A stretch of 64,000 nucleotides of DNA from Auanema rhodensis (taxonomy: Eukaryota > Animalia > Nematoda): assembly GCA_964057225.1 (NCBI GenBank), contig OZ059898.1, forward strand, positions 10,974,001 to 11,038,000, in the 5' to 3' direction. The position numbers and the translations under genes are program-made. Positions 1 to 64,000 of the stretch are shown here, one piece after another (position 1 is the first letter of the stretch; each line of letters opens with the position of its first letter). The notes under the pieces were generated by a model. It worked only from the letters and a program-made list of their open reading frames with translations. It was not told the origin of the DNA and made no database searches.

Positions 1-165
1 AGCTCACAACTGTTTTTGCCATGTCATTCTGATCTAGTGAACTGAGGCGCTGCGGCCAGTTCGCAGTATTATCAGTATTGCTGTGAAAACTGAATCATTT
101 TTCTAATTTCAAACCAGCGCCTTAAATTTTTGGCTCAAAATATAGCTAATAACTGTTGTTATCAT

Positions 166-249
166 GTCATTCTGGCCGAGTGGTCTAAGGCGCTGCGTTC
201 AGGTCGCAGTCCTCTCCGGAGGGCGCAGGTTCGAATCCTGCGGATGACA
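166..249 (+). tRNA. tRNA-Leu, anticodon CAG (first full copy; representative of ~125)
   Basis: 84 nt. Acceptor stem GTCATTC/GGATGAC plus discriminator A; D-arm with A-box TGGCCGAGTGG; anticodon arm CTGCG-TT(CAG)GT-CGCAG; long variable arm CCTC-TCCG-GAGG; T-arm GCAGG-TTCGAAT-CCTGC. Body closely matches the nematode Leu-CAG tRNA as I recall it. Confidence 0.98.
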
Positions 250-254
250 GTACC

Positions 255-259
255 TTTTT
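255..259 (+). terminator. Pol III oligo-dT terminator (T5; backup T6 ~15 nt further), present in nearly every unit
   Basis: ...GATGACA GTA(T/C)C TTTTT GGAAACCAAAT(C/A)AC TTTTTT follows each tRNA. Confidence 0.85.
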
Positions 260-340
260 GGAAACCAAATAACTTTTTTAATTTCAAACCAGCGCCCTAA
301 AGTTTTGGCGGAAACTGAAGCTCACAACTGTGTTTGCCAT

Positions 341-483
341 GTCATTCTGATCTAGTGAACTGAGGCGCTGCGGCCAGTTCGCAGTATTATCAGTATTGCT
401 GTGAAAACTGAATCATTTTTCTAATTTCAAACCAGCGCCTTGAATTTTTGGCTCAAAATATAGCTAATAACTGTTGTTATCAT
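341..483 (+). pseudogene. Degenerate tRNA-Leu half-unit ('B' monomer; representative, one per repeat)
   Basis: GTCATTCTGATCTAGTGAACTGAGGCGCTGCGGCCAGTTCGCAGT aligns to tRNA nt 1-45. Variable arm, T-arm (B-box) and 3' acceptor strand are missing. The downstream flank (..TAATTTCAAACCAGCGCCTTAAA..) is homologous to the flank of the intact half. Confidence 0.9.
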
Positions 484-3400
484 GTCATTCTGGCCGAGTG
501 GTCTAAGGCGCTGCGTTCAGGTCGCAGTCCTCTCCGGAGGGCGCAGGTTCGAATCCTGCGGATGACAGTATCTTTTTGGAAACCAAAACACTTTTTTAAT
601 TTCAAACCAGCGCCTTAAAGTTTCAGCGATAACTGAAGCTCACAACTGTGTTTGCCATGTCATTCTGATCTAGTGAACTGAGGCGCTGCGCCCGTTTGCA
701 GTATTATCCGTATTGCTTTGAAAACTGAATCATTTTTCTAATTTCAAACCAGCGCCTTGAATTTTTGGCTCAAAATATAGCTAATAACTGTTGTTATCAT
801 GTCATTCTGGCCGAGTGGTCTAAGGCGCTGCGTTCAGGTCGCAGTCCTCTCCGGAGGGCGCAGGTTCGAATCCTGCGGATGACAGTATCTTTTTGGAAAC
901 CAAATCACTTTTTTAATTTCAAACAAGCGCTTTAAAGTTTCAGCGATAACTGAAGCTCACAACTGTTTTTGCCATGTCATTCTGAACTAGTGAACTGAGG
1001 CGCTGCGCCCGTTCGCAGTATTATCAGTATTGCTTTGAAAACCGAATCATTTTTCTAATTTCAAACCAGCGCCTTAAATTTTTGGCTCAAAATATAGCTA
1101 ATAACTGTTGTTATCATGTCATTCTGGCCGAGTGGTCTAAGGCGCTGCGTTCAGGTCGCAGTCCTCTCCGGAGGGCGCAGGTTCGAATCCTGCGGATGAC
1201 AGTATCTTTTTGGAAACCAAATCACTTTTTTAATTTCAAACCAGCGCCTTAAAGTTTTGGCGGAAACTGAAGCTCACAACTGTGTTTGCCATGTCATTCT
1301 GATCTAGTGAACTGAGGCGCTGCGCCTGTTCGCAGTATTATCAGTATTGCTTTGAAAACCGAATCATTTTTCTAATTTCAAACCAGCGCCTTAAATTTTT
1401 GGCTCAAAATATAGCTAATAACTGTTGTTATCATGTCATTCTGGCCGAGCGGTCTAAGGCGCTGCGTTCAGGTCGCAGTCCTCTCCGGAGGGCGCAGGTT
1501 CGAATCCTGCGGATGACAGTATCTTTTTGGAAACCAAATCACTTTTTTAATTTCAAACCAGCGCCTTAAAGTTTTGGCGGAAACTGAAGCTCACAACTGT
1601 GTTTGCCATGTCATTCTGATCTAGTGAACTGAGGCGCTGCGGCCAGTTCGCAGTATTATCAGTATTGCTGTGAAAACTGAATCATTTTTCTAATTTCAAA
1701 CCAGCGCCTTAAATTTTTGGCTCAAAATATAGCTAATAACTGTTGTTATCATGTCATTCTGGCCGAGTGGTCTAAGGCGCTGCGTTCAGGTCGTAGTCCT
1801 CTCCGGAGGGCGCAGGTTCGAATCCTGCGGATGACAGTACCTTTTTGGAAACCAAATCACTTTTTTAATTTCAAACCAGCGCCCTAAAGTTTTGGCGGAA
1901 ACTGAAGCTCACAACTGTGTTTGCCATGTCATTCTGATCTAGTGAACTGAGGCGCTGCGGCCAGTTCGCAGTATTATCAGTATTGCTTTGAAAACCGAAT
2001 CATTTTTCTAATTTCAAACCAGCGCCTTGAATTTTTGGCTCAAAATATAGCTAATAACTGTTGTTATCATGTCATTCTGGCCGAGTGGTCTAAGGCGCTG
2101 CGTTCAGGTCGCCCTCCTCTCCGGAGGGCGCAGGTTCGAATCCTGCGGATGACAGTATCTTTGTGGAAACCAAATCACTTTTTTAATTTCAAACCAGCGC
2201 CTTAAAGTTTTGGCGGAAACTGAAGCTCACAACTGTGTTTGCCATGTCATTCTGATCTAGTGAACTGAGGCGCTGCGACCAGTTCGCAGTATTATCAGTA
2301 TTGCTGTGAAAACTGAATCATTTTTCTAATTTCAAACCAGCGCCTTAAATTTTTGGCTCAAAATATAGCTAATAACTGTTGTTATCATGTCATTCTGGCC
2401 GAGTGGTCTAAGGCGCTGCGTTCAGGTCGCAGTCCTCTCCGGAGGGCGCAGGTTCGAATCCTGCGGATGACAGTATCTTTTTGGAAACCAAATCACTTTT
2501 TTAATTTCAAACCAGCGCCTTAAAGTTTTGGCGGAAACTGAAGCTCACAACTGTGTTTGCCATGTCATTCTGATCTAGTGAACTGAGGCGCTGCGCCTGT
2601 TCGCAGTATTATCAGTATTGCTGTGAAAACTGAATCATTTTTCTAATTTCAAACCAGCGCCTTAAATTTTTGGCTCAAAATATAGCTAATAACTGTTGTT
2701 ATCATGTCATTCTGGCCGAGTGGTCTAAGGCGCTGCGTTCAGGTCGCAGTCCTCTCCGGAGGGCGCAGGTTCGAATCCTGCGGATGACAGTATCTTTTTG
2801 GAAACCAAATCACTTTTTTAATTTCAAACCAGCGCCTTAAAGTTTTGGCGGAAACTGAAGCTCACAACTGTGTTTGCCATGTCATTCTGATCTAGTGAAC
2901 TGAGGCGCTGCGCCTGTTCGCAGTATTATCAGTATTGCTTTGAAAACCGAATCATTTTTCTAATTTCAAACCAGCGCCTTAAATTTTTGGCTCAAAATAT
3001 AGCTAATAACTGTTGTTATCATGTCATTCTGGCCGAGCGGTCTAAGGCGCTGCGTTCAGGTCGCAGTCCTCTCCGGAGGGCGCAGGTTCGAATCCTGCGG
3101 ATGACAGTATCTTTTTGGAAACCAAATCACTTTTTTAATTTCAAACCAGCGCCTTAAAGTTTTGGCGGAAACTGAAGCTCACAACTGTGTTTGCCATGTC
3201 ATTCTGATCTAGTGAACTGAGGCGCTGCGGCCAGTTCGCAGTATTATCAGTATTGCTGTGAAAACTGAATCATTTTTCTAATTTCAAACCAGCGCCTTGA
3301 ATTTTTGGCTCAAAATATAGCTAATAACTGTTGTTATCATGTCATTCTGGCCGAGTGGTCTAAGGCGCTGCGTTCAGGTCGCAGTCCTCTCCGGAGGGCG

Positions 3401-6400
3401 CAGGTTCGAATCCTGCGGATGACAGTATCTTTTTGGAAACCAAATCACTTTTTTAATTTCAAACCAGCGCCTTAAAGTTTCAGCGATAACTGAAGCTCAC
3501 AACTGTGTTTGCCATGTCATTCTGATCTAGTGAACTGAGGCGCTGCGCCCGTTTGCAGTATTATCCGTATTGCTTTGAAAACTGAATCATTTTTCTAATT
3601 TCAAACCAGCGCCTTGAATTTTTGGCTCAAAATATAGCTAATAACTGTTGTTATCATGTCATTCTGGCCGAGTGGTCTAAGGCGCTGCGTTCAGGTCGCA
3701 GTCCTCTCCGGAGGGCGCAGGTTCGAATCCTGCGGATGACAGTATCTTTTTGGAAACCAAATCACTTTTTTAATTTCAAACCAGCGCCTCAAAGTTTTGG
3801 CGGAAACTGAAGCTCACAACTGTGTTTGCCATGTCATTCTGATCTAGTGAACTGAGGCGCTGCGGCCAGTTCGCAGTATTATCAGTATTGCTGTGAAAAC
3901 TGAATCATTTTTCTAATTTCAAACCAGCGCCTTAAATTTTTGGCTCAAAATATAGCTAATAACTGTTGTTATCATGTCATTCTGGCCGAGTGGTCTAAGG
4001 CGCTGCGTTCAGGTCGCAGTCCTCTCCGGAGGGCGCAGGTTCGAATCCTGCGGATGACAGTATCTTTTTGGAAACCAAATCACTTTTTTAATTTCAAACC
4101 AGCGCCTTAAAGTTTTGGCGGAAACTGAAGCTCACAACTGTGTTTGCCATGTCATTCTGATCTAGTGAACTGAGGCGCTGCGGCCAGTTCGCAGTATTAT
4201 CAGTATTGCTGTGAAAACTGAATCATTTTTCTAATTTCAAACCAGCGCCTTAAATTTTTGGCTCAAAATATAGCTAATAACTGTTGTTATCATGTCATTC
4301 TGGCCGAGTGGTCTAAGGCGCTGCGTTCAGGTCGTAGTCCTCTCCGGAGGGCGCAGGTTCGAATCCTGCGGATGACAGTACCTTTTTGGAAACCAAATCA
4401 CTTTTTTAATTTCAAACCAGCGCCCTAAAGTTTTGGCGGAAACTGAAGCTCACAACTGTGTTTGCCATGTCATTCTGATCTAGTGAACTGAGGCGCTGCG
4501 GCCAGTTCGCAGTATTATCAGTATTGCTTTGAAAACCGAATCATTTTTCTAATTTCAAACCAGCGCCTTGAATTTTTGGCTCAAAATATAGCTAATAACT
4601 GTTGTTATCATGTCATTCTGGCCGAGTGGTCTAAGGCGCTGCGTTCAGGTCGCCCTCCTCTCCGGAGGGCGCAGGTTCGAATCCTGCGGATGACAGTATC
4701 TTTGTGGAAACCAAATCACTTTTTTAATTTCAAACCAGCGCCTTAAAGTTTTGGCGGAAACTGAAGCTCACAACTGTGTTTGCCATGTCATTCTGATCTA
4801 GTGAACTGAGGCGCTGCGACCAGTTCGCAGTATTATCAGTATTGCTGTGAAAACTGAATCATTTTTCTAATTTCAAACCAGCGCCTTAAATTTTTGGCTC
4901 AAAATATAGCTAATAACTGTTGTTATCATGTCATTCTGGCCGAGTGGTCTAAGGCGCTGCGTTCAGGTCGCAGTCCTCTCCGGAGGGCGCAGGTTCGAAT
5001 CCTGCGGATGACAGTATCTTTTTGGAAACCAAATCACTTTTTTAATTTCAAACCAGCGCCTTAAAGTTTTGGCGGAAACTGAAGCTCACAACTGTGTTTG
5101 CCATGTCATTCTGATCTAGTGAACTGAGGCGCTGCGCCTGTTCGCAGTATTATCAGTATTGCTGTGAAAACTGAATCATTTTTCTAATTTCAAACCAGCG
5201 CCTTAAATTTTTGGCTCAAAATATAGCTAATAACTGTTGTTATCATGTCATTCTGGCCGAGTGGTCTAAGGCGCTGCGTTCAGGTCGCAGTCCTCTCCGG
5301 AGGGCGCAGGTTCGAATCCTGCGGATGACAGTATCTTTTTGGAAACCAAATCACTTTTTTAATTTCAAACCAGCGCCTTAAAGTTTTGGCGGAAACTGAA
5401 GCTCACAACTGTGTTTGCCATGTCATTCTGATCTAATGAACTGAGGCGCTGCGCCCGTTCGCAGTATTATCAGTATTGCTTTGAAAACCGAATCATCTTT
5501 CTAATTTCAAACCAGCGCCTTGAATTTTTGGCTCAAAATATAGCTAATAACTGTTGTTATCATGTCATTCTGGCCGAGTGGTCTAAGGCGCTGCGTTCAG
5601 GTCGCAGTCCTCTCCGGAGGGCGCAGGTTCGAATCCTGCGGATGACAGTATCTTTTTGGAAACCAAATCACTTTTTTAATTTCAAACCAGCGCCTTAAAG
5701 TTTTGGCGGAAACTGAAGCTCACAACTGTGTTTGCCATGTCATTCTGATCTAGTGAACTGAGGCGCTGCGCCCGTTCGCAGTATTATCAGTATTGCTTTG
5801 AAAACCGAATCATTTTTCTAATTTCAAACCAGCGCCTTAAATTTTTGGCTCAAAATATAGCTAATAACTGTTGTTATCATGTCATTCTGGCCGAGTGGTC
5901 TAAGGCGCTGCGTTCAGGTCGCAGTCCTCTCCGGAGGGCGCAGGTTCGAATCCTGCGGATGACAGTATCTTTTTGGAAACCAAATCACTTTTTTAATTTC
6001 AAACCAGCGCCTCAAAGTTTTGGCGGAAACTGAAGCTCACAACTGTGTTTGCCATGTCATTCTGATCTAGTGAACTGAGGCGCTGCGGCCAGTTCGCAGT
6101 ATTATCAGTATTGCTGTGAAAACTGAATCATTTTTCTAATTTCAAACCAGCGCCTTAAATTTTTGGCTCAAAATATAGCTAATAACTGTTGTTATCATGT
6201 CATTCTGGCCGAGTGGTCTAAGGCGCTGCGTTCAGGTCGCAGTCCTCTCCGGAGGGCGCAGGTTCGAATCCTGCGGATGACAGTATCTTTTTGGAAACCA
6301 AATCACTTTTTTAATTTCAAACCAGCGCCTTGAAGTTTTGGCGGAAACTGAAGCTCACAACTGTGTTTGCCATGTCATTCTGATCTAGTGAACTGAGGCG

Positions 6401-9400
6401 CTGCGGCCAGTTCGCAGTATTATCAGTATTGCTTTGAAAACCGAATCATTTTTCTAATTTCAAACCAGCGCCTTAAATGTTTGGCTCAAAATAAAGCTAA
6501 TAACTGTTGTTATCATGTCATTCTGGCCGAGTGGTCTAAGGCGCTGCGTTCAGGTCGCAGTCCTCTCCGGAGGGCGCAGGTTCGAATCCTGCGGATGACA
6601 GTATCTTTTTGGAAACCAAATCACTTTTTTAATTTCAAACCAGCGCCTTAAAGTTTTGGCGGAAACTGAAGCTCACAACTGTGTTTGCCATGTCATTCTG
6701 ATCTAGTGAACTGAGGCGCTGCGCCCGTTCGCAGTATTATCAGTATTGCTTTGAAAACCGAATCATTTTTCTAATTTCAAACCAGCGCCTTAAATTTTTA
6801 GCTCAAAATAAAGCTAATAACTGTTGTTATCATGTCATTCTGGCCGAGTGGTCTAAGGCGCTGCGTTCAGGTCGCAGTCCTCTCCGGAGGGCGCAGGTTC
6901 GAATCCTGCGGATGACAGTATCTTTTTGGAAACCAAATCACTTTTTTAATTTCAAACCAGCGCCTTAAAGTTTTGGCGGAAACTGAAGCTCACAACTGTG
7001 TTTGCCATGTCATTCTGATCTAGTGAACTGAGGCGCTGCGCCCGTTCGCAGTATTATCAGTATTGCTGTGAAAACTGAATCATTTTTCTAATTTCAAACC
7101 AGCGCCTTGAATTTTTGGCTCAAAATATAGCTAATAACTGTTGTTATCATGTCATTCTGGCCGAGTGGTCTAAGGCGCTGCGTTCAGGTCGCAGTCCTCT
7201 CCGGAGGGCGCAGGTTCGAATCCTGCGGATGACAGTATCTTTTTGGAAACCAAATCACTTTTTTAATTTCAAACCAGCGCCTTGAAGTTTTGGCGGAAAC
7301 TGAAGCTCACAACTGTGTTTGCCATGTCATTCTGATCTAGTGAACTGAGGCGTTGCGCCCGTTCGCAGTATTATCAGTATTGCTTTGAAAACCGAATCAT
7401 TTTTCTAATTTCAAACCAGCGCCTTAAATTTTTGGCTCAAAATATAGCTAATAACTGTTGTTATCATGTCATTCTGGCCGAGTGGTCTAAGGCGCTGCGT
7501 TCAGGTCGCAGTCCTCTCCGGAGGGCGCAGGTTCGAATCCTGCGGATGACAGTATCTTTTTGGAAACCAAATCACTTTTTTAATTTCAAACAAGCGCCTT
7601 AAAGTTTTGGCGGAAGCTGAAGCTCACAACTGTTTTTGCCATGTCATTCTGATCTAGTGAACTGAGGCGCTGCGGCCAGTTCGCAGTATTATCAGTATTG
7701 CTTTGAAAACCGAATCATCTTTCTAATTTCAAACCAGCGCCTTAAATGTTTGGCTCAAAATAAAGCTAATAACTGTTGTTATCATGTCATTCTGGCCGAG
7801 TGGTCTAAGGCGCTGCGTTCAGGTCGCAGTCCTCTCCGGAGGGCGCAGGTTCGAATCCTGCGGATGACAGTATCTTTTTGGAAACCAAATCACTTTTTTA
7901 ATTTCAAACAAGCGCCTTAAAGTTTTGGCGGAAGCTGAAGCTCACAACTGTTTTTGCCATGTCATTCTGAACTAGTGAACTGAGGCGCTGCGCCCGTTCG
8001 CAGTATTATCAGTATTGCTTTGAAAACCGAATCATTTTTCTAATTTCAAACCAGCGCCTTAAATTTTTAGCTCAAAATAAAGCTAATAACTGTAGTTATC
8101 ATGTCATTCTGGCCGAGTGGTCTAAGGCGCTGCGTTCAGGTCGCAGTCCTCTCCGGAGGGCGCAGGTTCGAATCCTGCGGATGACAGTATCTTTTTGGAA
8201 ACCCAATCACTTTTTTAATTTCAAACAAGCGCCTTAAAGTTTTGGCGGAAGCTGAAGCTCACAACTGTTTTTGACATGTCATTCTGATCCAGTGAACTGA
8301 GGCGCTGCGCCCGTTCGCAGTATTATCAGTATTGCTTTGAAAACCGAATCATTTTTCTAATTTCAAACCAGCGCCTTAAATTTTTGGCTCAAAATATAGC
8401 TAATAACTGTTGTTATCATGTCATTCTGGCCGAGTGGTCTAAGGCGCTGCGTTCAGGTCGCAGTCCTCTCCGGAGGGCGCAGGCTCGAATCCTGCGGATG
8501 ACAGTATCTTTTTGGAAACCAAATCACTTTTTTAATTTCAAACAAGCGCCTTAAAGTTTTGGCGGAAGCTGAAGCTCACAACTGTTTTTGCCATGTCATT
8601 CTGAACTAGTGAACTGAGGCGCTGCGCCCGTTCGCAGTATTATCAGTATTGCTTTGAAAACCGAATCATTTTTCTAATTTCAAACCAGCGCCTCAAATTT
8701 TTGGCTCAAAATATAGCTAATAACTGTTGTTATCATGTCATTCTGGCCGAGTGGTCTAAATCGCTGCGTTCAGGTCGCAGTCCTCTGCGGAGGGCGCAGG
8801 TTCGAATCCTGCGGATGACAGTATCTTTTTGGAAACCAAATCACATGTTTAATTTCAAACAAGCGCCTTAAAGTTTCAGCGATAACTGAAGCTCACAACT
8901 GTTTTTGCCATGTCATTCTGAACTAGTGAACTGAGGCGCTGCGCCCGTTCGCAGTATTATCAGTATTGCTTTGAAAACCGAATCATTTTTCTAATTTCAA
9001 ACCAGCGCCTCAAATTTTTGGCTCAAAATATAGCTAATAACTGTTGTTATCATGTCATTCTGGCCGAGTGGTCTAAGGCGCTGCGTTCAGGTCGCAATCC
9101 TCTCCGGAGGGCGCAGGTTCGAATCCTGCGGATGACAGTATCTTTTTGGAAACCGAATCACTTTTTTAATTTCAAACCAGCGCCTTAAAGTTTTGGCGGA
9201 AAGTGAAGCTCACAACTGTTTTTGACATGTCATTCTGATCTAGTGAACTGAGGCGCTGCGGCCAGTTCGCAGTATTTTCAGTATTGCTGTGAAAACTGAA
9301 TCATTTTTCTAATTTCAAACCAGCGCCTTAAATTTTTGGCTCAAAATATAGCTAATAACTGTTGTTATTATGTCATTCTGGCCGAGTGGTCTAAGGCGCT

Positions 9401-12400
9401 GCGTTCAGGTCGCAGTCCTCTCCGGAGGGCGCAGTTTCGAATCCTGCGGATGACAGTATCTTTTTGGAAACCAAATCACTTTTTTAATTTCAAACCAGCG
9501 CCTTAAAGTTTCAGCGATAACTGAAGCTCACAACTGTTTTTGCCATGTCATTCTGAACTAGTGAACTGAGGCGCTGCGCCCGTTCGCAGTATTATCAGTA
9601 TTGCTTTGAAAACCGAATCATTTTTCTAATTTCAAACCAGCGCCTTAAATTTTTGGCTCAAAATATAGCTAATAACTGTTGTTATCATGTCATTCTGGCC
9701 GAGTGGTCTAAGGCGCTGCGTTCAGGTCGCAGTCCTCTCCGGAGGGCGCAGGTTCGAATCCTGCGGATGACAGTATCTTTTTGGAAACCAAATCACTTTT
9801 TTAATTTCAAACCAGCGCCTTAAAGTTTTGGCGGAAACTGAAGCTCACAACTGTGTTTGCCATGTCATTCTGATCTAGTGAACTGAGGCGCTGCGGCCAG
9901 TTCGCAGTATTATCAGTATTGCTTTGAAAACCGAATCATCTTTCTAATTTCAAACCAGCGCCTTAAATTTTTGGCTCAAAATAAAGCTAATAACTGTAGT
10001 TATCATGTCATTCTGGCCGAGTGGTCTAAGGCGCTGCGTTCAGGTCGCAGTCCTCTCCGGAGGGCGCAGGTTCGAATCCTGCGAATGACAGTATCTTTTT
10101 GGAAACCAAATCACTTTTTTAATTTCAAAGCAGCGCCTTAAAGTTTCGGCGGAAAGTGAAGCTCACAACTGTTTTTGACATGTCATTCTGATCTAGTGAA
10201 CTGAGGCGCTGCGGCCAGTTCGCAGTATTTTCAGTATTGCTGTGAAAACTGAATCATTTTTCTAATTTCAAACCAGCGCCTTAAATTTTTGGCTCAAAAT
10301 ATAGCTAATAACTGTTGTTATTATGTCATTCTGGCCGAGTGGTCTAAGGCGCTGCGTTCAGGTGGCAGTCCTCTCCGGAGGGCGCAGGTTCGAATCCTAC
10401 GGATGACAGTATCTTTTTGGAAACCAAATCACTTTTTTAATTTCAAACCAGCGCCTTAAAGTTTCAGCGATAACTGAAGCTCACAACTGTTTTTGCCATG
10501 TCATTCTGAACTAGTGAACTGAGGCGCTGCGCCCGTTCGCAGTATTATCAGTATTGCTTTGAAAACCGAATCATTTTTCTAATTTCAAACCAGCGCCTTA
10601 AATTTTTGGCTCAAAATAAAGCTAATAACTGTAGTTATCATGTCATTCTGGCCGAGTGGTCTAAGGCGCTGCGTTCAGGTCGCAGTCCTCTCCGGAGGGC
10701 GCAGGTTCGAATCCTGCGGATGACAGTATCTTTTTGGAAACCCAATCACTTTTTTAATTTCAAACAAGCGCCTTAAAGTTTTGGCGGAAGCTGAAGCTCA
10801 CAACTGTTTTTGCCATGTCATTCTGAACTAGTGAACTGAGGCGCTGCGCCCGTTCGCAGTATTATCAGTATTGCTTTGAAAACCGAATCATTTTTCTAAT
10901 TTCAAACCAGCGCCTTAAATTTTTGGCTCAAAATATAGCTAATAACTGTTGTTATCATGTCATTCTGGCCGAGTGGTCTAAGGCGCTGCGTTCAGGTCGC
11001 AGTCCTCTCCGGAGGGCGCAGGTTCGAATCCTGCGGATGACAGTATCTTTTTGGAAACCAAATCACTTTTTTAATTTCAAACCAGCGCCTTAAAGTTTTG
11101 GCGGAAACTGAAGCTCACAACTGTGTTTGCCATGTCATTCTGATCTAGTGAACTGAGGCGCTGCGGCCAGTTCGCAGTATTATCAGTATTGCTTTGAAAA
11201 CCGAATCATCTTTCTAATTTCAAACCAGCGCCTTAAATTTTTGGCTCAAAATAAAGCTAATAACTGTAGTTATCATGTCATTCTGGCCGAGTGGTCTAAG
11301 GCGCTGCGTTCAGGTCGCAGTCCTCTCCGGAGGGCGCAGGTTCGAATCCTGCGAATGACAGTATCTTTTTGGAAACCAAATCACTTTTTTAATTTCAAAG
11401 CAGCGCCTTAAAGTTTCGGCGGAAAGTGAAGCTCACAACTGTTTTTGACATGTCATTCTGATCTAGTGAACTGAGGCGCTGCGGCCAGTTCGCAGTATTT
11501 TCAGTATTGCTGTGAAAACTGAATCATTTTTCTAATTTCAAACCAGCGCCTTAAATTTTTGGCTCAAAATATAGCTAATAACTGTTGTTATTATGTCATT
11601 CTGGCCGAGTGGTCTAAGGCGCTGCGTTCAGGTCGCAGTCCTCTCCGGAGGGCGCAGGTTCGAATCCTGCGGATGACAGTATCTTTTTGGAAACCAAATC
11701 ACTTTTTTAATTTCAAACCAGCGCCTTAAAGTTTCAGCGATAACTGAAGCTCACAACTGTTTTTGCCATGTCATTCTGAACTAGTGAACTGAGGCGCTGC
11801 GCCCGTTCGCAGTATTATCAGTATTGCTTTGAAAACCGAATCATTTTTCTAATTTCAAACCAGCGCCTTAAATTTTTGGCTCAAAATATAGCTAATAACT
11901 GTTGTTATCATGTCATTCTGGCCGAGTGGTCTAAGGCGCTGCGTTCAGGTCGCAGTCCTCTCCGGAGGGCGCAGGTTCAAATCCTGCGGATGACAGTATC
12001 TTTTTGGAAACCAAATCACTTTTTTAATTTCAAACCAGCGCCTTAAAGTTTTGGCGGAAACTGAAGCTCACAACTGTGTTTGCCATGTCATTCTGATCTA
12101 GTGAACTGAGGCGCTGCGGCCAGTTCGCAGTATTATCAGTATTGCTTTGAAAACCGAATCATCTTTCTAATTTCAAACCAGCGCCTTAAATTTTTGGCTC
12201 AAAATAAAGCTAATAACTGTAGTTATCATGTCATTCTGGCCGAGTGGTCTAAGGCGCTGCGTTCAGGTCGCAGTCCTCTCCGGAGGGCGCAGGTTCGAAT
12301 CCTGCGAATGACAGTATCTTTTTGGAAACCAAATCACTTTTTTAATTTCAAAGCAGCGCCTTAAAGTTTCGGCGGAAAGTGAAGCTCACAACTGTTTTTG

Positions 12401-15400
12401 ACATGTCATTCTGATCTAGTGAACTGAGGCGCTGCGGCCAGTTCGCAGTATTTTCAGTATTGCTGTGAAAACTGAATCATTTTTCTAATTTCAAACCAGC
12501 GCCTTAAATTTTTGGCTCAAAATATAGCTAATAACTGTTGTTATCATGTCATTCTGGCCGAGTGGTCTAAGGCGCTGCGTTCAGGTCGCAGTCCTCTCCG
12601 GAGGGCGCAGGTTCGAATCCTGCGGATGACAGTATCTTTTTGGAAACCAAATCACTTTTTTAATTTCAAACCAGCGCCTTAAAGTTTCAGCGATAACTGA
12701 AGCTCACAACTGTTTTTGCCATGTCATTCTGAACTAGTGAACTGAGGCGCTGCGCCCGTTCGCAGTATTATCAGTATTGCTTTGAAAACCGAATCATTTT
12801 TCTAATTTCAAACCAGCGCCTTAAATTTTTGGCTCAAAATATAGCTAATAACTGTTGTTATCATGTCATTCTGGCCGAGTGGTCTAAGGCGCTGCGTTCA
12901 GGTCGCAGTCCTCTCCGGAGGGCGCAGGTTCGAATCCTGCGGATGACAGTATCTTTTTGGAAACCAAATCACTTTTTTAATTTCAAACCAGCGCCTTAAA
13001 GTTTTGGCGGAAACTGAAGCTCACAACTGTGTTTGCCATGTCATTCTGATCTAGTGAACTGAGGCGCTGCGCCCGTTCGTAGTATTATCAGTATTGTTTT
13101 GAAAACCGAATCATCTTTCTAATTTCAAACCAGCGCCTTGAATTTTTGGCTCAAAATAAAGCTAATAACTGTTGTTATCATGTCATTCTGGCCGAGTGGT
13201 CTAAGGCGCTGCGTTCAGGTCGAAGTCTTCTCCGGAGGGCGCAGGTTCGAATCCTGCGGATGACAGTATCTTTTTGGAAACCAAATCACTTTTTTAATTT
13301 CAAACAAGCGTCTTATAGTTTCAGCGGAAACTGAAGCTCACAACTGTTTTTGCCATGTCATTCTGATCTAGTGAACTGAGGCGCTGCGCCCGTTTGCAGT
13401 ATTATCCGTATTGCTTTGAAAACCGAATCATTTTTCTAATTTCAAACCAGCGCCTTAAATTTTTGGCTCAAAATATAGCTAATAACTGTTGTTATCATGT
13501 CATTCTGGCCGAGTGGTCTAAGGCGCTGCGTTCAGGTCGCAGTCCTCTCCGGAGGGCGCAGGTTCGAATCCTGCGGATGACAGTATTTTTTTGGAAACCA
13601 AATCACTTTTTTAATTTCAAACAAGCGTCTTATAGTTTCAGCGGAAACTGAAGCTCACAACTGTTTTTGCCATGTCATTCTGATCTAGTGAACTGAGGCG
13701 CTGTGCCCGTTTGCAGTATTATCCGTATTGCTTTGAAAACCGAATCATCTTTCTAATTTCAAACCAGCGCCTTAAATGTTTGGCTCAAAATGAAGCTAAT
13801 AACTGTTGTTATCATGTCATTCTGGCCGAGTGGTCTAAGGCGCTGCGTTCAGGTCGCAGTCCTCTCCGGAGGGCGCAGGTTCGAATCCTGCGGATGACAG
13901 TATCTTTTTGGAAACCAAATCACTTTTTTAATTTCAAACCAGCGCCTTAAAGTTTTGGCGGAAACTGAAGCTCACAACTGTTTTTGCCATGTCATTCTGA
14001 TCTAGTGAACTGAGGCGCTGCGCCCGTTTGCAGTATTATCCGTATTGCTTTGAAAACCGAATCATCTTTCTAATTTCAAACCAGCGCCTTAAATTTTTGG
14101 CTCAAAATAAAGCTAATAACTGTAGTTATCATGTCATTCTGGCCGAGTGGTCTAAGGCGCTGCGTTCAGGTCGCAGTCCTCTCCGGAGGGCGCAGGTTCG
14201 AATCCTGCGGATGACAGTATTTTTTTGGAAACCAAATCACTTTTTTAATTTCAAACCAGCGCCTTAAAGTTTCGGCGGAAACTGAAGCTCACAACTGTTT
14301 TTGCCGTGTCATTCTGAACTAGTGAACTGAGGCGCTGCGGCCAGTTCGCAGTATTATCAGTATTGCTTTGAAAACTGAATCATTTTTCTAATTTCAAACC
14401 AGCGCCTTCAATGTTTGGCTCAAAATAAAGCTAATAACTGTAGTTATCATGTCATTCTGGCCGAGTGGTCTAAGGCGCTGCGTTCAGGTCGCAGTCCTCT
14501 CCGGAGGGCGCAGGTTCGAATCCTGCGAATGACAGTATCTTTTTGGAAACCAAATCACTTTTTTAATTTCAAACCAGCGCCTTAAAGTTTTGGCGGAAAC
14601 TGAAGCTCACAACTGTTTTTGCCATGTCATTCTGAACTAGTGAACTGAGGCGCTGCGCCCGTTCGTAGTATTATCAGTATTGTTTTGAAAACCGAATCAT
14701 CTTTCTAATTTCAAACCAGCGCCTTGAATTTTTGGCTCAAAATAAAGCTAATAACTGTTGTTATCATGTCATTCTGGCCGAGTGGTCTAAGGCGCTGCGT
14801 TCAGGTCGCAGTCCTCTCCGGAGGGCGCAGGTTCGAATCCTGCGGATGACAGTATCTTTTTGGAAACCAAATCACTTTTTTAATTTCAAACCAGCGCCTT
14901 AAAGTTTTGGCGGAAACTGAAGCTCACAACTGTTTTTGCCATGTCATTCTGATCTAGTGAACTGAGGCGCTGCGCCCGTTTGCAGTATTATCCGTATTGC
15001 TTTGAAAACCGAATCATCTTTCTAATTTCAAACCAGCGTCTTAAATTTTTGGCTCAAAATAAAGCTAATAACTGTAGTTATCATGTCATTCTGGCCGAGT
15101 GGTCTAAGGCGCTGCGTTCAGGTCGCAGTCCTCTCCGGAGGGCGCAGGTTCGAATCCTGCGGATGACAGTATCTTTTTGGAAACCAAATCACTTTTTTAA
15201 TTTCAAACAAGCGTCTTATAGTTTCAGCGGAAACTGAAGCTCACAACTGTTTTTGCCATGTCATTCTGATCTAGTGAACTGAGGCGCTGCGCCCGTTCGT
15301 AGTATTATCAGTATTGTTTTGAAAACCGAATCATCTTTCTAATTTCAAACCAGCGCCTTGAATTTTTGGCTCAAAATAAAGCTAATAACTGTTGTTATCA

Positions 15401-18400
15401 TGTCATTCTGGCCGAGTGGTCTAAGGCGCTGCGTTCAGGTCGAAGTCCTCTCCGGAGGGCGCAGGTTCGAATCCTGCGGATGACAGTATCTTTTTGGAAA
15501 CCAAAACACTTTTTTAATTTCAAACAAGCGTCTTATAGTTTCAGCGGAAACTGAAGCTCACAACTGTTTTTGCCATGTCATTCTGATCTAGTGAACTGAG
15601 GCGCTGCGCCCGTTTGCAGTATTATCCGTATTGCTTTGAAAACCGAATCATCTTTCTAATTTCAAACAAGCGCCTTAAATGTTTGGCTCAAAATGAAGCT
15701 AATAACTGTTGTTATCATGTCATTCTGGCCGAGTGGTCTAAGGCGCTGCGTTCAGGTCGCAGTCCTCTCCGGAGGGCGCAGGTTCGAATCCTGCGGATGA
15801 CAGTATCTTTTTGGAAACCAAATCACTTTTTTAATTTCAAACAAGCGCCTTAAAGTTTCAGCGATAACTGAAGCTCACAACTGTTTTTGCCATGTCATTC
15901 TGAACTAGTGAACTGAGGCGCTGCGCCCGTTCGCAGTATTATCAGTATTGCTTTGAAAACCGAATCATTTTTCTAATTTCAAACCAGCGCCTTAAATGTT
16001 TGGCTCAAAATAAAGCTAATAACTGTAGTTATCATGTCATTCTGGCCGAGTGGTCTAAGGCGCTGCGTTCAGGTCGCAGTCCTCTCCGGAGGGCGCAGGT
16101 TCGAATCCTGCGGATGACAGTATCTTTTTGGAAACCAAATCACTTTTTTAATTTTAAACAAGCGTCTTAAAGTTTCAGCGGAAACTGAAGCTCACAACTG
16201 TTTTTGCCATGTCATTCTGAACTAGTGAACTGAGGCGCTGCGGCCAGTTCGCAGTATTATCAGTATTGCTTTGAAAACCGAATCATCTTTCTAATTTCAA
16301 ACCAGCGCCTTAAATTTTTGGCTCAAAATAAAGCTAATAACTGTAGTTATCATGTCATTCTGGCCGAGTGGTCTAAGGCGCTGCGTTCAGGTCGCAGTCC
16401 TCTCCGGAGGGCGCAGGTTCGAATCCTGCGGATGACAGTATTTTTTTGGAAACCAAATCACTTTTTTAATTTCAAACAAGCGTCTTATAGTTTCAGCGGA
16501 AACTGAAGCTCACAACTGTTTTTGCCATGTCATTCTGATCTAGTGAACTGAGGCGCTGTGCCCGTTTGCAGTATTATCCGTATTGCTTTGAAAACCGAAT
16601 CATCTTTCTAATTTCAAACCAGCGCCTTAAATGTTTGGCTCAAAATGAAGCTAATAACTGTTGTTATCATGTCATTCTGGCCGAGTGGTCTAAGGCGCTG
16701 CGTTCAGGTCGCAGTCCTCTCCGGAGGGCGCAGGTTCGAATCCTGCGGATGACAGTATCTTTTTGGAAACCAAATCACTTTTTTAATTTCAAACCAGCGC
16801 CTTAAAGTTTTGGCGGAAACTGAAGCTCACAACTGTTTTTGCCATGTCATTCTGATCTAGTGAACTGAGGCGCTGCGCCCGTTTGCAGTATTATCCGTAT
16901 TGCTTTGAAAACCGAATCATCTTTCTAATTTCAAACCAGCGCCTTAAATTTTTGGCTCAAAATAAAGCTAATAACTGTAGTTATCATGTCATTCTGGCCG
17001 AGTGGTCTAAGGCGCTGCGTTCAGGTCGCAGTCCTCTCCGGAGGGCGCAGGTTCGAATCCTGCGAATGACAGTATCTTTTTGGAAACCAAATCACTTTTT
17101 TAATTTCAAACCAGCGCCTTAAAGTTTTGGCGGAAACTGAAGCTCACAACTGTTTTTGCCATGTCATTCTGAACTAGTGAACTGAGGCGCTGCGCCCGTT
17201 CGTAGTATTATCAGTATTGTTTTGAAAACCGAATCATCTTTCTAATTTCAAACCAGCGCCTTGAATTTTTGGCTCAAAATAAAGCTAATAACTGTTGTTA
17301 TCATGTCATTCTGGCCGAGTGGTCTAAGGCGCTGCGTTCAGGTCGCAGTCCTCTCCGGAGGGCGCAGGTTCGAATCCTGCGGATGACAGTATCTTTTTGG
17401 AAACCAAATCACTTTTTTAATTTCAAACCAGCGCCTTAAAGTTTTGGCGGAAACTGAAGCTCACAACTGTTTTTGCCATGTCATTCTGATCTAGTGAACT
17501 GAGGCGCTGCGCCCGTTTGCAGTATTATCCGTATTGCTTTGAAAACCGAATCATCTTTCTAATTTCAAACCAGCGCCTTAAATTTTTGGCTCAAAATAAA
17601 GCTAATAACTGTAGTTATCATGTCATTCTGGCCGAGTGGTCTAAGGCGCTGCGTTCAGGTCGCAGTCCTCTCCGGAGGGCGCAGGTTCGAATCCTGCGGA
17701 TGACAGTATCTTTTTGGAAACCAATTCACTTTTTTAATTTCAAACAAGCGTCTTATAGTTTCAGCGGAAACTGAAGCTCACAACTGTTTTTGCCATGTCA
17801 TTCTGATCTAGTGAACTGAGGCGCTGCGCCCGTTCGCAGTATTATCAGTATTGCTTTGAAAACCGAATCATTTTTCTAATTTCAAACCAGCGCCTTAAAT
17901 TTTTGGCTCAAAATATAGCTAATAACTGTTGTTATCATGTCATTCTGGCCGAGTGGTCTAAGGCGCTGCGTTCAGGTCGCAGTCCTCTCCGGAGGGCGCA
18001 GGTTCGAATCCTGCGGATGACAGTATCTTTTTGGAAACCAAATCACTTTTTTAATTTCAAACCAGCGCCTTAAAGTTTTGGCGGAAACTGAAGCTCACAA
18101 CTGTGTTTGCCATGTCATTCTGATCTAGTGAACTGAGGCGCTGCGGCCAGTTCGCAGTATTATCAGTATTGCTTTGAAAACCGAATCATCTTTCTAATTT
18201 CAAACCAGCGCCTTAAATTTTTGGCTCAAAATAAAGCTAATAACTGTAGTTATCATGTCATTCTGGCCGAGTGGTCTAAGGCGCTGCGTTCAGGTCGCTG
18301 TCCTCTCCGGAGGGCGCAGGTTCGAATCCTGCGGATGACAGTATCTTTTTGGAAACCAAATCACTTTTTTAATTTTAAACAAGCGTCTTAAAGTTTCAGC

Positions 18401-21400
18401 GGAAACTGAAGCTCACAACTGTTTTTGCCATGTCATTCTGAACTAGTGAACTGAGGCGCTGCGGCCAGTTCGCAGTATTATCAGTATTGCTTTGAAAACT
18501 GAATCATTTTTCTAATTTCAAACCAGCGCCTTAAATGTTTGGCTCAAAATGAAGCTAATAACTGTAGTTATCATGTCATTCTGGCCGAGTGGTCTAAGGC
18601 GCTGCGTTCAGGTCGCAGTCCTCTCCGGAGGGCGCAGGTTCGAATCCTGCGGATGACAGTATTTTTTTGGAAACCAAATCACTTTTTTAATTTCAAACAA
18701 GCGTCTTATAGTTTCAGCGGAAACTGAAGCTCACAACTGTTTTTGCCATGTCATTCTGATCTAGTGAACTGAGGCGCTGTGCCCGTTTGCAGTATTATCC
18801 GTATTGCTTTGAAAACCGAATCATCTTTCTAATTTCAAACCAGCGCCTTAAATGTTTGGCTCAAAATGAAGCTAATAACTGTTGTTATCATGTCATTCTG
18901 GCCGAGTGGTCTAAGGCGCTGCGTTCAGGTCGCAGTCCTCTCCGGATTGCGCAGGTTCGAATCCTGCGGATGACAGTATCTTTTTGGAAACCAAATCACT
19001 TTTTTAATTTCAAACCAGCGCCTTAAAGTTTTGGCGGAAACTGAAGCTCACAACTGTTTTTGCCATGTCATTCTGATCTAGTGAACTGAGGCGCTGCGCC
19101 CGTTTGCAGTATTATCCGTATTGCTTTGAAAACCGAATCATCTTTCTAATTTCAAACCAGCGCCTTAAATTTTTGGCTCAAAATAAAGCTAATAACTGTA
19201 GTTATCATGTCATTCTGGCCGAGTGGTCTAAGGCGCTGCGTTCAGGTCGCAGTCCTCTCCGGAGGGCGCAGGTTCGAATCCTGCGGATGACAGTATCTTT
19301 TTGGAAACCAATTCACTTTTTTAATTTCAAACAAGCGTCTTATAGTTTCAGCGGAAACTGAAGCTCACAACTGTTTTTGCCATGTCATTCTGATCTAGTG
19401 AACTGAGGCGCTGCGCCCGTTCGCAGTATTATCAGTATTGCTTTGAAAACCGAATCATTTTTCTAATTTCAAACCAGCGCCTTAAATTTTTGGCTCAAAA
19501 TATAGCTAATAACTGTTGTTATCATGTCATTCTGGCCGAGTGGTCTAAGGCGCTGCGTTCAGGTCGCAGTCCTCTCCGGAGGGCGCAGGTTCGAATCCTG
19601 CGGATGACAGTATCTTTTTGGAAACCAAATCACTTTTTTAATTTCAAACCAGCGCCTTAAAGTTTTGGCGGAAACTGAAGCTCACAACTGTGTTTGCCAT
19701 GTCATTCTGATCTAGTGAACTGAGGCGCTGCGGCCAGTTCGCAGTATTATCAGTATTGCTTTGAAAACCGAATCATCTTTCTAATTTCAAACCAGCGCCT
19801 TAAATTTTTGGCTCAAAATAAAGCTAATAACTGTAGTTATCATGTCATTCTGGCCGAGTGGTCTAAGGCGCTGCGTTCAGGTCGCTGTCCTCTCCGGAGG
19901 GCGCAGGTTCGAATCCTGCGGATGACAGTATCTTTTTGGAAACCAAATCACTTTTTTAATTTTAAACAAGCGTCTTAAAGTTTCAGCGGAAACTGAAGCT
20001 CACAACTGTTTTTGCCATGTCATTCTGAACTAGTGAACTGAGGCGCTGCGGCCAGTTCGCAGTATTATCAGTATTGCTTTGAAAACTGAATCATTTTTCT
20101 AATTTCAAACCAGCGCCTTAAATGTTTGGCTCAAAATGAAGCTAATAACTGTAGTTATCATGTCATTCTGGCCGAGTGGTCTAAGGCGCTGCGTTCAGGT
20201 CGCAGTCCTCTCCGGAGGGCGCAGGTTCGAATCCTGCGGATGACAGTATTTTTTTGGAAACCAAATCACTTTTTTAATTTCAAACAAGCGTCTTATAGTT
20301 TCAGCGGAAACTGAAGCTCACAACTGTTTTTGCCATGTCATTCTGATCTAGTGAACTGAGGCGCTGTGCCCGTTTGCAGTATTATCCGTATTGCTTTGAA
20401 AACCGAATCATCTTTCTAATTTCAAACCAGCGCCTTAAATGTTTGGCTCAAAATGAAGCTAATAACTGTTGTTATCATGTCATTCTGGCCGAGTGGTCTA
20501 AGGCGCTGCGTTCAGGTCGCAGTCCTCTCCGGATTGCGCAGGTTCGAATCCTGCGGATGACAGTATCTTTTTGGAAACCAAATCACTTTTTTAATTTCAA
20601 ACCAGCGCCTTAAAGTTTTGGCGGAAACTGAAGCTCACAACTGTGTTTGCCATGTCATTCTGATCTAGTGAACTGAGGCGCTGCGGCCAGTTCGCAGTAT
20701 TATCAGTATTGCTTTGAAAACCGAATCATCTTTCTAATTTCAAACCAGCGCCTTAAATTTTTGGCTCAAAATAAAGCTAATAACTGTAGTTATCATGTCA
20801 TTCTGGCCGAGTGGTCTAAGGCGCTGCGTTCAGGTCGCAGTCCTCTCCGGAGGGCGCAGGTTCGAATCCTGCGAATGACAGTATCTTTTTGGAAACCAAA
20901 TCACTTTTTTAATTTCAAAGCAGCGCCTTAAAGTTTCGGCGGAAAGTGAAGCTCACAACTGTTTTTGACATGTCATTCTGATCTAGTGAACTGAGGCGCT
21001 GCGGCCAGTTCGCAGTATTTTCAGTATTGCTGTGAAAACTGAATCATTTTTCTAATTTCAAACCAGCGCCTTAAATTTTTGGCTCAAAATATAGCTAATA
21101 ACTGTTGTTATTATGTCATTCTGGCCGAGTGGTCTAAGGCGCTGCGTTCAGGTCGCAGTCCTCTCCGGAGGGCGCAGGTTCGAATCCTGCGGATGACAGT
21201 ATCTTTTTGGAAACCAAATCACTTTTTTAATTTCAAACCAGCGCCTTAAAGTTTCAGCGATAACTGAAGCTCACAACTGTTTTTGCCATGTCATTCTGAA
21301 CTAGTGAACTGAGGCGCTGCGCCCGTTCGCAGTATTATCAGTATTGCTTTGAAAACCGAATCATTTTTCTAATTTCAAACCAGCGCCTTAAATTTTTGGC

Positions 21401-24400
21401 TCAAAATATAGCTAATAACTGTTGTTATCATGTCATTCTGGCCGAGTGGTCTAAGGCGCTGCGTTCAGGTCGCAGTCCTCTCCGGAGGGCGCAGGTTCGA
21501 ATCCTGCGGATGACAGTATCTTTTTGGAAACCAAATCACTTTTTTAATTTCAAACCAGCGCCTTAAAGTTTTGGCGGAAACTGAAGCTCACAACTGTGTT
21601 TGCCATGTCATTCTGATCTAGTGAACTGAGGCGCTGCGCCCGTTCGCAGTATTATCAGTATTGCTTTGAAAACCGAATCATTTTTCTAATTTCAAACCAG
21701 CGCCTTAAATTTTTGGCTCAAAATAAAGCTAATAACTGTAGTTATCATGTCATTCTGGCCGAGTGGTCTAAGGCGCTGCGTTCAGGTCGCAGTCCTCTCC
21801 GGAGGGCGCAGGTTCGAATCCTGCGGATGACAGTATCTTTTTGGAAACCAAATCACTTTTTTAATTTCAAACCAGCGCCTAAAAGTTTTGGCGGAAACTG
21901 AAGCTCACAACTGTTTTTGCCATGTCATTCTGAACTAGTGAACTGAGGCGCTGCGCCCGTTCGTAGTATTATCAGTATTGTTTTGAAAACCGAATCATCT
22001 TTCTAATTTCAAACCAGCGCCTTGAATTTTTGGCTCAAAATAAAGCTAATAACTGTTGTTATCATGTCATTCTGGCCGAGTGGTCTAAGGCGCTGCGTTC
22101 AGGTCGCAGTCCTCTCCGGATTGCGCAGGTTCGAATCCTGCGGATGACAGTATCTTTTTGGAAACCAAATCACTTTTTTAATTTCAAACCAGCGCCTTAA
22201 AGTTTTGGCGGAAACTGAAGCTCACAACTGTGTTTGCCATGTCATTCTGATCTAGTGAACTGAGGCGCTGCGGCCAGTTCGCAGTATTATCAGTATTGCT
22301 TTGAAAACCGAATCATCTTTCTAATTTCAAACCAGCGCCTTAAATTTTTGGCTCAAAATAAAGCTAATAACTGTAGTTATCATGTCATTCTGGCCGAGTG
22401 GTCTAAGGCGCTGCGTTCAGGTCGCAGTCCTCTCCGGAGGGCGCAGGTTCGAATCCTGCGGATGACAGTATCTTTTTGGAAACCAAATCACTTTTTTAAT
22501 TTCAAACCAGCGCCTTAAAGTTTCAGCGATAACTGAAGCTCACAACTGTTTTTGCCATGTCATTCTGAACTAGTGAACTGAGGCGCTGCGCCAGTTCGCA
22601 GTATTATCAGTATTGCTTTGAAAACTGAATCATTTTTCTAATTTCAAACCAGCGCCTTAAATGTTTGGCTCAAAATGAAGCTAATAACTGTTGTTATCAT
22701 GTCATTCTGGCCGAGTGGTCTAAGGCGCTGCGTTCAGGTCGCAGTCCTCTCCGGATTGCGCAGGTTCGAATCCTGCGGATGACAGTATCTTTTTGGAAAC
22801 CAAATCACTTTTTTAATTTCAAACCAGCGCCTTAAAGTTTTGGCGGAAACTGAAGCTCACAACTGTGTTTGCCATGTCATTCTGATCTAGTGAACTGAGG
22901 CGCTGCGGCCAGTTCGCAGTATTATCAGTATTGCTTTGAAAACCGAATCATCTTTCTAATTTCAAACCAGCGCCTTAAATTTTTGGCTCAAAATAAAGCT
23001 AATAACTGTAGTTATCATGTCATTCTGGCCGAGTGGTCTAAGGCGCTGCGTTCAGGTCGCAGTCCTCTCCGGAGGGCGCAGGTTCGAATCCTGCGAATGA
23101 CAGTATCTTTTTGGAAACCAAATCACTTTTTTAATTTCAAAGCAGCGCCTTAAAGTTTCGGCGGAAAGTGAAGCTCACAACTGTTTTTGACATGTCATTC
23201 TGATCTAGTGAACTGAGGCGCTGCGGCCAGTTCGCAGTATTTTCAGTATTGCTGTGAAAACTGAATCATTTTTCTAATTTCAAACCAGCGCCTTAAATTT
23301 TTGGCTCAAAATATAGCTAATAACTGTTGTTATTATGTCATTCTGGCCGAGTGGTCTAAGGCGCTGCGTTCAGGTCGCAGTCCTCTCCGGAGGGCGCAGG
23401 TTCGAATCCTGCGGATGACAGTATCTTTTTGGAAACCAATCACTTTTTTAATTTCAAACCAGCGCCTTAAAGTTTCAGCGATAACTGAAGCTCACAACTG
23501 TTTTTGCCATGTCATTCTGAACTAGTGAACTGAGGCGCTGCGCCCGTTCGCAGTATTATCAGTATTGCTTTGAAAACCGAATCATTTTTCTAATTTCAAA
23601 CCAGCGCCTTAAATTTTTGGCTCAAAATATAGCTAATAACTGTTGTTATCATGTCATTCTGGCCGAGTGGTCTAAGGCGCTGCGTTCAGGTCGCAGTCCT
23701 CTCCGGAGGGCGCAGGTTCGAATCCTGCGGATGACAGTATCTTTTTGGAAACCAAATCACTTTTTTAATTTCAAACCAGCGCCTTAAAGTTTTGGCGGAA
23801 ACTGAAGCTCACAACTGTGTTTGCCATGTCATTCTGATCTAGTGAACTGAGGCGCTGCGCCCGTTCGCAGTATTATCAGTATTGCTTTGAAAACCGAATC
23901 ATTTTTCTAATTTCAAACCAGCGCCTTAAATTTTTGGCTCAAAATAAAGCTAATAACTGTAGTTATCATGTCATTCTGGCCGAGTGGTCTAAGGCGCTGC
24001 GTTCAGGTCGCAGTCCTCTCCGGAGGGCGCAGGTTCGAATCCTGCGGATGACAGTATCTTTTTGGAAACCAAATCACTTTTTTAATTTCAAACCAGCGCC
24101 TAAAAGTTTTGGCGGAAACTGAAGCTCACAACTGTTTTTGCCATGTCATTCTGACTAGTGAACTGAGGCGCTGCGCCCGTTCGTAGTATTATCAGTATTG
24201 TTTTGAAAACCGAATCATCTTTCTAATTTCAAACCAGCGCCTTGAATTTTTGGCTCAAAATAAAGCTAATAACTGTTGTTATCATGTCATTCTGGCCGAG
24301 TGGTCTAAGGCGCTGCGTTCAGGTCGAAGTCCTCTCCGGAGGGCGCAGGTTCGAATAATGCGGATGACAGTATCTTTTTGGAAACCAAATCACTTTTTTA

Positions 24401-27400
24401 ATTTCAAACAAGCGTCTTATAGTTTCAGCGGAAACTGAAGCTCACAACTGTTTTTGCCATGTCATTCTGATCTAGTGAACTGAGGCGCTGCGCCCGTTTG
24501 CAGTATTATCCGTATTGCTTTGAAAACCGAATCATCTTTCTAATTTCAAACAAGCGCCTTAAATGTTTGGCTCAAAATGAAGCTAATAACTGTTGTTATC
24601 ATGTCTTTCTGGCCGAGTGGTCTAAGGCGCTGCGTTCAGGTCGCAGTCCTCTCCGGAGGGCGCAGGTTCGAATCCTGCGGATGACAGTATCTTTTTAGAA
24701 ACCAAATCACTTTTTTAATTTCAAACAAGCGCCTTAAAGTTTCAGCGATAACTGAAGCTCACAACTGTTTTTGCCATGTCATTCTGAACTAGTGAACTGA
24801 GGCGCTGCGCCCGTTCGCAGTATTATCAGCATTGCTTTGAAAACCGAATCATTTTTCTAATTTCAAACCAGCGCCTTAAATGTTTGGCTCAAAATAAAGC
24901 TAATAACTGTAGTTATCATGTCATTCTGGCCGAGTGGTCTAAGGCGCTGCGTTCAGGTCGCAGTCCTCTCCGGAGGGCGCAGGTTCGAATCCTGCGGATG
25001 ACAGTATCTTTTTGGAAACCAAATCACTTTTTTAATTTCAAACCAGCGCCTTAAAGTTTTGGCGGAAACTGAAGCTCACAACTGTTTTTGCCATGTCATT
25101 CTGATCTAGTGAACTGAGGCGCTGCGCCCGTTTGCAGTATTATCCGTATTGCTTTGAAAACCGAATCATCTTTCTAATTTCAAACCAGCGCCTTAAATTT
25201 TTGGCTCAAAATAAAGCTAATAACTGTAGTTATCATGTCATTCTGGCCGAGTGGTCTAAGGCGCTGCGTTCAGGTCGCAGTCCTCTCCGGAGGGCGCAGG
25301 TTCGAATCCTGCGAATGACAGTATCTTTTTGGAAACCAAATCACTTTTTTAATTTCAAACCAGCGCCTTAAAGTTTTGGCGGAAACTGAAGCTCACAACT
25401 GTTTTTGCCGTGTCATTCTGAACTAGTGAACTGAGGCGCTGCGGCCAGTTCGCAGTATTATCAGTATTGCTTTGAAAACTGAATCATTTTTCTAATTTCA
25501 AACCAGCGCCTTCAATGTTTGGCTCAAAATAAAGCTAATAACTGTAGTTATCATGTCATTCTGGCCGAGTGGTCTAAGGCGCTGCGTTCAGGTCGCAGTC
25601 CTCTCCGGAGGGCGCAGGTTCGAATCCTGCGAATGACAGTATCTTTTTGGAAACCAAATCACTTTTTTAATTTCAAACCAGCGCCTTAAAGTTTTGGCGG
25701 AAACTGAAGCTCACAACTGTTTTTGCCGTGTCATTCTGAACTAGTGAACTGAGGCGCTGCGGCCAGTTCGCAGTATTATCAGTATTGCTTTGAAAACTGA
25801 ATCATTTTTCTAATTTCAAACCAGCGCCTTCAATGTTTGGCTCAAAATAAAGCTAATAACTGTAGTTATCATGTCATTCTGGCCGAGTGGTCTAAGGCGC
25901 TGCGTTCAGGTCGCAGTCCTCTCCGGAGGGCGCAGGTTCGAATCCTGCGAATGACAGTATCTTTTTGGAAACCAAATCACTTTTTTAATTTCAAACCAGC
26001 GCCTTAAAGTTTTGGCGGAAACTGAAGCTCACAACTGTTTTTGCCATGTCATTCTGAACTAGTGAACTGAGGCGCTGCGCCCGTTCGTAGTATTATCAGT
26101 ATTGTTTTGAAAACCGAATCATCTTTCTAATTTCAAACCAGCGCCTTGAATTTTTGGCTCAAAATAAAGCTAATAACTGTTGTTATCATGTCATTCTGGC
26201 CGAGTGGTCTAAGGCGCTGCGTTCAGGTCGCAGTCCTCTCCGGAGGGCGCAGGTTCGAATCCTGCGGATGACAGTATCTTTTTGGAAACCAAATCACTTT
26301 TTAATTTCAAACCAGCGCCTTAAAGTTTTGGCGGAAACTGAAGCTCACAACTGTTTTTGCCATGTCATTCTGATCTAGTGAACTGAGGCGCTGCGCCCGT
26401 TTGCAGTATTATCCGTATTGCTTTGAAAACCGAATCATCTTTCTAATTTCAAACCAGCGCCTTAAATTTTTGGCTCAAAATAAAGCTAATAACTGTAGTT
26501 ATCATGTCATTCTGGCCGAGTGGTCTAAGGCGCTGCGTTCAGGTCGCAGTCCTCTCCGGAGGGCGCAGGTTCGAATCCTGCGGATGACAGTATCTTTTTG
26601 GAAACCAATTCACTTTTTTAATTTCAAACAAGCGCCTTAAAGTTTCAGCGATAACTGAAGCTCACAACTGTTTTTGCCATGTCATTCTGAACTAGTGAAC
26701 TGAGGCGCTGCGCCCGTTCGCAGTATTATCAGTATTGCTTTGAAAACCGAATCATTTTTCTAATTTCAAACCAGCGCCTTAAATGTTTGGCTCAAAATAA
26801 AGCTAATAACTGTAGTTATCATGTCATTCTGGCCGAGTGGTCTAAGGCGCTGCGTTCAGGTCGCAGTCCTCTCCGGAGGGCGCAGGTTCGAATCCTGCGG
26901 ATGACAGTATCTTTTTGGAAACCAAATCACTTTTTTAATTTTAAACAAGCGTCTTAAAGTTTCAGCGGAAACTGAAGCTCACAACTGTTTTTGCCATGTC
27001 ATTCTGAACTAGTGAACTGAGGCGCTGCGGCCAGTTCGCAGTATTATCAGTATTGCTTTGAAAACTGAATCATTTTTCTAATTTCAAACCAGCGCCTTAA
27101 ATGTTTGGCTCAAAATAAAGCTAATAACTGTAGTTATCATGTCATTCTGGCCGAGTGGTCTAAGGCGCTGCGTTCAGGTCGCAGTCCTCTCCGGAGGGCG
27201 CAGGTTCGAATCCTGCGGATGACAGTATTTTTTTGGAAACCAAATCACTTTTTTAATTTCAAACAAGCGTCTTATAGTTTCAGCGGAAACTGAAGCTCAC
27301 AACTGTTTTTGCCATGTCATTCTGATCTAGTGAACTGAGGCGCTGTGCCCGTTTGCAGTATTATCCGTATTGCTTTGAAAACCGAATCATCTTTCTAATT

Positions 27401-29360
27401 TCAAACCAGCGCCTTAAATGTTTGGCTCAAAATGAAGCTAATAACTGTTGTTATCATGTCATTCTGGCCGAGTGGTCTAAGGCGCTGCGTTCAGGTCGCA
27501 GTCCTCTCCGGAGGGCGCAGGTTCGAATCCTGCGGATGACAGTATCTTTTTGGAAACCAAATCACTTTTTTAATTTCAAACCAGCGCCTTAAAGTTTTGG
27601 CGGAAACTGAAGCTCACAACTGTTTTTGCCATGTCATTCTGATCTAGTGAACTGAGGCGCTGCGCCCGTTTGCAGTATTATCCGTATTGCTTTGAAAACC
27701 GAATCATCTTTCTAATTTCAAACCAGCGCCTTAAATTTTTGGCTCAAAATAAAGCTAATAACTGTAGTTATCATGTCATTCTGGCCGAGTGGTCTAAGGC
27801 GCTGCGTTCAGGTCGCAGTCCTCTCCGGAGGGCGCAGGTTCGAATCCTGCGGATGACAGTATTTTTTTGGAAACCAAATCACTTTTTTAATTTCAAACCA
27901 GCGCCTTAAAGTTTCGGCGGAAACTGAAGCTCACAACTGTTTTTGCCGTGTCATTCTGAACTAGTGAACTGAGGCGCTGCGGCCAGTTCGCAGTATTATC
28001 AGTATTGCTTTGAAAACTGAATCATTTTTCTAATTTCAAACCAGCGCCTTCAATGTTTGGCTCAAAATGAAGCTAATAACTGTTGTTATCATGTCATTCT
28101 GGCCGAGTGGTCTAAGGCGCTGCGTTCAGGTCGCAGTCCTCTCCGGAGGGCGCAGGTTCGAATCCTGCGAATGACAGTATCTTTTTGGAAACCAAATCAC
28201 TTTTTTAATTTCAAACCAGCGCCTTAAAGTTTTGGCGGAAACTGAAGCTCACAACTGTTTTTGCCATGTCATTCTGAACTAGTGAACTGAGGCGCTGCGC
28301 CCGTTCGTAGTATTATCAGTATTGTTTTGAAAACCGAATCATCTTTCTAATTTCAAACCAGCGCCTTGAATTTTTGGCTCAAAATAAAGCTAATAACTGT
28401 TGTTATCATGTCATTCTGGCCGAGTGGTCTAAGGCGCTGCGTTCAGGTCGCAGTCCTCTCCGGAGGGCGCAGGTTCGAATCCTGCGGATGACAGTATCTT
28501 TTTGGAAACCAATTCACTTTTTTAATTTCAAACAAGCGCCTTAAAGTTTCAGCGATAACTGAAGCTCACAACTGTTTTTGCCATGTCATTCTGAACTAGT
28601 GAACTGAGGCGCTGCGCCCGTTCGCAGTATTATCAGTATTGCTTTGAAAACCGAATCATTTTTCTAATTTCAAACCAGCGCCTTAAATGTTTGGCTCAAA
28701 ATAAAGCTAATAACTGTAGTTATCATGTCATTCTGGCCGAGTGGTCTAAGGCGCTGCGTTCAGGTCGCAGTCCTCTCCGGAGGGCGCAGGTTCGAATCCT
28801 GCGGATGACAGTATCTTTTTGGAAACCAAATCACTTTTTTAATTTCAAACCAGCGCCTTAAAGTTTTGGCGGAAACTGAAGCTCACAACTGTTTTTGCCA
28901 TGTCATTCTGATCTAGTGAACTGAGGCGCTGCGCCCGTTTGCAGTATTATCCGTATTGCTTTGAAAACCGAATCATCTTTCTAATTTCAAACCAGCGCCT
29001 TAAATTTTTGGCTCAAAATAAAGCTAATAACTGTAGTTATCATGTCATTCTGGCCGAGTGGTCTAAGGCGCTGCGTTCAGGTCGCAGTCCTCTCCGGAGG
29101 GCGCAGGTTCGAATCCTGCGGATGACAGTATTTTTTTGGAAACCAAATCACTTTTTTAATTTCAAACAAGCGTCTTATAGTTTCAGCGGAAACTGAAGCT
29201 CACAACTGTTTTTGCCATGTCATTCTGATCTAGTGAACTGAGGCGCTGTGCCCGTTTGCAGTATTATCCGTATTGCTTTGAAAACCGAATCATCTTTCTA
29301 ATTTCAAACCAGCGCCTTAAATGTTTGGCTCAAAATGAAGCTAATAACTGTTGTTATCAT

Positions 29361-29444
29361 GTCATTCTGGCCGAGTGGTCTAAGGCGCTGCGTTCAGGTC
29401 GCAGTCCTCTCCGGAGGGCGCAGGTTCGAATCCTGCGGATGACA
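29361..29444 (+). tRNA. tRNA-Leu(CAG), last copy left of the retroelement
   Basis: Consensus 84-nt cloverleaf. Confidence 0.97.
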
Positions 29445-29669
29445 GTATCTTTTTGGAAACCAAATCACTTTTTTAATTTCAAACCAGCGCCTTAAAGTTT
29501 TGGCGGAAACTGAAGCTCACAACTGTTTTTGCCATGTCATTCTGATCTAGTGAACTGAGGCGCTGCGCCCGTTTGCAGTATTATCCGTATTGCTTTGAAA
29601 ACCGAATCATCTTTCTAATTTCAAACCAGCGCCTTAAATTTTTGGCTCAAAATAAAGCTAATAACTGTA

Positions 29670-29674
29670 GTTAT
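29670..29674. repeat. Target-site duplication GTTAT (left copy; right copy at 37430-37434)
   Basis: Empty unit reads CTGTA GTTAT CAT-tRNA. Filled site reads CTGTA GTTAT [element] GTTAT CAT-tRNA. Confidence 0.93.
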
Positions 29675-30090
29675 TTTTGAAGATAGAGGGCTCTTCAAAT
29701 AGCCTCCCAGGTTCACACTTTCTATTCTATGCCCTGTTAACGTAAAATACTATTAGAGGAAGAAAGATTCATTCATATGCCATTCAGATATACATAATAC
29801 AGAATATAAGGACTAGAAGATATATAATAAGACTAGATAAAATACATAGAAGACTAGAGTGAATGTAATAAGACTAGATATACATCACTAATGAGACTAG
29901 AGATAGTCTTACTAAAGGACAAGGATAAAACGGTGGTTCAGACTAGATGAGTCATAAGATAAAGACAGCAACGAGGAGAGAGAAAAGCGACCGTCCGCGA
30001 CGGTGGTATAAAAACAGAGTGCCCGTGAATCTCATCAGCCAACGTGATGAGATTGCATCGATTGAATGATGGATAATCGCATTCGCGATA
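29675..30090 (-). repeat. 3' LTR (416 bp)
   Basis: Reads TTTTGAAG...ATTCGCGATA on +. No difference from 37014-37429 seen by eye. Confidence 0.96.
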
Positions 30091-30100
30091 TTCCGGGCCA
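30091..30100 (-). promoter_or_regulatory. Putative plus-strand primer site (PPT position), TGGCCCGGAA abutting the 3' LTR
   Basis: Called by position. GC-rich ...CCGGAA resembles the atypical PPTs of nematode BEL elements. Confidence 0.55.
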
Positions 30101-30123
30101 GGAGAGAGAAATCAGAACTGATT

Positions 30124-30453
30124 TCATTCTGCTAGTTCCTCCGCAAACTGCAGCTTGCATAATACACCAGGATGATCGTGGTCCAGTCCGCTTCCTTTGC
30201 ACACATGACATATTTTCTTCATCTTCTCCACACACGGTTTTCCAAAGTGGTTCCGCAAACACTTCAAGCACATGTTGATCAACTTGCAACGCTTGACGCG
30301 TTGTGCTGCAGTCTTGTAGACTGTGCATTTTCCCATGGTGTGGCCCTTCTTCCAACAGAGTTGACATTTCATGTCTTCTTCCATTTTTCTGTACTTCACT
30401 TTAGAGTTGTTCTGCTTTTTTGGTGCAGACGTATTCTGACTTTTGTTAGGCAT
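30124..30453 (-). CDS. Basic nucleocapsid-like protein with three BEL-Gag-type zinc knuckles (possibly a spliced terminal exon starting at 30517)
   Basis: CQLCWKKGHTMGKC (CX2CX4HX4C), CLKCLRNHFGKPC, CHVCKGSGLDHDHPGVLC; Lys-rich. The frame stays open upstream through a strong ATTATTTCAG acceptor (AG ends at 30518). Confidence 0.82.
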   Translation of the reverse strand: MPNKSQNTSAPKKQNNSKVKYRKMEEDMKCQLCWKKGHTMGKCTVYKTAAQRVKRCKLINMCLKCLRNHFGKPCVEKMKKICHVCKGSGLDHDHPGVLCKLQFAEELAE

Positions 30454-30680
30454 CTTTGAGTTGCCGTTATCCTGGAGTTGATCAAGGGAATCGCTCCATT
30501 CTTTGATGTTATCAAGACTGAAATAATGATGGTTTTTATACGTAGTATACCTCCCCGCGGCAAAATGATAAATTGTGTAGGACTGGTGTAAATCAAATTG
30601 AACAATCGTTTGCTATGATAGGGAACTAAGAAATCGAGAAAATAAATCGAGGACTCACTGGGTATTGAACCCGTCATCAA

Positions 30681-33600
30681 TCACTGAGAGTGCGTACCCT
30701 TAGCCACTGCGCTATGACTGGCTCGAACTACAATCTTGAACAACAAATGAATTGTGAAAAAAATGATGCGAAAAGGAATTGCGCAGATAATAAGTATTTG
30801 TATGGGTAAATATGCTAGGAGAGCGGGTGTACTTGACAACTGGAAGACGCGGTCAATTACGGCGGTTACAAAGCCGAGTACTGTGATCAAAACACTCAAT
30901 AGTATTACAATCGTTTTAAGGTAGTCCGAGTAAAACGAAACAAGTGAGCTGATTAAGTGAGTGGGTACAAAAAAGCTCGGTATGGTAAACTCGACGTTCA
31001 GGAGACTGAATGAACTGTTTGTAATCTGATGAGTGGACTGTTCAAAACCTATGTATTCGTTCACGTAGTACAAGTTGCCTTTGAGATGTAATGTGGCGGA
31101 AGTACACGGATGAGTACACGTTATAGACGGTGTTGAAAAATTGCTCTGTATGGGAATAGAGTTGTTGTAACCCTGAGAATTGCATGTAAGCAGAAATTCT
31201 TCATCGTCGCACGAAATTCGAATGTGGGATGATGTACTGATGCAAGTAATGATTGTTGTTGCTCCAGTAACACAGTCAAAACATCCAACTAGGTCTTTGG
31301 ATTTTAGTTCGCAAATAGTAGGACTATTGTCGTATTCATAAGTGACATCTGAGATATTTGTCCACATTTTAATGTCAACAGCGCTTATGGGATGAGCAAA
31401 AATGAGATTGTTTTTTGGGATCATGGTCAGAGATGGAAGAGATAATGGTAGGGTGTAGTTATTAGTATAGAGCATGTTAGGATTGCTGTCCTGACAATAG
31501 CAATTTTCGACTGTTTCGGCTGGTCTGCATGAACATGTGTCTGTTACAGTACATTCGGAGAATGGGTCAGCGGTTTTAACTTTTCCGCACGAGTATGAAA
31601 ATGTAGCAGAGTGAGGTAAAACTGCAATTCTCGAGTTGGAAGTAATGAATCGTCTATGGAGGATTTCATTATCAGAATATGTTATTCTCCCAAGAGTAAT
31701 ATGGTACCCGTTAATGATTTTTGTAGAGTGTGGTAAAAAGGGGACGTGCGAGATCGTTTCAGTTTTGTTCTCAATAGCTGTATGGATGCTAATCTGGAGA
31801 AAAACCCTAGGTGTCCATCGTGAGCAGTAGAAAACTTCGTGGGTGATATTGTCATTGGGAACATGAAAGTTGCGATAGAAGAGACAACCAGAAGTTGGCA
31901 ACGCACAACCGCATGATAGAAATCCACAGCTTTCTGAACAATAGCTGGTACCTGGATATTGGTTGGCTAATGAGAGTTCTGAGATTGATGTATTGGGTCG
32001 AACGTTCGCACAAAACGATCCTACACAAGAGCCCATATGGGGACACCGTTTTGCGGATTCAGTTTTTACGATGGTGTGACGTGTAAAAAATAAGGATACT
32101 TTCGTGCACAGTATACGTGTATACATAAGTTTGATGCGCAGGTGTGAGTTCGTGAGGGGATTGGCGTATGATCGGTTTGAATGTGAAGTTGTGAAACATA
32201 CCTCATTATCGTAAGTATGGAGGGTGGTGGAGCTGCTGACTTGGTTGACTTGGTGGGTAGGTGATAAGTTCGAGACGGAGTTGCCTGGAACATGTGATAT
32301 ACTCGGAGGAACAATAGTACATGCATTAACTACAAGAGATTCAATCAAAAAAATGACGATTATTGCAACCAAAAGATACCCGACTCGGTGAACTAATCGG
32401 TCACGTTGTCGTGATCGTTGTGAGGGTGTAGACTTCTGCCATCGAGGTAGCTTGTGAGAACTGAGCGGGACGTACTCGAGTACCGATCGTTCTTCCTGAA
32501 TAGAGATATGAGATCTTATATGAGATGGGAGACATTGAGTGATCATACGCCAAACGGAAAAAAGGGTGTATTGTGCAATATGAACAAATTTTTTAGAACA
32601 AATTCGGATGACTATGATGCTTAAAAGAATGCTAAATAGAATGAGCCATATGATGAGTGCGGTCGCCGAGAGTGCTGCGTATGGGAAACAAGATGGGTTG
32701 TGGAGTAGTTCAAGACAGAACAGACATTGAATCATATCGCAAAACGGAGTTGCTGGACAATCCAGTTGATGCAATGCAAATGTGTCATTTTTATCGATAA
32801 TATGTCGTGAGATGAATGTGTGGTCATGCAATACAACATGAGCCGGAAATACTATGGTGAAGTTGGGAGTATTTGGGTTGTACTCTACACATGTTTCTCG
32901 GGCACAAACTCGGATGGGATGTCCAGTACCGCAGTTTGATATGCCTACTCCTCCTTTGATGCAAGAGAACTGGCAGATGTTGGTTGCGGACATTGTATTG
33001 ACGAGAATACCCAGTATCATGGCTATGAAAAAATGTGTGTAACTGGGGAGACGTTGTCGTTTTCGAGGTTGTGGTTCATTTTCACCTTCATCATCTGCAA
33101 TGGTGATCACTTCGATGTCATCATCATCGTTGATAGTGATAACGTTTGGGTCTATCACGTTTTCAGTTGTATTGGGTCCGGTCGATGTGCTGGTTTCCAC
33201 AACGGTGGATACTTCGTTATCGAGTAAAATGACCTCTGGAGTTTCTTTAAACGTGACAGTTTTGTCTGATTTGTGTGGGGACTGCGTATGACTGTTTTCC
33301 GTATGATGCTCGTTGTCGGAAGGAATTTCAAGGGGAATCAGGCGATTGATGGGTCTAATTAGTTTGTGTCCATCAGATGTACGGACTTCTGCAACTCTCA
33401 CAGATTCCGTGTTCTGTATGCTTGTTATTAAACCCATTTTCCACTGGTTTCGTTTCGTATTGTCATCTGACATTAGCACTACTGTGCCTACTTTTGGTGT
33501 AGCTGTGGAGAAATGTCCTTGCTTGTGATCCAACATGTGTGTTGCTCGAAGGGCGACGACATATTCATTATGCCATCGTTGCCAAATTTTGTCAAGTGTT

Positions 33601-34223
33601 TTCTGAATGTTGTTTAAATGTTTTTGTATTCCAGAAAAGAAACTCATCTCTAAATTTTTTCTGGAGTATTTCATTCTGTTCATGTCATTTTGCAATGTTG
33701 TTGAGTCATGTACTGTAGAGTCAAATGAACTCTGATAGTCATCGAGTTCATCTCGGCGAAGTTGGATAAGTTGAGTATATTCCTCAACTTCGCCTGTGTT
33801 CACAATGAGATCTCTCTCATCACAATAGTCCAAAATGCCCTTGATCAGTTTTGCAACTGTGGGCGGATGTTCTTCGCCAATGTCTTTGGTGACAAGTTGG
33901 TCGATTTCATGAGCTTTCATGGTCTTATGGGCTTGAGGGTGTTTGGCCAACATCCTTTTATAGCTACCTTGGTATAATTCCAACCAAGTTGCTGGGTAGT
34001 CCACATGGGTGCGTTCCTCGAGCACCACTCGATGTTCGTCTAACTGATCTCGTAGTGATCGGAAGACGTCCCCAACCGGGATGGCTTTATAATATATACG
34101 CATCAAGCTAGGCTTGTGCGTATGTATGAACTCTCGACATCTGTCAATGTCATCAACCGGGGGGAAGATGAATGCTTGATGGTACGGGAGGATGTCCTCC
34201 TTCACCGTGTTGAACAACTTCAA
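30681..34223 (-). CDS. env: Retroelement polyprotein: Gag-N-like helical region, BEL integrase C-terminal domain (DUF5641-like), linker, short Gn-like glycoprotein and phlebovirus-like class II fusion glycoprotein Gc
   Basis: aa ~212-300: IWQRWHNEYVVALR..PKVGTVVLM..RNQWKMGLI..VRVAEVRT..RPINRLIPLEI. Signal FFIAMILGILVNTMSA. Gn motif CPATPFCDMIQCLFCLELLHNPSC plus TM. Second signal ..LIESLVVNA|C at aa ~635. Gc motifs KRCPHMGSC and YPGTSYCSESCGFLSCGCALPTSGCLFYR. C-terminal TMs. 1180 codons without a stop; true start uncertain (see findings). Confidence 0.93.
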   Translation of the reverse strand: MKLFNTVKEDILPYHQAFIFPPVDDIDRCREFIHTHKPSLMRIYYKAIPVGDVFRSLRDQLDEHRVVLEERTHVDYPATWLELYQGSYKRMLAKHPQAHKTMKAHEIDQLVTKDIGEEHPPTVAKLIKGILDYCDERDLIVNTGEVEEYTQLIQLRRDELDDYQSSFDSTVHDSTTLQNDMNRMKYSRKNLEMSFFSGIQKHLNNIQKTLDKIWQRWHNEYVVALRATHMLDHKQGHFSTATPKVGTVVLMSDDNTKRNQWKMGLITSIQNTESVRVAEVRTSDGHKLIRPINRLIPLEIPSDNEHHTENSHTQSPHKSDKTVTFKETPEVILLDNEVSTVVETSTSTGPNTTENVIDPNVITINDDDDIEVITIADDEGENEPQPRKRQRLPSYTHFFIAMILGILVNTMSATNICQFSCIKGGVGISNCGTGHPIRVCARETCVEYNPNTPNFTIVFPAHVVLHDHTFISRHIIDKNDTFALHQLDCPATPFCDMIQCLFCLELLHNPSCFPYAALSATALIIWLILFSILLSIIVIRICSKKFVHIAQYTLFSVWRMITQCLPSHIRSHISIQEERSVLEYVPLSSHKLPRWQKSTPSQRSRQRDRLVHRVGYLLVAIIVIFLIESLVVNACTIVPPSISHVPGNSVSNLSPTHQVNQVSSSTTLHTYDNEVCFTTSHSNRSYANPLTNSHLRIKLMYTRILCTKVSLFFTRHTIVKTESAKRCPHMGSCVGSFCANVRPNTSISELSLANQYPGTSYCSESCGFLSCGCALPTSGCLFYRNFHVPNDNITHEVFYCSRWTPRVFLQISIHTAIENKTETISHVPFLPHSTKIINGYHITLGRITYSDNEILHRRFITSNSRIAVLPHSATFSYSCGKVKTADPFSECTVTDTCSCRPAETVENCYCQDSNPNMLYTNNYTLPLSLPSLTMIPKNNLIFAHPISAVDIKMWTNISDVTYEYDNSPTICELKSKDLVGCFDCVTGATTIITCISTSSHIRISCDDEEFLLTCNSQGYNNSIPIQSNFSTPSITCTHPCTSATLHLKGNLYYVNEYIGFEQSTHQITNSSFSLLNVEFTIPSFFVPTHLISSLVSFYSDYLKTIVILLSVLITVLGFVTAVIDRVFQLSSTPALLAYLPIQILIICAIPFRIIFFTIHLLFKIVVRASHSAVAKGTHSQ

Positions 34224-37001
34224 CGCGTGAGTTATATTTCTTTTTAAACAACTTAACTGTCTTGCTAAGGCAGTCAGGTTACGAGTTACGAGTTTCCGAT
34301 GGAGAAGAGGGACTCATAATCATTTTGTTTGAAGAGAAATATTATTGTTCAAGTTAATTTTGTGTTTAATCTAGCTAATTTGTGGATTGATTATTAAAAT
34401 CAATTGAATTAAAGTCCGAATATAATAGCTGTCGATAGAAGGAATAACAATATATAATATAAATAGGAATATAAATAAACAAGTAATATAAGCAAATAAG
34501 ATAAGCAAATAGTTCACTATTAGAAGGTACAATGAATATTTAGTTGAATATTTGTTAACAGTTTTTTCTTTGGAGAGTTATACTGTTAGTTTTTTCGTGT
34601 AGTTGTTACTGTTTCGTTAAATTACTTGTGTGGAATCTTTTGTAAAAAAATGTATGTTTTATCTTTTGAATATATTTTTTTTTTTTTTTGTTAGCTAAGT
34701 TAGTATATTTTTAATTTTTTTTTTTTTTTTTTTTAAAATGGAGATTGTTCAGGCAAAGATAATTCAATAAGTATCTTTCTCTGGTTAAAAAAGAAAAATT
34801 GGATGATTCACTAGATGAGAGAACAATTCAAGTTGAGAGATTACTGTAGGAAATAGAGAGAAAAAATTGAGTTTCCCAAAATCGATCAAAAAATGTGAGC
34901 AAACTAGCTTGGATGAATTCAGTAAAGTTTTCTGAGTAATTTGATACTAAATATGCTGTTGTTTTTTATCAAAAAATATAATATCAATATTAATATTAAT
35001 TGGTTGAAATATAATAAGGATATCCAAAAAATATTCAAAATATTATTGTTTGATTGATCAGAAAGTATGTGTATGAAAAGGATGAGTGATTTGAGACAAA
35101 AGATTTATTTCTGGACAGATGAACAAAGGAAATTGTATAAGATAACAGATGTGAATGAAATATAAACAATATAAAATGTGAAATAATAAAATTAAAATAA
35201 AACAAATTGAAATTATAAAATAACTTACCAACTTAATGTAAATGTATAATTGATACCAGAGAGTATCAATTCAAATTCAATAAGCGGTTAAAGTGTTAAT
35301 GCGAACAAATGAAAACTAACTTGATTCTCCTTGAGGATCCTTGATGTCGATTGTCCTTGTCTGGTGAATAGGTTAGCAGATGGCGTCGGGTGCTGTGGCT
35401 GGTTGTAGCGGCGGAATGAATGACCTGTCTGGCAGCTAGGCCGTGTGGGATGTTAAGAGGGAGGAGCTAATCTGCAAAAAGTATATGTAAGATTATTAAA
35501 TGAGATTATTTAATGCGTTTGAAACAAAACGAGTGGGTTAACTTCTCATAACATTTTAAAATGTTTTGATATTCCATGTCATTCGATGATGACCTAGATA
35601 ATGTGTGAGAGATGTTTGCGTGGTGCTAATGGCGCCGCACCAGGTCAATGAACAGATGGCAACATCTTTTGTCTTTTTTCGCGTATCTTGTCAACATATT
35701 TGCTAAAATCGACTTTTTGGTGCAAAATGTTGGAAATATCTCTTAACCTTTGCTGAGATTTATATTTTATGCTTTAACATGCGTAGGATGATAATTCGTA
35801 GCTCTTTCGTGTCTTATCATTATCTCATCTATGTAGGATGGGATATTATGATGTTTTGTGATTTTTCACAGAAATTTTCATCTGCGTAGGATTTTAACAA
35901 TATAGTTAATGTATTTTGTCCTATAGAACGTGGGTGATGATCTTATATAAGATAAAATATATAAATTTTATGAATTTCATGATTTGGACTCTGACCTTTC
36001 TCATTGACCCGTTGGTCGTTACATATGACTCATATGGTTGGAAACAATAGATTTACAGACAATGGATGAATAAAGAAATTTAAAAACTATAAAACAAGCC
36101 GTAAATAGTAAAAACTCGGAACTCTTTCGCATTTTTATATAAACAACACCTACCGAGAGTGCAAGGGTACCAAACAAACATCAACAAGTAGGTCAACAGA
36201 CGTTCCTTGTTGATAGGCTCCTTCCACACATGTTCACAAATAATCGTTGATCTCTAAGATACTGACTCCTTTACAGATGAGGAAACAGACAGCATTACTC
36301 ATATAGCAAGGAGACATTGGTCTAAGATGCCTTTTAGTCACCTATTCAATTGATTCACAATTGTTAAAATAACTTTTGCACTCGAAGTCTATCAAAACTG
36401 TTTGCAATGATTATTGAAAGTTACGTAAAATATAAAAGATATAAAAAGGTCTCAAAATCAAAGAATAAATGAATAAATAGCGTTTTTAGACGGTAGCTTT
36501 GCTAATGCGTAATTCATATCATTGTTTCTCACTGTCCTCAGTCAGTAAAAATAAGATCGCCATAAAATGTGTTTGTTGGTACTTTGTCTGCATTTTTCTC
36601 GTACTCTCGCATATTCTTCCTAGGAAAATACTGTGAAACATAATAAGGGGTGATCAATCCCAGCTGAGTCACTGCCGGCAAGTTAAAGGAAGTAGCCATT
36701 GGGTAATCCAATAGAGTTTATATAGCGAACAACCCACTATGTTACTTTCTGTAATCATGTGGTACAAAAATATGGTATCAACCAAAATTTTAAATAATGT
36801 TTAATTATCACTGATATCTAGACAATATTTAACAACCAATTATGTCATACTGACATACGATTCCTTTAGAGTATTTAGATCAGTGAACTTATACTGTAAA
36901 GGACATCCAACGAGTCACTATTAACGAGCAGACTGGCTTGAAGAAAAAAAAAGAAAAAAGATAAAGTAGCGCAATAGAAAGGTCATAGAGTAGAAAGTGA
37001 T

Positions 37002-37013
37002 GCCGATGCACCA
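37002..37013 (-). promoter_or_regulatory. Primer-binding site TGGTGCATCGGC, complementary to the 3' end of tRNA-Gly(GCC)
   Basis: Begins TGG directly after the 5' LTR. The + strand reads GCCGATGCA-CCA, matching the invertebrate tRNA-Gly(GCC) acceptor end (GCATCGG.../...CCGATGCA-CCA). Confidence 0.85.
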
Positions 37014-37429
37014 TTTTGAAGATAGAGGGCTCTTCAAATAGCCTCCCAGGTTCACACTTTCTATTCTATGCCCTGTTAACGTAAAATACTATTAGAGGAA
37101 GAAAGATTCATTCATATGCCATTCAGATATACATAATACAGAATATAAGGACTAGAAGATATATAATAAGACTAGATAAAATACATAGAAGACTAGAGTG
37201 AATGTAATAAGACTAGATATACATCACTAATGAGACTAGAGATAGTCTTACTAAAGGACAAGGATAAAACGGTGGTTCAGACTAGATGAGTCATAAGATA
37301 AAGACAGCAACGAGGAGAGAGAAAAGCGACCGTCCGCGACGGTGGTATAAAAACAGAGTGCCCGTGAATCTCATCAGCCAACGTGATGAGATTGCATCGA
37401 TTGAATGATGGATAATCGCATTCGCGATA
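37014..37429 (-). repeat. 5' LTR (416 bp)
   Basis: Direct repeat of 29675-30090; adjacent to the PBS. Confidence 0.96.
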
Positions 37430-37437
37430 GTTATCAT

Positions 37438-37521
37438 GTCATTCTGGCCGAGTGGTCTAAGGCGCTGCGTTCAGGTCGCAGTCCTCTCCGGAGGGCGCAG
37501 GTTCGAATCCTGCGGATGACA
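37438..37521 (+). tRNA. tRNA-Leu(CAG) immediately next to the retroelement 5' LTR
   Basis: Intact consensus. Only GTTATCAT (8 bp) of the native upstream flank remains. Confidence 0.96.
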
Positions 37522-40500
37522 GTATTTTTTTGGAAACCAAATCACTTTTTTAATTTCAAACCAGCGCCTTAAAGTTTCGGCGGAAACTGAAGCTCACAAC
37601 TGTTTTTGCCGTGTCATTCTGAACTAGTGAACTGAGGCGCTGCGGCCAGTTCGCAGTATTATCAGTATTGCTTTGAAAACTGAATCATTTTTCTAATTTC
37701 AAACCAGCGCCTTCAATGTTTGGCTCAAAATGAAGCTAATAACTGTTGTTATCATGTCATTCTGGCCGAGTGGTCTAAGGCGCTGCGTTCAGGTCGCAGT
37801 CCTCTCCGGAAGGCGCAGGTTCGAATCCTGCGAATGACAGTATCTTTTTGGAAACCAAATCACTTTTTTAATTTCAAACCAGCGCCTTAAAGTTTTGGCG
37901 GAAACTGAAGCTCACAACTGTTTTTGCCATGTCATTCTGAACTAGTGAACTGAGGCGCTGCGCCCGTTCGTAGTATTATCAGTATTGTTTTGAAAACCGA
38001 ATCATCTTTCTAATTTCAAACCAGCGCCTTGAATTTTTGGCTCAAAATAAAGCTAATAACTGTTGTTATCATGTCATTCTGGCCGAGTGGTCTAAGGCGC
38101 TGCGTTCAGGTCGCAGTCCTCTCCGGAGGGCGCAGGTTCGAATCCTGCGGATGACAGTATCTTTTTGGAAACCAAATCACTTTTTTAATTTCAAACCAGC
38201 GCCTTAAAGTTTTGGCGGAAACTGAAGCTCACAACTGTTTTTGCCATGTCATTCTGATCTAGTGAACTGAGGCGCTGCGCCCGTTTGCAGTATTATCCGT
38301 ATTGCTTTGAAAACCGAATCATCTTTCTAATTTCAAACCAGCGCCTTAAATTTTTGGCTCAAAATAAAGCTAATAACTGTAGTTATCATGTCATTCTGGC
38401 CGAGTGGTCTAAGGCGCTGCGTTCAGGTCGCAGTCCTCTCCGGAGGGCGCAGGTTCGAATCCTGCGGATGACAGTATCTTTTTGGAAACCAATTCACTTT
38501 TTTAATTTCAAACAAGCGCCTTAAAGTTTCAGCGGAAACTGAAGCTCACAACTGTTTTTGCCATGTCATTCTGAACTAGTGAACTGAGGCGCTGCGGCCA
38601 GTTCGCAGTATTATCAGTATTGCTTTGAAAACTGAATCATTTTTCTAATTTCAAACCAGCGCCTTGAATTTTTGGCTCAAAATATAGCTAATAACTGTTG
38701 TTATTATGTCATTCTGGCCGAGTGGTCTAAGGCGCTGCGTTCAGGTCGCAGTCCTCTCCGGAGGGCGCAGGTTCGAATCCTGCGGATGACAGTATCTTTT
38801 TGGAAACCAAATCACTTTTTTAATTTCAAACCAGCGCCTTAAAGTTTCGGCGGAAACTGAAGCTCAAAACTGTTTTTACCGTGTCATTCTGATCTAGTGA
38901 ACTGAGGCGCTGCGGCCAGTTCGCAGTATTATCAGTATTGCTTTGGAAACCGAATCATTTTTCTAATTTCAAACCAGCGCCTTAAATGTTTGGCTCAAAA
39001 TAATGCTAATAACTGTAGTTATCATGTCATTCTGGCCGAGTGGTCTAAGGCGCTGCGTTCAGGTCGCAGTCCTCTCCGGAGGGCGCAGGTTCCAATCCTG
39101 CGAATGACAGTATCTTTTTGGAAACCAAATCACTTTTTTAATTTCAAACCAGCGCCTTAAAGTTTTGGCGGAAAGTGAAGTTCACAACTGTTTTTGCCAT
39201 GTCATTCTGAACTAGTGAACTGAGGCGCTGCGCCCGTTTGCAGTATTATCAGTATTGCTTTGAAAACTGAATCATTTTCCTAATTTCAAACCAGCGCCTT
39301 AAATGTTTGGCTCAAAATAAAGCTAATAACTGTAGTTATCATGTCATTCTGGCCGAGTGGTCTAAGGCGCTGCGTTCAGGTCGCAGTCCTCTCCGGAGGG
39401 CGCAGGTTCGAATCCTGCGAATGACAGTATCTTTTTGGAAACCAAATCACTTTTTTAATTTCAAACCAGCGCCTTAAAGTTTTGGCGGAAAGTGAAGCTC
39501 ACAACTGTTTTTGCCATGTCATTCTGAACTAGTGAACTGAGGCGCTGCGCCCGTTCGCAGTATTATCAGTATTGCTTTGAAAACTGAATCATTTTCCTAA
39601 TTTCAAACCAGCGCCTTAAATGTTTGGCTCAAAATAAAGCTAATAACTGTAGTTATCATGTCATTCTGGCCGAGTGGTCTAAGGCGCTGCGTTCAGGTCG
39701 CAGTCCTCTCCGGAGGGCGCAGGTTCGAATCCTGCGGATGACAGTATCTTTTTGGAAACCAATTCACTTTTTTAATTTCAAACAAGCGCCTTAAAGTTTC
39801 AGCGATAACTGAAGCTCACAACTGTTTTTGCCATGTCATTCTGATCTAGTGAACTGAGGCGCTGCGGCCAGTTCGCAGTATTATCAGTATTGCTTTGAAA
39901 ACCGAATCATCTTTCTAATTTCAAACCAGCGCCTTAAATTTTTGGCTCAAAATAAAGCTAATAACTGTAGTTATCATGTCATTCTGGCCGAGTGGTCTAA
40001 GGCGCTGCGTTCAGGTCGCAGTCCTCTCCGGAGGGCGCAGGTTCGAATCCTGCGGATGACAGTATTTTTTTGGAAACCAAATCACTTTTTTAATTTCAAA
40101 CAAGCGTCTTATAGTTTCAGCGGAAACTGAAGCTCACAACTGTTTTTGCCATGTCATTCTGATCTAGTGAACTGAGGCGCTGTGCCCGTTTGCAGTATTA
40201 TCCGTATTGCTTTGAAAACCGAATCATCTTTCTAATTTCAAACCAGCGCCTTAAATGTTTGGCTCAAAATGAAGCTAATAACTGTTGTTATCATGTCATT
40301 CTGGCCGAGTGGTCTAAGGCGCTGCGTTCAGGTCGCAGTCCTCTCCGGAGGGCGCAGGTTCGAATCCTGCGGATGACAGTATCTTTTTGGAAACCAAATC
40401 ACTTTTTTAATTTCAAACCAGCGCCTTAAAGTTTTGGCGGAAACTGAAGCTCACAACTGTTTTTGCCATGTCATTCTGATCTAGTGAACTGAGGCGCTGC

Positions 40501-43500
40501 GCCCGTTTGCAGTATTATCCGTATTGCTTTGAAAACCGAATCATCTTTCTAATTTCAAACCAGCGCCTTAAATTTTTGGCTCAAAATAAAGCTAATAACT
40601 GTAGTTATCATGTCATTCTGGCCGAGTGGTCTAAGGCGCTGCGTTCAGGTCGCAGTCCTCTCCGGAGGGCGCAGGTTCGAATCCTGCGGATGACAGTATT
40701 TTTTTGGAAACCAAATCACTTTTTTAATTTCAAACCAGCGCCTTAAAGTTTCGGCGGAAACTGAAGCTCACAACTGTTTTTGCCGTGTCATTCTGAACTA
40801 GTGAACTGAGGCGCTGCGGCCAGTTCGCAGTATTATCAGTATTGCTTTGAAAACTGAATCATTTTTCTAATTTCAAACCAGCGCCTTCAATGTTTGGCTC
40901 AAAATGAAGCTAATAACTGTTGTTATCATGTCATTCTGGCCGAGTGGTCTAAGGCGCTGCGTTCAGGTCGCAGTCCTCTCCGGAGGGCGCAGGTTCGAAT
41001 CCTGCGAATGACAGTATCTTTTTGGAAACCAAATCACTTTTTTAATTTCAAACCAGCGCCTTAAAGTTTTGGCGGAAACTGAAGCTCACAACTGTTTTTG
41101 CCATGTCATTCTGAACTAGTGAACTGAGGCGCTGCGCCCGTTCGTAGTATTATCAGTATTGTTTTGAAAACCGAATCATCTTTCTAATTTCAAACCAGCG
41201 CCTTGAATTTTTGGCTCAAAATAAAGCTAATAACTGTTGTTATCATGTCATTCTGGCCGAGTGGTCTAAGGCGCTGCGTTCAGGTCGCAGTCCTCTCCGG
41301 AGGGCGCAGGTTCGAATCCTGCGGATGACAGTATCTTTTTGGAAACCAATTCACTTTTTTAATTTCAAACAAGCGCCTTAAAGTTTCAGCGATAACTGAA
41401 GCTCACAACTGTTTTTGCCATGTCATTCTGAACTAGTGAACTGAGGCGCTGCGCCCGTTCGCAGTATTATCAGTATTGCTTTGAAAACCGAATCATTTTT
41501 CTAATTTCAAACCAGCGCCTTAAATGTTTGGCTCAAAATAAAGCTAATAACTGTAGTTATCATGTCATTCTGGCCGAGTGGTCTAAGGCGCTGCGTTCAG
41601 GTCGCAGTCCTCTCCGGAGGGCGCAGGTTCGAATCCTGCGGATGACAGTATCTTTTTGGAAACCAAATCACTTTTTTAATTTCAAACCAGCGCCTTAAAG
41701 TTTTGGCGGAAACTGAAGCTCACAACTGTTTTTGCCATGTCATTCTGATCTAGTGAACTGAGGCGCTGCGCCCGTTTGCAGTATTATCCGTATTGCTTTG
41801 AAAACCGAATCATCTTTCTAATTTCAAACCAGCGCCTTAAATTTTTGGCTCAAAATAAAGCTAATAACTGTAGTTATCATGTCATTCTGGCCGAGTGGTC
41901 TAAGGCGCTGCGTTCAGGTCGCAGTCCTCTCCGGAGGGCGCAGGTTCGAATCCTGCGGATGACAGTATTTTTTTGGAAACCAAATCACTTTTTTAATTTC
42001 AAACAAGCGTCTTATAGTTTCAGCGGAAACTGAAGCTCACAACTGTTTTTGCCATGTCATTCTGATCTAGTGAACTGAGGCGCTGTGCCCGTTTGCAGTA
42101 TTATCCGTATTGCTTTGAAAACCGAATCATCTTTCTAATTTCAAACCAGCGCCTTAAATGTTTGGCTCAAAATGAAGCTAATAACTGTTGTTATCATGTC
42201 ATTCTGGCCGAGTGGTCTAAGGCGCTGCGTTCAGGTCGCAGTCCTCTCCGGAGGGCGCAGGTTCGAATCCTGCGGATGACAGTATCTTTTTGGAAACCAA
42301 ATCACTTTTTTAATTTCAAACCAGCGCCTTAAAGTTTTGGCGGAAACTGAAGCTCACAACTGTTTTTGCCATGTCATTCTGATCTAGTGAACTGAGGCGC
42401 TGCGCCCGTTTGCAGTATTATCCGTATTGCTTTGAAAACCGAATCATCTTTCTAATTTCAAACCAGCGCCTTAAATTTTTGGCTCAAAATAAAGCTAATA
42501 ACTGTAGTTATCATGTCATTCTGGCCGAGTGGTCTAAGGCGCTGCGTTCAGGTCGCAGTCCTCTCCGGAGGGCGCAGGTTCGAATCCTGCGGATGACAGT
42601 ATTTTTTTGGAAACCAAATCACTTTTTTAATTTCAAACCAGCGCCTTAAAGTTTCGGCGGAAACTGAAGCTCACAACTGTTTTTGCCGTGTCATTCTGAA
42701 CTAGTGAACTGAGGCGCTGCGGCCAGTTCGCAGTATTATCAGTATTGCTTTGAAAACTGAATCATTTTTCTAATTTCAAACCAGCGCCTTCAATGTTTGG
42801 CTCAAAATGAAGCTAATAACTGTTGTTATCATGTCATTCTGGCCGAGTGGTCTAAGGCGCTGCGTTCAGGTCGCAGTCCTCTCCGGAAGGCGCAGGTTCG
42901 AATCCTGCGAATGACAGTATCTTTTTGGAAACCAAATCACTTTTTTAATTTCAAACCAGCGCCTTAAAGTTTTGGCGGAAACTGAAGCTCACAACTGTTT
43001 TTGCCATGTCATTCTGAACTAGTGAACTGAGGCGCTGCGCCCGTTCGTAGTATTATCAGTATTGTTTTGAAAACCGAATCATCTTTCTAATTTCAAACCA
43101 GCGCCTTGAATTTTTGGCTCAAAATAAAGCTAATAACTGTTGTTATCATGTCATTCTGGCCGAGTGGTCTAAGGCGCTGCGTTCAGGTCGCAGTCCTCTC
43201 CGGAGGGCGCAGGTTCGAATCCTGCGGATGACAGTATCTTTTTGGAAACCAAATCACTTTTTTAATTTCAAACCAGCGCCTTAAAGTTTTGGCGGAAACT
43301 GAAGCTCACAACTGTTTTTGCCATGTCATTCTGATCTAGTGAACTGAGGCGCTGCGCCCGTTTGCAGTATTATCCGTATTGCTTTGAAAACCGAATCATC
43401 TTTCTAATTTCAAACCAGCGCCTTAAATTTTTGGCTCAAAATAAAGCTAATAACTGTAGTTATCATGTCATTCTGGCCGAGTGGTCTAAGGCGCTGCGTT

Positions 43501-46500
43501 CAGGTCGCAGTCCTCTCCGGAGGGCGCAGGTTCGAATCCTGCGGATGACAGTATCTTTTTGGAAACCAATTCACTTTTTTAATTTCAAACAAGCGCCTTA
43601 AAGTTTCAGCGGAAACTGAAGCTCACAACTGTTTTTGCCATGTCATTCTGAACTAGTGAACTGAGGCGCTGCGGCCAGTTCGCAGTATTATCAGTATTGC
43701 TTTGAAAACTGAATCATTTTTCTAATTTTAAACCAGCGCCTTGAATTTTTGGCTCAAAATATAGCTAATAACTGTTGTTATTATGTCATTCTGGCCGAGT
43801 GGTCTAAGGCGCTGCGTTCAGGTCGCAGTCCTCTCCGGAGGGCGCAGGTTCGAATCCTGCGGATGACAGTATCTTTTTGGAAACCAAATCACTTTTTTAA
43901 TTTCAAACCAGCGCCTTAAAGTTTCGGCGGAAACTGAAGCTCAAAACTGTTTTTACCGTGTCATTCTGATCTAGTGAACTGAGGCGCTGCGGCCAGTTCG
44001 CAGTATTATCAGTATTGCTTTGGAAACCGAATCATTTTTCTAATTTCAAACCAGCGCCTTAAATGTTTGGCTCAAAATAATGCTAATAACTGTAGTTATC
44101 ATGTCATTCTGGCCGAGTGGTCTAAGGCGCTGCGTTCAGGTCGCAGTCCTCTCCGGAGGGCGCAGGTTCCAATCCTGCGAATGACAGTATCTTTTTGGAA
44201 ACCAAATCACTTTTTTAATTTCAAACCAGCGCCTTAAAGTTTTGGCGGAAAGTGAAGTTCACAACTGTTTTTGCCATGTCATTCTGAACTAGTGAACTGA
44301 GGCGCTGCGCCCGTTTGCAGTATTATCAGTATTGCTTTGAAAACTGAATCATTTTCCTAATTTCAAACCAGCGCCTTAAATGTTTGGCTCAAAATAAAGC
44401 TAATAACTGTAGTTATCATGTCATTCTGGCCGAGTGGTCTAAGGCGCTGCGTTCAGGTCGCAGTCCTCTCCGGAGGGCGCAGGTTCGAATCCTGCGAATG
44501 ACAGTATCTTTTTGGAAACCAAATCACTTTTTTAATTTCAAACCAGCGCCTTAAAGTTTTGGCGGAAAGTGAAGCTCACAACTGTTTTTGCCATGTCATT
44601 CTGAACTAGTGAACTGAGGCGCTGCGCCCGTTCGCAGTATTATCAGTATTGCTTTGAAAACTGAATCATTTTCCTAATTTCAAACCAGCGCCTTAAATGT
44701 TTGGCTCAAAATAAAGCTAATAACTGTAGTTATCATGTCATTCTGGCCGAGTGGTCTAAGGCGCTGCGTTCAGGTCGCAGTCCTCTCCGGAGGGCGCAGG
44801 TTCGAATCCTGCGGATGACAGTATCTTTTTGGAAACCAATTCACTTTTTTAATTTCAAACAAGCGCCTTAAAGTTTCAGCGATAACTGAAGCTCACAACT
44901 GTTTTTGCCATGTCATTCTGATCTAGTGAACTGAGGCGCTGCGGCCAGTTCGCAGTATTATCAGTATTGCTTTGAAAACCGAATCATTTTTCTAATTTCA
45001 AACCAGCGCCTTAAATTTTTGGCTCAAAATATAGCCAATAACTGTTGTTATCATGTCATTCTGGCCGAGTGGTCTAAGGCGCTGCGGCCAGTTCGCAGTA
45101 TTATCAGTATTGCTTTGAAAACTGAATCATTTTTCTAATTTCAAACCAGCGCCTTAAATTTTTGGCTCAAAATATAGCTAATAACTTTTGTTATCATGTC
45201 ATTCTGGCCGAGTGGTCTAAGGCGCTGCGTTCAGGTCGCAGTCCTCTCCGGAGGGCGCAGGTTCGAATCCTGCGGATGACAGTATCTTTTTGGAAACCAA
45301 ATCACTTTTTTAATTTCAAACCAGCGCCTTAAAGTTTCGGCGGAAACTGAAGCTCACAACTGTTTTTGCCATGTCATTCTGATCTAGTGAACTGAGGCGC
45401 TGCGGCCAGTTCGCAGTATTATCAGTATTGCTTTGAAAACCGAATCATTTTACTAATTTCAAACCAGCGCCTTAAATTTTTGGCTCAAAATATAGCCAAT
45501 AACTGTTGTTATCATGTCATTCTGGCCGAGTGGTCTAAGGCGCTGCGTTCAGGTCGCAGTCCTCTCCGGAGGGCGCAGGTTCGAATCCTGCGGATGACAG
45601 TATCTTTTTGGAAACCGAATCACTTTTTTAATTTCAAACCAGCGCCTTAAAGTTTTGGCGGAAACTGAAGCTCACAACTGTGTTTGCCATGTCATTCTGG
45701 CCGAGTGGTCTAAGGCGCTGCGGCCAGTTCGCAGTATTATCAGTATTGCTTTGAAAACTGAATCATTTTTCTAATTTCAAACCAGCGCCTTAAATTTTTG
45801 GCTCAAAATATAGCTAATAACTTTTGTTATCATGTCATTCTGGCCGAGTGGTCTAAGGCGCTGCGTTCAGGTCGCAGTCCTCTCCGGAGGGCGCAGGTTC
45901 GAATCCTGCGGATGACAGTATCTTTTTGGAAACCAAATCACTTTTTTAATTTCAAACCAGCGCCTTAAAGTTTCGGCGGAAACTGAAGCTCACAACTGTT
46001 TTTGCCATGTCATTCTGATCTAGTGAACTGAGGCGCTGCGGCCAGTTCGCAGTATTATCAGTATTGCTTTGAAAACCGAATCATTTTACTAATTTCAAAC
46101 CAGCGCCTTAAATTTTTGGCTCAAAATATAGCCAATAACTGTTGTTATCATGTCATTCTGGCCGAGTGGTCTAAGGCGCTGCGTTCAGGTCGCAGTCCTC
46201 TCCGGAGGGCGCAGGTTCGAATCCTGCGGATGACAGTATCTTTTTGGAAACCAAATCACTTTTTTAATTTCAAACCAGCGCCTTAAAGTTTCGGCGGAAA
46301 CTGAAGCTCACAACTGTTTTTGCCATGTCATTCTGATCTAGTGAACTGAGGCGCTGCGGCCAGTTCGCAGTATTATCAGTATTGCTTTGAAAACTGAATC
46401 ATTTTTCTAATTTCAAACCAGCGCCTTAAATATTTGGCTCAAAATATAGCTAATAACTGTTGTTATTATGTCATTCTGGCCGAGTGGTCTAAGGCGCTGC

Positions 46501-47422
46501 GTTCAGGTCGCAGTCCTCTCCGGAGGGCGCAGGTTCGAATCCTGCGGATGACAGTATCTTTTTGGAAACCAAATCACTTTTTTAATTTCAAACCAGCGCC
46601 TTAAAGTTTCGGCGGAAACTGAAGCTCACAACTGTTTTTGCCATGTCATTCTGATCTAGTGAACTGAGGCGCTGCGGCCAGTTCGCAGTATTATCAGTAT
46701 TGCTTTGGAAACCGAATCATTTTTCTAATTTCAAACCAGCGCCTTAAATTTTTGGCTCAAAATATAGCTAATAACTGTTGTTATCATGTCATTCTGGCCG
46801 AGTGGTCTAAGGCGCTGCGTTCAGGTCGCAGTCCTCTCCGGAGGGCGCAGGTTCGAATCCTGCGGATGACAGTATCTTTTTGGAAACCGAATCACTTTTT
46901 TAATTTCAAACCAGCGCCTTAAAGTTTTGGCGGAAACTGAAGCTCACAACTGTGTTTGCCATGTCATTCTGATCTAGTGAACTGAGGCGCTGCGCCCGTT
47001 CGCAGTATTATCAGTATTGCTTTGAAAACCGAATCATTTTTCTAATTTCAAACCAGCGCCTTAAACTTTTGGCTCAAAATGAAGCTAATAACTGTTGTTA
47101 TCATGTCATTCTGGCCGAGTGGTCTAAGGCGCTGCGTTCAGGTCGCAGTCCTCTCCGGAGGGCGCAGGTTCGAATCCTGCGGATGACAGTATCTTTTTGG
47201 AAACCAAATCACTTTTTTAATTTCAAACCAGCGCCTTAAAGTTTCAGCGATAACTGAAGCTCACAACTGTTTTTGCTATGTCATTCTGATCTAGTGAACT
47301 GAGGCGCTGCGGCCAGTTCGCAGTATTATCAGTATTGCTTTGAAAACCGAATCATTTTTCTAATTTCAAACCAGCGCCTTAAATGTTTGGCTCAAAATAA
47401 AGCTAGTAACTGTTGTTATCAT

Positions 47423-47506
47423 GTCATTCTGGCCGAGTGGTCTAAGGCGCTGCGTTCAGGTCGCAGTCCTCTCCGGAGGGCGCAGGTTCGAATCCTGCGG
47501 ATGACA
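47423..47506 (+). tRNA. tRNA-Leu(CAG), terminal copy of the array
   Basis: Consensus 84-nt cloverleaf. Confidence 0.97.
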
Positions 47507-47665
47507 GTATCTTTTTGGAAACCAAATCACTTTTTTAATTTCAAACCAGCGCCTTAAAGTTTCAGCGATAACTGAAGCTCACAACTGTTTTTGCCATGTC
47601 ATTCTGATCTAGTGAACTGAGGCGGTGCGGCAGTGATGTTGAATGAAATTTTCTTTTCTACTTAC

Positions 47666-50089
47666 TTGATTATGTAGCTCATGAATCCAAGCATGACCAA
47701 TGCTACTATTGAACTGATGACTATCACAATAATCTCTGTTATTCCCAAACCACCTAGAAGAAAAGACGTTTATTCTGAAGCTACTTTGTTTCCGTGCCTT
47801 TGTCTTGGCAATATTCGTTATCAAATCCACAGTGAGGTACAGAAACCGGAAAATGCTGAACAAAAGAGTCAGTGCCAGACAAATCGAATTCAGTAGTCTA
47901 AGCATTAGCAATTATTGAACACATACCGGTGTTCACTCACATATGACCCATTGCTCAATGGAGTTATTCTTCCAGCTAATATATGTAGTTCTGAAAAACT
48001 ACTCCCGTATGTACTGGCCCGAGGTCCATATATCAAAATTTCTTTCTGTGCAATGCCGGCGCTATCGAAAAATGTGCCAAATCCACTCACAGCTTTAAAT
48101 GTAAACAATTCCCTATTGAAAGTATTGTGTTATTTACTATTGAATGTTTTACTGCGCATCGTATCAACTAGTTCCTGCGCTGTTAAGTCATTCTCTTGCA
48201 GGAGTGTTTCACCAAGTAATTTACCCGTATCATAGGCTGATATCCATCTATCGTATCGTGTGTTCGAGGACTGTAATTGTTAGTTAAGGGTTTTTTTTAA
48301 ACGTATTAAAATATTAGCTGATGTCCAATCGAATTTCGATAACTCTTTGTCGTTTCTTCCACAAAATGGGGGGCAAAGTTCTTTTTTAAAACTATTTGCA
48401 ACTCGGTTAGCCAAGTCAATAAACTGTTTATTTTCTAAACCAGAGATATACTGCTGAATTTGTTCATTACTTCAAACCTGACACAGCTGGCCAATAAGGG
48501 GCATATACAAAATGAACAACATTACGAACTAACCAGCTTAAATGACTTGCTGATAAAGCAACTCTCTCTCCTGAAGTTATAATGTATTGAATGCAAAAAA
48601 TATTTTCTAAACTTCTTGTTGTTAACCATCGTTTATCCATTCGATCTTGAAAATCAAAATGATTTACATTGATGATAAGATATCGTTTTGTTTCCAATAA
48701 TCCCAGTCTATCTAAAGCATATGCCAATGATAACCCATCATACTGTCCAAAACAGATATAAACTGGAAAATATTTAAATTATCAACATAGTTAATATTTG
48801 TTTGTGAATGTTCGCTTCAAATAATTACTTTTAACAAAAATATTTCGTAATTTTTTAATGAAGACAAGAAATTGATTCTTTTTGTCTGGTGAAATTTCGA
48901 TTTTGCTACTAGCCACAAGAATAGAAAGTTATGTTATTATTTTTTAAGATTTTGCAAATATCACTTTTGAAAAATCTTAAAAATCAAAAAATTTATTACA
49001 AATATTCAAAAAATGCTAGAATGAGCTTAAAGATCTTTTTTGAAAAAACGTAGCTTCAACATCATATTTTGAATTATATGACGGGATATACTTACTTCTT
49101 GTTTTCAGATATGTACTCAAGACATAATGAAGAATATTTTCAAATGGAAAATATTTGGAAAAGTAAGCATAAGTCCCTTCCTCATAATCAGCAACCTCAA
49201 ATACAATAATACATTATAATATTATAATATTATAATATTATTAATCACGTGTATATTATAAGAAGCCATAGCATCAAGAAGTAATGATGGATACATATCA
49301 TATGTTTTATCATACATATTAACTACGGCAACGTTTGTACAATTTTTTTCTTTCAGAAAATAAGCTAAGGCTCTGTAAAGCATTCTGAAATATGAATATA
49401 TATCATTTATTATTCGGTTTATTTTTATTTTTCATGTTATACCCTAAAGTTCGATCAAAATGTATTGTACCACGTAATGGAATAACAGTCTCTCCAATGG
49501 GATGATCACAGTCCTTAAAAAATCATAGATTCATTTAATATTGATAGCAATGATTAGTATAATCTCACATTTATAATCGCAGCTTTGCCATACGTTGCAG
49601 CAAGAGTTGCAGCTGCTCGACAATCTTCTGCATATCCTACAAGACTAAGATATGGATCAGTAGTATTCTCATCAAGTAACAGTCTTAGAGTTGTTCTAAA
49701 TAAATATTTCATTTTAAAGTTATAATGAGGTTTCTACTTAAAATACTTTGTTGTGCGTCCTTCATCAGCTGGAACTGATACACCCATCTCTACAGCTGTT
49801 ATATTTCGCACATAATTATATGGATCAAGAAATACGAACGATAAATTTTTCTCAGGAACTTTCAGATTTTTAGGAATTCCAGCATCAATCAAACCTCAAA
49901 TGCATAATTATATTGAGCATGAAATAAAGATAAACCTTCATAAAAACATTGAGCTCTGTAAGCCTCTTCAGGACAAGCATCACCACCGTATTGGCAAAGA
50001 TATCGGCCAACAAATCCGATTTTTGTTGATACTGATATGCTTATTAAGTAGCAACTTATATAACTTAAGTAGAATAGACAACCCAGCAT
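47666..50089 (-). CDS. Receptor-type guanylyl cyclase-like gene (gcy family), 5' part only: signal peptide, ANF-receptor-type ectodomain and TM exon; multi-exon
   Basis: Phase-consistent exons 50089-49936, 49894-49747, 49695-49569, 49513-49443, 49384-49249 and more downstream. Peptides: MLGCLFYLSYISCYLISISVSTKIGFVG, ALAYFLKEKNCTNVAVV, LKTRIYICFG, SAYDTGKLLGETL..LVDTMRSKTFN, the juxtamembrane hallmark PVSVPHCGFDNEYC, and TM exon 47753-47666 (GLGITEIIVIVISSIVALVMLGFMSYII) followed by a GTAAGT donor. Confidence 0.8.
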
Positions 50090-52404
50090 GAGGAAATTCT
50101 TAATAATAATTTTATAATAATAATGAACTAAATTAATTTGTGTATTGAGTTTTTGAAAAAAAAATAATATAACAAGTATATACACATGTGAGAAAAACGA
50201 AATAAAGCTTTTGCCTATTTGAGTAAAATTTTAAAATTGAAATGACAGTATACCCATACTTTCAATACTTTTCTATTTCAAATTTTCCTTCTCATTTCCT
50301 CTGATACCCACTAACTAATTTCCGTGATAGATATCAATAATATTCATATAGATATATTATATTTTCAATATATTAAATATCATGATTACGTAAACGTATA
50401 TGTATTTTATATTTATATTTCCCCCATTTAGTGTATTTTCAACTAAAACGGAATAAAAAGTTTTCTTTCGAATTCATTTAGATTGACTTATACAATTGAA
50501 TTATCTATGTAGATTATTTATTTTTGTGAAATGTGTATAAGATATAATATCAATTGCACGAACGTATTCCTGAAGCAATTTTTAGTCTTCTTACGACGTT
50601 GGATCAAAACACGTGCGTTCGAAAATCAAAAAATTACGATTTTTGGAATTAGCAAAAGACCAATACGCCAAAAAACCAAATATGATATAAACTTGACATT
50701 ATGAATAAGCAAAAAAACAAGAAAATTGAGTTTAACCTTAATTGAACGCAATCAGCTTGTGTTAATGACCAAAATAACTTATATAATCTGAATGTGTATC
50801 ATTTTACCAACTTAGATGAATACAGAGCGTGGCACACGACTCAACGTAAAGACGTGGACAGAACGGTCACATCAGATAGATGTATCAAAACGGTTCTGCT
50901 TTGAGATAACAAAGATGAATGTTATGTCTGTTCAAATTTGTTGATACTTTCTTATTACTTTACTTATATGATGTATATGTGTATATTAACACTAAATTAT
51001 GTTTGTTTGTTAGTCATTGTAAATAAATTCCTAAAATGTAATGTTTTTAGCAGAAAAAAGACAACTAATTTTAATTTTTTATTTTTCGCATATAATCATA
51101 TGAAAGTACATTGAAACATACATAGAATAGTTGGTGGATTTCATAAAAAAAATAAAAAAATAAAAACATTATGTACATTATGTATAAAATATGTATATGT
51201 GAATAAAAGACTAAAAGACATTTGTATGTCTAAGTGTGTGTTTGTGTGTGAGGGGTGCAAGATGAAGAGTAGTTGAAACTGGGCCACATTAAGAAGGATG
51301 TAATTGTTCTTAAACTATAAAGGTGAAAACAAATTGAAACAGTATAGTAACTTATATTGAGTTCAGTACATATATACCATAGTTGTATATGATGACTTTA
51401 TGTGTATATATTCATAACGATTCAACCGAAATACATATCAGCTTCATATGTACAATACTCTGAAGCATTGACAACACATCGACACACGTATAGAAAAGAT
51501 TAACAAGCATATCTTCTGTTTTCTAAATATTCTCTTTGATTTTACAATATATATAGATATATATATGTTTTTATAGTTATATATGATTTCATAGAATTTG
51601 TATGAAATAAACGAAAATTACTATCATTTTCTTAAATGGAACGAAAACTCAACAAAAAGAGAGGTAACACACGGGGATTATATCAACTACACGAATTTTA
51701 GGAAGTGGAAGAGAAATATATGTTCATAACCAGTCTAACCAAAAAAAAGGTTCTATACATGTTTCGTTTCTTAAAAATACTATATATGAATCAAAATAAT
51801 AATATACGTACATCTATATCTATATCTATATAGATATAGATGCATATATGCATATTTTTTTCAATTAAGTACATTACATACACATTAGATGTCTGTAATT
51901 GTGACACACTACAAATTTAAATTGTTGAAAGGAAAATCAGGAAGAGATTAAGTTTCAAAATGTGCCCGCGATGGAAAAAAAATCATAATTATGAGAATAT
52001 AATTATCTGATATCTATTTTAGTATATAGATATATCTAGATAATAATAACCAATGCAGATCAAGAGATTGTAAATGGTTACTGTATTTATAACCATGAGC
52101 AGGGAAAATTTGGGAGAAAAACGTAGTGGGTGTTTGAAGAAAACTTATACATATATTACAATGTTAAAATAAGGAGTAGAAGAAACAGCTTGTAAAAACT
52201 GTTAAAATCTGCATAAAAATTGAAACATAACTGATCTTCAATCAATTTTGTGTTTGTTCTTCTTGTAAATTTAATAAAAAACATAATGTCGGATTATCTG
52301 TTTTGTTGGATAAAACAGATTCGGAAATATTCTTAGAAGGCTGCAAGAATATTCAGCTTCTAATATGTTGTTGCAGACGGTGGTCATGATGTTGATGCTG
52401 CTTC

Positions 52405-54338
52405 TTATTTTTTGCCCAAATTCAGATTTTTCAATAAATCTTCCGGAATATTATCTTTTAAAATTGAATTTTCCGTTTCCAAGTGATGAATCTGAAAAAT
52501 GTAAAGTATTAATAGTCATATTCATAATCATACGTAGTATTTTCTAAGTTAAAAATACTTTTTTTTGGATCAAATAGTAATAATATTTCAAAAATGTTTA
52601 TGATTGGGGATGGGTATCTATCATGTTAAGACAGACGGTGAAACATCATCAATTTCAGAAACTTCTGGTCTTATCAAGTTTTTTGTGTCATATTCATATG
52701 AAATATATTGTACAATCTTTTGTACTAGATGGTCAGTATATAAAAGTTTGATAAAGACAAAGAGAGAGAAATAGATAGAGAAAGAGAGAGGAAGAGAGAG
52801 AGAGAGAAAGAGAGAGAAAGGAGAATTAACTATCATATATAATTTATATATAGTATATAAACTTATATGTACATATGTATTTATACAATCATGTACATGT
52901 ATGGGTATCTATTTTTCAATTAATAGCCATAATAGCATAAGTTACAATGTGTACTTGTATTATATATATTTCGGGCGATGTTTCATTCTAAAAATAACCC
53001 ATTTTTTCCAAGCTCTTCTTTACAATATATATGTGACAATGATGTCACTTAGGAAAACTAACATCAATGGGTGTTGAAAGTTTTTTGAGAGCATGTCATA
53101 CGAACATATATCTACGAAGCACGTGCTACTAAGAAAAGCGCCAAGAGGAATAGAAAATGAACATCATAAACATGATGTGCTTTGCACAACACACTTTTTT
53201 CATATAACTATAGCGATACTAACCAAAAGAACCAGGAAATAATACTTATTTTCAAGCAACAATCACCGTTTTTGACCAATTTCTTCAATTAAAACCAGAC
53301 GATGATGGAATTACAGTTGTTAAAAGAGCACCAGGTGCATCATGATTTTGATTTTCCCACTTTCATATCAAAAGATTAATGTCATATTTAGATGTTCTTA
53401 TAATATACTAATATAATTTCTTTCGATATTTGGGTTACTGGAAGCGAAATAGTTAAAACAACCTGATTATCTTCTAAATATTATCATTAAACAGTACAAT
53501 TTTATTGTTTAATGCAATTGTAGCAGTACTTTCATGTTACAAATTACGAAATAATTTCGAAAATGAGATAAATAGTTAAATCCTCTTTTTTTATTTGTTG
53601 AGTATTAATTGTCAGTTTAATGTATTAAACTCCATACATTTGCATCATGAAGATTAAGTTTAATAAACCTATCTTAAGTTTTCTATCAGGAGGTAAACTT
53701 GTTTTCCATTTTTATATGATTTGGGAACGAAAGATAAAAGCTTCTAAAGCATGAACAGAATGAAATGAAATAGTAAAATCGAATAAACTATTATTTTCAA
53801 GTGATAAGACTAGTGTAAAGAGCGGAACGTTCAGATTGTTCTGAACAAAGGATTTCTAAATTTGGAGAGCTTTTCTTGAGATGAAGGACCAAAAAATGGA
53901 ATCGTTTTAATTTTTTTTTTTTCAAAAGAAAAACAGGAAAAGAAGATATTTATAAGTGTACGACTTACATGGGTCTCCAGATCTACAATCTTGCTCCTTA
54001 ATACTTCAACTTCTTCCCGTACTGCAAACATAAGATGGGTTTTGACTAGATCCTGAAATTCAAAACGTTAAAATAGACTTTTCAGATGATAAACGAGAGA
54101 TATATGTGAATTGTATAAAACCTACCATAGCCTGCTCAATTTTCGAATCAATTGCAACTATAGCTGGAGAACTGCCATTGTTGTTCGATGATGTGCTGAA
54201 AGAACGTGAATTCCAGTGTTTTGAATTAGAATTATTATAGTGTCTAGTAGCTGTTGGACTCCAATAAGCTGGAGTTGATGGAGCGGAGCATACGGGAGAA
54301 TAGCATGTCTCATAGCGAGCACGTCGGATAAGGGCCAT
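52405..54338 (-). CDS. tsct-1: TSC-22/DIP/bunched family leucine-zipper protein, ~127 aa, 3 exons (54338-54126, 54052-53969, 52491-52405)
   Basis: Spliced product ...IVAIDSKIEQAM|DLVKTHLMFAVREEVEVLRSKIVDLETH|IHHLETENSILKDNIPEDLLKNLNLGKK* gives the TSC box plus zipper. GTAGGT/GTAAGT donors, TTTCAG acceptors, all phase 0. Confidence 0.93.
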
Positions 54339-57066
54339 TGCTAAGACTTTTTTGACTTTAATGTGATAGTCTCAGTCAGTAGAGAGAGATGTGTTTTTGA
54401 ATTAGGATATCGCTGATGGGAAGAACTGTCTTTTGTATGGATAGAATGAGAACTATATCAATGAAGATGTCGTCTTTGACGACAACGACACAGTGATTGC
54501 AGACGAAACGGATTGGGGAATGTGAGATGGTTGGAAGCTTTGACCCTATAGCCCAAGGCTAGACTTGAGCTGTTCTGTTGATAGTTTTTCACTCGAGACT
54601 AAAACCTTTAGATAGCTGATGCACGAGTGTGGGAGAGAGAGTCAAGAACTGCATTGTCGTCCGGGGTCGTCTTTTAAGTACAAACACACGTGATTGAACT
54701 AGACGATGCGACATGCCGTCGCCTTGATGCCGCTAGTCCTGTATTCACCGTCTCTACCCGTTCATCTATGTCAGTTCTCTTCACTTCAACTACTATCTCT
54801 CAGCTTCTTTTGTTTCCCAACACACCGATTAGCGTCTTCATCAGAGAACAACCCTCCCCATTTTCTTTCTACTCACACCATACTACTTATTCGTCTATTC
54901 CAATTTTACCGATTCTCCTCTTTTTTCATGAATTGAAGAAATAAGAATCAGATGAAAAAGAATGTTCACATGAGTTTAAAAATAAGAAAAAGCTGAATAT
55001 GCGCAAGATCAAAGTATAAAAAGAATACAATTAAATTTCATTTCTCACAAGGTTCAATAAGTCATATTGACACGAAATAATATCATTTCTTATCATATCA
55101 AATACATTTTTTGTCTTTTTATTCTTTTCTTTTTTTACTAAATATAACATTAGGCTGTATCAACTCAAATTGTCATCAGCCCACCCTACCAGCATATGTA
55201 ACAACTCTCTTCATGACTATCTCTCACCTACTTTTTTATTTCTAAAATAGTCTCTATATATTTATAAATAAATAAATATATAAACAACATATAAAATTTA
55301 AAAAAAAGACATAATATTCTTACATACTCGTGATATTTTATTGTTTAATACAGTAATCAAAATGATGGACAAACATCTCTTTTTTTACGGTCATAGCTAA
55401 ACCAGAAAGAAAAATGATCAGTAAAAGTTATATGCATATATATATTCTTCACTATATATATATTCATTTCTTCTAATCATATCATCAATATTTTTGAGAA
55501 AATTTTATTAAAAATTATGATTTTTCATATCATTAATTGGATTTGTAAATTTCCTCTTCTTTTCCATTGAATTAACTTTGTCTTCAAAGGTATATTACAA
55601 CAACAACAATTATTCTCCAATTCAATGACATCTATATATATCAATGATATCAGCTTTCAATACATGATATTCTTTTACCTTTCAATAAATTAAATTTCTT
55701 TTAATAGAAAAAAAACACATCTGGTATAAATGTTGTTCTATCATCATGTGATGATTGGGTTTCCCCCCTTTCGCCTTTTGCCTGCTGCTTCCTGATAACA
55801 ATTTCGCTTTTTGTGTTAGTCTCATCTGATTTTTAAAAAATCATAGAATTAAATAATAAAACATCTATATAACTAGAGACATAGAAATAGATAGATAAAG
55901 AACATTTGAGTTTTACAATGTACATGTCTTTATTAATATGTCGAATTCCCTATCCCCGATTCCGTCAAAATTCTTCCCATACTTCCAAAAAAAAAACCAA
56001 AAATTCATAAATCATTCAAGAAATATTTGTTTTATTAGGTGGGTTGAAATATATATTTATTTAGTTTACCGTTCTGTTGAAACATATTGTTGGAAGGATT
56101 CACTACTAAGAGGGAATAGACATGCACGAACGGCCATCTGGTTGAGATCAAGCTAGGAAAACACGAGAGATCCTTAACGGATAGCACTGCAAGTTGTGTC
56201 AAATTGTTTCTTTTATAACGAATAAGAGCGAAATTATAATAGAAAAACGAATAAAAAAGTTGAAAACTGAGTAAAAAGTTAAGAAAATAAGTAAAAGGGA
56301 AAAAAGATAACAAGTTTCTTTGATATATAAATAATGTGTGTTAAGATAGATCTATGATTTTGAGAACAGATGTAGTAATATGATATTCCCAAATTATATG
56401 GGCATAATTTATAAAAAAATTAGAATATAAATTATTACAATATAATTAATCTATAGTCCATCTTTAGAATGCTTAATACAAAGTTCTTCCTTTTGATTTT
56501 AGAAAAAACAGAAAATAAGAAGTTAGACTGTCGATAAATGAAAAACATTTAATACAGCTTTAATGCTACTGAATTTTCAGGAAATGGATAGGTTTTTGAA
56601 ACGACAAGAAGGCTTACAAACGAACAAAAATCATTGGTAACCCATGAGACAGCCAAAGAGTAATTCTACGAATTTTAGGAAACTATTCAGTTATCTACAT
56701 ATAGTTAACCAAAATAAGTGAATAAAATTAAAAAAAAAGATGTACACTGGAGAACAAAAGTTAGATATGTATATGTATGTACATATAGTATATAGTTAGC
56801 AAAAAATTGGCAAAGAAAAATATTTTTTAATCCTTATCAAGAATATATATTTATATATATACATATATTTATATTTAATATTCACAAATGCCTTTCTTAA
56901 TCTCGAAATACTTATTTGATTCGTTGATCTTTAGAAATATGAAGCTGAATTATGATTTATGCAAAAGCGTTATTACCTCAGAATGTGTTGAAGAAAGCAA
57001 AAGACTTTTTGAAAAAAAAAGTTTGAAATTATTCAGATAATATACGTTTAGACACAAAGTGAATTT

Positions 57067-57140
57067 TCTCTCTCTTTCTCCCTCTCTTTCTCACTGTCTA
57101 TTTCTCTCTCTCTCTCTTTATCTCTCTCTCGCTCTCTCTT
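57067..57140. repeat. Imperfect (CT)n low-complexity tract
   Basis: Visible CT dinucleotide runs. Confidence 0.75.
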
Positions 57141-59189
57141 TCCTGTTTATCTTTTTAATAACTTTTATACTCCTCGGTAATTACCTTTCTCAGCGAGTAC
57201 AGAATTTCAAATTTCATTTCCACTCACTCTTTTCTTTCTATTTTGTTCATTTTCTCACTCATCTGCGCCTATGATTGAACACGAGATGCCTTACTAGCAT
57301 AGCCACCTACGCCTCTTTGTCTATATCTAGTCGATGACCTGGAAATCATAATCCAGTGGAGCAAACAAAAATTGAGAAAAAAGTTTTTTGATGAAGGAGT
57401 AGTGTCAGCTAATTTGATATCCAGATATATGTACAAGTAGGAGGGAAAAGCTCAACATTTTGATTAACTATACGCTTGATTTGATTTATATCTCGTAAAA
57501 ATATAACTTTTTTATTAACTTTTGCTTGTAAATTCATAATAATATAAGCTGTTGATTAGAATATTTTTCATCATTCAAGTATATTTTATGAATAAAAGCA
57601 AAAAAGGTAGAGATAAAAAAGAGAAAGGTCTATGAGAGATGTATGAAAAAATGAGAAATGACAAATGAGTTTTTGTTTTGTGATGTTTGAACGACAACAT
57701 GTTTTTTTGATGATGTAAAATATGCTCATCTAATTAGTCAGAATATTTAAAATTCAAATTTGACGCTTTAATGCTGTAAGTCTCTACGTTTTAACAAATA
57801 CAGAGAAAGACATCTTTTGTATCAAACTTAATTAAGAAATAAGGTAGTCTTGAAAGATCGAGAAACAATATTGAGGAAAACGGTGTATCTATGTTGTTTT
57901 ACGTGTAAAAATGAAAAAACAAATGAAATAAACAGAATTATTTGAATATATTATTCTTTCAGATTGATAGAAAAAATTGTTTGACAAAAGAAATCCAAAG
58001 ATAATTGGACGTTTAATATGAGAACTACATGAGATGTTCATGATTTTTCGTTTGAATGCTGCTAGAAGAAACTATTTCTGGGAGATAAACAAACTTGCTC
58101 AATCACATCAATTAGGATTGCATGAAAACGATTTATAAAATCATAGAGCCCATAATGCCAACGAAAGTTTGCAGATCTGTTTTCTCTTCTTATTTTCATT
58201 ATTTTATCTTCCCTCTCTCACTTTCTGAGATTGTTCTTCTGTTTCATACATACACACTTTTCTTTTTTCAACTATACTTTGTTCATATCTCTCATATCCT
58301 CTCACTTTGTCAATCGCTTCATCTCTCTCACTTCTTATAGTTCTCTCAGAGGTCTTTTTCAACATCATTCTTGTCTGATATGTCATAACAGATTCAACTG
58401 TTGAAACCAGCTGCTTCATATGAAGATAAGGATGATATGCAAAGGACAGATACGACTCCGTCTCAGGTGAGAGGATATGTTTTTCCGTTACAAAATGATT
58501 TTTTTATGTCTGAAGCATCAGTTGTTCACATATGATATAGTGGAAAGGAAAAAATCGGAGAGATCTTTGAATGAGAGCTCAAACCAGGCGAAACATGATC
58601 GACATTAGGTTTTTTTTGGTAAAAAATATTTTTCTATCAAAAAGCACAAACATATAGAAATGAATGAGAAGTCAGAAACGGATATCTGAGTGAACGTCAT
58701 GGTTATCGTAGGGAAATAATTGAGTCGGGAATATAAATAGTTTAATATAAATGAAAATAATAATTAATGGAAAAAGACCTGAAGAGCTATTCCAGGTTTG
58801 GTCATTTTCAATCTAGCTAGACAAGAGATCAGATTGAATGAATCAGAAATGGAACCAAATGATCAAAATTTCAATATGTGTCTTTTGATTCATTTCAAAA
58901 TGCCCAGAGGGCATGTTGTGGAGCGAAAGATGACTGTGTAAAGCTTTAGAGCATGTTATGTCTTTGAGCTCTCTGGCCAACAATAGGCTGAATGACTATG
59001 GTGTAATAATCTTCTTTTAAAGCCGGACTTTGATGCAATAACACGTAGCTTCATTGTGGAATTATATTATAAGTTTGAGGATAGATTGAGAGAAAAGAGA
59101 AGAAAGAGAAAGTTAAAGCTGTAACCATTGAGTGATGAAGAGAGGTAGAGAGAGGGAGAGATTTAAAAGAAGAAAGGGAATGGAAAAAC

Positions 59190-59193
<4 letters not shown>

Positions 59194-59227
<34 letters not shown>
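59194..59227. repeat. (GA)17 microsatellite
   Basis: Perfect dinucleotide run. Confidence 0.92.
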
Positions 59228-59231
<4 letters not shown>

Positions 59232-61908
59232 GAAAGAGGGATAGAGTGAGATATGGATGACGAGAACGGAAATATTTGACGTAAATAAAATTGAAAATAA
59301 AAATTTCAAAAAAGCTGATGAGAAACATTCACGTGTTTTCACGTAGCAACTAACTTTGATGTAAGTTCAATGATATTGAATAAGCTACATATTTGAGATG
59401 AAACAGACATTTTTATTGAACTTCTTAGAATATTCAACCGGAAGTCAAAAGTGAATAAATAAGTTTAAGAGTTTAAGTGAAAAAAAAGAACAATGTATAT
59501 GTATGCATGCAAAAGATGAGATGAATGGACTTGATTAATTAGCTTAGCTGAGTGTGATGATCACAACTGAAACTATTAATCTATGTGAGTGTGTTGGACA
59601 ACGTTCTACTGGAGGATAAGATCAATTTTTGTCTTCTTCTTCAGGAGATAGAGATAGAAAGTAAGAGAGAAAATGCCATTAGACGAAACAAGCTAGAAGA
59701 AAAAAATCAGAAAGAAGCGGAAGAAGAAAAAGAATAAGCAGAATAATTCCGAAAGAGTGATGGAGAATTATGAGATAATGAGAAAATTAGATATGGAAAG
59801 AGATGGAGAAGAAGCTGATTTGAGCAGCAAGTGTCGTAAGAGGATATAAACCAATTGCGAATGTGAAAGACCACAAACACACTTCGACATGAATAACAGG
59901 CGATTAAGTACAAATCGTTCATGTATGCTTTGTGGCGGATAGAATTTGAATTACATGATTATTATATCATATAATTAATTGAATTACGACATAGTTACCT
60001 GATCGAAATTAGTCTGAATATGAAAAATTGTGAGAGCAGAAGATGGAAGATTATTAAATATGCATTTGGTTTATTCAAACAAAATGTAAGGTTTATGATT
60101 TTATATACTACTGAGTTTTCATGAGTTTTGAGAAAAATCATGTCATTATAATGATTCAAAAGTAAAACAAAATTATAATGATGAGGAAGATGATGTTGAT
60201 GAAAAAAGATGAGATGATTGAGTGAAAGACTAGAAAACCAATATTTTGATTGTTCTTTGGATCTTTGTAAAAGATTTTACTAATGCTCTAGCTGTACTTC
60301 AAGTGCATTCTTAGAAAAATTTTGTCTTGGCCCAACTAAAAGAAAAATCCTTGAGAACATTAGATAAAGTTTAAATGCCGTCAAAAGAGTAAATCTTTGA
60401 TGTTCAGACATGATATGAAACTCGAACACATCAATTTTTCGAAATATCATATGATTAGATTGAGATTTTTTAATAATATGAAAGATTATGATTAACTATA
60501 TCATATAGTTTATGAGAAAATAAGTATGATATGCAATGTAATGTTAACAATTACAACTAATTATTTCATGATAATGAGGTGTAGCAGTATTAAAAACAAA
60601 ATGGGATAGATAATGAAAAAAATGAGAGAAGCTGATTTCAATGTATTCTCTCAGCTTTTTTGAAAGTAAAGTCGGATAAGAAACGTTTCTTAAGTGATTT
60701 CCTTGTCCTTGCTGTCTATGGCCTGACGATGTCACATAGAAAATGTGTAAAAGTCCGGAAAAGCTTGGTGATGAGCAACTGTTCAAAAATCAGTTTCAGC
60801 TCTGTTTTCTCGAGCTCGTATCACTCCAGTTTTAGAACCTCTCATATTCCTACTTCCTCATCTTATTCAATACTCATTCACTTTACACTTTTTTCGTGTT
60901 TCACCGAGTTTTGTTTTTAGAGTTTGACTCGCACGCTTTGACTCTCTGTGCCTTGTTCTCTAAGCTTTGCCTTACTCTTTACGTCTTTTGCATATAAACG
61001 TTTTTTTTGTCAAATATGTTCATGCTCTTCATTGGTAAACTTCGAGTCAGGTCTCAATTTTCAGTTTTAGCAAACACATTACAAAAATATTTGTTGGGTG
61101 CACTAAGAAAATGGATTGAAAATAATATGAAAAACTATGAGTCATGAAAACGACTGAGCTGAAGCTAAAAAAAGAAAAACTTGCCTCGGAATGATAGAGA
61201 ATGAGGAAGAATGAACGCTAGCCAACGAATTAGCTTAAGAAAACGTTTGCCAAAAATAGAGAGACGTAAATGCCACTAGAAAATAAGAGAGAATAAATGT
61301 AGATAGAGAGAGAGAGAGAAGAGGGGGAGAAGATAGAGAGAGTATTCTAATGTGCCAGAGATAGATTTTAGTTGTTTTATTCAAAGGGCAAGAACTGAAC
61401 AAGAGAACAAAGAAGAAAAAATGGGAAGTCTATGCCATTTTGTTCTCAAAAAGTTGTGTAACTGCAGAAAAAAGAGCAAGAATGCCGGAGGTCCAGTGCC
61501 TTTATGGCTTCTAAAAACGGCTCTTTGCACCTTGTTTTTGAGGTAAAACCTCAAACGTTTTATGTGTTCAAATTTAGAAGATTGGTGTAGTAGAATATCA
61601 AGTATGAAAGATTGTTTGGATTGTGAGCTAAATAAAATGAATGAAATCAAGAGGTAACTGAACTTTTCCGTGAATTGGTATTCATAAACAGGATAAGAAC
61701 ATGAAAAGTGAAGTTAAAGGAAAAAAGATAAGAAAAACGTATCATACTTTTATAGAAGACATATATAAACTTTGAATATGATCTTATACAACTGAATTAA
61801 GGAAGAAAGGAAGAAGAGTGTGAAGTATGTCTCAATGTTAGAGATATAGAGGTACGTCCGTAGAAAGAGAATAAGGGAGTGAGAATTTCGAAAAAAAGAA
61901 AAAGAATT

Positions 61909-61913
<5 letters not shown>

Positions 61914-61949
<36 letters not shown>
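61914..61949. repeat. (GA)18 microsatellite
   Basis: Perfect dinucleotide run. Confidence 0.92.
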
Positions 61950-61956
<7 letters not shown>

Positions 61957-64000
61957 AGAGAAGGGGAGACGCCTTTGGGTGCCTCAGGGTGCAGGCATCG
62001 ATTCGCCTAGCTGATGAACTTCGTGCTCTCCTGCACATGGCTTTCATGCACTCCGTAGAACAATTCTTGCTCTCTCCGAGTTTATCTCTATCTCTTCCCA
62101 TATACACTTATTCACAATTTCTTGTCTCTCTTCTCTATTTTTTTCGTTTACTTGTCCGTCGCCGCTGTAAGTTTTCATCTCTTTTGACAAAATGAAACAG
62201 CTTTATGTTCTTTTTTTCTCTGCTCTATCTGTCCTCATCACGAGTTCTCTGGACGTCTAGTGGTCAGCAGTTGTGGTCACATCAGATGCAGAACAAAGAA
62301 CATATGACATGAGTTTCTCGCCTTTGCCCTCCAGCCATTATTCTCTTTTTCTTCTAGCTCTCTGTTCGTTTCTCTTACATTCATATGAGTTATCTCATCC
62401 TCTTTATTCTATTTTTCTCTGCGTCTACAGATTTTCCATGGTAATATCAGCTAAACGTGAAACATCATAGAACAAGCCAGGAAAGTGGATATGTTGAGAA
62501 ATGGGTGAATTGAAATGAAAGCTCTCTGGTCTTCGAAAAAAAAACTCAATTTCGTTGGTTGTTTGTAACCATTGTTCAAACAAGTTTTACATAAAATCTC
62601 AAGTTTTCCAAACAAAAACAAGCATGTAAGGCATTATTAAACCTAACGTTAATACATACATGTGATCAAAAAAATTATAACTAAGCATTACTCTCATTAT
62701 CATTATCGCTTAAGCTTCGAATAATCTTGGCTTTTGACAACAATCGTAGACAATCTATTTTCGAATTTCGAAAAAAAAATTTGATGCTTGAATAAAGATT
62801 AGAAAATAATTTTTCATGAGACATGAATAAAAGTAGTTAAGAAGCTAAATTCAGAAAAGTTTACGCCACATGAAATATGACTTGTCTACGATGTTTCTCC
62901 ATTGACGAGCTTTTTGTTCATTATCAAGATTCATATTCAGCAATATAATCACATAACATCGAATCTTCTTCACTTTTTCTTTTTGTTAGCTGAAACAAAA
63001 AAAATTGAAAAGAAGACATCAGGTCTATCTTCAATTTAATCTGAGCAGCCAGCTGAACCAATTTCATTTTGTGAGCTCTAGGGTGGGTATGTGAGTCTCT
63101 GTGTATGTGTCAATATCTTAATGTATTGAACCGACCATTGGTCACTTCATATCATTTGCATTTGCATTTCCCACATAGCTTTTAGTCAAAATGGCCAGAA
63201 GATTATAGGCTTTCATATCAATCTATTTTTGTGAAAGCAAGGCGAAAGAATTTTTTAAATTGATAAATACACATAAAGAGTCATGTTTTGATCACATTTT
63301 TTGGTTCCCGGCTTCTGCAGTAGAAATTTGAGAAGATTGAAAGGATCTAAAGATGATAGAAGTGAACGGCAAGATACGAAGGCATTTCTGTATGAGAATG
63401 AACTGATGTTGGGTTAACGAAATAAGATCCATCGTATACGTTTTTCAAATATTCTATTCTCTCCGTTTCTGTTAGCAACATCAACATGGAGTTTGTTGTT
63501 TCTAGCTCAGCATTCATTGTAAGAAAACGTCAAAATAAAAAACTACAATTTCTAAATGTCATATAATCATCACCATTAGCTGAGGGAACACCATCTTTAG
63601 CTTCGACATCAAAGCCCATTTCTCGAAATTTATGTTTCGTCAACAAAGATCACCACTGTCAGCATAATATAATAATTTCAATAAGGGTACAGAAGTGATG
63701 ATCTGTATAGGTTCAAGCCTTTTCTAAATTTCTCTTTTCTCGTCTCTTCCGATTATCTTCTTCTCTTCTTGATTTCCTAGTCTAAACATAAAAGCAGAAA
63801 ATCGGTAAACAGTCCAAATGATCGAAAATGAAAAAGGAGACAAATCAAAACTTTGGACACGGCATTCGAAAACGTCAAATGCCTTTTCACACCTGCTTTT
63901 TTTGGCCTTTATTATAAATAAAAAGATTATGTTAGTTCAAATTCAAAACATTTTCTTTTTCTCAAAAATATTCTATATATGCAAATTAAGAAACAAAAGA

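What the first reader, a model, noticed from the sequence alone, without database searches (positions are those of the whole stretch)
29675..37429. Freshly transposed 'envelope-only' Belpaovirus: pol absent, Gn/Gc ORF open; candidate satellite partner of a two-component endogenous virus
Seen: LTRs identical by eye, a perfect TSD and an intact PBS, yet no protease/RT/RNaseH/IN-core motifs and no ORF >=60 aa in 34224-37013. A ~200-aa N-terminal region runs in frame directly into the integrase C-terminal domain and then ~770 stop-free codons of glycoprotein. Known: nematode BEL elements (Cer13, Atlas) carry phlebovirus-like class II fusogens at the end of a gag-pol-env polyprotein, and non-autonomous derivatives usually let env decay. 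Inference: this copy was mobilised in trans, and a clean in-frame pol deletion with env preserved suggests a family that supplies envelope and nucleocapsid-like protein while borrowing RT/IN from a helper.
Basis: partly seen in the sequence, partly recalled or inferred. Interest (0 to 1): 0.9.

Follow-up and report, generated by a model that had tools for sequence, protein, structure and literature searches.

The report
Pol-less env-carrying nematode-type retroelement copy
A recently inserted, internally scrambled copy of an Atlas/Cer13-type endogenous retrovirus-like element that has lost all its replication enzymes but still carries an unbroken phlebovirus-type envelope gene and a small nucleocapsid-like gene, so it must have been copied by enzymes from another element; whether it is a one-off or a dependent "partner" family cannot be told from this window.

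Summary
On the minus strand lies a 7,755-bp LTR element (29675-37429) with two identical 416-nt LTRs, an exact 5-bp target duplication, a TGG-initiated PBS-like site, no protease/RT/RNase H/integrase-core signal anywhere, and one 1,211-codon open frame. That frame holds an orphan N-terminal region, the BEL/Pao integrase C-terminal domain (DUF5641) and a complete Gn-Gc envelope. Its Gc is closest to the Atlas virus Gc structure and keeps every highly conserved column, including 22 of 22 cysteines.

This is not a clean in-frame pol deletion. A 2.7-kb AT-rich non-coding spacer with no homolog sits where gag-pol should be. The N-terminal region matches neither Gag nor integrase of 152 relatives. 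There is no polypurine tract, and the LTR ends are not TG...CA.

The best reading is a mosaic, non-autonomous derivative copied in trans, a known kind (ETn/MusD, bovine ERVK D-type, RecKoRV), here retaining env and NC. No sibling or helper could be examined, so the satellite-partner idea stays untested. The element sits 4-8 nt upstream of a tRNA-Leu gene in a >47-kb tRNA-Leu array.

The parts
29675..37429 (-). Whole LTR element, 7,755 bp
   Evidence: Identical LTR pair, TSD and preserved phase of the host repeat
37014..37429 (-). 5' LTR (416 nt). It contains a 20-nt unit repeated about 3.6 times.
29675..30090 (-). 3' LTR (416 nt), identical to the 5' LTR
   Evidence: 0 mismatches
29670..29674 (.). 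Target-site duplication, left copy (GTTAT)
37430..37434 (.). Target-site duplication, right copy. It occupies -8 to -4 of the adjacent tRNA-Leu gene.
36997..37013 (-). PBS-like site starting TGG, directly after the 5' LTR. The cognate tRNA was not identified.
34314..36996 (-). AT-rich non-coding spacer (31% GC). It has no pol or gag remnant and no repeat elsewhere in the window. It contains A21 and A16 runs and one GC-rich exon-like island.
30681..34313 (-). Long open frame: 1,211 codons stop-to-stop plus the stop codon. The first in-frame ATG is at 34103, giving 1,140 aa. No stop or frameshift.
33615..34313 (-). Orphan N-terminal region of the long frame. It is predicted all-helical and has coding-like codon-position bias, but no homolog was found.
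33330..33614 (-). The only remnant of pol: integrase C-terminal domain (DUF5641, ORF aa 204-298)
   Evidence: E 1.1e-14; 88 relatives match it
32574..33032 (-). Gn-like part of env (ORF aa about 398-550): signal-like hydrophobic segment, short ectodomain and a TM segment
   Evidence: Pfam Phlebovirus_G1 E 1.1e-3, below the cut-off; PDB Gn chains E 3.8e-5; hydropathy
30684..32402 (-). Gc part of env (ORF aa about 608-1180): signal-like segment, class II fusion ectodomain and two C-terminal hydrophobic segments
   Evidence: Pfam PF07245 3e-64; PDB 7a4a 5.2e-33; AF2 plus Foldseek; 32/32 conserved columns kept; hydropathy
30127..30612 (-). The only remnant of gag: a nucleocapsid-like open frame (162 codons; the ATG-initiated ORF 30453-30127 is 109 aa) with three zinc knuckles, lying downstream of env in another frame
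   Evidence: tblastn to the gag NC region of 11 relatives, best E 1.3e-6, all in one frame; BLASTP E 7e-10 to P0075 residues 382-467; knuckle counts; translation
37438..37521 (+). tRNA-Leu(CAG) gene next to the element
   Evidence: Rfam 53.9 bits; ARAGORN
1..47631 (+). Host tandem array of 317/318-bp units with 125 tRNA-Leu(CAG) genes, interrupted only by the element

Best explanation
This is a mosaic, non-autonomous derivative of an Atlas/Cer13-type BEL/Pao element (Belpaoviridae with a phlebovirus-type Gn-Gc envelope). It was inserted recently, 4-8 nt upstream of one tRNA-Leu(CAG) gene in a large tRNA-Leu array.

Shown:
- Intact identical LTRs, a TSD and a PBS-like site.
- Complete absence of protease, RT, RNase H, the integrase zinc finger and core, and the capsid part of Gag.
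- An unrelated 2.7-kb AT-rich non-coding spacer after the PBS.
- One long open frame joining an orphan helical region to the integrase C-terminal domain and a complete, conserved Gn-Gc.
- A separate open frame for a three-zinc-knuckle nucleocapsid placed after env.

Inferred:
- Because it encodes no RT or integrase, its RNA was reverse-transcribed and integrated by proteins from another element of the host, as for other defective LTR elements.
- The mosaic arose before or during that copying, by non-homologous template switching or recombination, rather than in place.
- The env and NC frames are open either because the rearrangements are young or because they are kept by selection. This window cannot tell which.
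For: - LTR identity 416/416, an exact TSD and preserved phase of the 317-bp host repeat show one insertion of the whole 7,755 bp.
- No pol or gag-CA signal: Pfam on all sense-strand pieces of the spacer; tblastn of 152 relatives gave a best E of 0.26 in the spacer.
- Relatives are 2,500-3,900-aa Gag-Pol-Env polyproteins with the order DUF1759, NC, RT, Peptidase_A17, IN, DUF5641, Gn, Gc.
- In 22 short relatives the residues just upstream of DUF5641 all match pol of long relatives (E 1e-6 to 1e-109). The window's N-terminal region matches nothing.
- The spacer has 31% GC against 42% in the coding parts.
- The NC-like frame matches the gag NC of relatives and has three knuckles.
- Gc is intact: Pfam 3e-64, 7a4a 5e-33, Foldseek 5e-28, and 32/32 conserved columns including 22/22 Cys.
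- Precedent for defective elements with a swapped central segment that dominate new insertions: PMC10924933.
Against: - No polypurine tract precedes the 3' LTR, and the LTR ends are TA...AA instead of TG...CA. This is unexpected for an element just processed by a retroviral-type integrase, unless these ends are normal for its family, which was not testable here.
- No sibling copy, solo LTR or helper is in the window.
- No protein above about 33% identity exists in the two protein libraries, so trans-copying rests on inference alone.
- Gene conversion between LTRs could make the insertion look younger than it is.
Confidence: 0.7

Rival explanations
1. One reading: a maintained family of pol-less elements whose env (and NC) products are made and used. 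It would be a dependent partner of an autonomous helper, that is, a two-component endogenous virus.
For: - Env is unbroken over 1,211 codons and keeps all highly conserved Gc columns.
- The NC frame is open, starts with ATG and keeps three knuckles.
- The only TTTCAG on the sense strand of the 6.9-kb interior lies 64 nt upstream of the NC ATG.
- The orphan N-terminal region is open well beyond chance (P about 1e-6) and has coding-like codon bias.
- The insertion is recent.
Against: - Only a single copy was seen, so no copy number, helper or selection estimate is available.
- The env frame lacks a start at its 5' edge and follows a 2,910-nt leader with 36 ATGs.
- The capsid part of Gag is missing.
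- A young rearrangement explains the open frames equally well.
Confidence: 0.12
2. A full-length element inserted here, and its interior was later rebuilt in place by deletions and insertions within the recombination-prone array.
For: - The site lies in a highly repetitive array.
- The interior shows several junctions between unrelated segments.
Against: - Several independent events, including gain of 2.7 kb of foreign DNA and relocation of NC, would have had to occur while the LTRs collected no difference in 832 nt.
- None of the inserted material resembles the array or the flank.
Confidence: 0.1
3. Assembly artefact: a chimeric join of reads from different elements inside a hard-to-assemble array.
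For: The window is dominated by a near-identical tandem repeat.
Against: The exact TSD, the exact repeat phase across the insertion and LTRs that end precisely at the host sequence are not what a mis-join produces.
Confidence: 0.04
4. A host-domesticated envelope gene that merely retains old LTRs.
For: The glycoprotein frame is open and conserved.
Against: Identical LTRs and a fresh TSD inside a tRNA gene array indicate a young insertion, not an old fixed gene. No orthologous protein above about 33% identity was found.
Confidence: 0.03

Closest known systems
Atlas virus (Ancylostoma ceylanicum) and C. elegans Cer13: Belpaoviridae (BEL/Pao) elements with a phlebovirus-like Gn-Gc Env (PMC9094657; preprint 10.64898/2026.03.22.711591)
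   Same: - The Gc is closest to the solved Atlas Gc structure, by sequence (7a4a, E 5e-33) and by fold.
- It has the DUF5641 integrase C-terminal domain directly upstream of Env.
- It has a nucleocapsid with three zinc knuckles, which the preprint calls a belpaovirus hallmark.
- It has identical LTRs, as Atlas does.
   Different: - Atlas encodes one 2,828-aa Gag-Pol-Env polyprotein with almost no non-coding interior.
- Here MA/CA, PR, RT, RNase H and the integrase zinc finger and core are absent.
- NC lies after env, and a 2.7-kb non-coding spacer and an orphan coding region are present.
- Identity to any relative is only about 25-33%.
Defective LTR elements copied by autonomous partners: ETn/MusD (mouse), bovine ERVK[2-1-LTR] D-type/C-type, RecKoRV/KoRV-A (PMC10924933)
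   Same: - LTRs and PBS are kept.
- The enzyme-coding centre is replaced by unrelated, mostly non-coding sequence.
- The insertion is recent despite having no RT or integrase of its own.
   Different: - Those elements are described as lacking functional genes. This copy keeps a complete envelope frame and an NC frame.
- Here the swapped segment is at the 5' side, and a gag piece has moved behind env.
- A partner and sibling copies have not been seen.
Phenuivirus Gn-Gc glycoproteins (class II fusion proteins; RVFV, SFTSV and Heartland virus Gc structures)
   Same: It shares the PF07245 domain, the conserved cysteine pattern and a predicted three-domain beta-rich fold. Named hits were returned for the window's own protein.
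   Different: - Identity is 16-18% over the fold.
- The Gn part is short and matches only the C-terminal third of Gn.
- It is encoded by a DNA-integrated LTR element, in frame with an integrase domain.
Pol III-gene-targeting retroelements (yeast Ty3, Dictyostelium DGLT-A/TRE). This is recalled from general knowledge and is a lead only.
   Same: The insertion lies a few nucleotides upstream of a tRNA gene.
   Different: This is one insertion in a window that is three-quarters tRNA array, so a chance hit is plausible (about 3-6%). No such targeting is known to me for BEL/Pao.

Membership tests
BEL/Pao (Belpaoviridae) LTR element, Atlas/Cer13-type | Direct LTRs flanked by a short target-site duplication | tested here: met
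   416-nt LTRs with 0 mismatches; 5-bp TSD; host repeat phase preserved
BEL/Pao (Belpaoviridae) LTR element, Atlas/Cer13-type | tRNA primer-binding site next to the 5' LTR | tested here: inconclusive
   A TGG-initiated site abuts the LTR. No tool-derived host tRNA other than the array's tRNA-Leu was available, and that one matches over only 5 nt.
BEL/Pao (Belpaoviridae) LTR element, Atlas/Cer13-type | Polypurine tract next to the 3' LTR and TG...CA LTR termini | tested here: not met
   6 purines in the last 15 nt; the only purine run of 6 or more is about 45 nt away; termini read TA...AA
BEL/Pao (Belpaoviridae) LTR element, Atlas/Cer13-type | Pol with protease, RT, RNase H and integrase core (DUF1758, Peptidase_A17, RVT_1, Integrase_H2C2, rve) | tested here: not met
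   No Pfam hit and no tblastn hit from 152 relatives outside the long ORF and the NC frame. It is therefore a derivative, not an autonomous member.
BEL/Pao (Belpaoviridae) LTR element, Atlas/Cer13-type | Integrase C-terminal domain DUF5641 | tested here: met
   PF18701 E 1.1e-14, 54.9 bits against a cut-off of 23.1
BEL/Pao (Belpaoviridae) LTR element, Atlas/Cer13-type | Gag with capsid (DUF1759) and a three-zinc-knuckle nucleocapsid | tested here: inconclusive
   NC is present with 3 knuckles and homology to relatives' NC, but it is displaced behind env. DUF1759/capsid was not found.
BEL/Pao (Belpaoviridae) LTR element, Atlas/Cer13-type | Single Gag-Pol-Env polyprotein | tested here: not met
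   The ORF holds only an orphan region, DUF5641 and Env; NC is in another frame
Class II viral fusion glycoprotein (phenuivirus Gc type) | Sequence membership in PF07245 | tested here: met
   217.5 bits against a cut-off of 22.9
Class II viral fusion glycoprotein (phenuivirus Gc type) | Beta-rich three-domain fold matching solved Gc structures | tested here: met
   AF2 model pLDDT 77.9. Foldseek: 7a4a 5e-28, RVFV Gc 8e-23, TM about 0.5. The high rmsd is expected from differences in domain arrangement.
Class II viral fusion glycoprotein (phenuivirus Gc type) | Conserved disulphide cysteines | tested here: met
   22/22 Cys columns conserved in at least 90% of 107 relatives are kept
Class II viral fusion glycoprotein (phenuivirus Gc type) | Companion Gn | tested here: inconclusive
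   PF07243 17.9 bits, below the cut-off of 25; PDB Gn chains E 3.8e-5 over about 120 residues
Class II viral fusion glycoprotein (phenuivirus Gc type) | Membrane fusion activity | not testable with these tools
   No functional data
Non-autonomous LTR elements copied in trans (ETn, ERVK D-type, RecKoRV kind) | LTRs and PBS kept, enzymes lost, centre replaced by unrelated sequence | tested here: met
Non-autonomous LTR elements copied in trans (ETn, ERVK D-type, RecKoRV kind) | Several copies with the same architecture and different insertion sites | not tested
   No host assembly could be searched. Fetching related proviral DNA was left out (see referred steps).
Non-autonomous LTR elements copied in trans (ETn, ERVK D-type, RecKoRV kind) | An autonomous partner with matching LTR ends and PBS | not tested
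   None in the window. The protein libraries hold nothing closer than about 33% identity.
Pol III-gene-targeting retroelements | Insertions consistently a few nt upstream of tRNA genes | tested here: inconclusive
   One insertion, with its TSD at -8 to -4 of a tRNA-Leu gene. The consistency of this across copies was not testable.

The most novel reading that the evidence does not exclude
A lineage of pol-less belpaovirus derivatives is kept by selection because it supplies an envelope (Gn-Gc) and a nucleocapsid while depending on another element's RT and integrase. It may be expressed through nematode-style splicing of the downstream NC frame, and it may have a preference for inserting just upstream of tRNA genes.
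Probability: 0.1. Interest if true: 0.8.

Novelty: new variant of a known kind. Interest (0 to 1): 0.5.

Why it matters
Defective LTR elements that ride on autonomous partners are well known, but they normally lose their genes. If env and NC retention in a pol-less copy proved to be a family trait under selection, it would be a division of labour between endogenous virus-like elements, in the only animal group known to pair a retroelement with a phlebovirus-type fusion protein. Even as a one-off, the copy has three uses:
- It documents very recent activity of an Atlas/Cer13-type family.
- It gives a natural example of non-homologous rearrangement in such elements.
- It marks a possible tRNA-gene-proximal insertion.

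Tried and rejected
- **Homologs of the orphan N-terminal region:**
  - BLASTP and phmmer against 152 relatives gave a best E of 0.28.
  - A profile of the 350 residues upstream of DUF5641 in 45 relatives gave no hit.
  - Two word-index searches, with the region alone and within the ORF, found nothing.
  - Pfam gave only a sub-threshold coiled-coil-type hit, and the PDB sequence search found nothing.
  - Blind spot: the exhaustive search lists only the best 150 proteins, all of them env hits, so weaker matches to the N-terminal region alone would not be shown.
- **AF2 model of the N-terminal region:** pLDDT was 42.7, so it was not used for a fold search.
- **tRNA-like sequence at the 3' end of env:** it looked tRNA-like by eye, but neither ARAGORN nor Rfam at E up to 10 supported this. 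Rejected.
- **PBS against the array's tRNA-Leu:** complementary over only 5 nt.
- **Rfam over the element:** only the flanking tRNAs were found.
- **Spacer and LTR against the rest of the window:** no copy and no solo LTR.
- **Right flank 47.6-64 kb:** no Pfam hit in 10 ORFs, only GA/CT microsatellites, so no clue to the host.
- **Literature:** nothing on tRNA-Leu arrays in nematodes. The BEL/Pao survey gave no data on LTR termini or PPT.
- **Spliced model:** not built. The exon-like island at 35329-35470 was searched alone. No tool predicts an intron there, so the joined step was left out.
Full report
**Anatomy**

- The window is dominated by a tandem array of 317/318-bp units (1-47631). It holds 125 predicted tRNA-Leu(CAG) genes, 85 of them identical.
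- A 7,755-bp insertion at 29675-37429 interrupts the array.
  - Its ends are two 416-nt direct repeats with no mismatch, and identity stops exactly at both edges.
  - They are flanked by a 5-bp duplication, GTTAT.
  - The array spacing across the insertion is 8077 = 317 + 7755 + 5, so the whole segment arrived in one event.
- All coding potential is on the minus strand, and the site next to the high-coordinate LTR starts with TGG. The element is therefore minus-oriented, with its 5' LTR at 37014-37429.

**Interior, read 5' to 3' on the minus strand**

1. *Spacer.* After the PBS-like site comes a 2.7-kb spacer of 31% GC; the coding parts have 42%.
   - Its longest stop-free frame is 70 codons.
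   - None of the 30 sense-strand pieces of at least 30 aa hits Pfam below E 0.05.
   - tblastn with 152 relatives gives nothing better than E 0.26.
   - It has no copy elsewhere in the window.
   - It therefore looks like foreign non-coding sequence rather than decayed gag-pol.
2. *Long open frame.* It runs 1,211 codons, 34313-30684.
   - The first 233 codons are an orphan region. No stop occurs there (chance about 1e-6), the other two frames hold 11 and 17 stops, and GC1 > GC2 as in coding sequence.
   - No homolog of this region was found by any route.
   - Its AF2 model is all-helical but unreliable, with pLDDT 42.7.
   - The frame has no ATG until codon 71, and that ATG follows a 2,910-nt leader with 36 ATGs.
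   - Next comes DUF5641, the BEL/Pao integrase C-terminal domain.
   - In 22 shorter relatives the residues just upstream of this domain all match pol of full-length relatives (E 1e-6 to 1e-109), whereas the window's do not. So the orphan region is not integrase.
   - After an acidic linker come a signal-like segment, a short Gn-like part, a TM segment, a second signal-like segment, Gc and two C-terminal hydrophobic segments.
3. *NC-like frame.* After the env stop, in another frame, lies a 162-codon open frame with an ATG-initiated 109-aa ORF.
   - It aligns with the nucleocapsid part of Gag in 11 relatives, all in one frame, with a best tblastn E of 1.3e-6 and BLASTP E 7e-10 to P0075.
   - It has three zinc knuckles. 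The Atlas-clade preprint gives this number as a belpaovirus hallmark.
4. *Before the 3' LTR.* The last 36 nt hold no polypurine tract. A 12-nt pyrimidine run there also occurs inside each LTR.

**State of the genes (counts only)**

- gag: the matrix/capsid part is not detectable (one loss), and the nucleocapsid part is present, open and displaced (one relocation).
- pol: one large loss removes everything but the C-terminal integrase domain.
- env: no stop, no frameshift, no detectable loss.

**Family**

- The exhaustive protein search returned 2,714 relatives, 202 of them below 1e-30. Many are 2,500-3,900-aa polyproteins.
- Four of these were scanned and have the order DUF1759, NC, RT, Peptidase_A17, integrase, DUF5641, Gn, Gc.
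- The only named close hit is from the nematode Oesophagostomum dentatum.
- The best solved-structure match, by sequence and by fold, is the Gc of Atlas virus from the hookworm Ancylostoma ceylanicum. Gc of RVFV, SFTSV and Heartland virus follow.
- Gc keeps 32 of 32 columns that are at least 90% conserved among 107 relatives, including 22 of 22 cysteines.
- No relative exceeds about 33% identity. The libraries therefore say nothing about siblings in the host genome.
- The host itself is unidentified. A nematode is inferred from the relatives only.

**Mechanism**

- Shown: the copy has the cis parts of an LTR element and no enzyme genes.
- Inferred: it was copied by RT and integrase from another element, as for ETn/MusD, bovine ERVK D-type and RecKoRV, which also carry a swapped central segment (PMC10924933).
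- The several junctions between unrelated segments fit non-homologous template switching or recombination before or during the copying.
- With 0 differences in 832 LTR positions, and per-site rates of about 1e-9 to 1e-8 per generation (my general knowledge of nematode estimates), the insertion is at most some 1e5-1e6 generations old. This assumes no LTR gene conversion.
- What does not fit easily is the missing PPT and the TA...AA termini.

The satellite-partner reading is not excluded, and finding an NC frame makes it slightly more attractive. It still rests on one copy. A young rearrangement explains the open frames just as well, and the long ATG-rich leader argues against simple translation of env. 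I give it about 0.1.

- I also did not look up cluster members.
- The profile HMM and the alignments were used for scores and counts only.

- While reasoning about the PBS I spelled out from memory the 3' end of a nematode tRNA-Gly gene. When eyeing the env 3' end I recalled generic tRNA arm motifs. I stopped, used none of it, and report the tRNA identity as untested.
- In my reasoning I also worked out the approximate place of the pol junction. The report gives only gene and domain bounds.
- Short generic motifs (CCA tail, TTTCAG, TG/CA, a CCHC pattern) were typed from general knowledge in scripts 42, 68 and 72.
- One call failed on a frame slip of mine and was corrected.

Noticed in passing
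window 1-47631: A tandem array of 317/318-bp units longer than 47 kb carries 125 predicted tRNA-Leu(CAG) genes, 85 of them identical. Each unit also holds a truncated tRNA-like half-copy (142/143-bp sub-period). The array runs off the left edge, and variant units lie at about 44.5-47.6 kb.
   Followed up: partly
window 37430-37521: The element's target duplication occupies -8 to -4 of a tRNA-Leu gene. This recalls Pol III-gene-targeting retroelements, but it is a single case, and chance is about 3-6% given the array.
   Followed up: partly
window 30518-30523 (minus strand): The only TTTCAG on the sense strand of the 6.9-kb interior (2.1 expected) lies 64 nt upstream of the ATG of the NC-like ORF. 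It is a possible splice or trans-splice acceptor.
   Followed up: no
window 35329-35470 (minus strand): A GC-rich (51%) exon-like island with splice-like flanks sits inside the AT-rich spacer. Its open frames have no Pfam hit.
   Followed up: partly
window about 34680-34740 (minus strand): Runs of 21 and 16 A in the element's sense orientation lie near the 3' end of the spacer. This is compatible with capture of a polyadenylated RNA, but no upstream polyadenylation signal was recognised.
   Followed up: no
window 30100-30111, 29974-29985 and 37313-37324 (minus strand): The same 12-nt pyrimidine run occurs just upstream of the 3' LTR and once inside each LTR. It may be a microhomology left by a rearrangement.
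   Followed up: no
window 29806-29879 and 37145-37218: Each LTR holds about 3.6 tandem copies of a 20-nt unit.
   Followed up: no
window 47650-64000: The flank has 31% GC, long GA/CT microsatellites (for example 52.7, 57.1, 59.2 and 61.9 kb) and no recognisable gene in ORFs of at least 80 aa.
   Followed up: partly

What the first reader, a model, noticed from the sequence alone, without database searches (positions are those of the whole stretch)
47598..47797. A >=47-kb tRNA array (with its provirus) starts ~30 nt inside an intron of a receptor guanylyl cyclase-like gene
Seen: the TM exon (47753-47666, -) ends at a perfect AA|GTAAGT donor at 47665, and array sequence takes over at ~47634 and continues to the window edge. 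Known: receptor GCs continue after the TM with kinase-homology and cyclase exons; this gene's other introns are tens to a few hundred nt. Inference: either a giant intron packed with ~125 antisense Pol III genes (head-on Pol II/Pol III traffic; the provirus is sense to gcy and offers TTTCAG acceptors and LTR polyA signals), or the array severed the gene, leaving a cyclase-less membrane-anchored receptor, or there is an assembly join.
Basis: partly seen in the sequence, partly recalled or inferred. Interest (0 to 1): 0.8.

Follow-up and report, generated by a model that had tools for sequence, protein, structure and literature searches.

The report
tRNA array filling a receptor intron
In a roundworm genome, at least 125 back-to-back leucine tRNA genes begin 31 bases after a splice site of a likely sensory-receptor gene; they likely grew inside that intron, but whether the gene still splices across them or has been cut short is untested.

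Summary
The anatomy is real. A 12-exon, stop-free model (signal peptide, ectodomain, CGF..C motif, one TM; about 535 aa) ends at AA|GTAAGT (47665). A 317-bp tRNA-Leu(CAG) array on the opposite strand starts 31 nt later and runs to the window edge: 125 genes plus a 7.8-kb, RT-less Bel/Pao-type element with identical LTRs. Short-read contigs from two studies bridge the gene/array junction without a mismatch, so a join exactly there is unlikely. tRNA bodies are 4-5 times less variable than spacers, which suggests selection. The receptor-cyclase label rests mainly on the juxtamembrane motif and TM; the ectodomain alone does not beat shuffles. No kinase or cyclase exon lies in the window, and neither the far end of the array nor any spliced read could be seen. 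Best reading (about 0.5): an ordinary intron-nested tRNA expanded in place into an intron of at least 47.6 kb, with the remaining exons beyond. Whether it is still spliced is open. The likelier splicing trap is a CTTCAG acceptor in 115 units, not the provirus. No earlier scan note covers this locus.

The parts
47666..50089 (-). 12-exon gene model, signal peptide + ectodomain + CGF..C juxtamembrane motif + TM, 519-535 aa by model, no stop; divergent receptor-guanylyl-cyclase-like 5' half
   Evidence: Exon chain and phases. Whole model 19.0 bits against an HMM of 23 rGC ectodomain+TM regions; best of 500 shuffles 5.4, best of 1000 shuffles 8.5. Ectodomain alone not significant.
47798..47897 (-). 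Exon 11 with PHCGFDNEYC juxtamembrane motif; needs a GC donor at 47797 to keep the motif
   Evidence: Top window peptide against the ectodomain HMM, E 0.014 among 2894 peptides; donor options; the all-GT model loses the signal, -0.2 bits.
47666..47753 (-). Transmembrane exon (phase 1 in, phase 2 out)
47660..47665 (-). Splice donor GTAAGT; if unspliced it reads AAG TAA, i.e. Lys-stop right after the TM
47635..47665 (-). 31-nt unique intron stub before the array; no AATAAA
37430..47634 (+). Gene-proximal array segment, 32 tRNA-Leu(CAG) genes; ends in the 5' half of the decayed monomer
   Evidence: junction bridged by unitigs.
47423..47506 (+). Last intact tRNA-Leu(CAG), followed by a T5 terminator
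   Evidence: Rfam RF00005 53.9 bits, no non-standard pair flagged; terminator.
47572..47580 (-). First of 115 GAGCTTCAG cryptic acceptors in the array units; phase-2 use would add tails such as NYR* or NFRQNFKALV*
   Evidence: predicted only.
29675..37429 (-). Internally deleted Bel/Pao-type LTR element: identical 416-bp LTRs (29675-30090, 37014-37429), 5-bp target duplication GTTAT, primer site TGGTGCATCGG, inserted 3 nt upstream of a tRNA gene
30681..34313 (-). 1210-aa ORF of the element: DUF5641 + Phlebovirus G2 envelope
   Evidence: Pfam PF18701 E 1.1e-14, PF07245 E 3.1e-64.
1..29674 (+). Distal array segment, 93 tRNA-Leu(CAG) genes, open at the window edge

Best explanation
A tandem array of at least 125 antisense tRNA-Leu(CAG) genes begins 31 nt inside the intron that follows the transmembrane exon of a divergent, likely receptor-guanylyl-cyclase-type gene; it likely grew in place from an intron-nested tRNA gene, so the remaining exons would lie beyond the far end of the array. 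Shown: the unit is a dimer of one intact 174-bp monomer and one decayed 143-bp monomer, units are reshuffled and homogenised up to the edge, and an LTR element landed in it recently. Inferred: duplication of the nested tRNA, decay of one copy, then amplification of the dimer by unequal exchange. Pol II would have to cross at least 47.6 kb against Pol III genes and skip 115 CTTCAG acceptors. I put correct splicing at about half of this reading; the other half is a gene that now gives a truncated ectodomain-TM product or none.
For: Junction bridged with 0 differences in two studies. Frame open over 535 codons, against 36 and 48 stops in the other two frames. The break falls in an intron although two thirds of the gene span (1607 of 2424 nt) is exon, and it leaves the donor intact. 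Three Trichinella rGC records read ALFVF-S and one reads ALFVF-R before diverging, which fits a split AG|n codon and so a phase-2 splice point at the same residue (indirect). Reference rGCs continue after the TM into kinase and cyclase parts (PMC8045692). 43-44% of C. elegans tRNA genes are intron-nested and only 56% of those are sense (PMC3342880, PMC4999229). tRNA diversity is 0.009 against 0.044 in spacers and pseudo-half; common variant sites 2 of 83 against 32 of 234, p 0.003. Repeat-filled giant introns are transcribed and spliced in Drosophila (PMC6508613, PMC11207136).
Against: No kinase or cyclase exon in the window, and the far side was not seen. The ectodomain alone scores 2.2 bits against a shuffle maximum of 5.6. 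hhalign gives 21.6 against a shuffle mean of 16.3 and maximum 26.1 of 60, and a held-out GCY-22 ectodomain scores 131.5 bits where this model scores 5.1. Exon-level searches found no relative. Splice sites are weak: one or two GC donors, and 4 of 11 acceptors have G or A at -3. The edge is sharp, the last unit scoring 203 of 212 against inner units, which also fits a recent rearrangement. Nested tRNAs in C. elegans are mostly single.
Confidence: 0.5

Rival explanations
1. The gene is naturally a cyclase-less ectodomain-TM receptor (NPR-C-like or a decoy subunit). It ends at AAG TAA right after the TM or splices to a short tail, possibly an acceptor inside the array, and the array merely abuts it.
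For: Read-through gives Lys-stop at once. The ectodomain is far more divergent than an ordinary gcy, 5.1 against 131.5 bits. Array acceptors would give short basic tails.
Against: A perfect donor at an inferred family splice point. Any phase-2 AA|GTAAGT reads as Lys-stop by construction. No AATAAA in the 31-nt stub and no AATAAA or AATGAA in the array on this strand.
Confidence: 0.2
2. A rearrangement at the unstable tRNA array severed the gene; the 3' half is lost or elsewhere and the 5' half is a young pseudogene.
For: Sharp edge inside a unit. Weak splice sites. tRNA clusters are described as unstable regions (PMC2888827 passages).
Against: No stop or frameshift is needed in 519-535 codons. 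The break spares the exons and the donor. The junction letters are the same in the two bridging runs, one of them under another organism label.
Confidence: 0.18
3. Assembly error further in: the gene is truly flanked by a short stretch of array sequence, but the assembler joined it to a large array from elsewhere or inflated the array.
For: The bridging unitigs carry only 39 array letters and both runs may be the source DNA; the X9 and X10 contigs (study P3) stop at 47684 and 47673 without crossing. No long read was laid.
Against: The junction itself is reproduced in two studies. The array has 72 distinct units among 122, an irregular 461-bp unit 2.4 kb in and a unique element 10.2 kb in, which long reads could anchor on.
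Confidence: 0.1
4. The array is germline-limited DNA removed by programmed DNA elimination with a cut near the junction, as for tRNA arrays in Auanema rhodense.
For: A. rhodense eliminates tandem tRNA arrays (bioRxiv 10.64898/2026.08.27.747507 passages), and elimination is widespread in rhabditines.
Against: The unitigs run unbranched through the junction at single-copy depth, and the shown loose ends there are array or adapter sequence, not telomere repeat (5 and 76 loose-end rows not shown). No telomere repeat in the window.
Confidence: 0.02

Closest known systems
Intron-nested tRNA genes of Caenorhabditis (PMC4999229 passages; PMC3342880 passages and section 9)
   Same: [quoted passage not shown]
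   Different: There mostly one gene per intron (264 genes in 229 arrangements); here at least 125 in one tandem array of at least 40 kb.
Satellite-filled giant introns of Drosophila Y fertility genes kl-3, kl-5 (PMC6508613 part 1 of 2; PMC11207136 abstract)
   Same: Small exons separated by an intron made of tandem repeats and mobile elements.
   Different: Here the repeat is an intact, apparently selected Pol III gene, the size is tens of kb, the host is a likely sensory receptor, and splicing is unproven.
Tandem tRNA arrays: Auanema rhodense (passages); Entamoeba, human 1q23.3, Arabidopsis chromosome 1 (search listing and abstract starts only)
   Same: Head-to-tail tRNA units kept alike.
   Different: [quoted passage not shown]
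Nematode receptor guanylyl cyclases (gcy family; PMC8045692 passages) and the cyclase-less vertebrate NPR-C (recalled, no call)
   Same: Signal peptide, about 480-aa ectodomain, CGF..C motif, single TM, basic residue after it.
   Different: Kinase-homology and cyclase parts not seen; ectodomain similarity is below significance on its own.
Belpaoviridae with phlebovirus-like envelope (PMC8742986 whole text; Atlas virus, PMC9094657 listing only)
   Same: LTRs, 5-bp target duplication, tRNA-Gly-type primer site (assignment recalled), DUF5641, G2-like envelope.
   Different: No RT, RNase H or integrase-core frame; LTR ends read TA...AA rather than the usual TG...CA (recalled).

Membership tests
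Receptor guanylyl cyclase (gcy) | N-terminal signal peptide and one transmembrane helix | tested here: met
   Hydropathy peaks above 1.6 only for windows starting at residues 1-2 and 506-517.
Receptor guanylyl cyclase (gcy) | ANF-receptor-type ectodomain | tested here: inconclusive
   219 collinear columns at 14% identity, but scores within the shuffle range; no Pfam ANF_receptor hit on single exons; single-exon fold uninformative.
Receptor guanylyl cyclase (gcy) | Juxtamembrane P..CGF..C motif before the TM | tested here: met
   15.2 bits for residues 490-533; whole model 19.0 against best shuffle 8.5 of 1000.
Receptor guanylyl cyclase (gcy) | Kinase-homology domain and cyclase domain after the TM | not testable with these tools
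   Absent from the window (best E 5.5; control locus L023 down to 2e-37); DNA beyond the array not held.
Intron-nested tRNA genes | Intact tRNA gene with Pol III boxes and terminator | tested here: met
   85 of 125 copies identical; TTTTT follows in 123 of 125.
Intron-nested tRNA genes | Host exons on both sides, joined in the mRNA | not testable with these tools
   Only the upstream exon and donor are visible; no spliced read.
Repeat-expanded giant intron | Intron orders of magnitude longer than the gene's other introns, made of tandem repeats | tested here: inconclusive
   At least 47.6 kb against 43-333 nt if it is an intron; acceptor end unseen.
Belpaoviridae | LTRs, target duplication, primer-binding site | tested here: met
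Belpaoviridae | Protease, RT, RNase H and integrase domains | tested here: not met
   No Pfam hit for them in the three ORFs scanned; no motif and no other ORF over 162 aa between the LTRs. It is a deletion derivative that works like one, not a full member.

The most novel reading that the evidence does not exclude
A sensory receptor gene is still spliced across an intron of 50 kb or more that is built from over 125 selected, antisense tRNA-Leu genes and a fresh LTR element. The host gene's transcription would then gate a whole tRNA array in a few neurons (the intronic-tRNA model of PMC4999229 scaled a hundredfold), and the acceptor repeated in every unit would switch the product between a full cyclase and a cyclase-less decoy receptor.
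Probability: 0.22. Interest if true: 0.75.

Novelty: new variant of a known kind. Interest (0 to 1): 0.45.

Why it matters
Nematode introns are usually tens of bases, and nested tRNAs are usually single. If the gene continues beyond the array, this is a compact natural test of how Pol II and the spliceosome cross a long run of head-on Pol III genes with over a hundred decoy acceptors, and of whether a host promoter controls a whole tRNA array. If the gene is cut, it is a case of a tRNA array breaking a chemoreceptor gene, which is less surprising. In either case such genes will be annotated as fragments.

Tried and rejected
No whole genome held, so the far end of the array could not be read. 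No RNA holder listed for 47640-50300. In the two guessed-RNA runs laid (X12, X14; one study) contigs cover the neighbouring TSC-22 gene and none was laid on the receptor gene; this blank is not used as evidence. Exon-level searches gave no relative: Pfam, homolog search with 61 candidates and none passing, 50% representatives with 2 unrelated repeat-type hits (for one of them), ESM Atlas below its recognition level, metagenome contigs with 427 pattern matches and none confirmed, PDB sequences. Single-exon AlphaFold model had pLDDT 47 and its fold search gave nothing. A search with a neighbour-gene frame to place the organism found nothing, so the species is not identified; 'nematode' rests on intron size, TTTCAG acceptors, the element type and notes on the same genome. 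Summed contig depth over single-copy depth gave 175 (X6), 50 (X9) and at least 108 (X1, shown rows) against 125 copies in the window; the tool warns this is no copy number, so I take it only as a hint that the array may not be very much longer than the window shows. Fetched metagenome rGC loci had no usable TM exon for a direct intron-position test. Supplements of PMC4999229: 3 small text files, no gcy host; the host-gene table may not be among them, and bioRxiv supplements are closed. Paper searches listed no report of a tandem tRNA array inside an intron; the library lacks most subscription journals. Scan notes by place, sequence and words gave nothing on this locus.

Full report
Observation. 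On the minus strand a chain of 12 exons from 50089 to 47666 stays in frame with no stop (535 codons). Ten introns are 43-58 nt and one is 333 nt. The last exon encodes a single strongly hydrophobic segment and ends at AA|GTAAGT, phase 2, at 47665. Alignment to inner units puts the first array base at 47634, 31 nt into the intron. ARAGORN lists 125 tRNA-Leu(CAG) genes, all on +, from 165 to 47507, interrupted once by an LTR element at 29675-37429.

Is the junction real? Fourteen runs were listed, 11 holding the gene region, from 3 studies. I laid 8 of them, 6 DNA and 2 guessed RNA. In the rows shown, 2 of the 6 DNA runs bridge the junction with one unitig and 0 differences: X6 (study P2, 47595-50400) and X1 (study P1, 47595-52748). 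X9 and X10 contigs stop at 47684 and 47673, X11 has no cover there, and the table for X8 was cut. Both bridging runs are flagged as possible sources of the window, and only 39 array letters lie beyond the junction. So the adjacency is real, while the length of array behind it rests on the assembly.

What is the gene? Single exons find nothing in any library. I fetched rGC references through a cyclase exon of a metagenome locus, picked 34 of the 120 listed proteins, and built an HMM from the 23 with a clear TM. The spliced model scores 19.0 bits, against 5.4 for the best of 500 shuffles and 8.5 for the best of 1000. Most of this comes from PHCGFDNEYC plus the TM (15.2 bits). Without that end the ectodomain scores 2.2 bits, inside the shuffle range. 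hhalign gives a long collinear match of 219 columns at 14% identity, but its score of 21.6 is below the best of 60 shuffles, 26.1. A held-out C. brenneri GCY-22 ectodomain scores 131.5 bits where the model scores 5.1. The gene is thus rGC-like in layout and juxtamembrane motif but far more divergent than an ordinary gcy. Its splice sites are weak: intron 11 needs a GC donor to keep the motif, intron 8 needs a GC donor or a weak acceptor, and 4 of 11 acceptors have G or A at -3. No kinase or cyclase exon exists in any frame of the window (control positive).

Is the donor a true intron start? Any phase-2 AA|GTAAGT also reads Lys-stop, so a natural end is formally possible. Against it: GTAAGT is rare here (3 in 16.4 kb of minus strand), and four Trichinella rGC records share ALFVF and then diverge with S (3 of 4) or R (1 of 4), as expected from a split AG|n codon at the first residue after the TM. 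That points to a family splice point of the same place and phase. It is indirect and rests on gene annotations.

The array. The unit is 174 bp with an intact tRNA (Rfam 53.9 bits; TTTTT follows in 123 of 125 copies) plus 143 bp holding a decayed copy that lacks the variable and T arms. Among the 122 regular units (2 irregular spacings and the last, partial unit left out) 72 are distinct and mean pairwise difference is 11.7 of 318 columns. Identical units recur on both sides of the element, which shows ongoing reshuffling. Diversity is 0.009 in the tRNA and 0.044 in both spacers and the pseudo-half. Sites variable in at least 6 units are 2 of 83 against 32 of 234 (p 0.003); counting any variant, 19 of 83 against 70 of 234 is not significant (p 0.26). 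Units are not independent, so these p values are indicative. Selection on the tRNA, or conversion with other Leu(CAG) genes, would explain it. The last unit is as good as inner units until its final 12 bases.

The element. LTRs are 416 bp and identical, the target duplication is GTTAT, and the insertion is 3 nt upstream of a tRNA gene. Its long ORF has DUF5641 and a Phlebovirus G2 domain; no polymerase frame was found. It is a young, deleted Bel/Pao-type element (family features in PMC8742986). It adds little as a splicing trap: one TTTCAG, one interior AATAAA, and one AATGAA per LTR. The units themselves carry CTTCAG 115 times, and phase-2 use would end the protein after 3-10 residues. The array has no AATAAA or AATGAA on this strand.

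Mechanism. Shown: anatomy, junction, dimer history, lower tRNA diversity, recent insertion. Inferred: a tRNA-Leu gene nested antisense in the post-TM intron, a common arrangement in nematodes (PMC4999229, PMC3342880), duplicated, one copy decayed, and the pair was amplified. This predicts downstream exons beyond the array (0.5). Whether they are still reached is open; Drosophila Y genes show that repeat-filled giant introns can be spliced. Rivals are a natural cyclase-less receptor (0.2), a severed young pseudogene (0.18), a deeper misassembly (0.1) and programmed elimination (0.02).

Novelty. Each ingredient is known: nested tRNAs, tRNA arrays (also in the nematode Auanema), repeat-filled introns. 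Their union in one intron was not listed in ten paper searches, with the limits of that library. The striking part, splicing across the array, is untested. I rate it a new variant of a known kind, interest 0.45; 0.75 if the spliced full-length product is shown.

Noticed in passing
window 29670-37438: The LTR element is inserted 3 nt upstream of a tRNA start, the position Ty3 prefers (recalled); chance of landing within 10 nt of a tRNA start in a 317-bp unit is about 3%. One event only.
   Followed up: partly
window 29675-30090 and 37014-37429: Both LTRs end TA...AA instead of the usual TG...CA, yet are identical and flanked by a clean 5-bp duplication, so the element moved recently with these ends despite lacking a polymerase frame.
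   Followed up: partly
window 30035-30612 (-): After the envelope ORF lie a second purine-tract-like stretch near 30550 and a short Cys/His-rich frame with zinc-knuckle-like spacing; no Pfam hit.
   Followed up: partly
window 51084-54197 (-): Upstream neighbour is a TSC-22/dip/bun gene (Pfam E 1.4e-13); contigs of two guessed-RNA runs join its exons across 73-nt and 1477-nt introns and end about 1 kb before the receptor ATG.
   Followed up: yes
window 44736-45197: One irregular 461-bp spacing holds an extra 143-bp hybrid monomer (intact tRNA 5' part fused to the decayed 3' part), a trace of out-of-register exchange between the two monomers.
   Followed up: partly
each array unit: A CAGCGCCTTA stretch in each spacer is the reverse complement of the tRNA's D-arm/anticodon-stem sequence, so transcripts of the unit can fold back (folds one unit; no shuffle control).
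   Followed up: no
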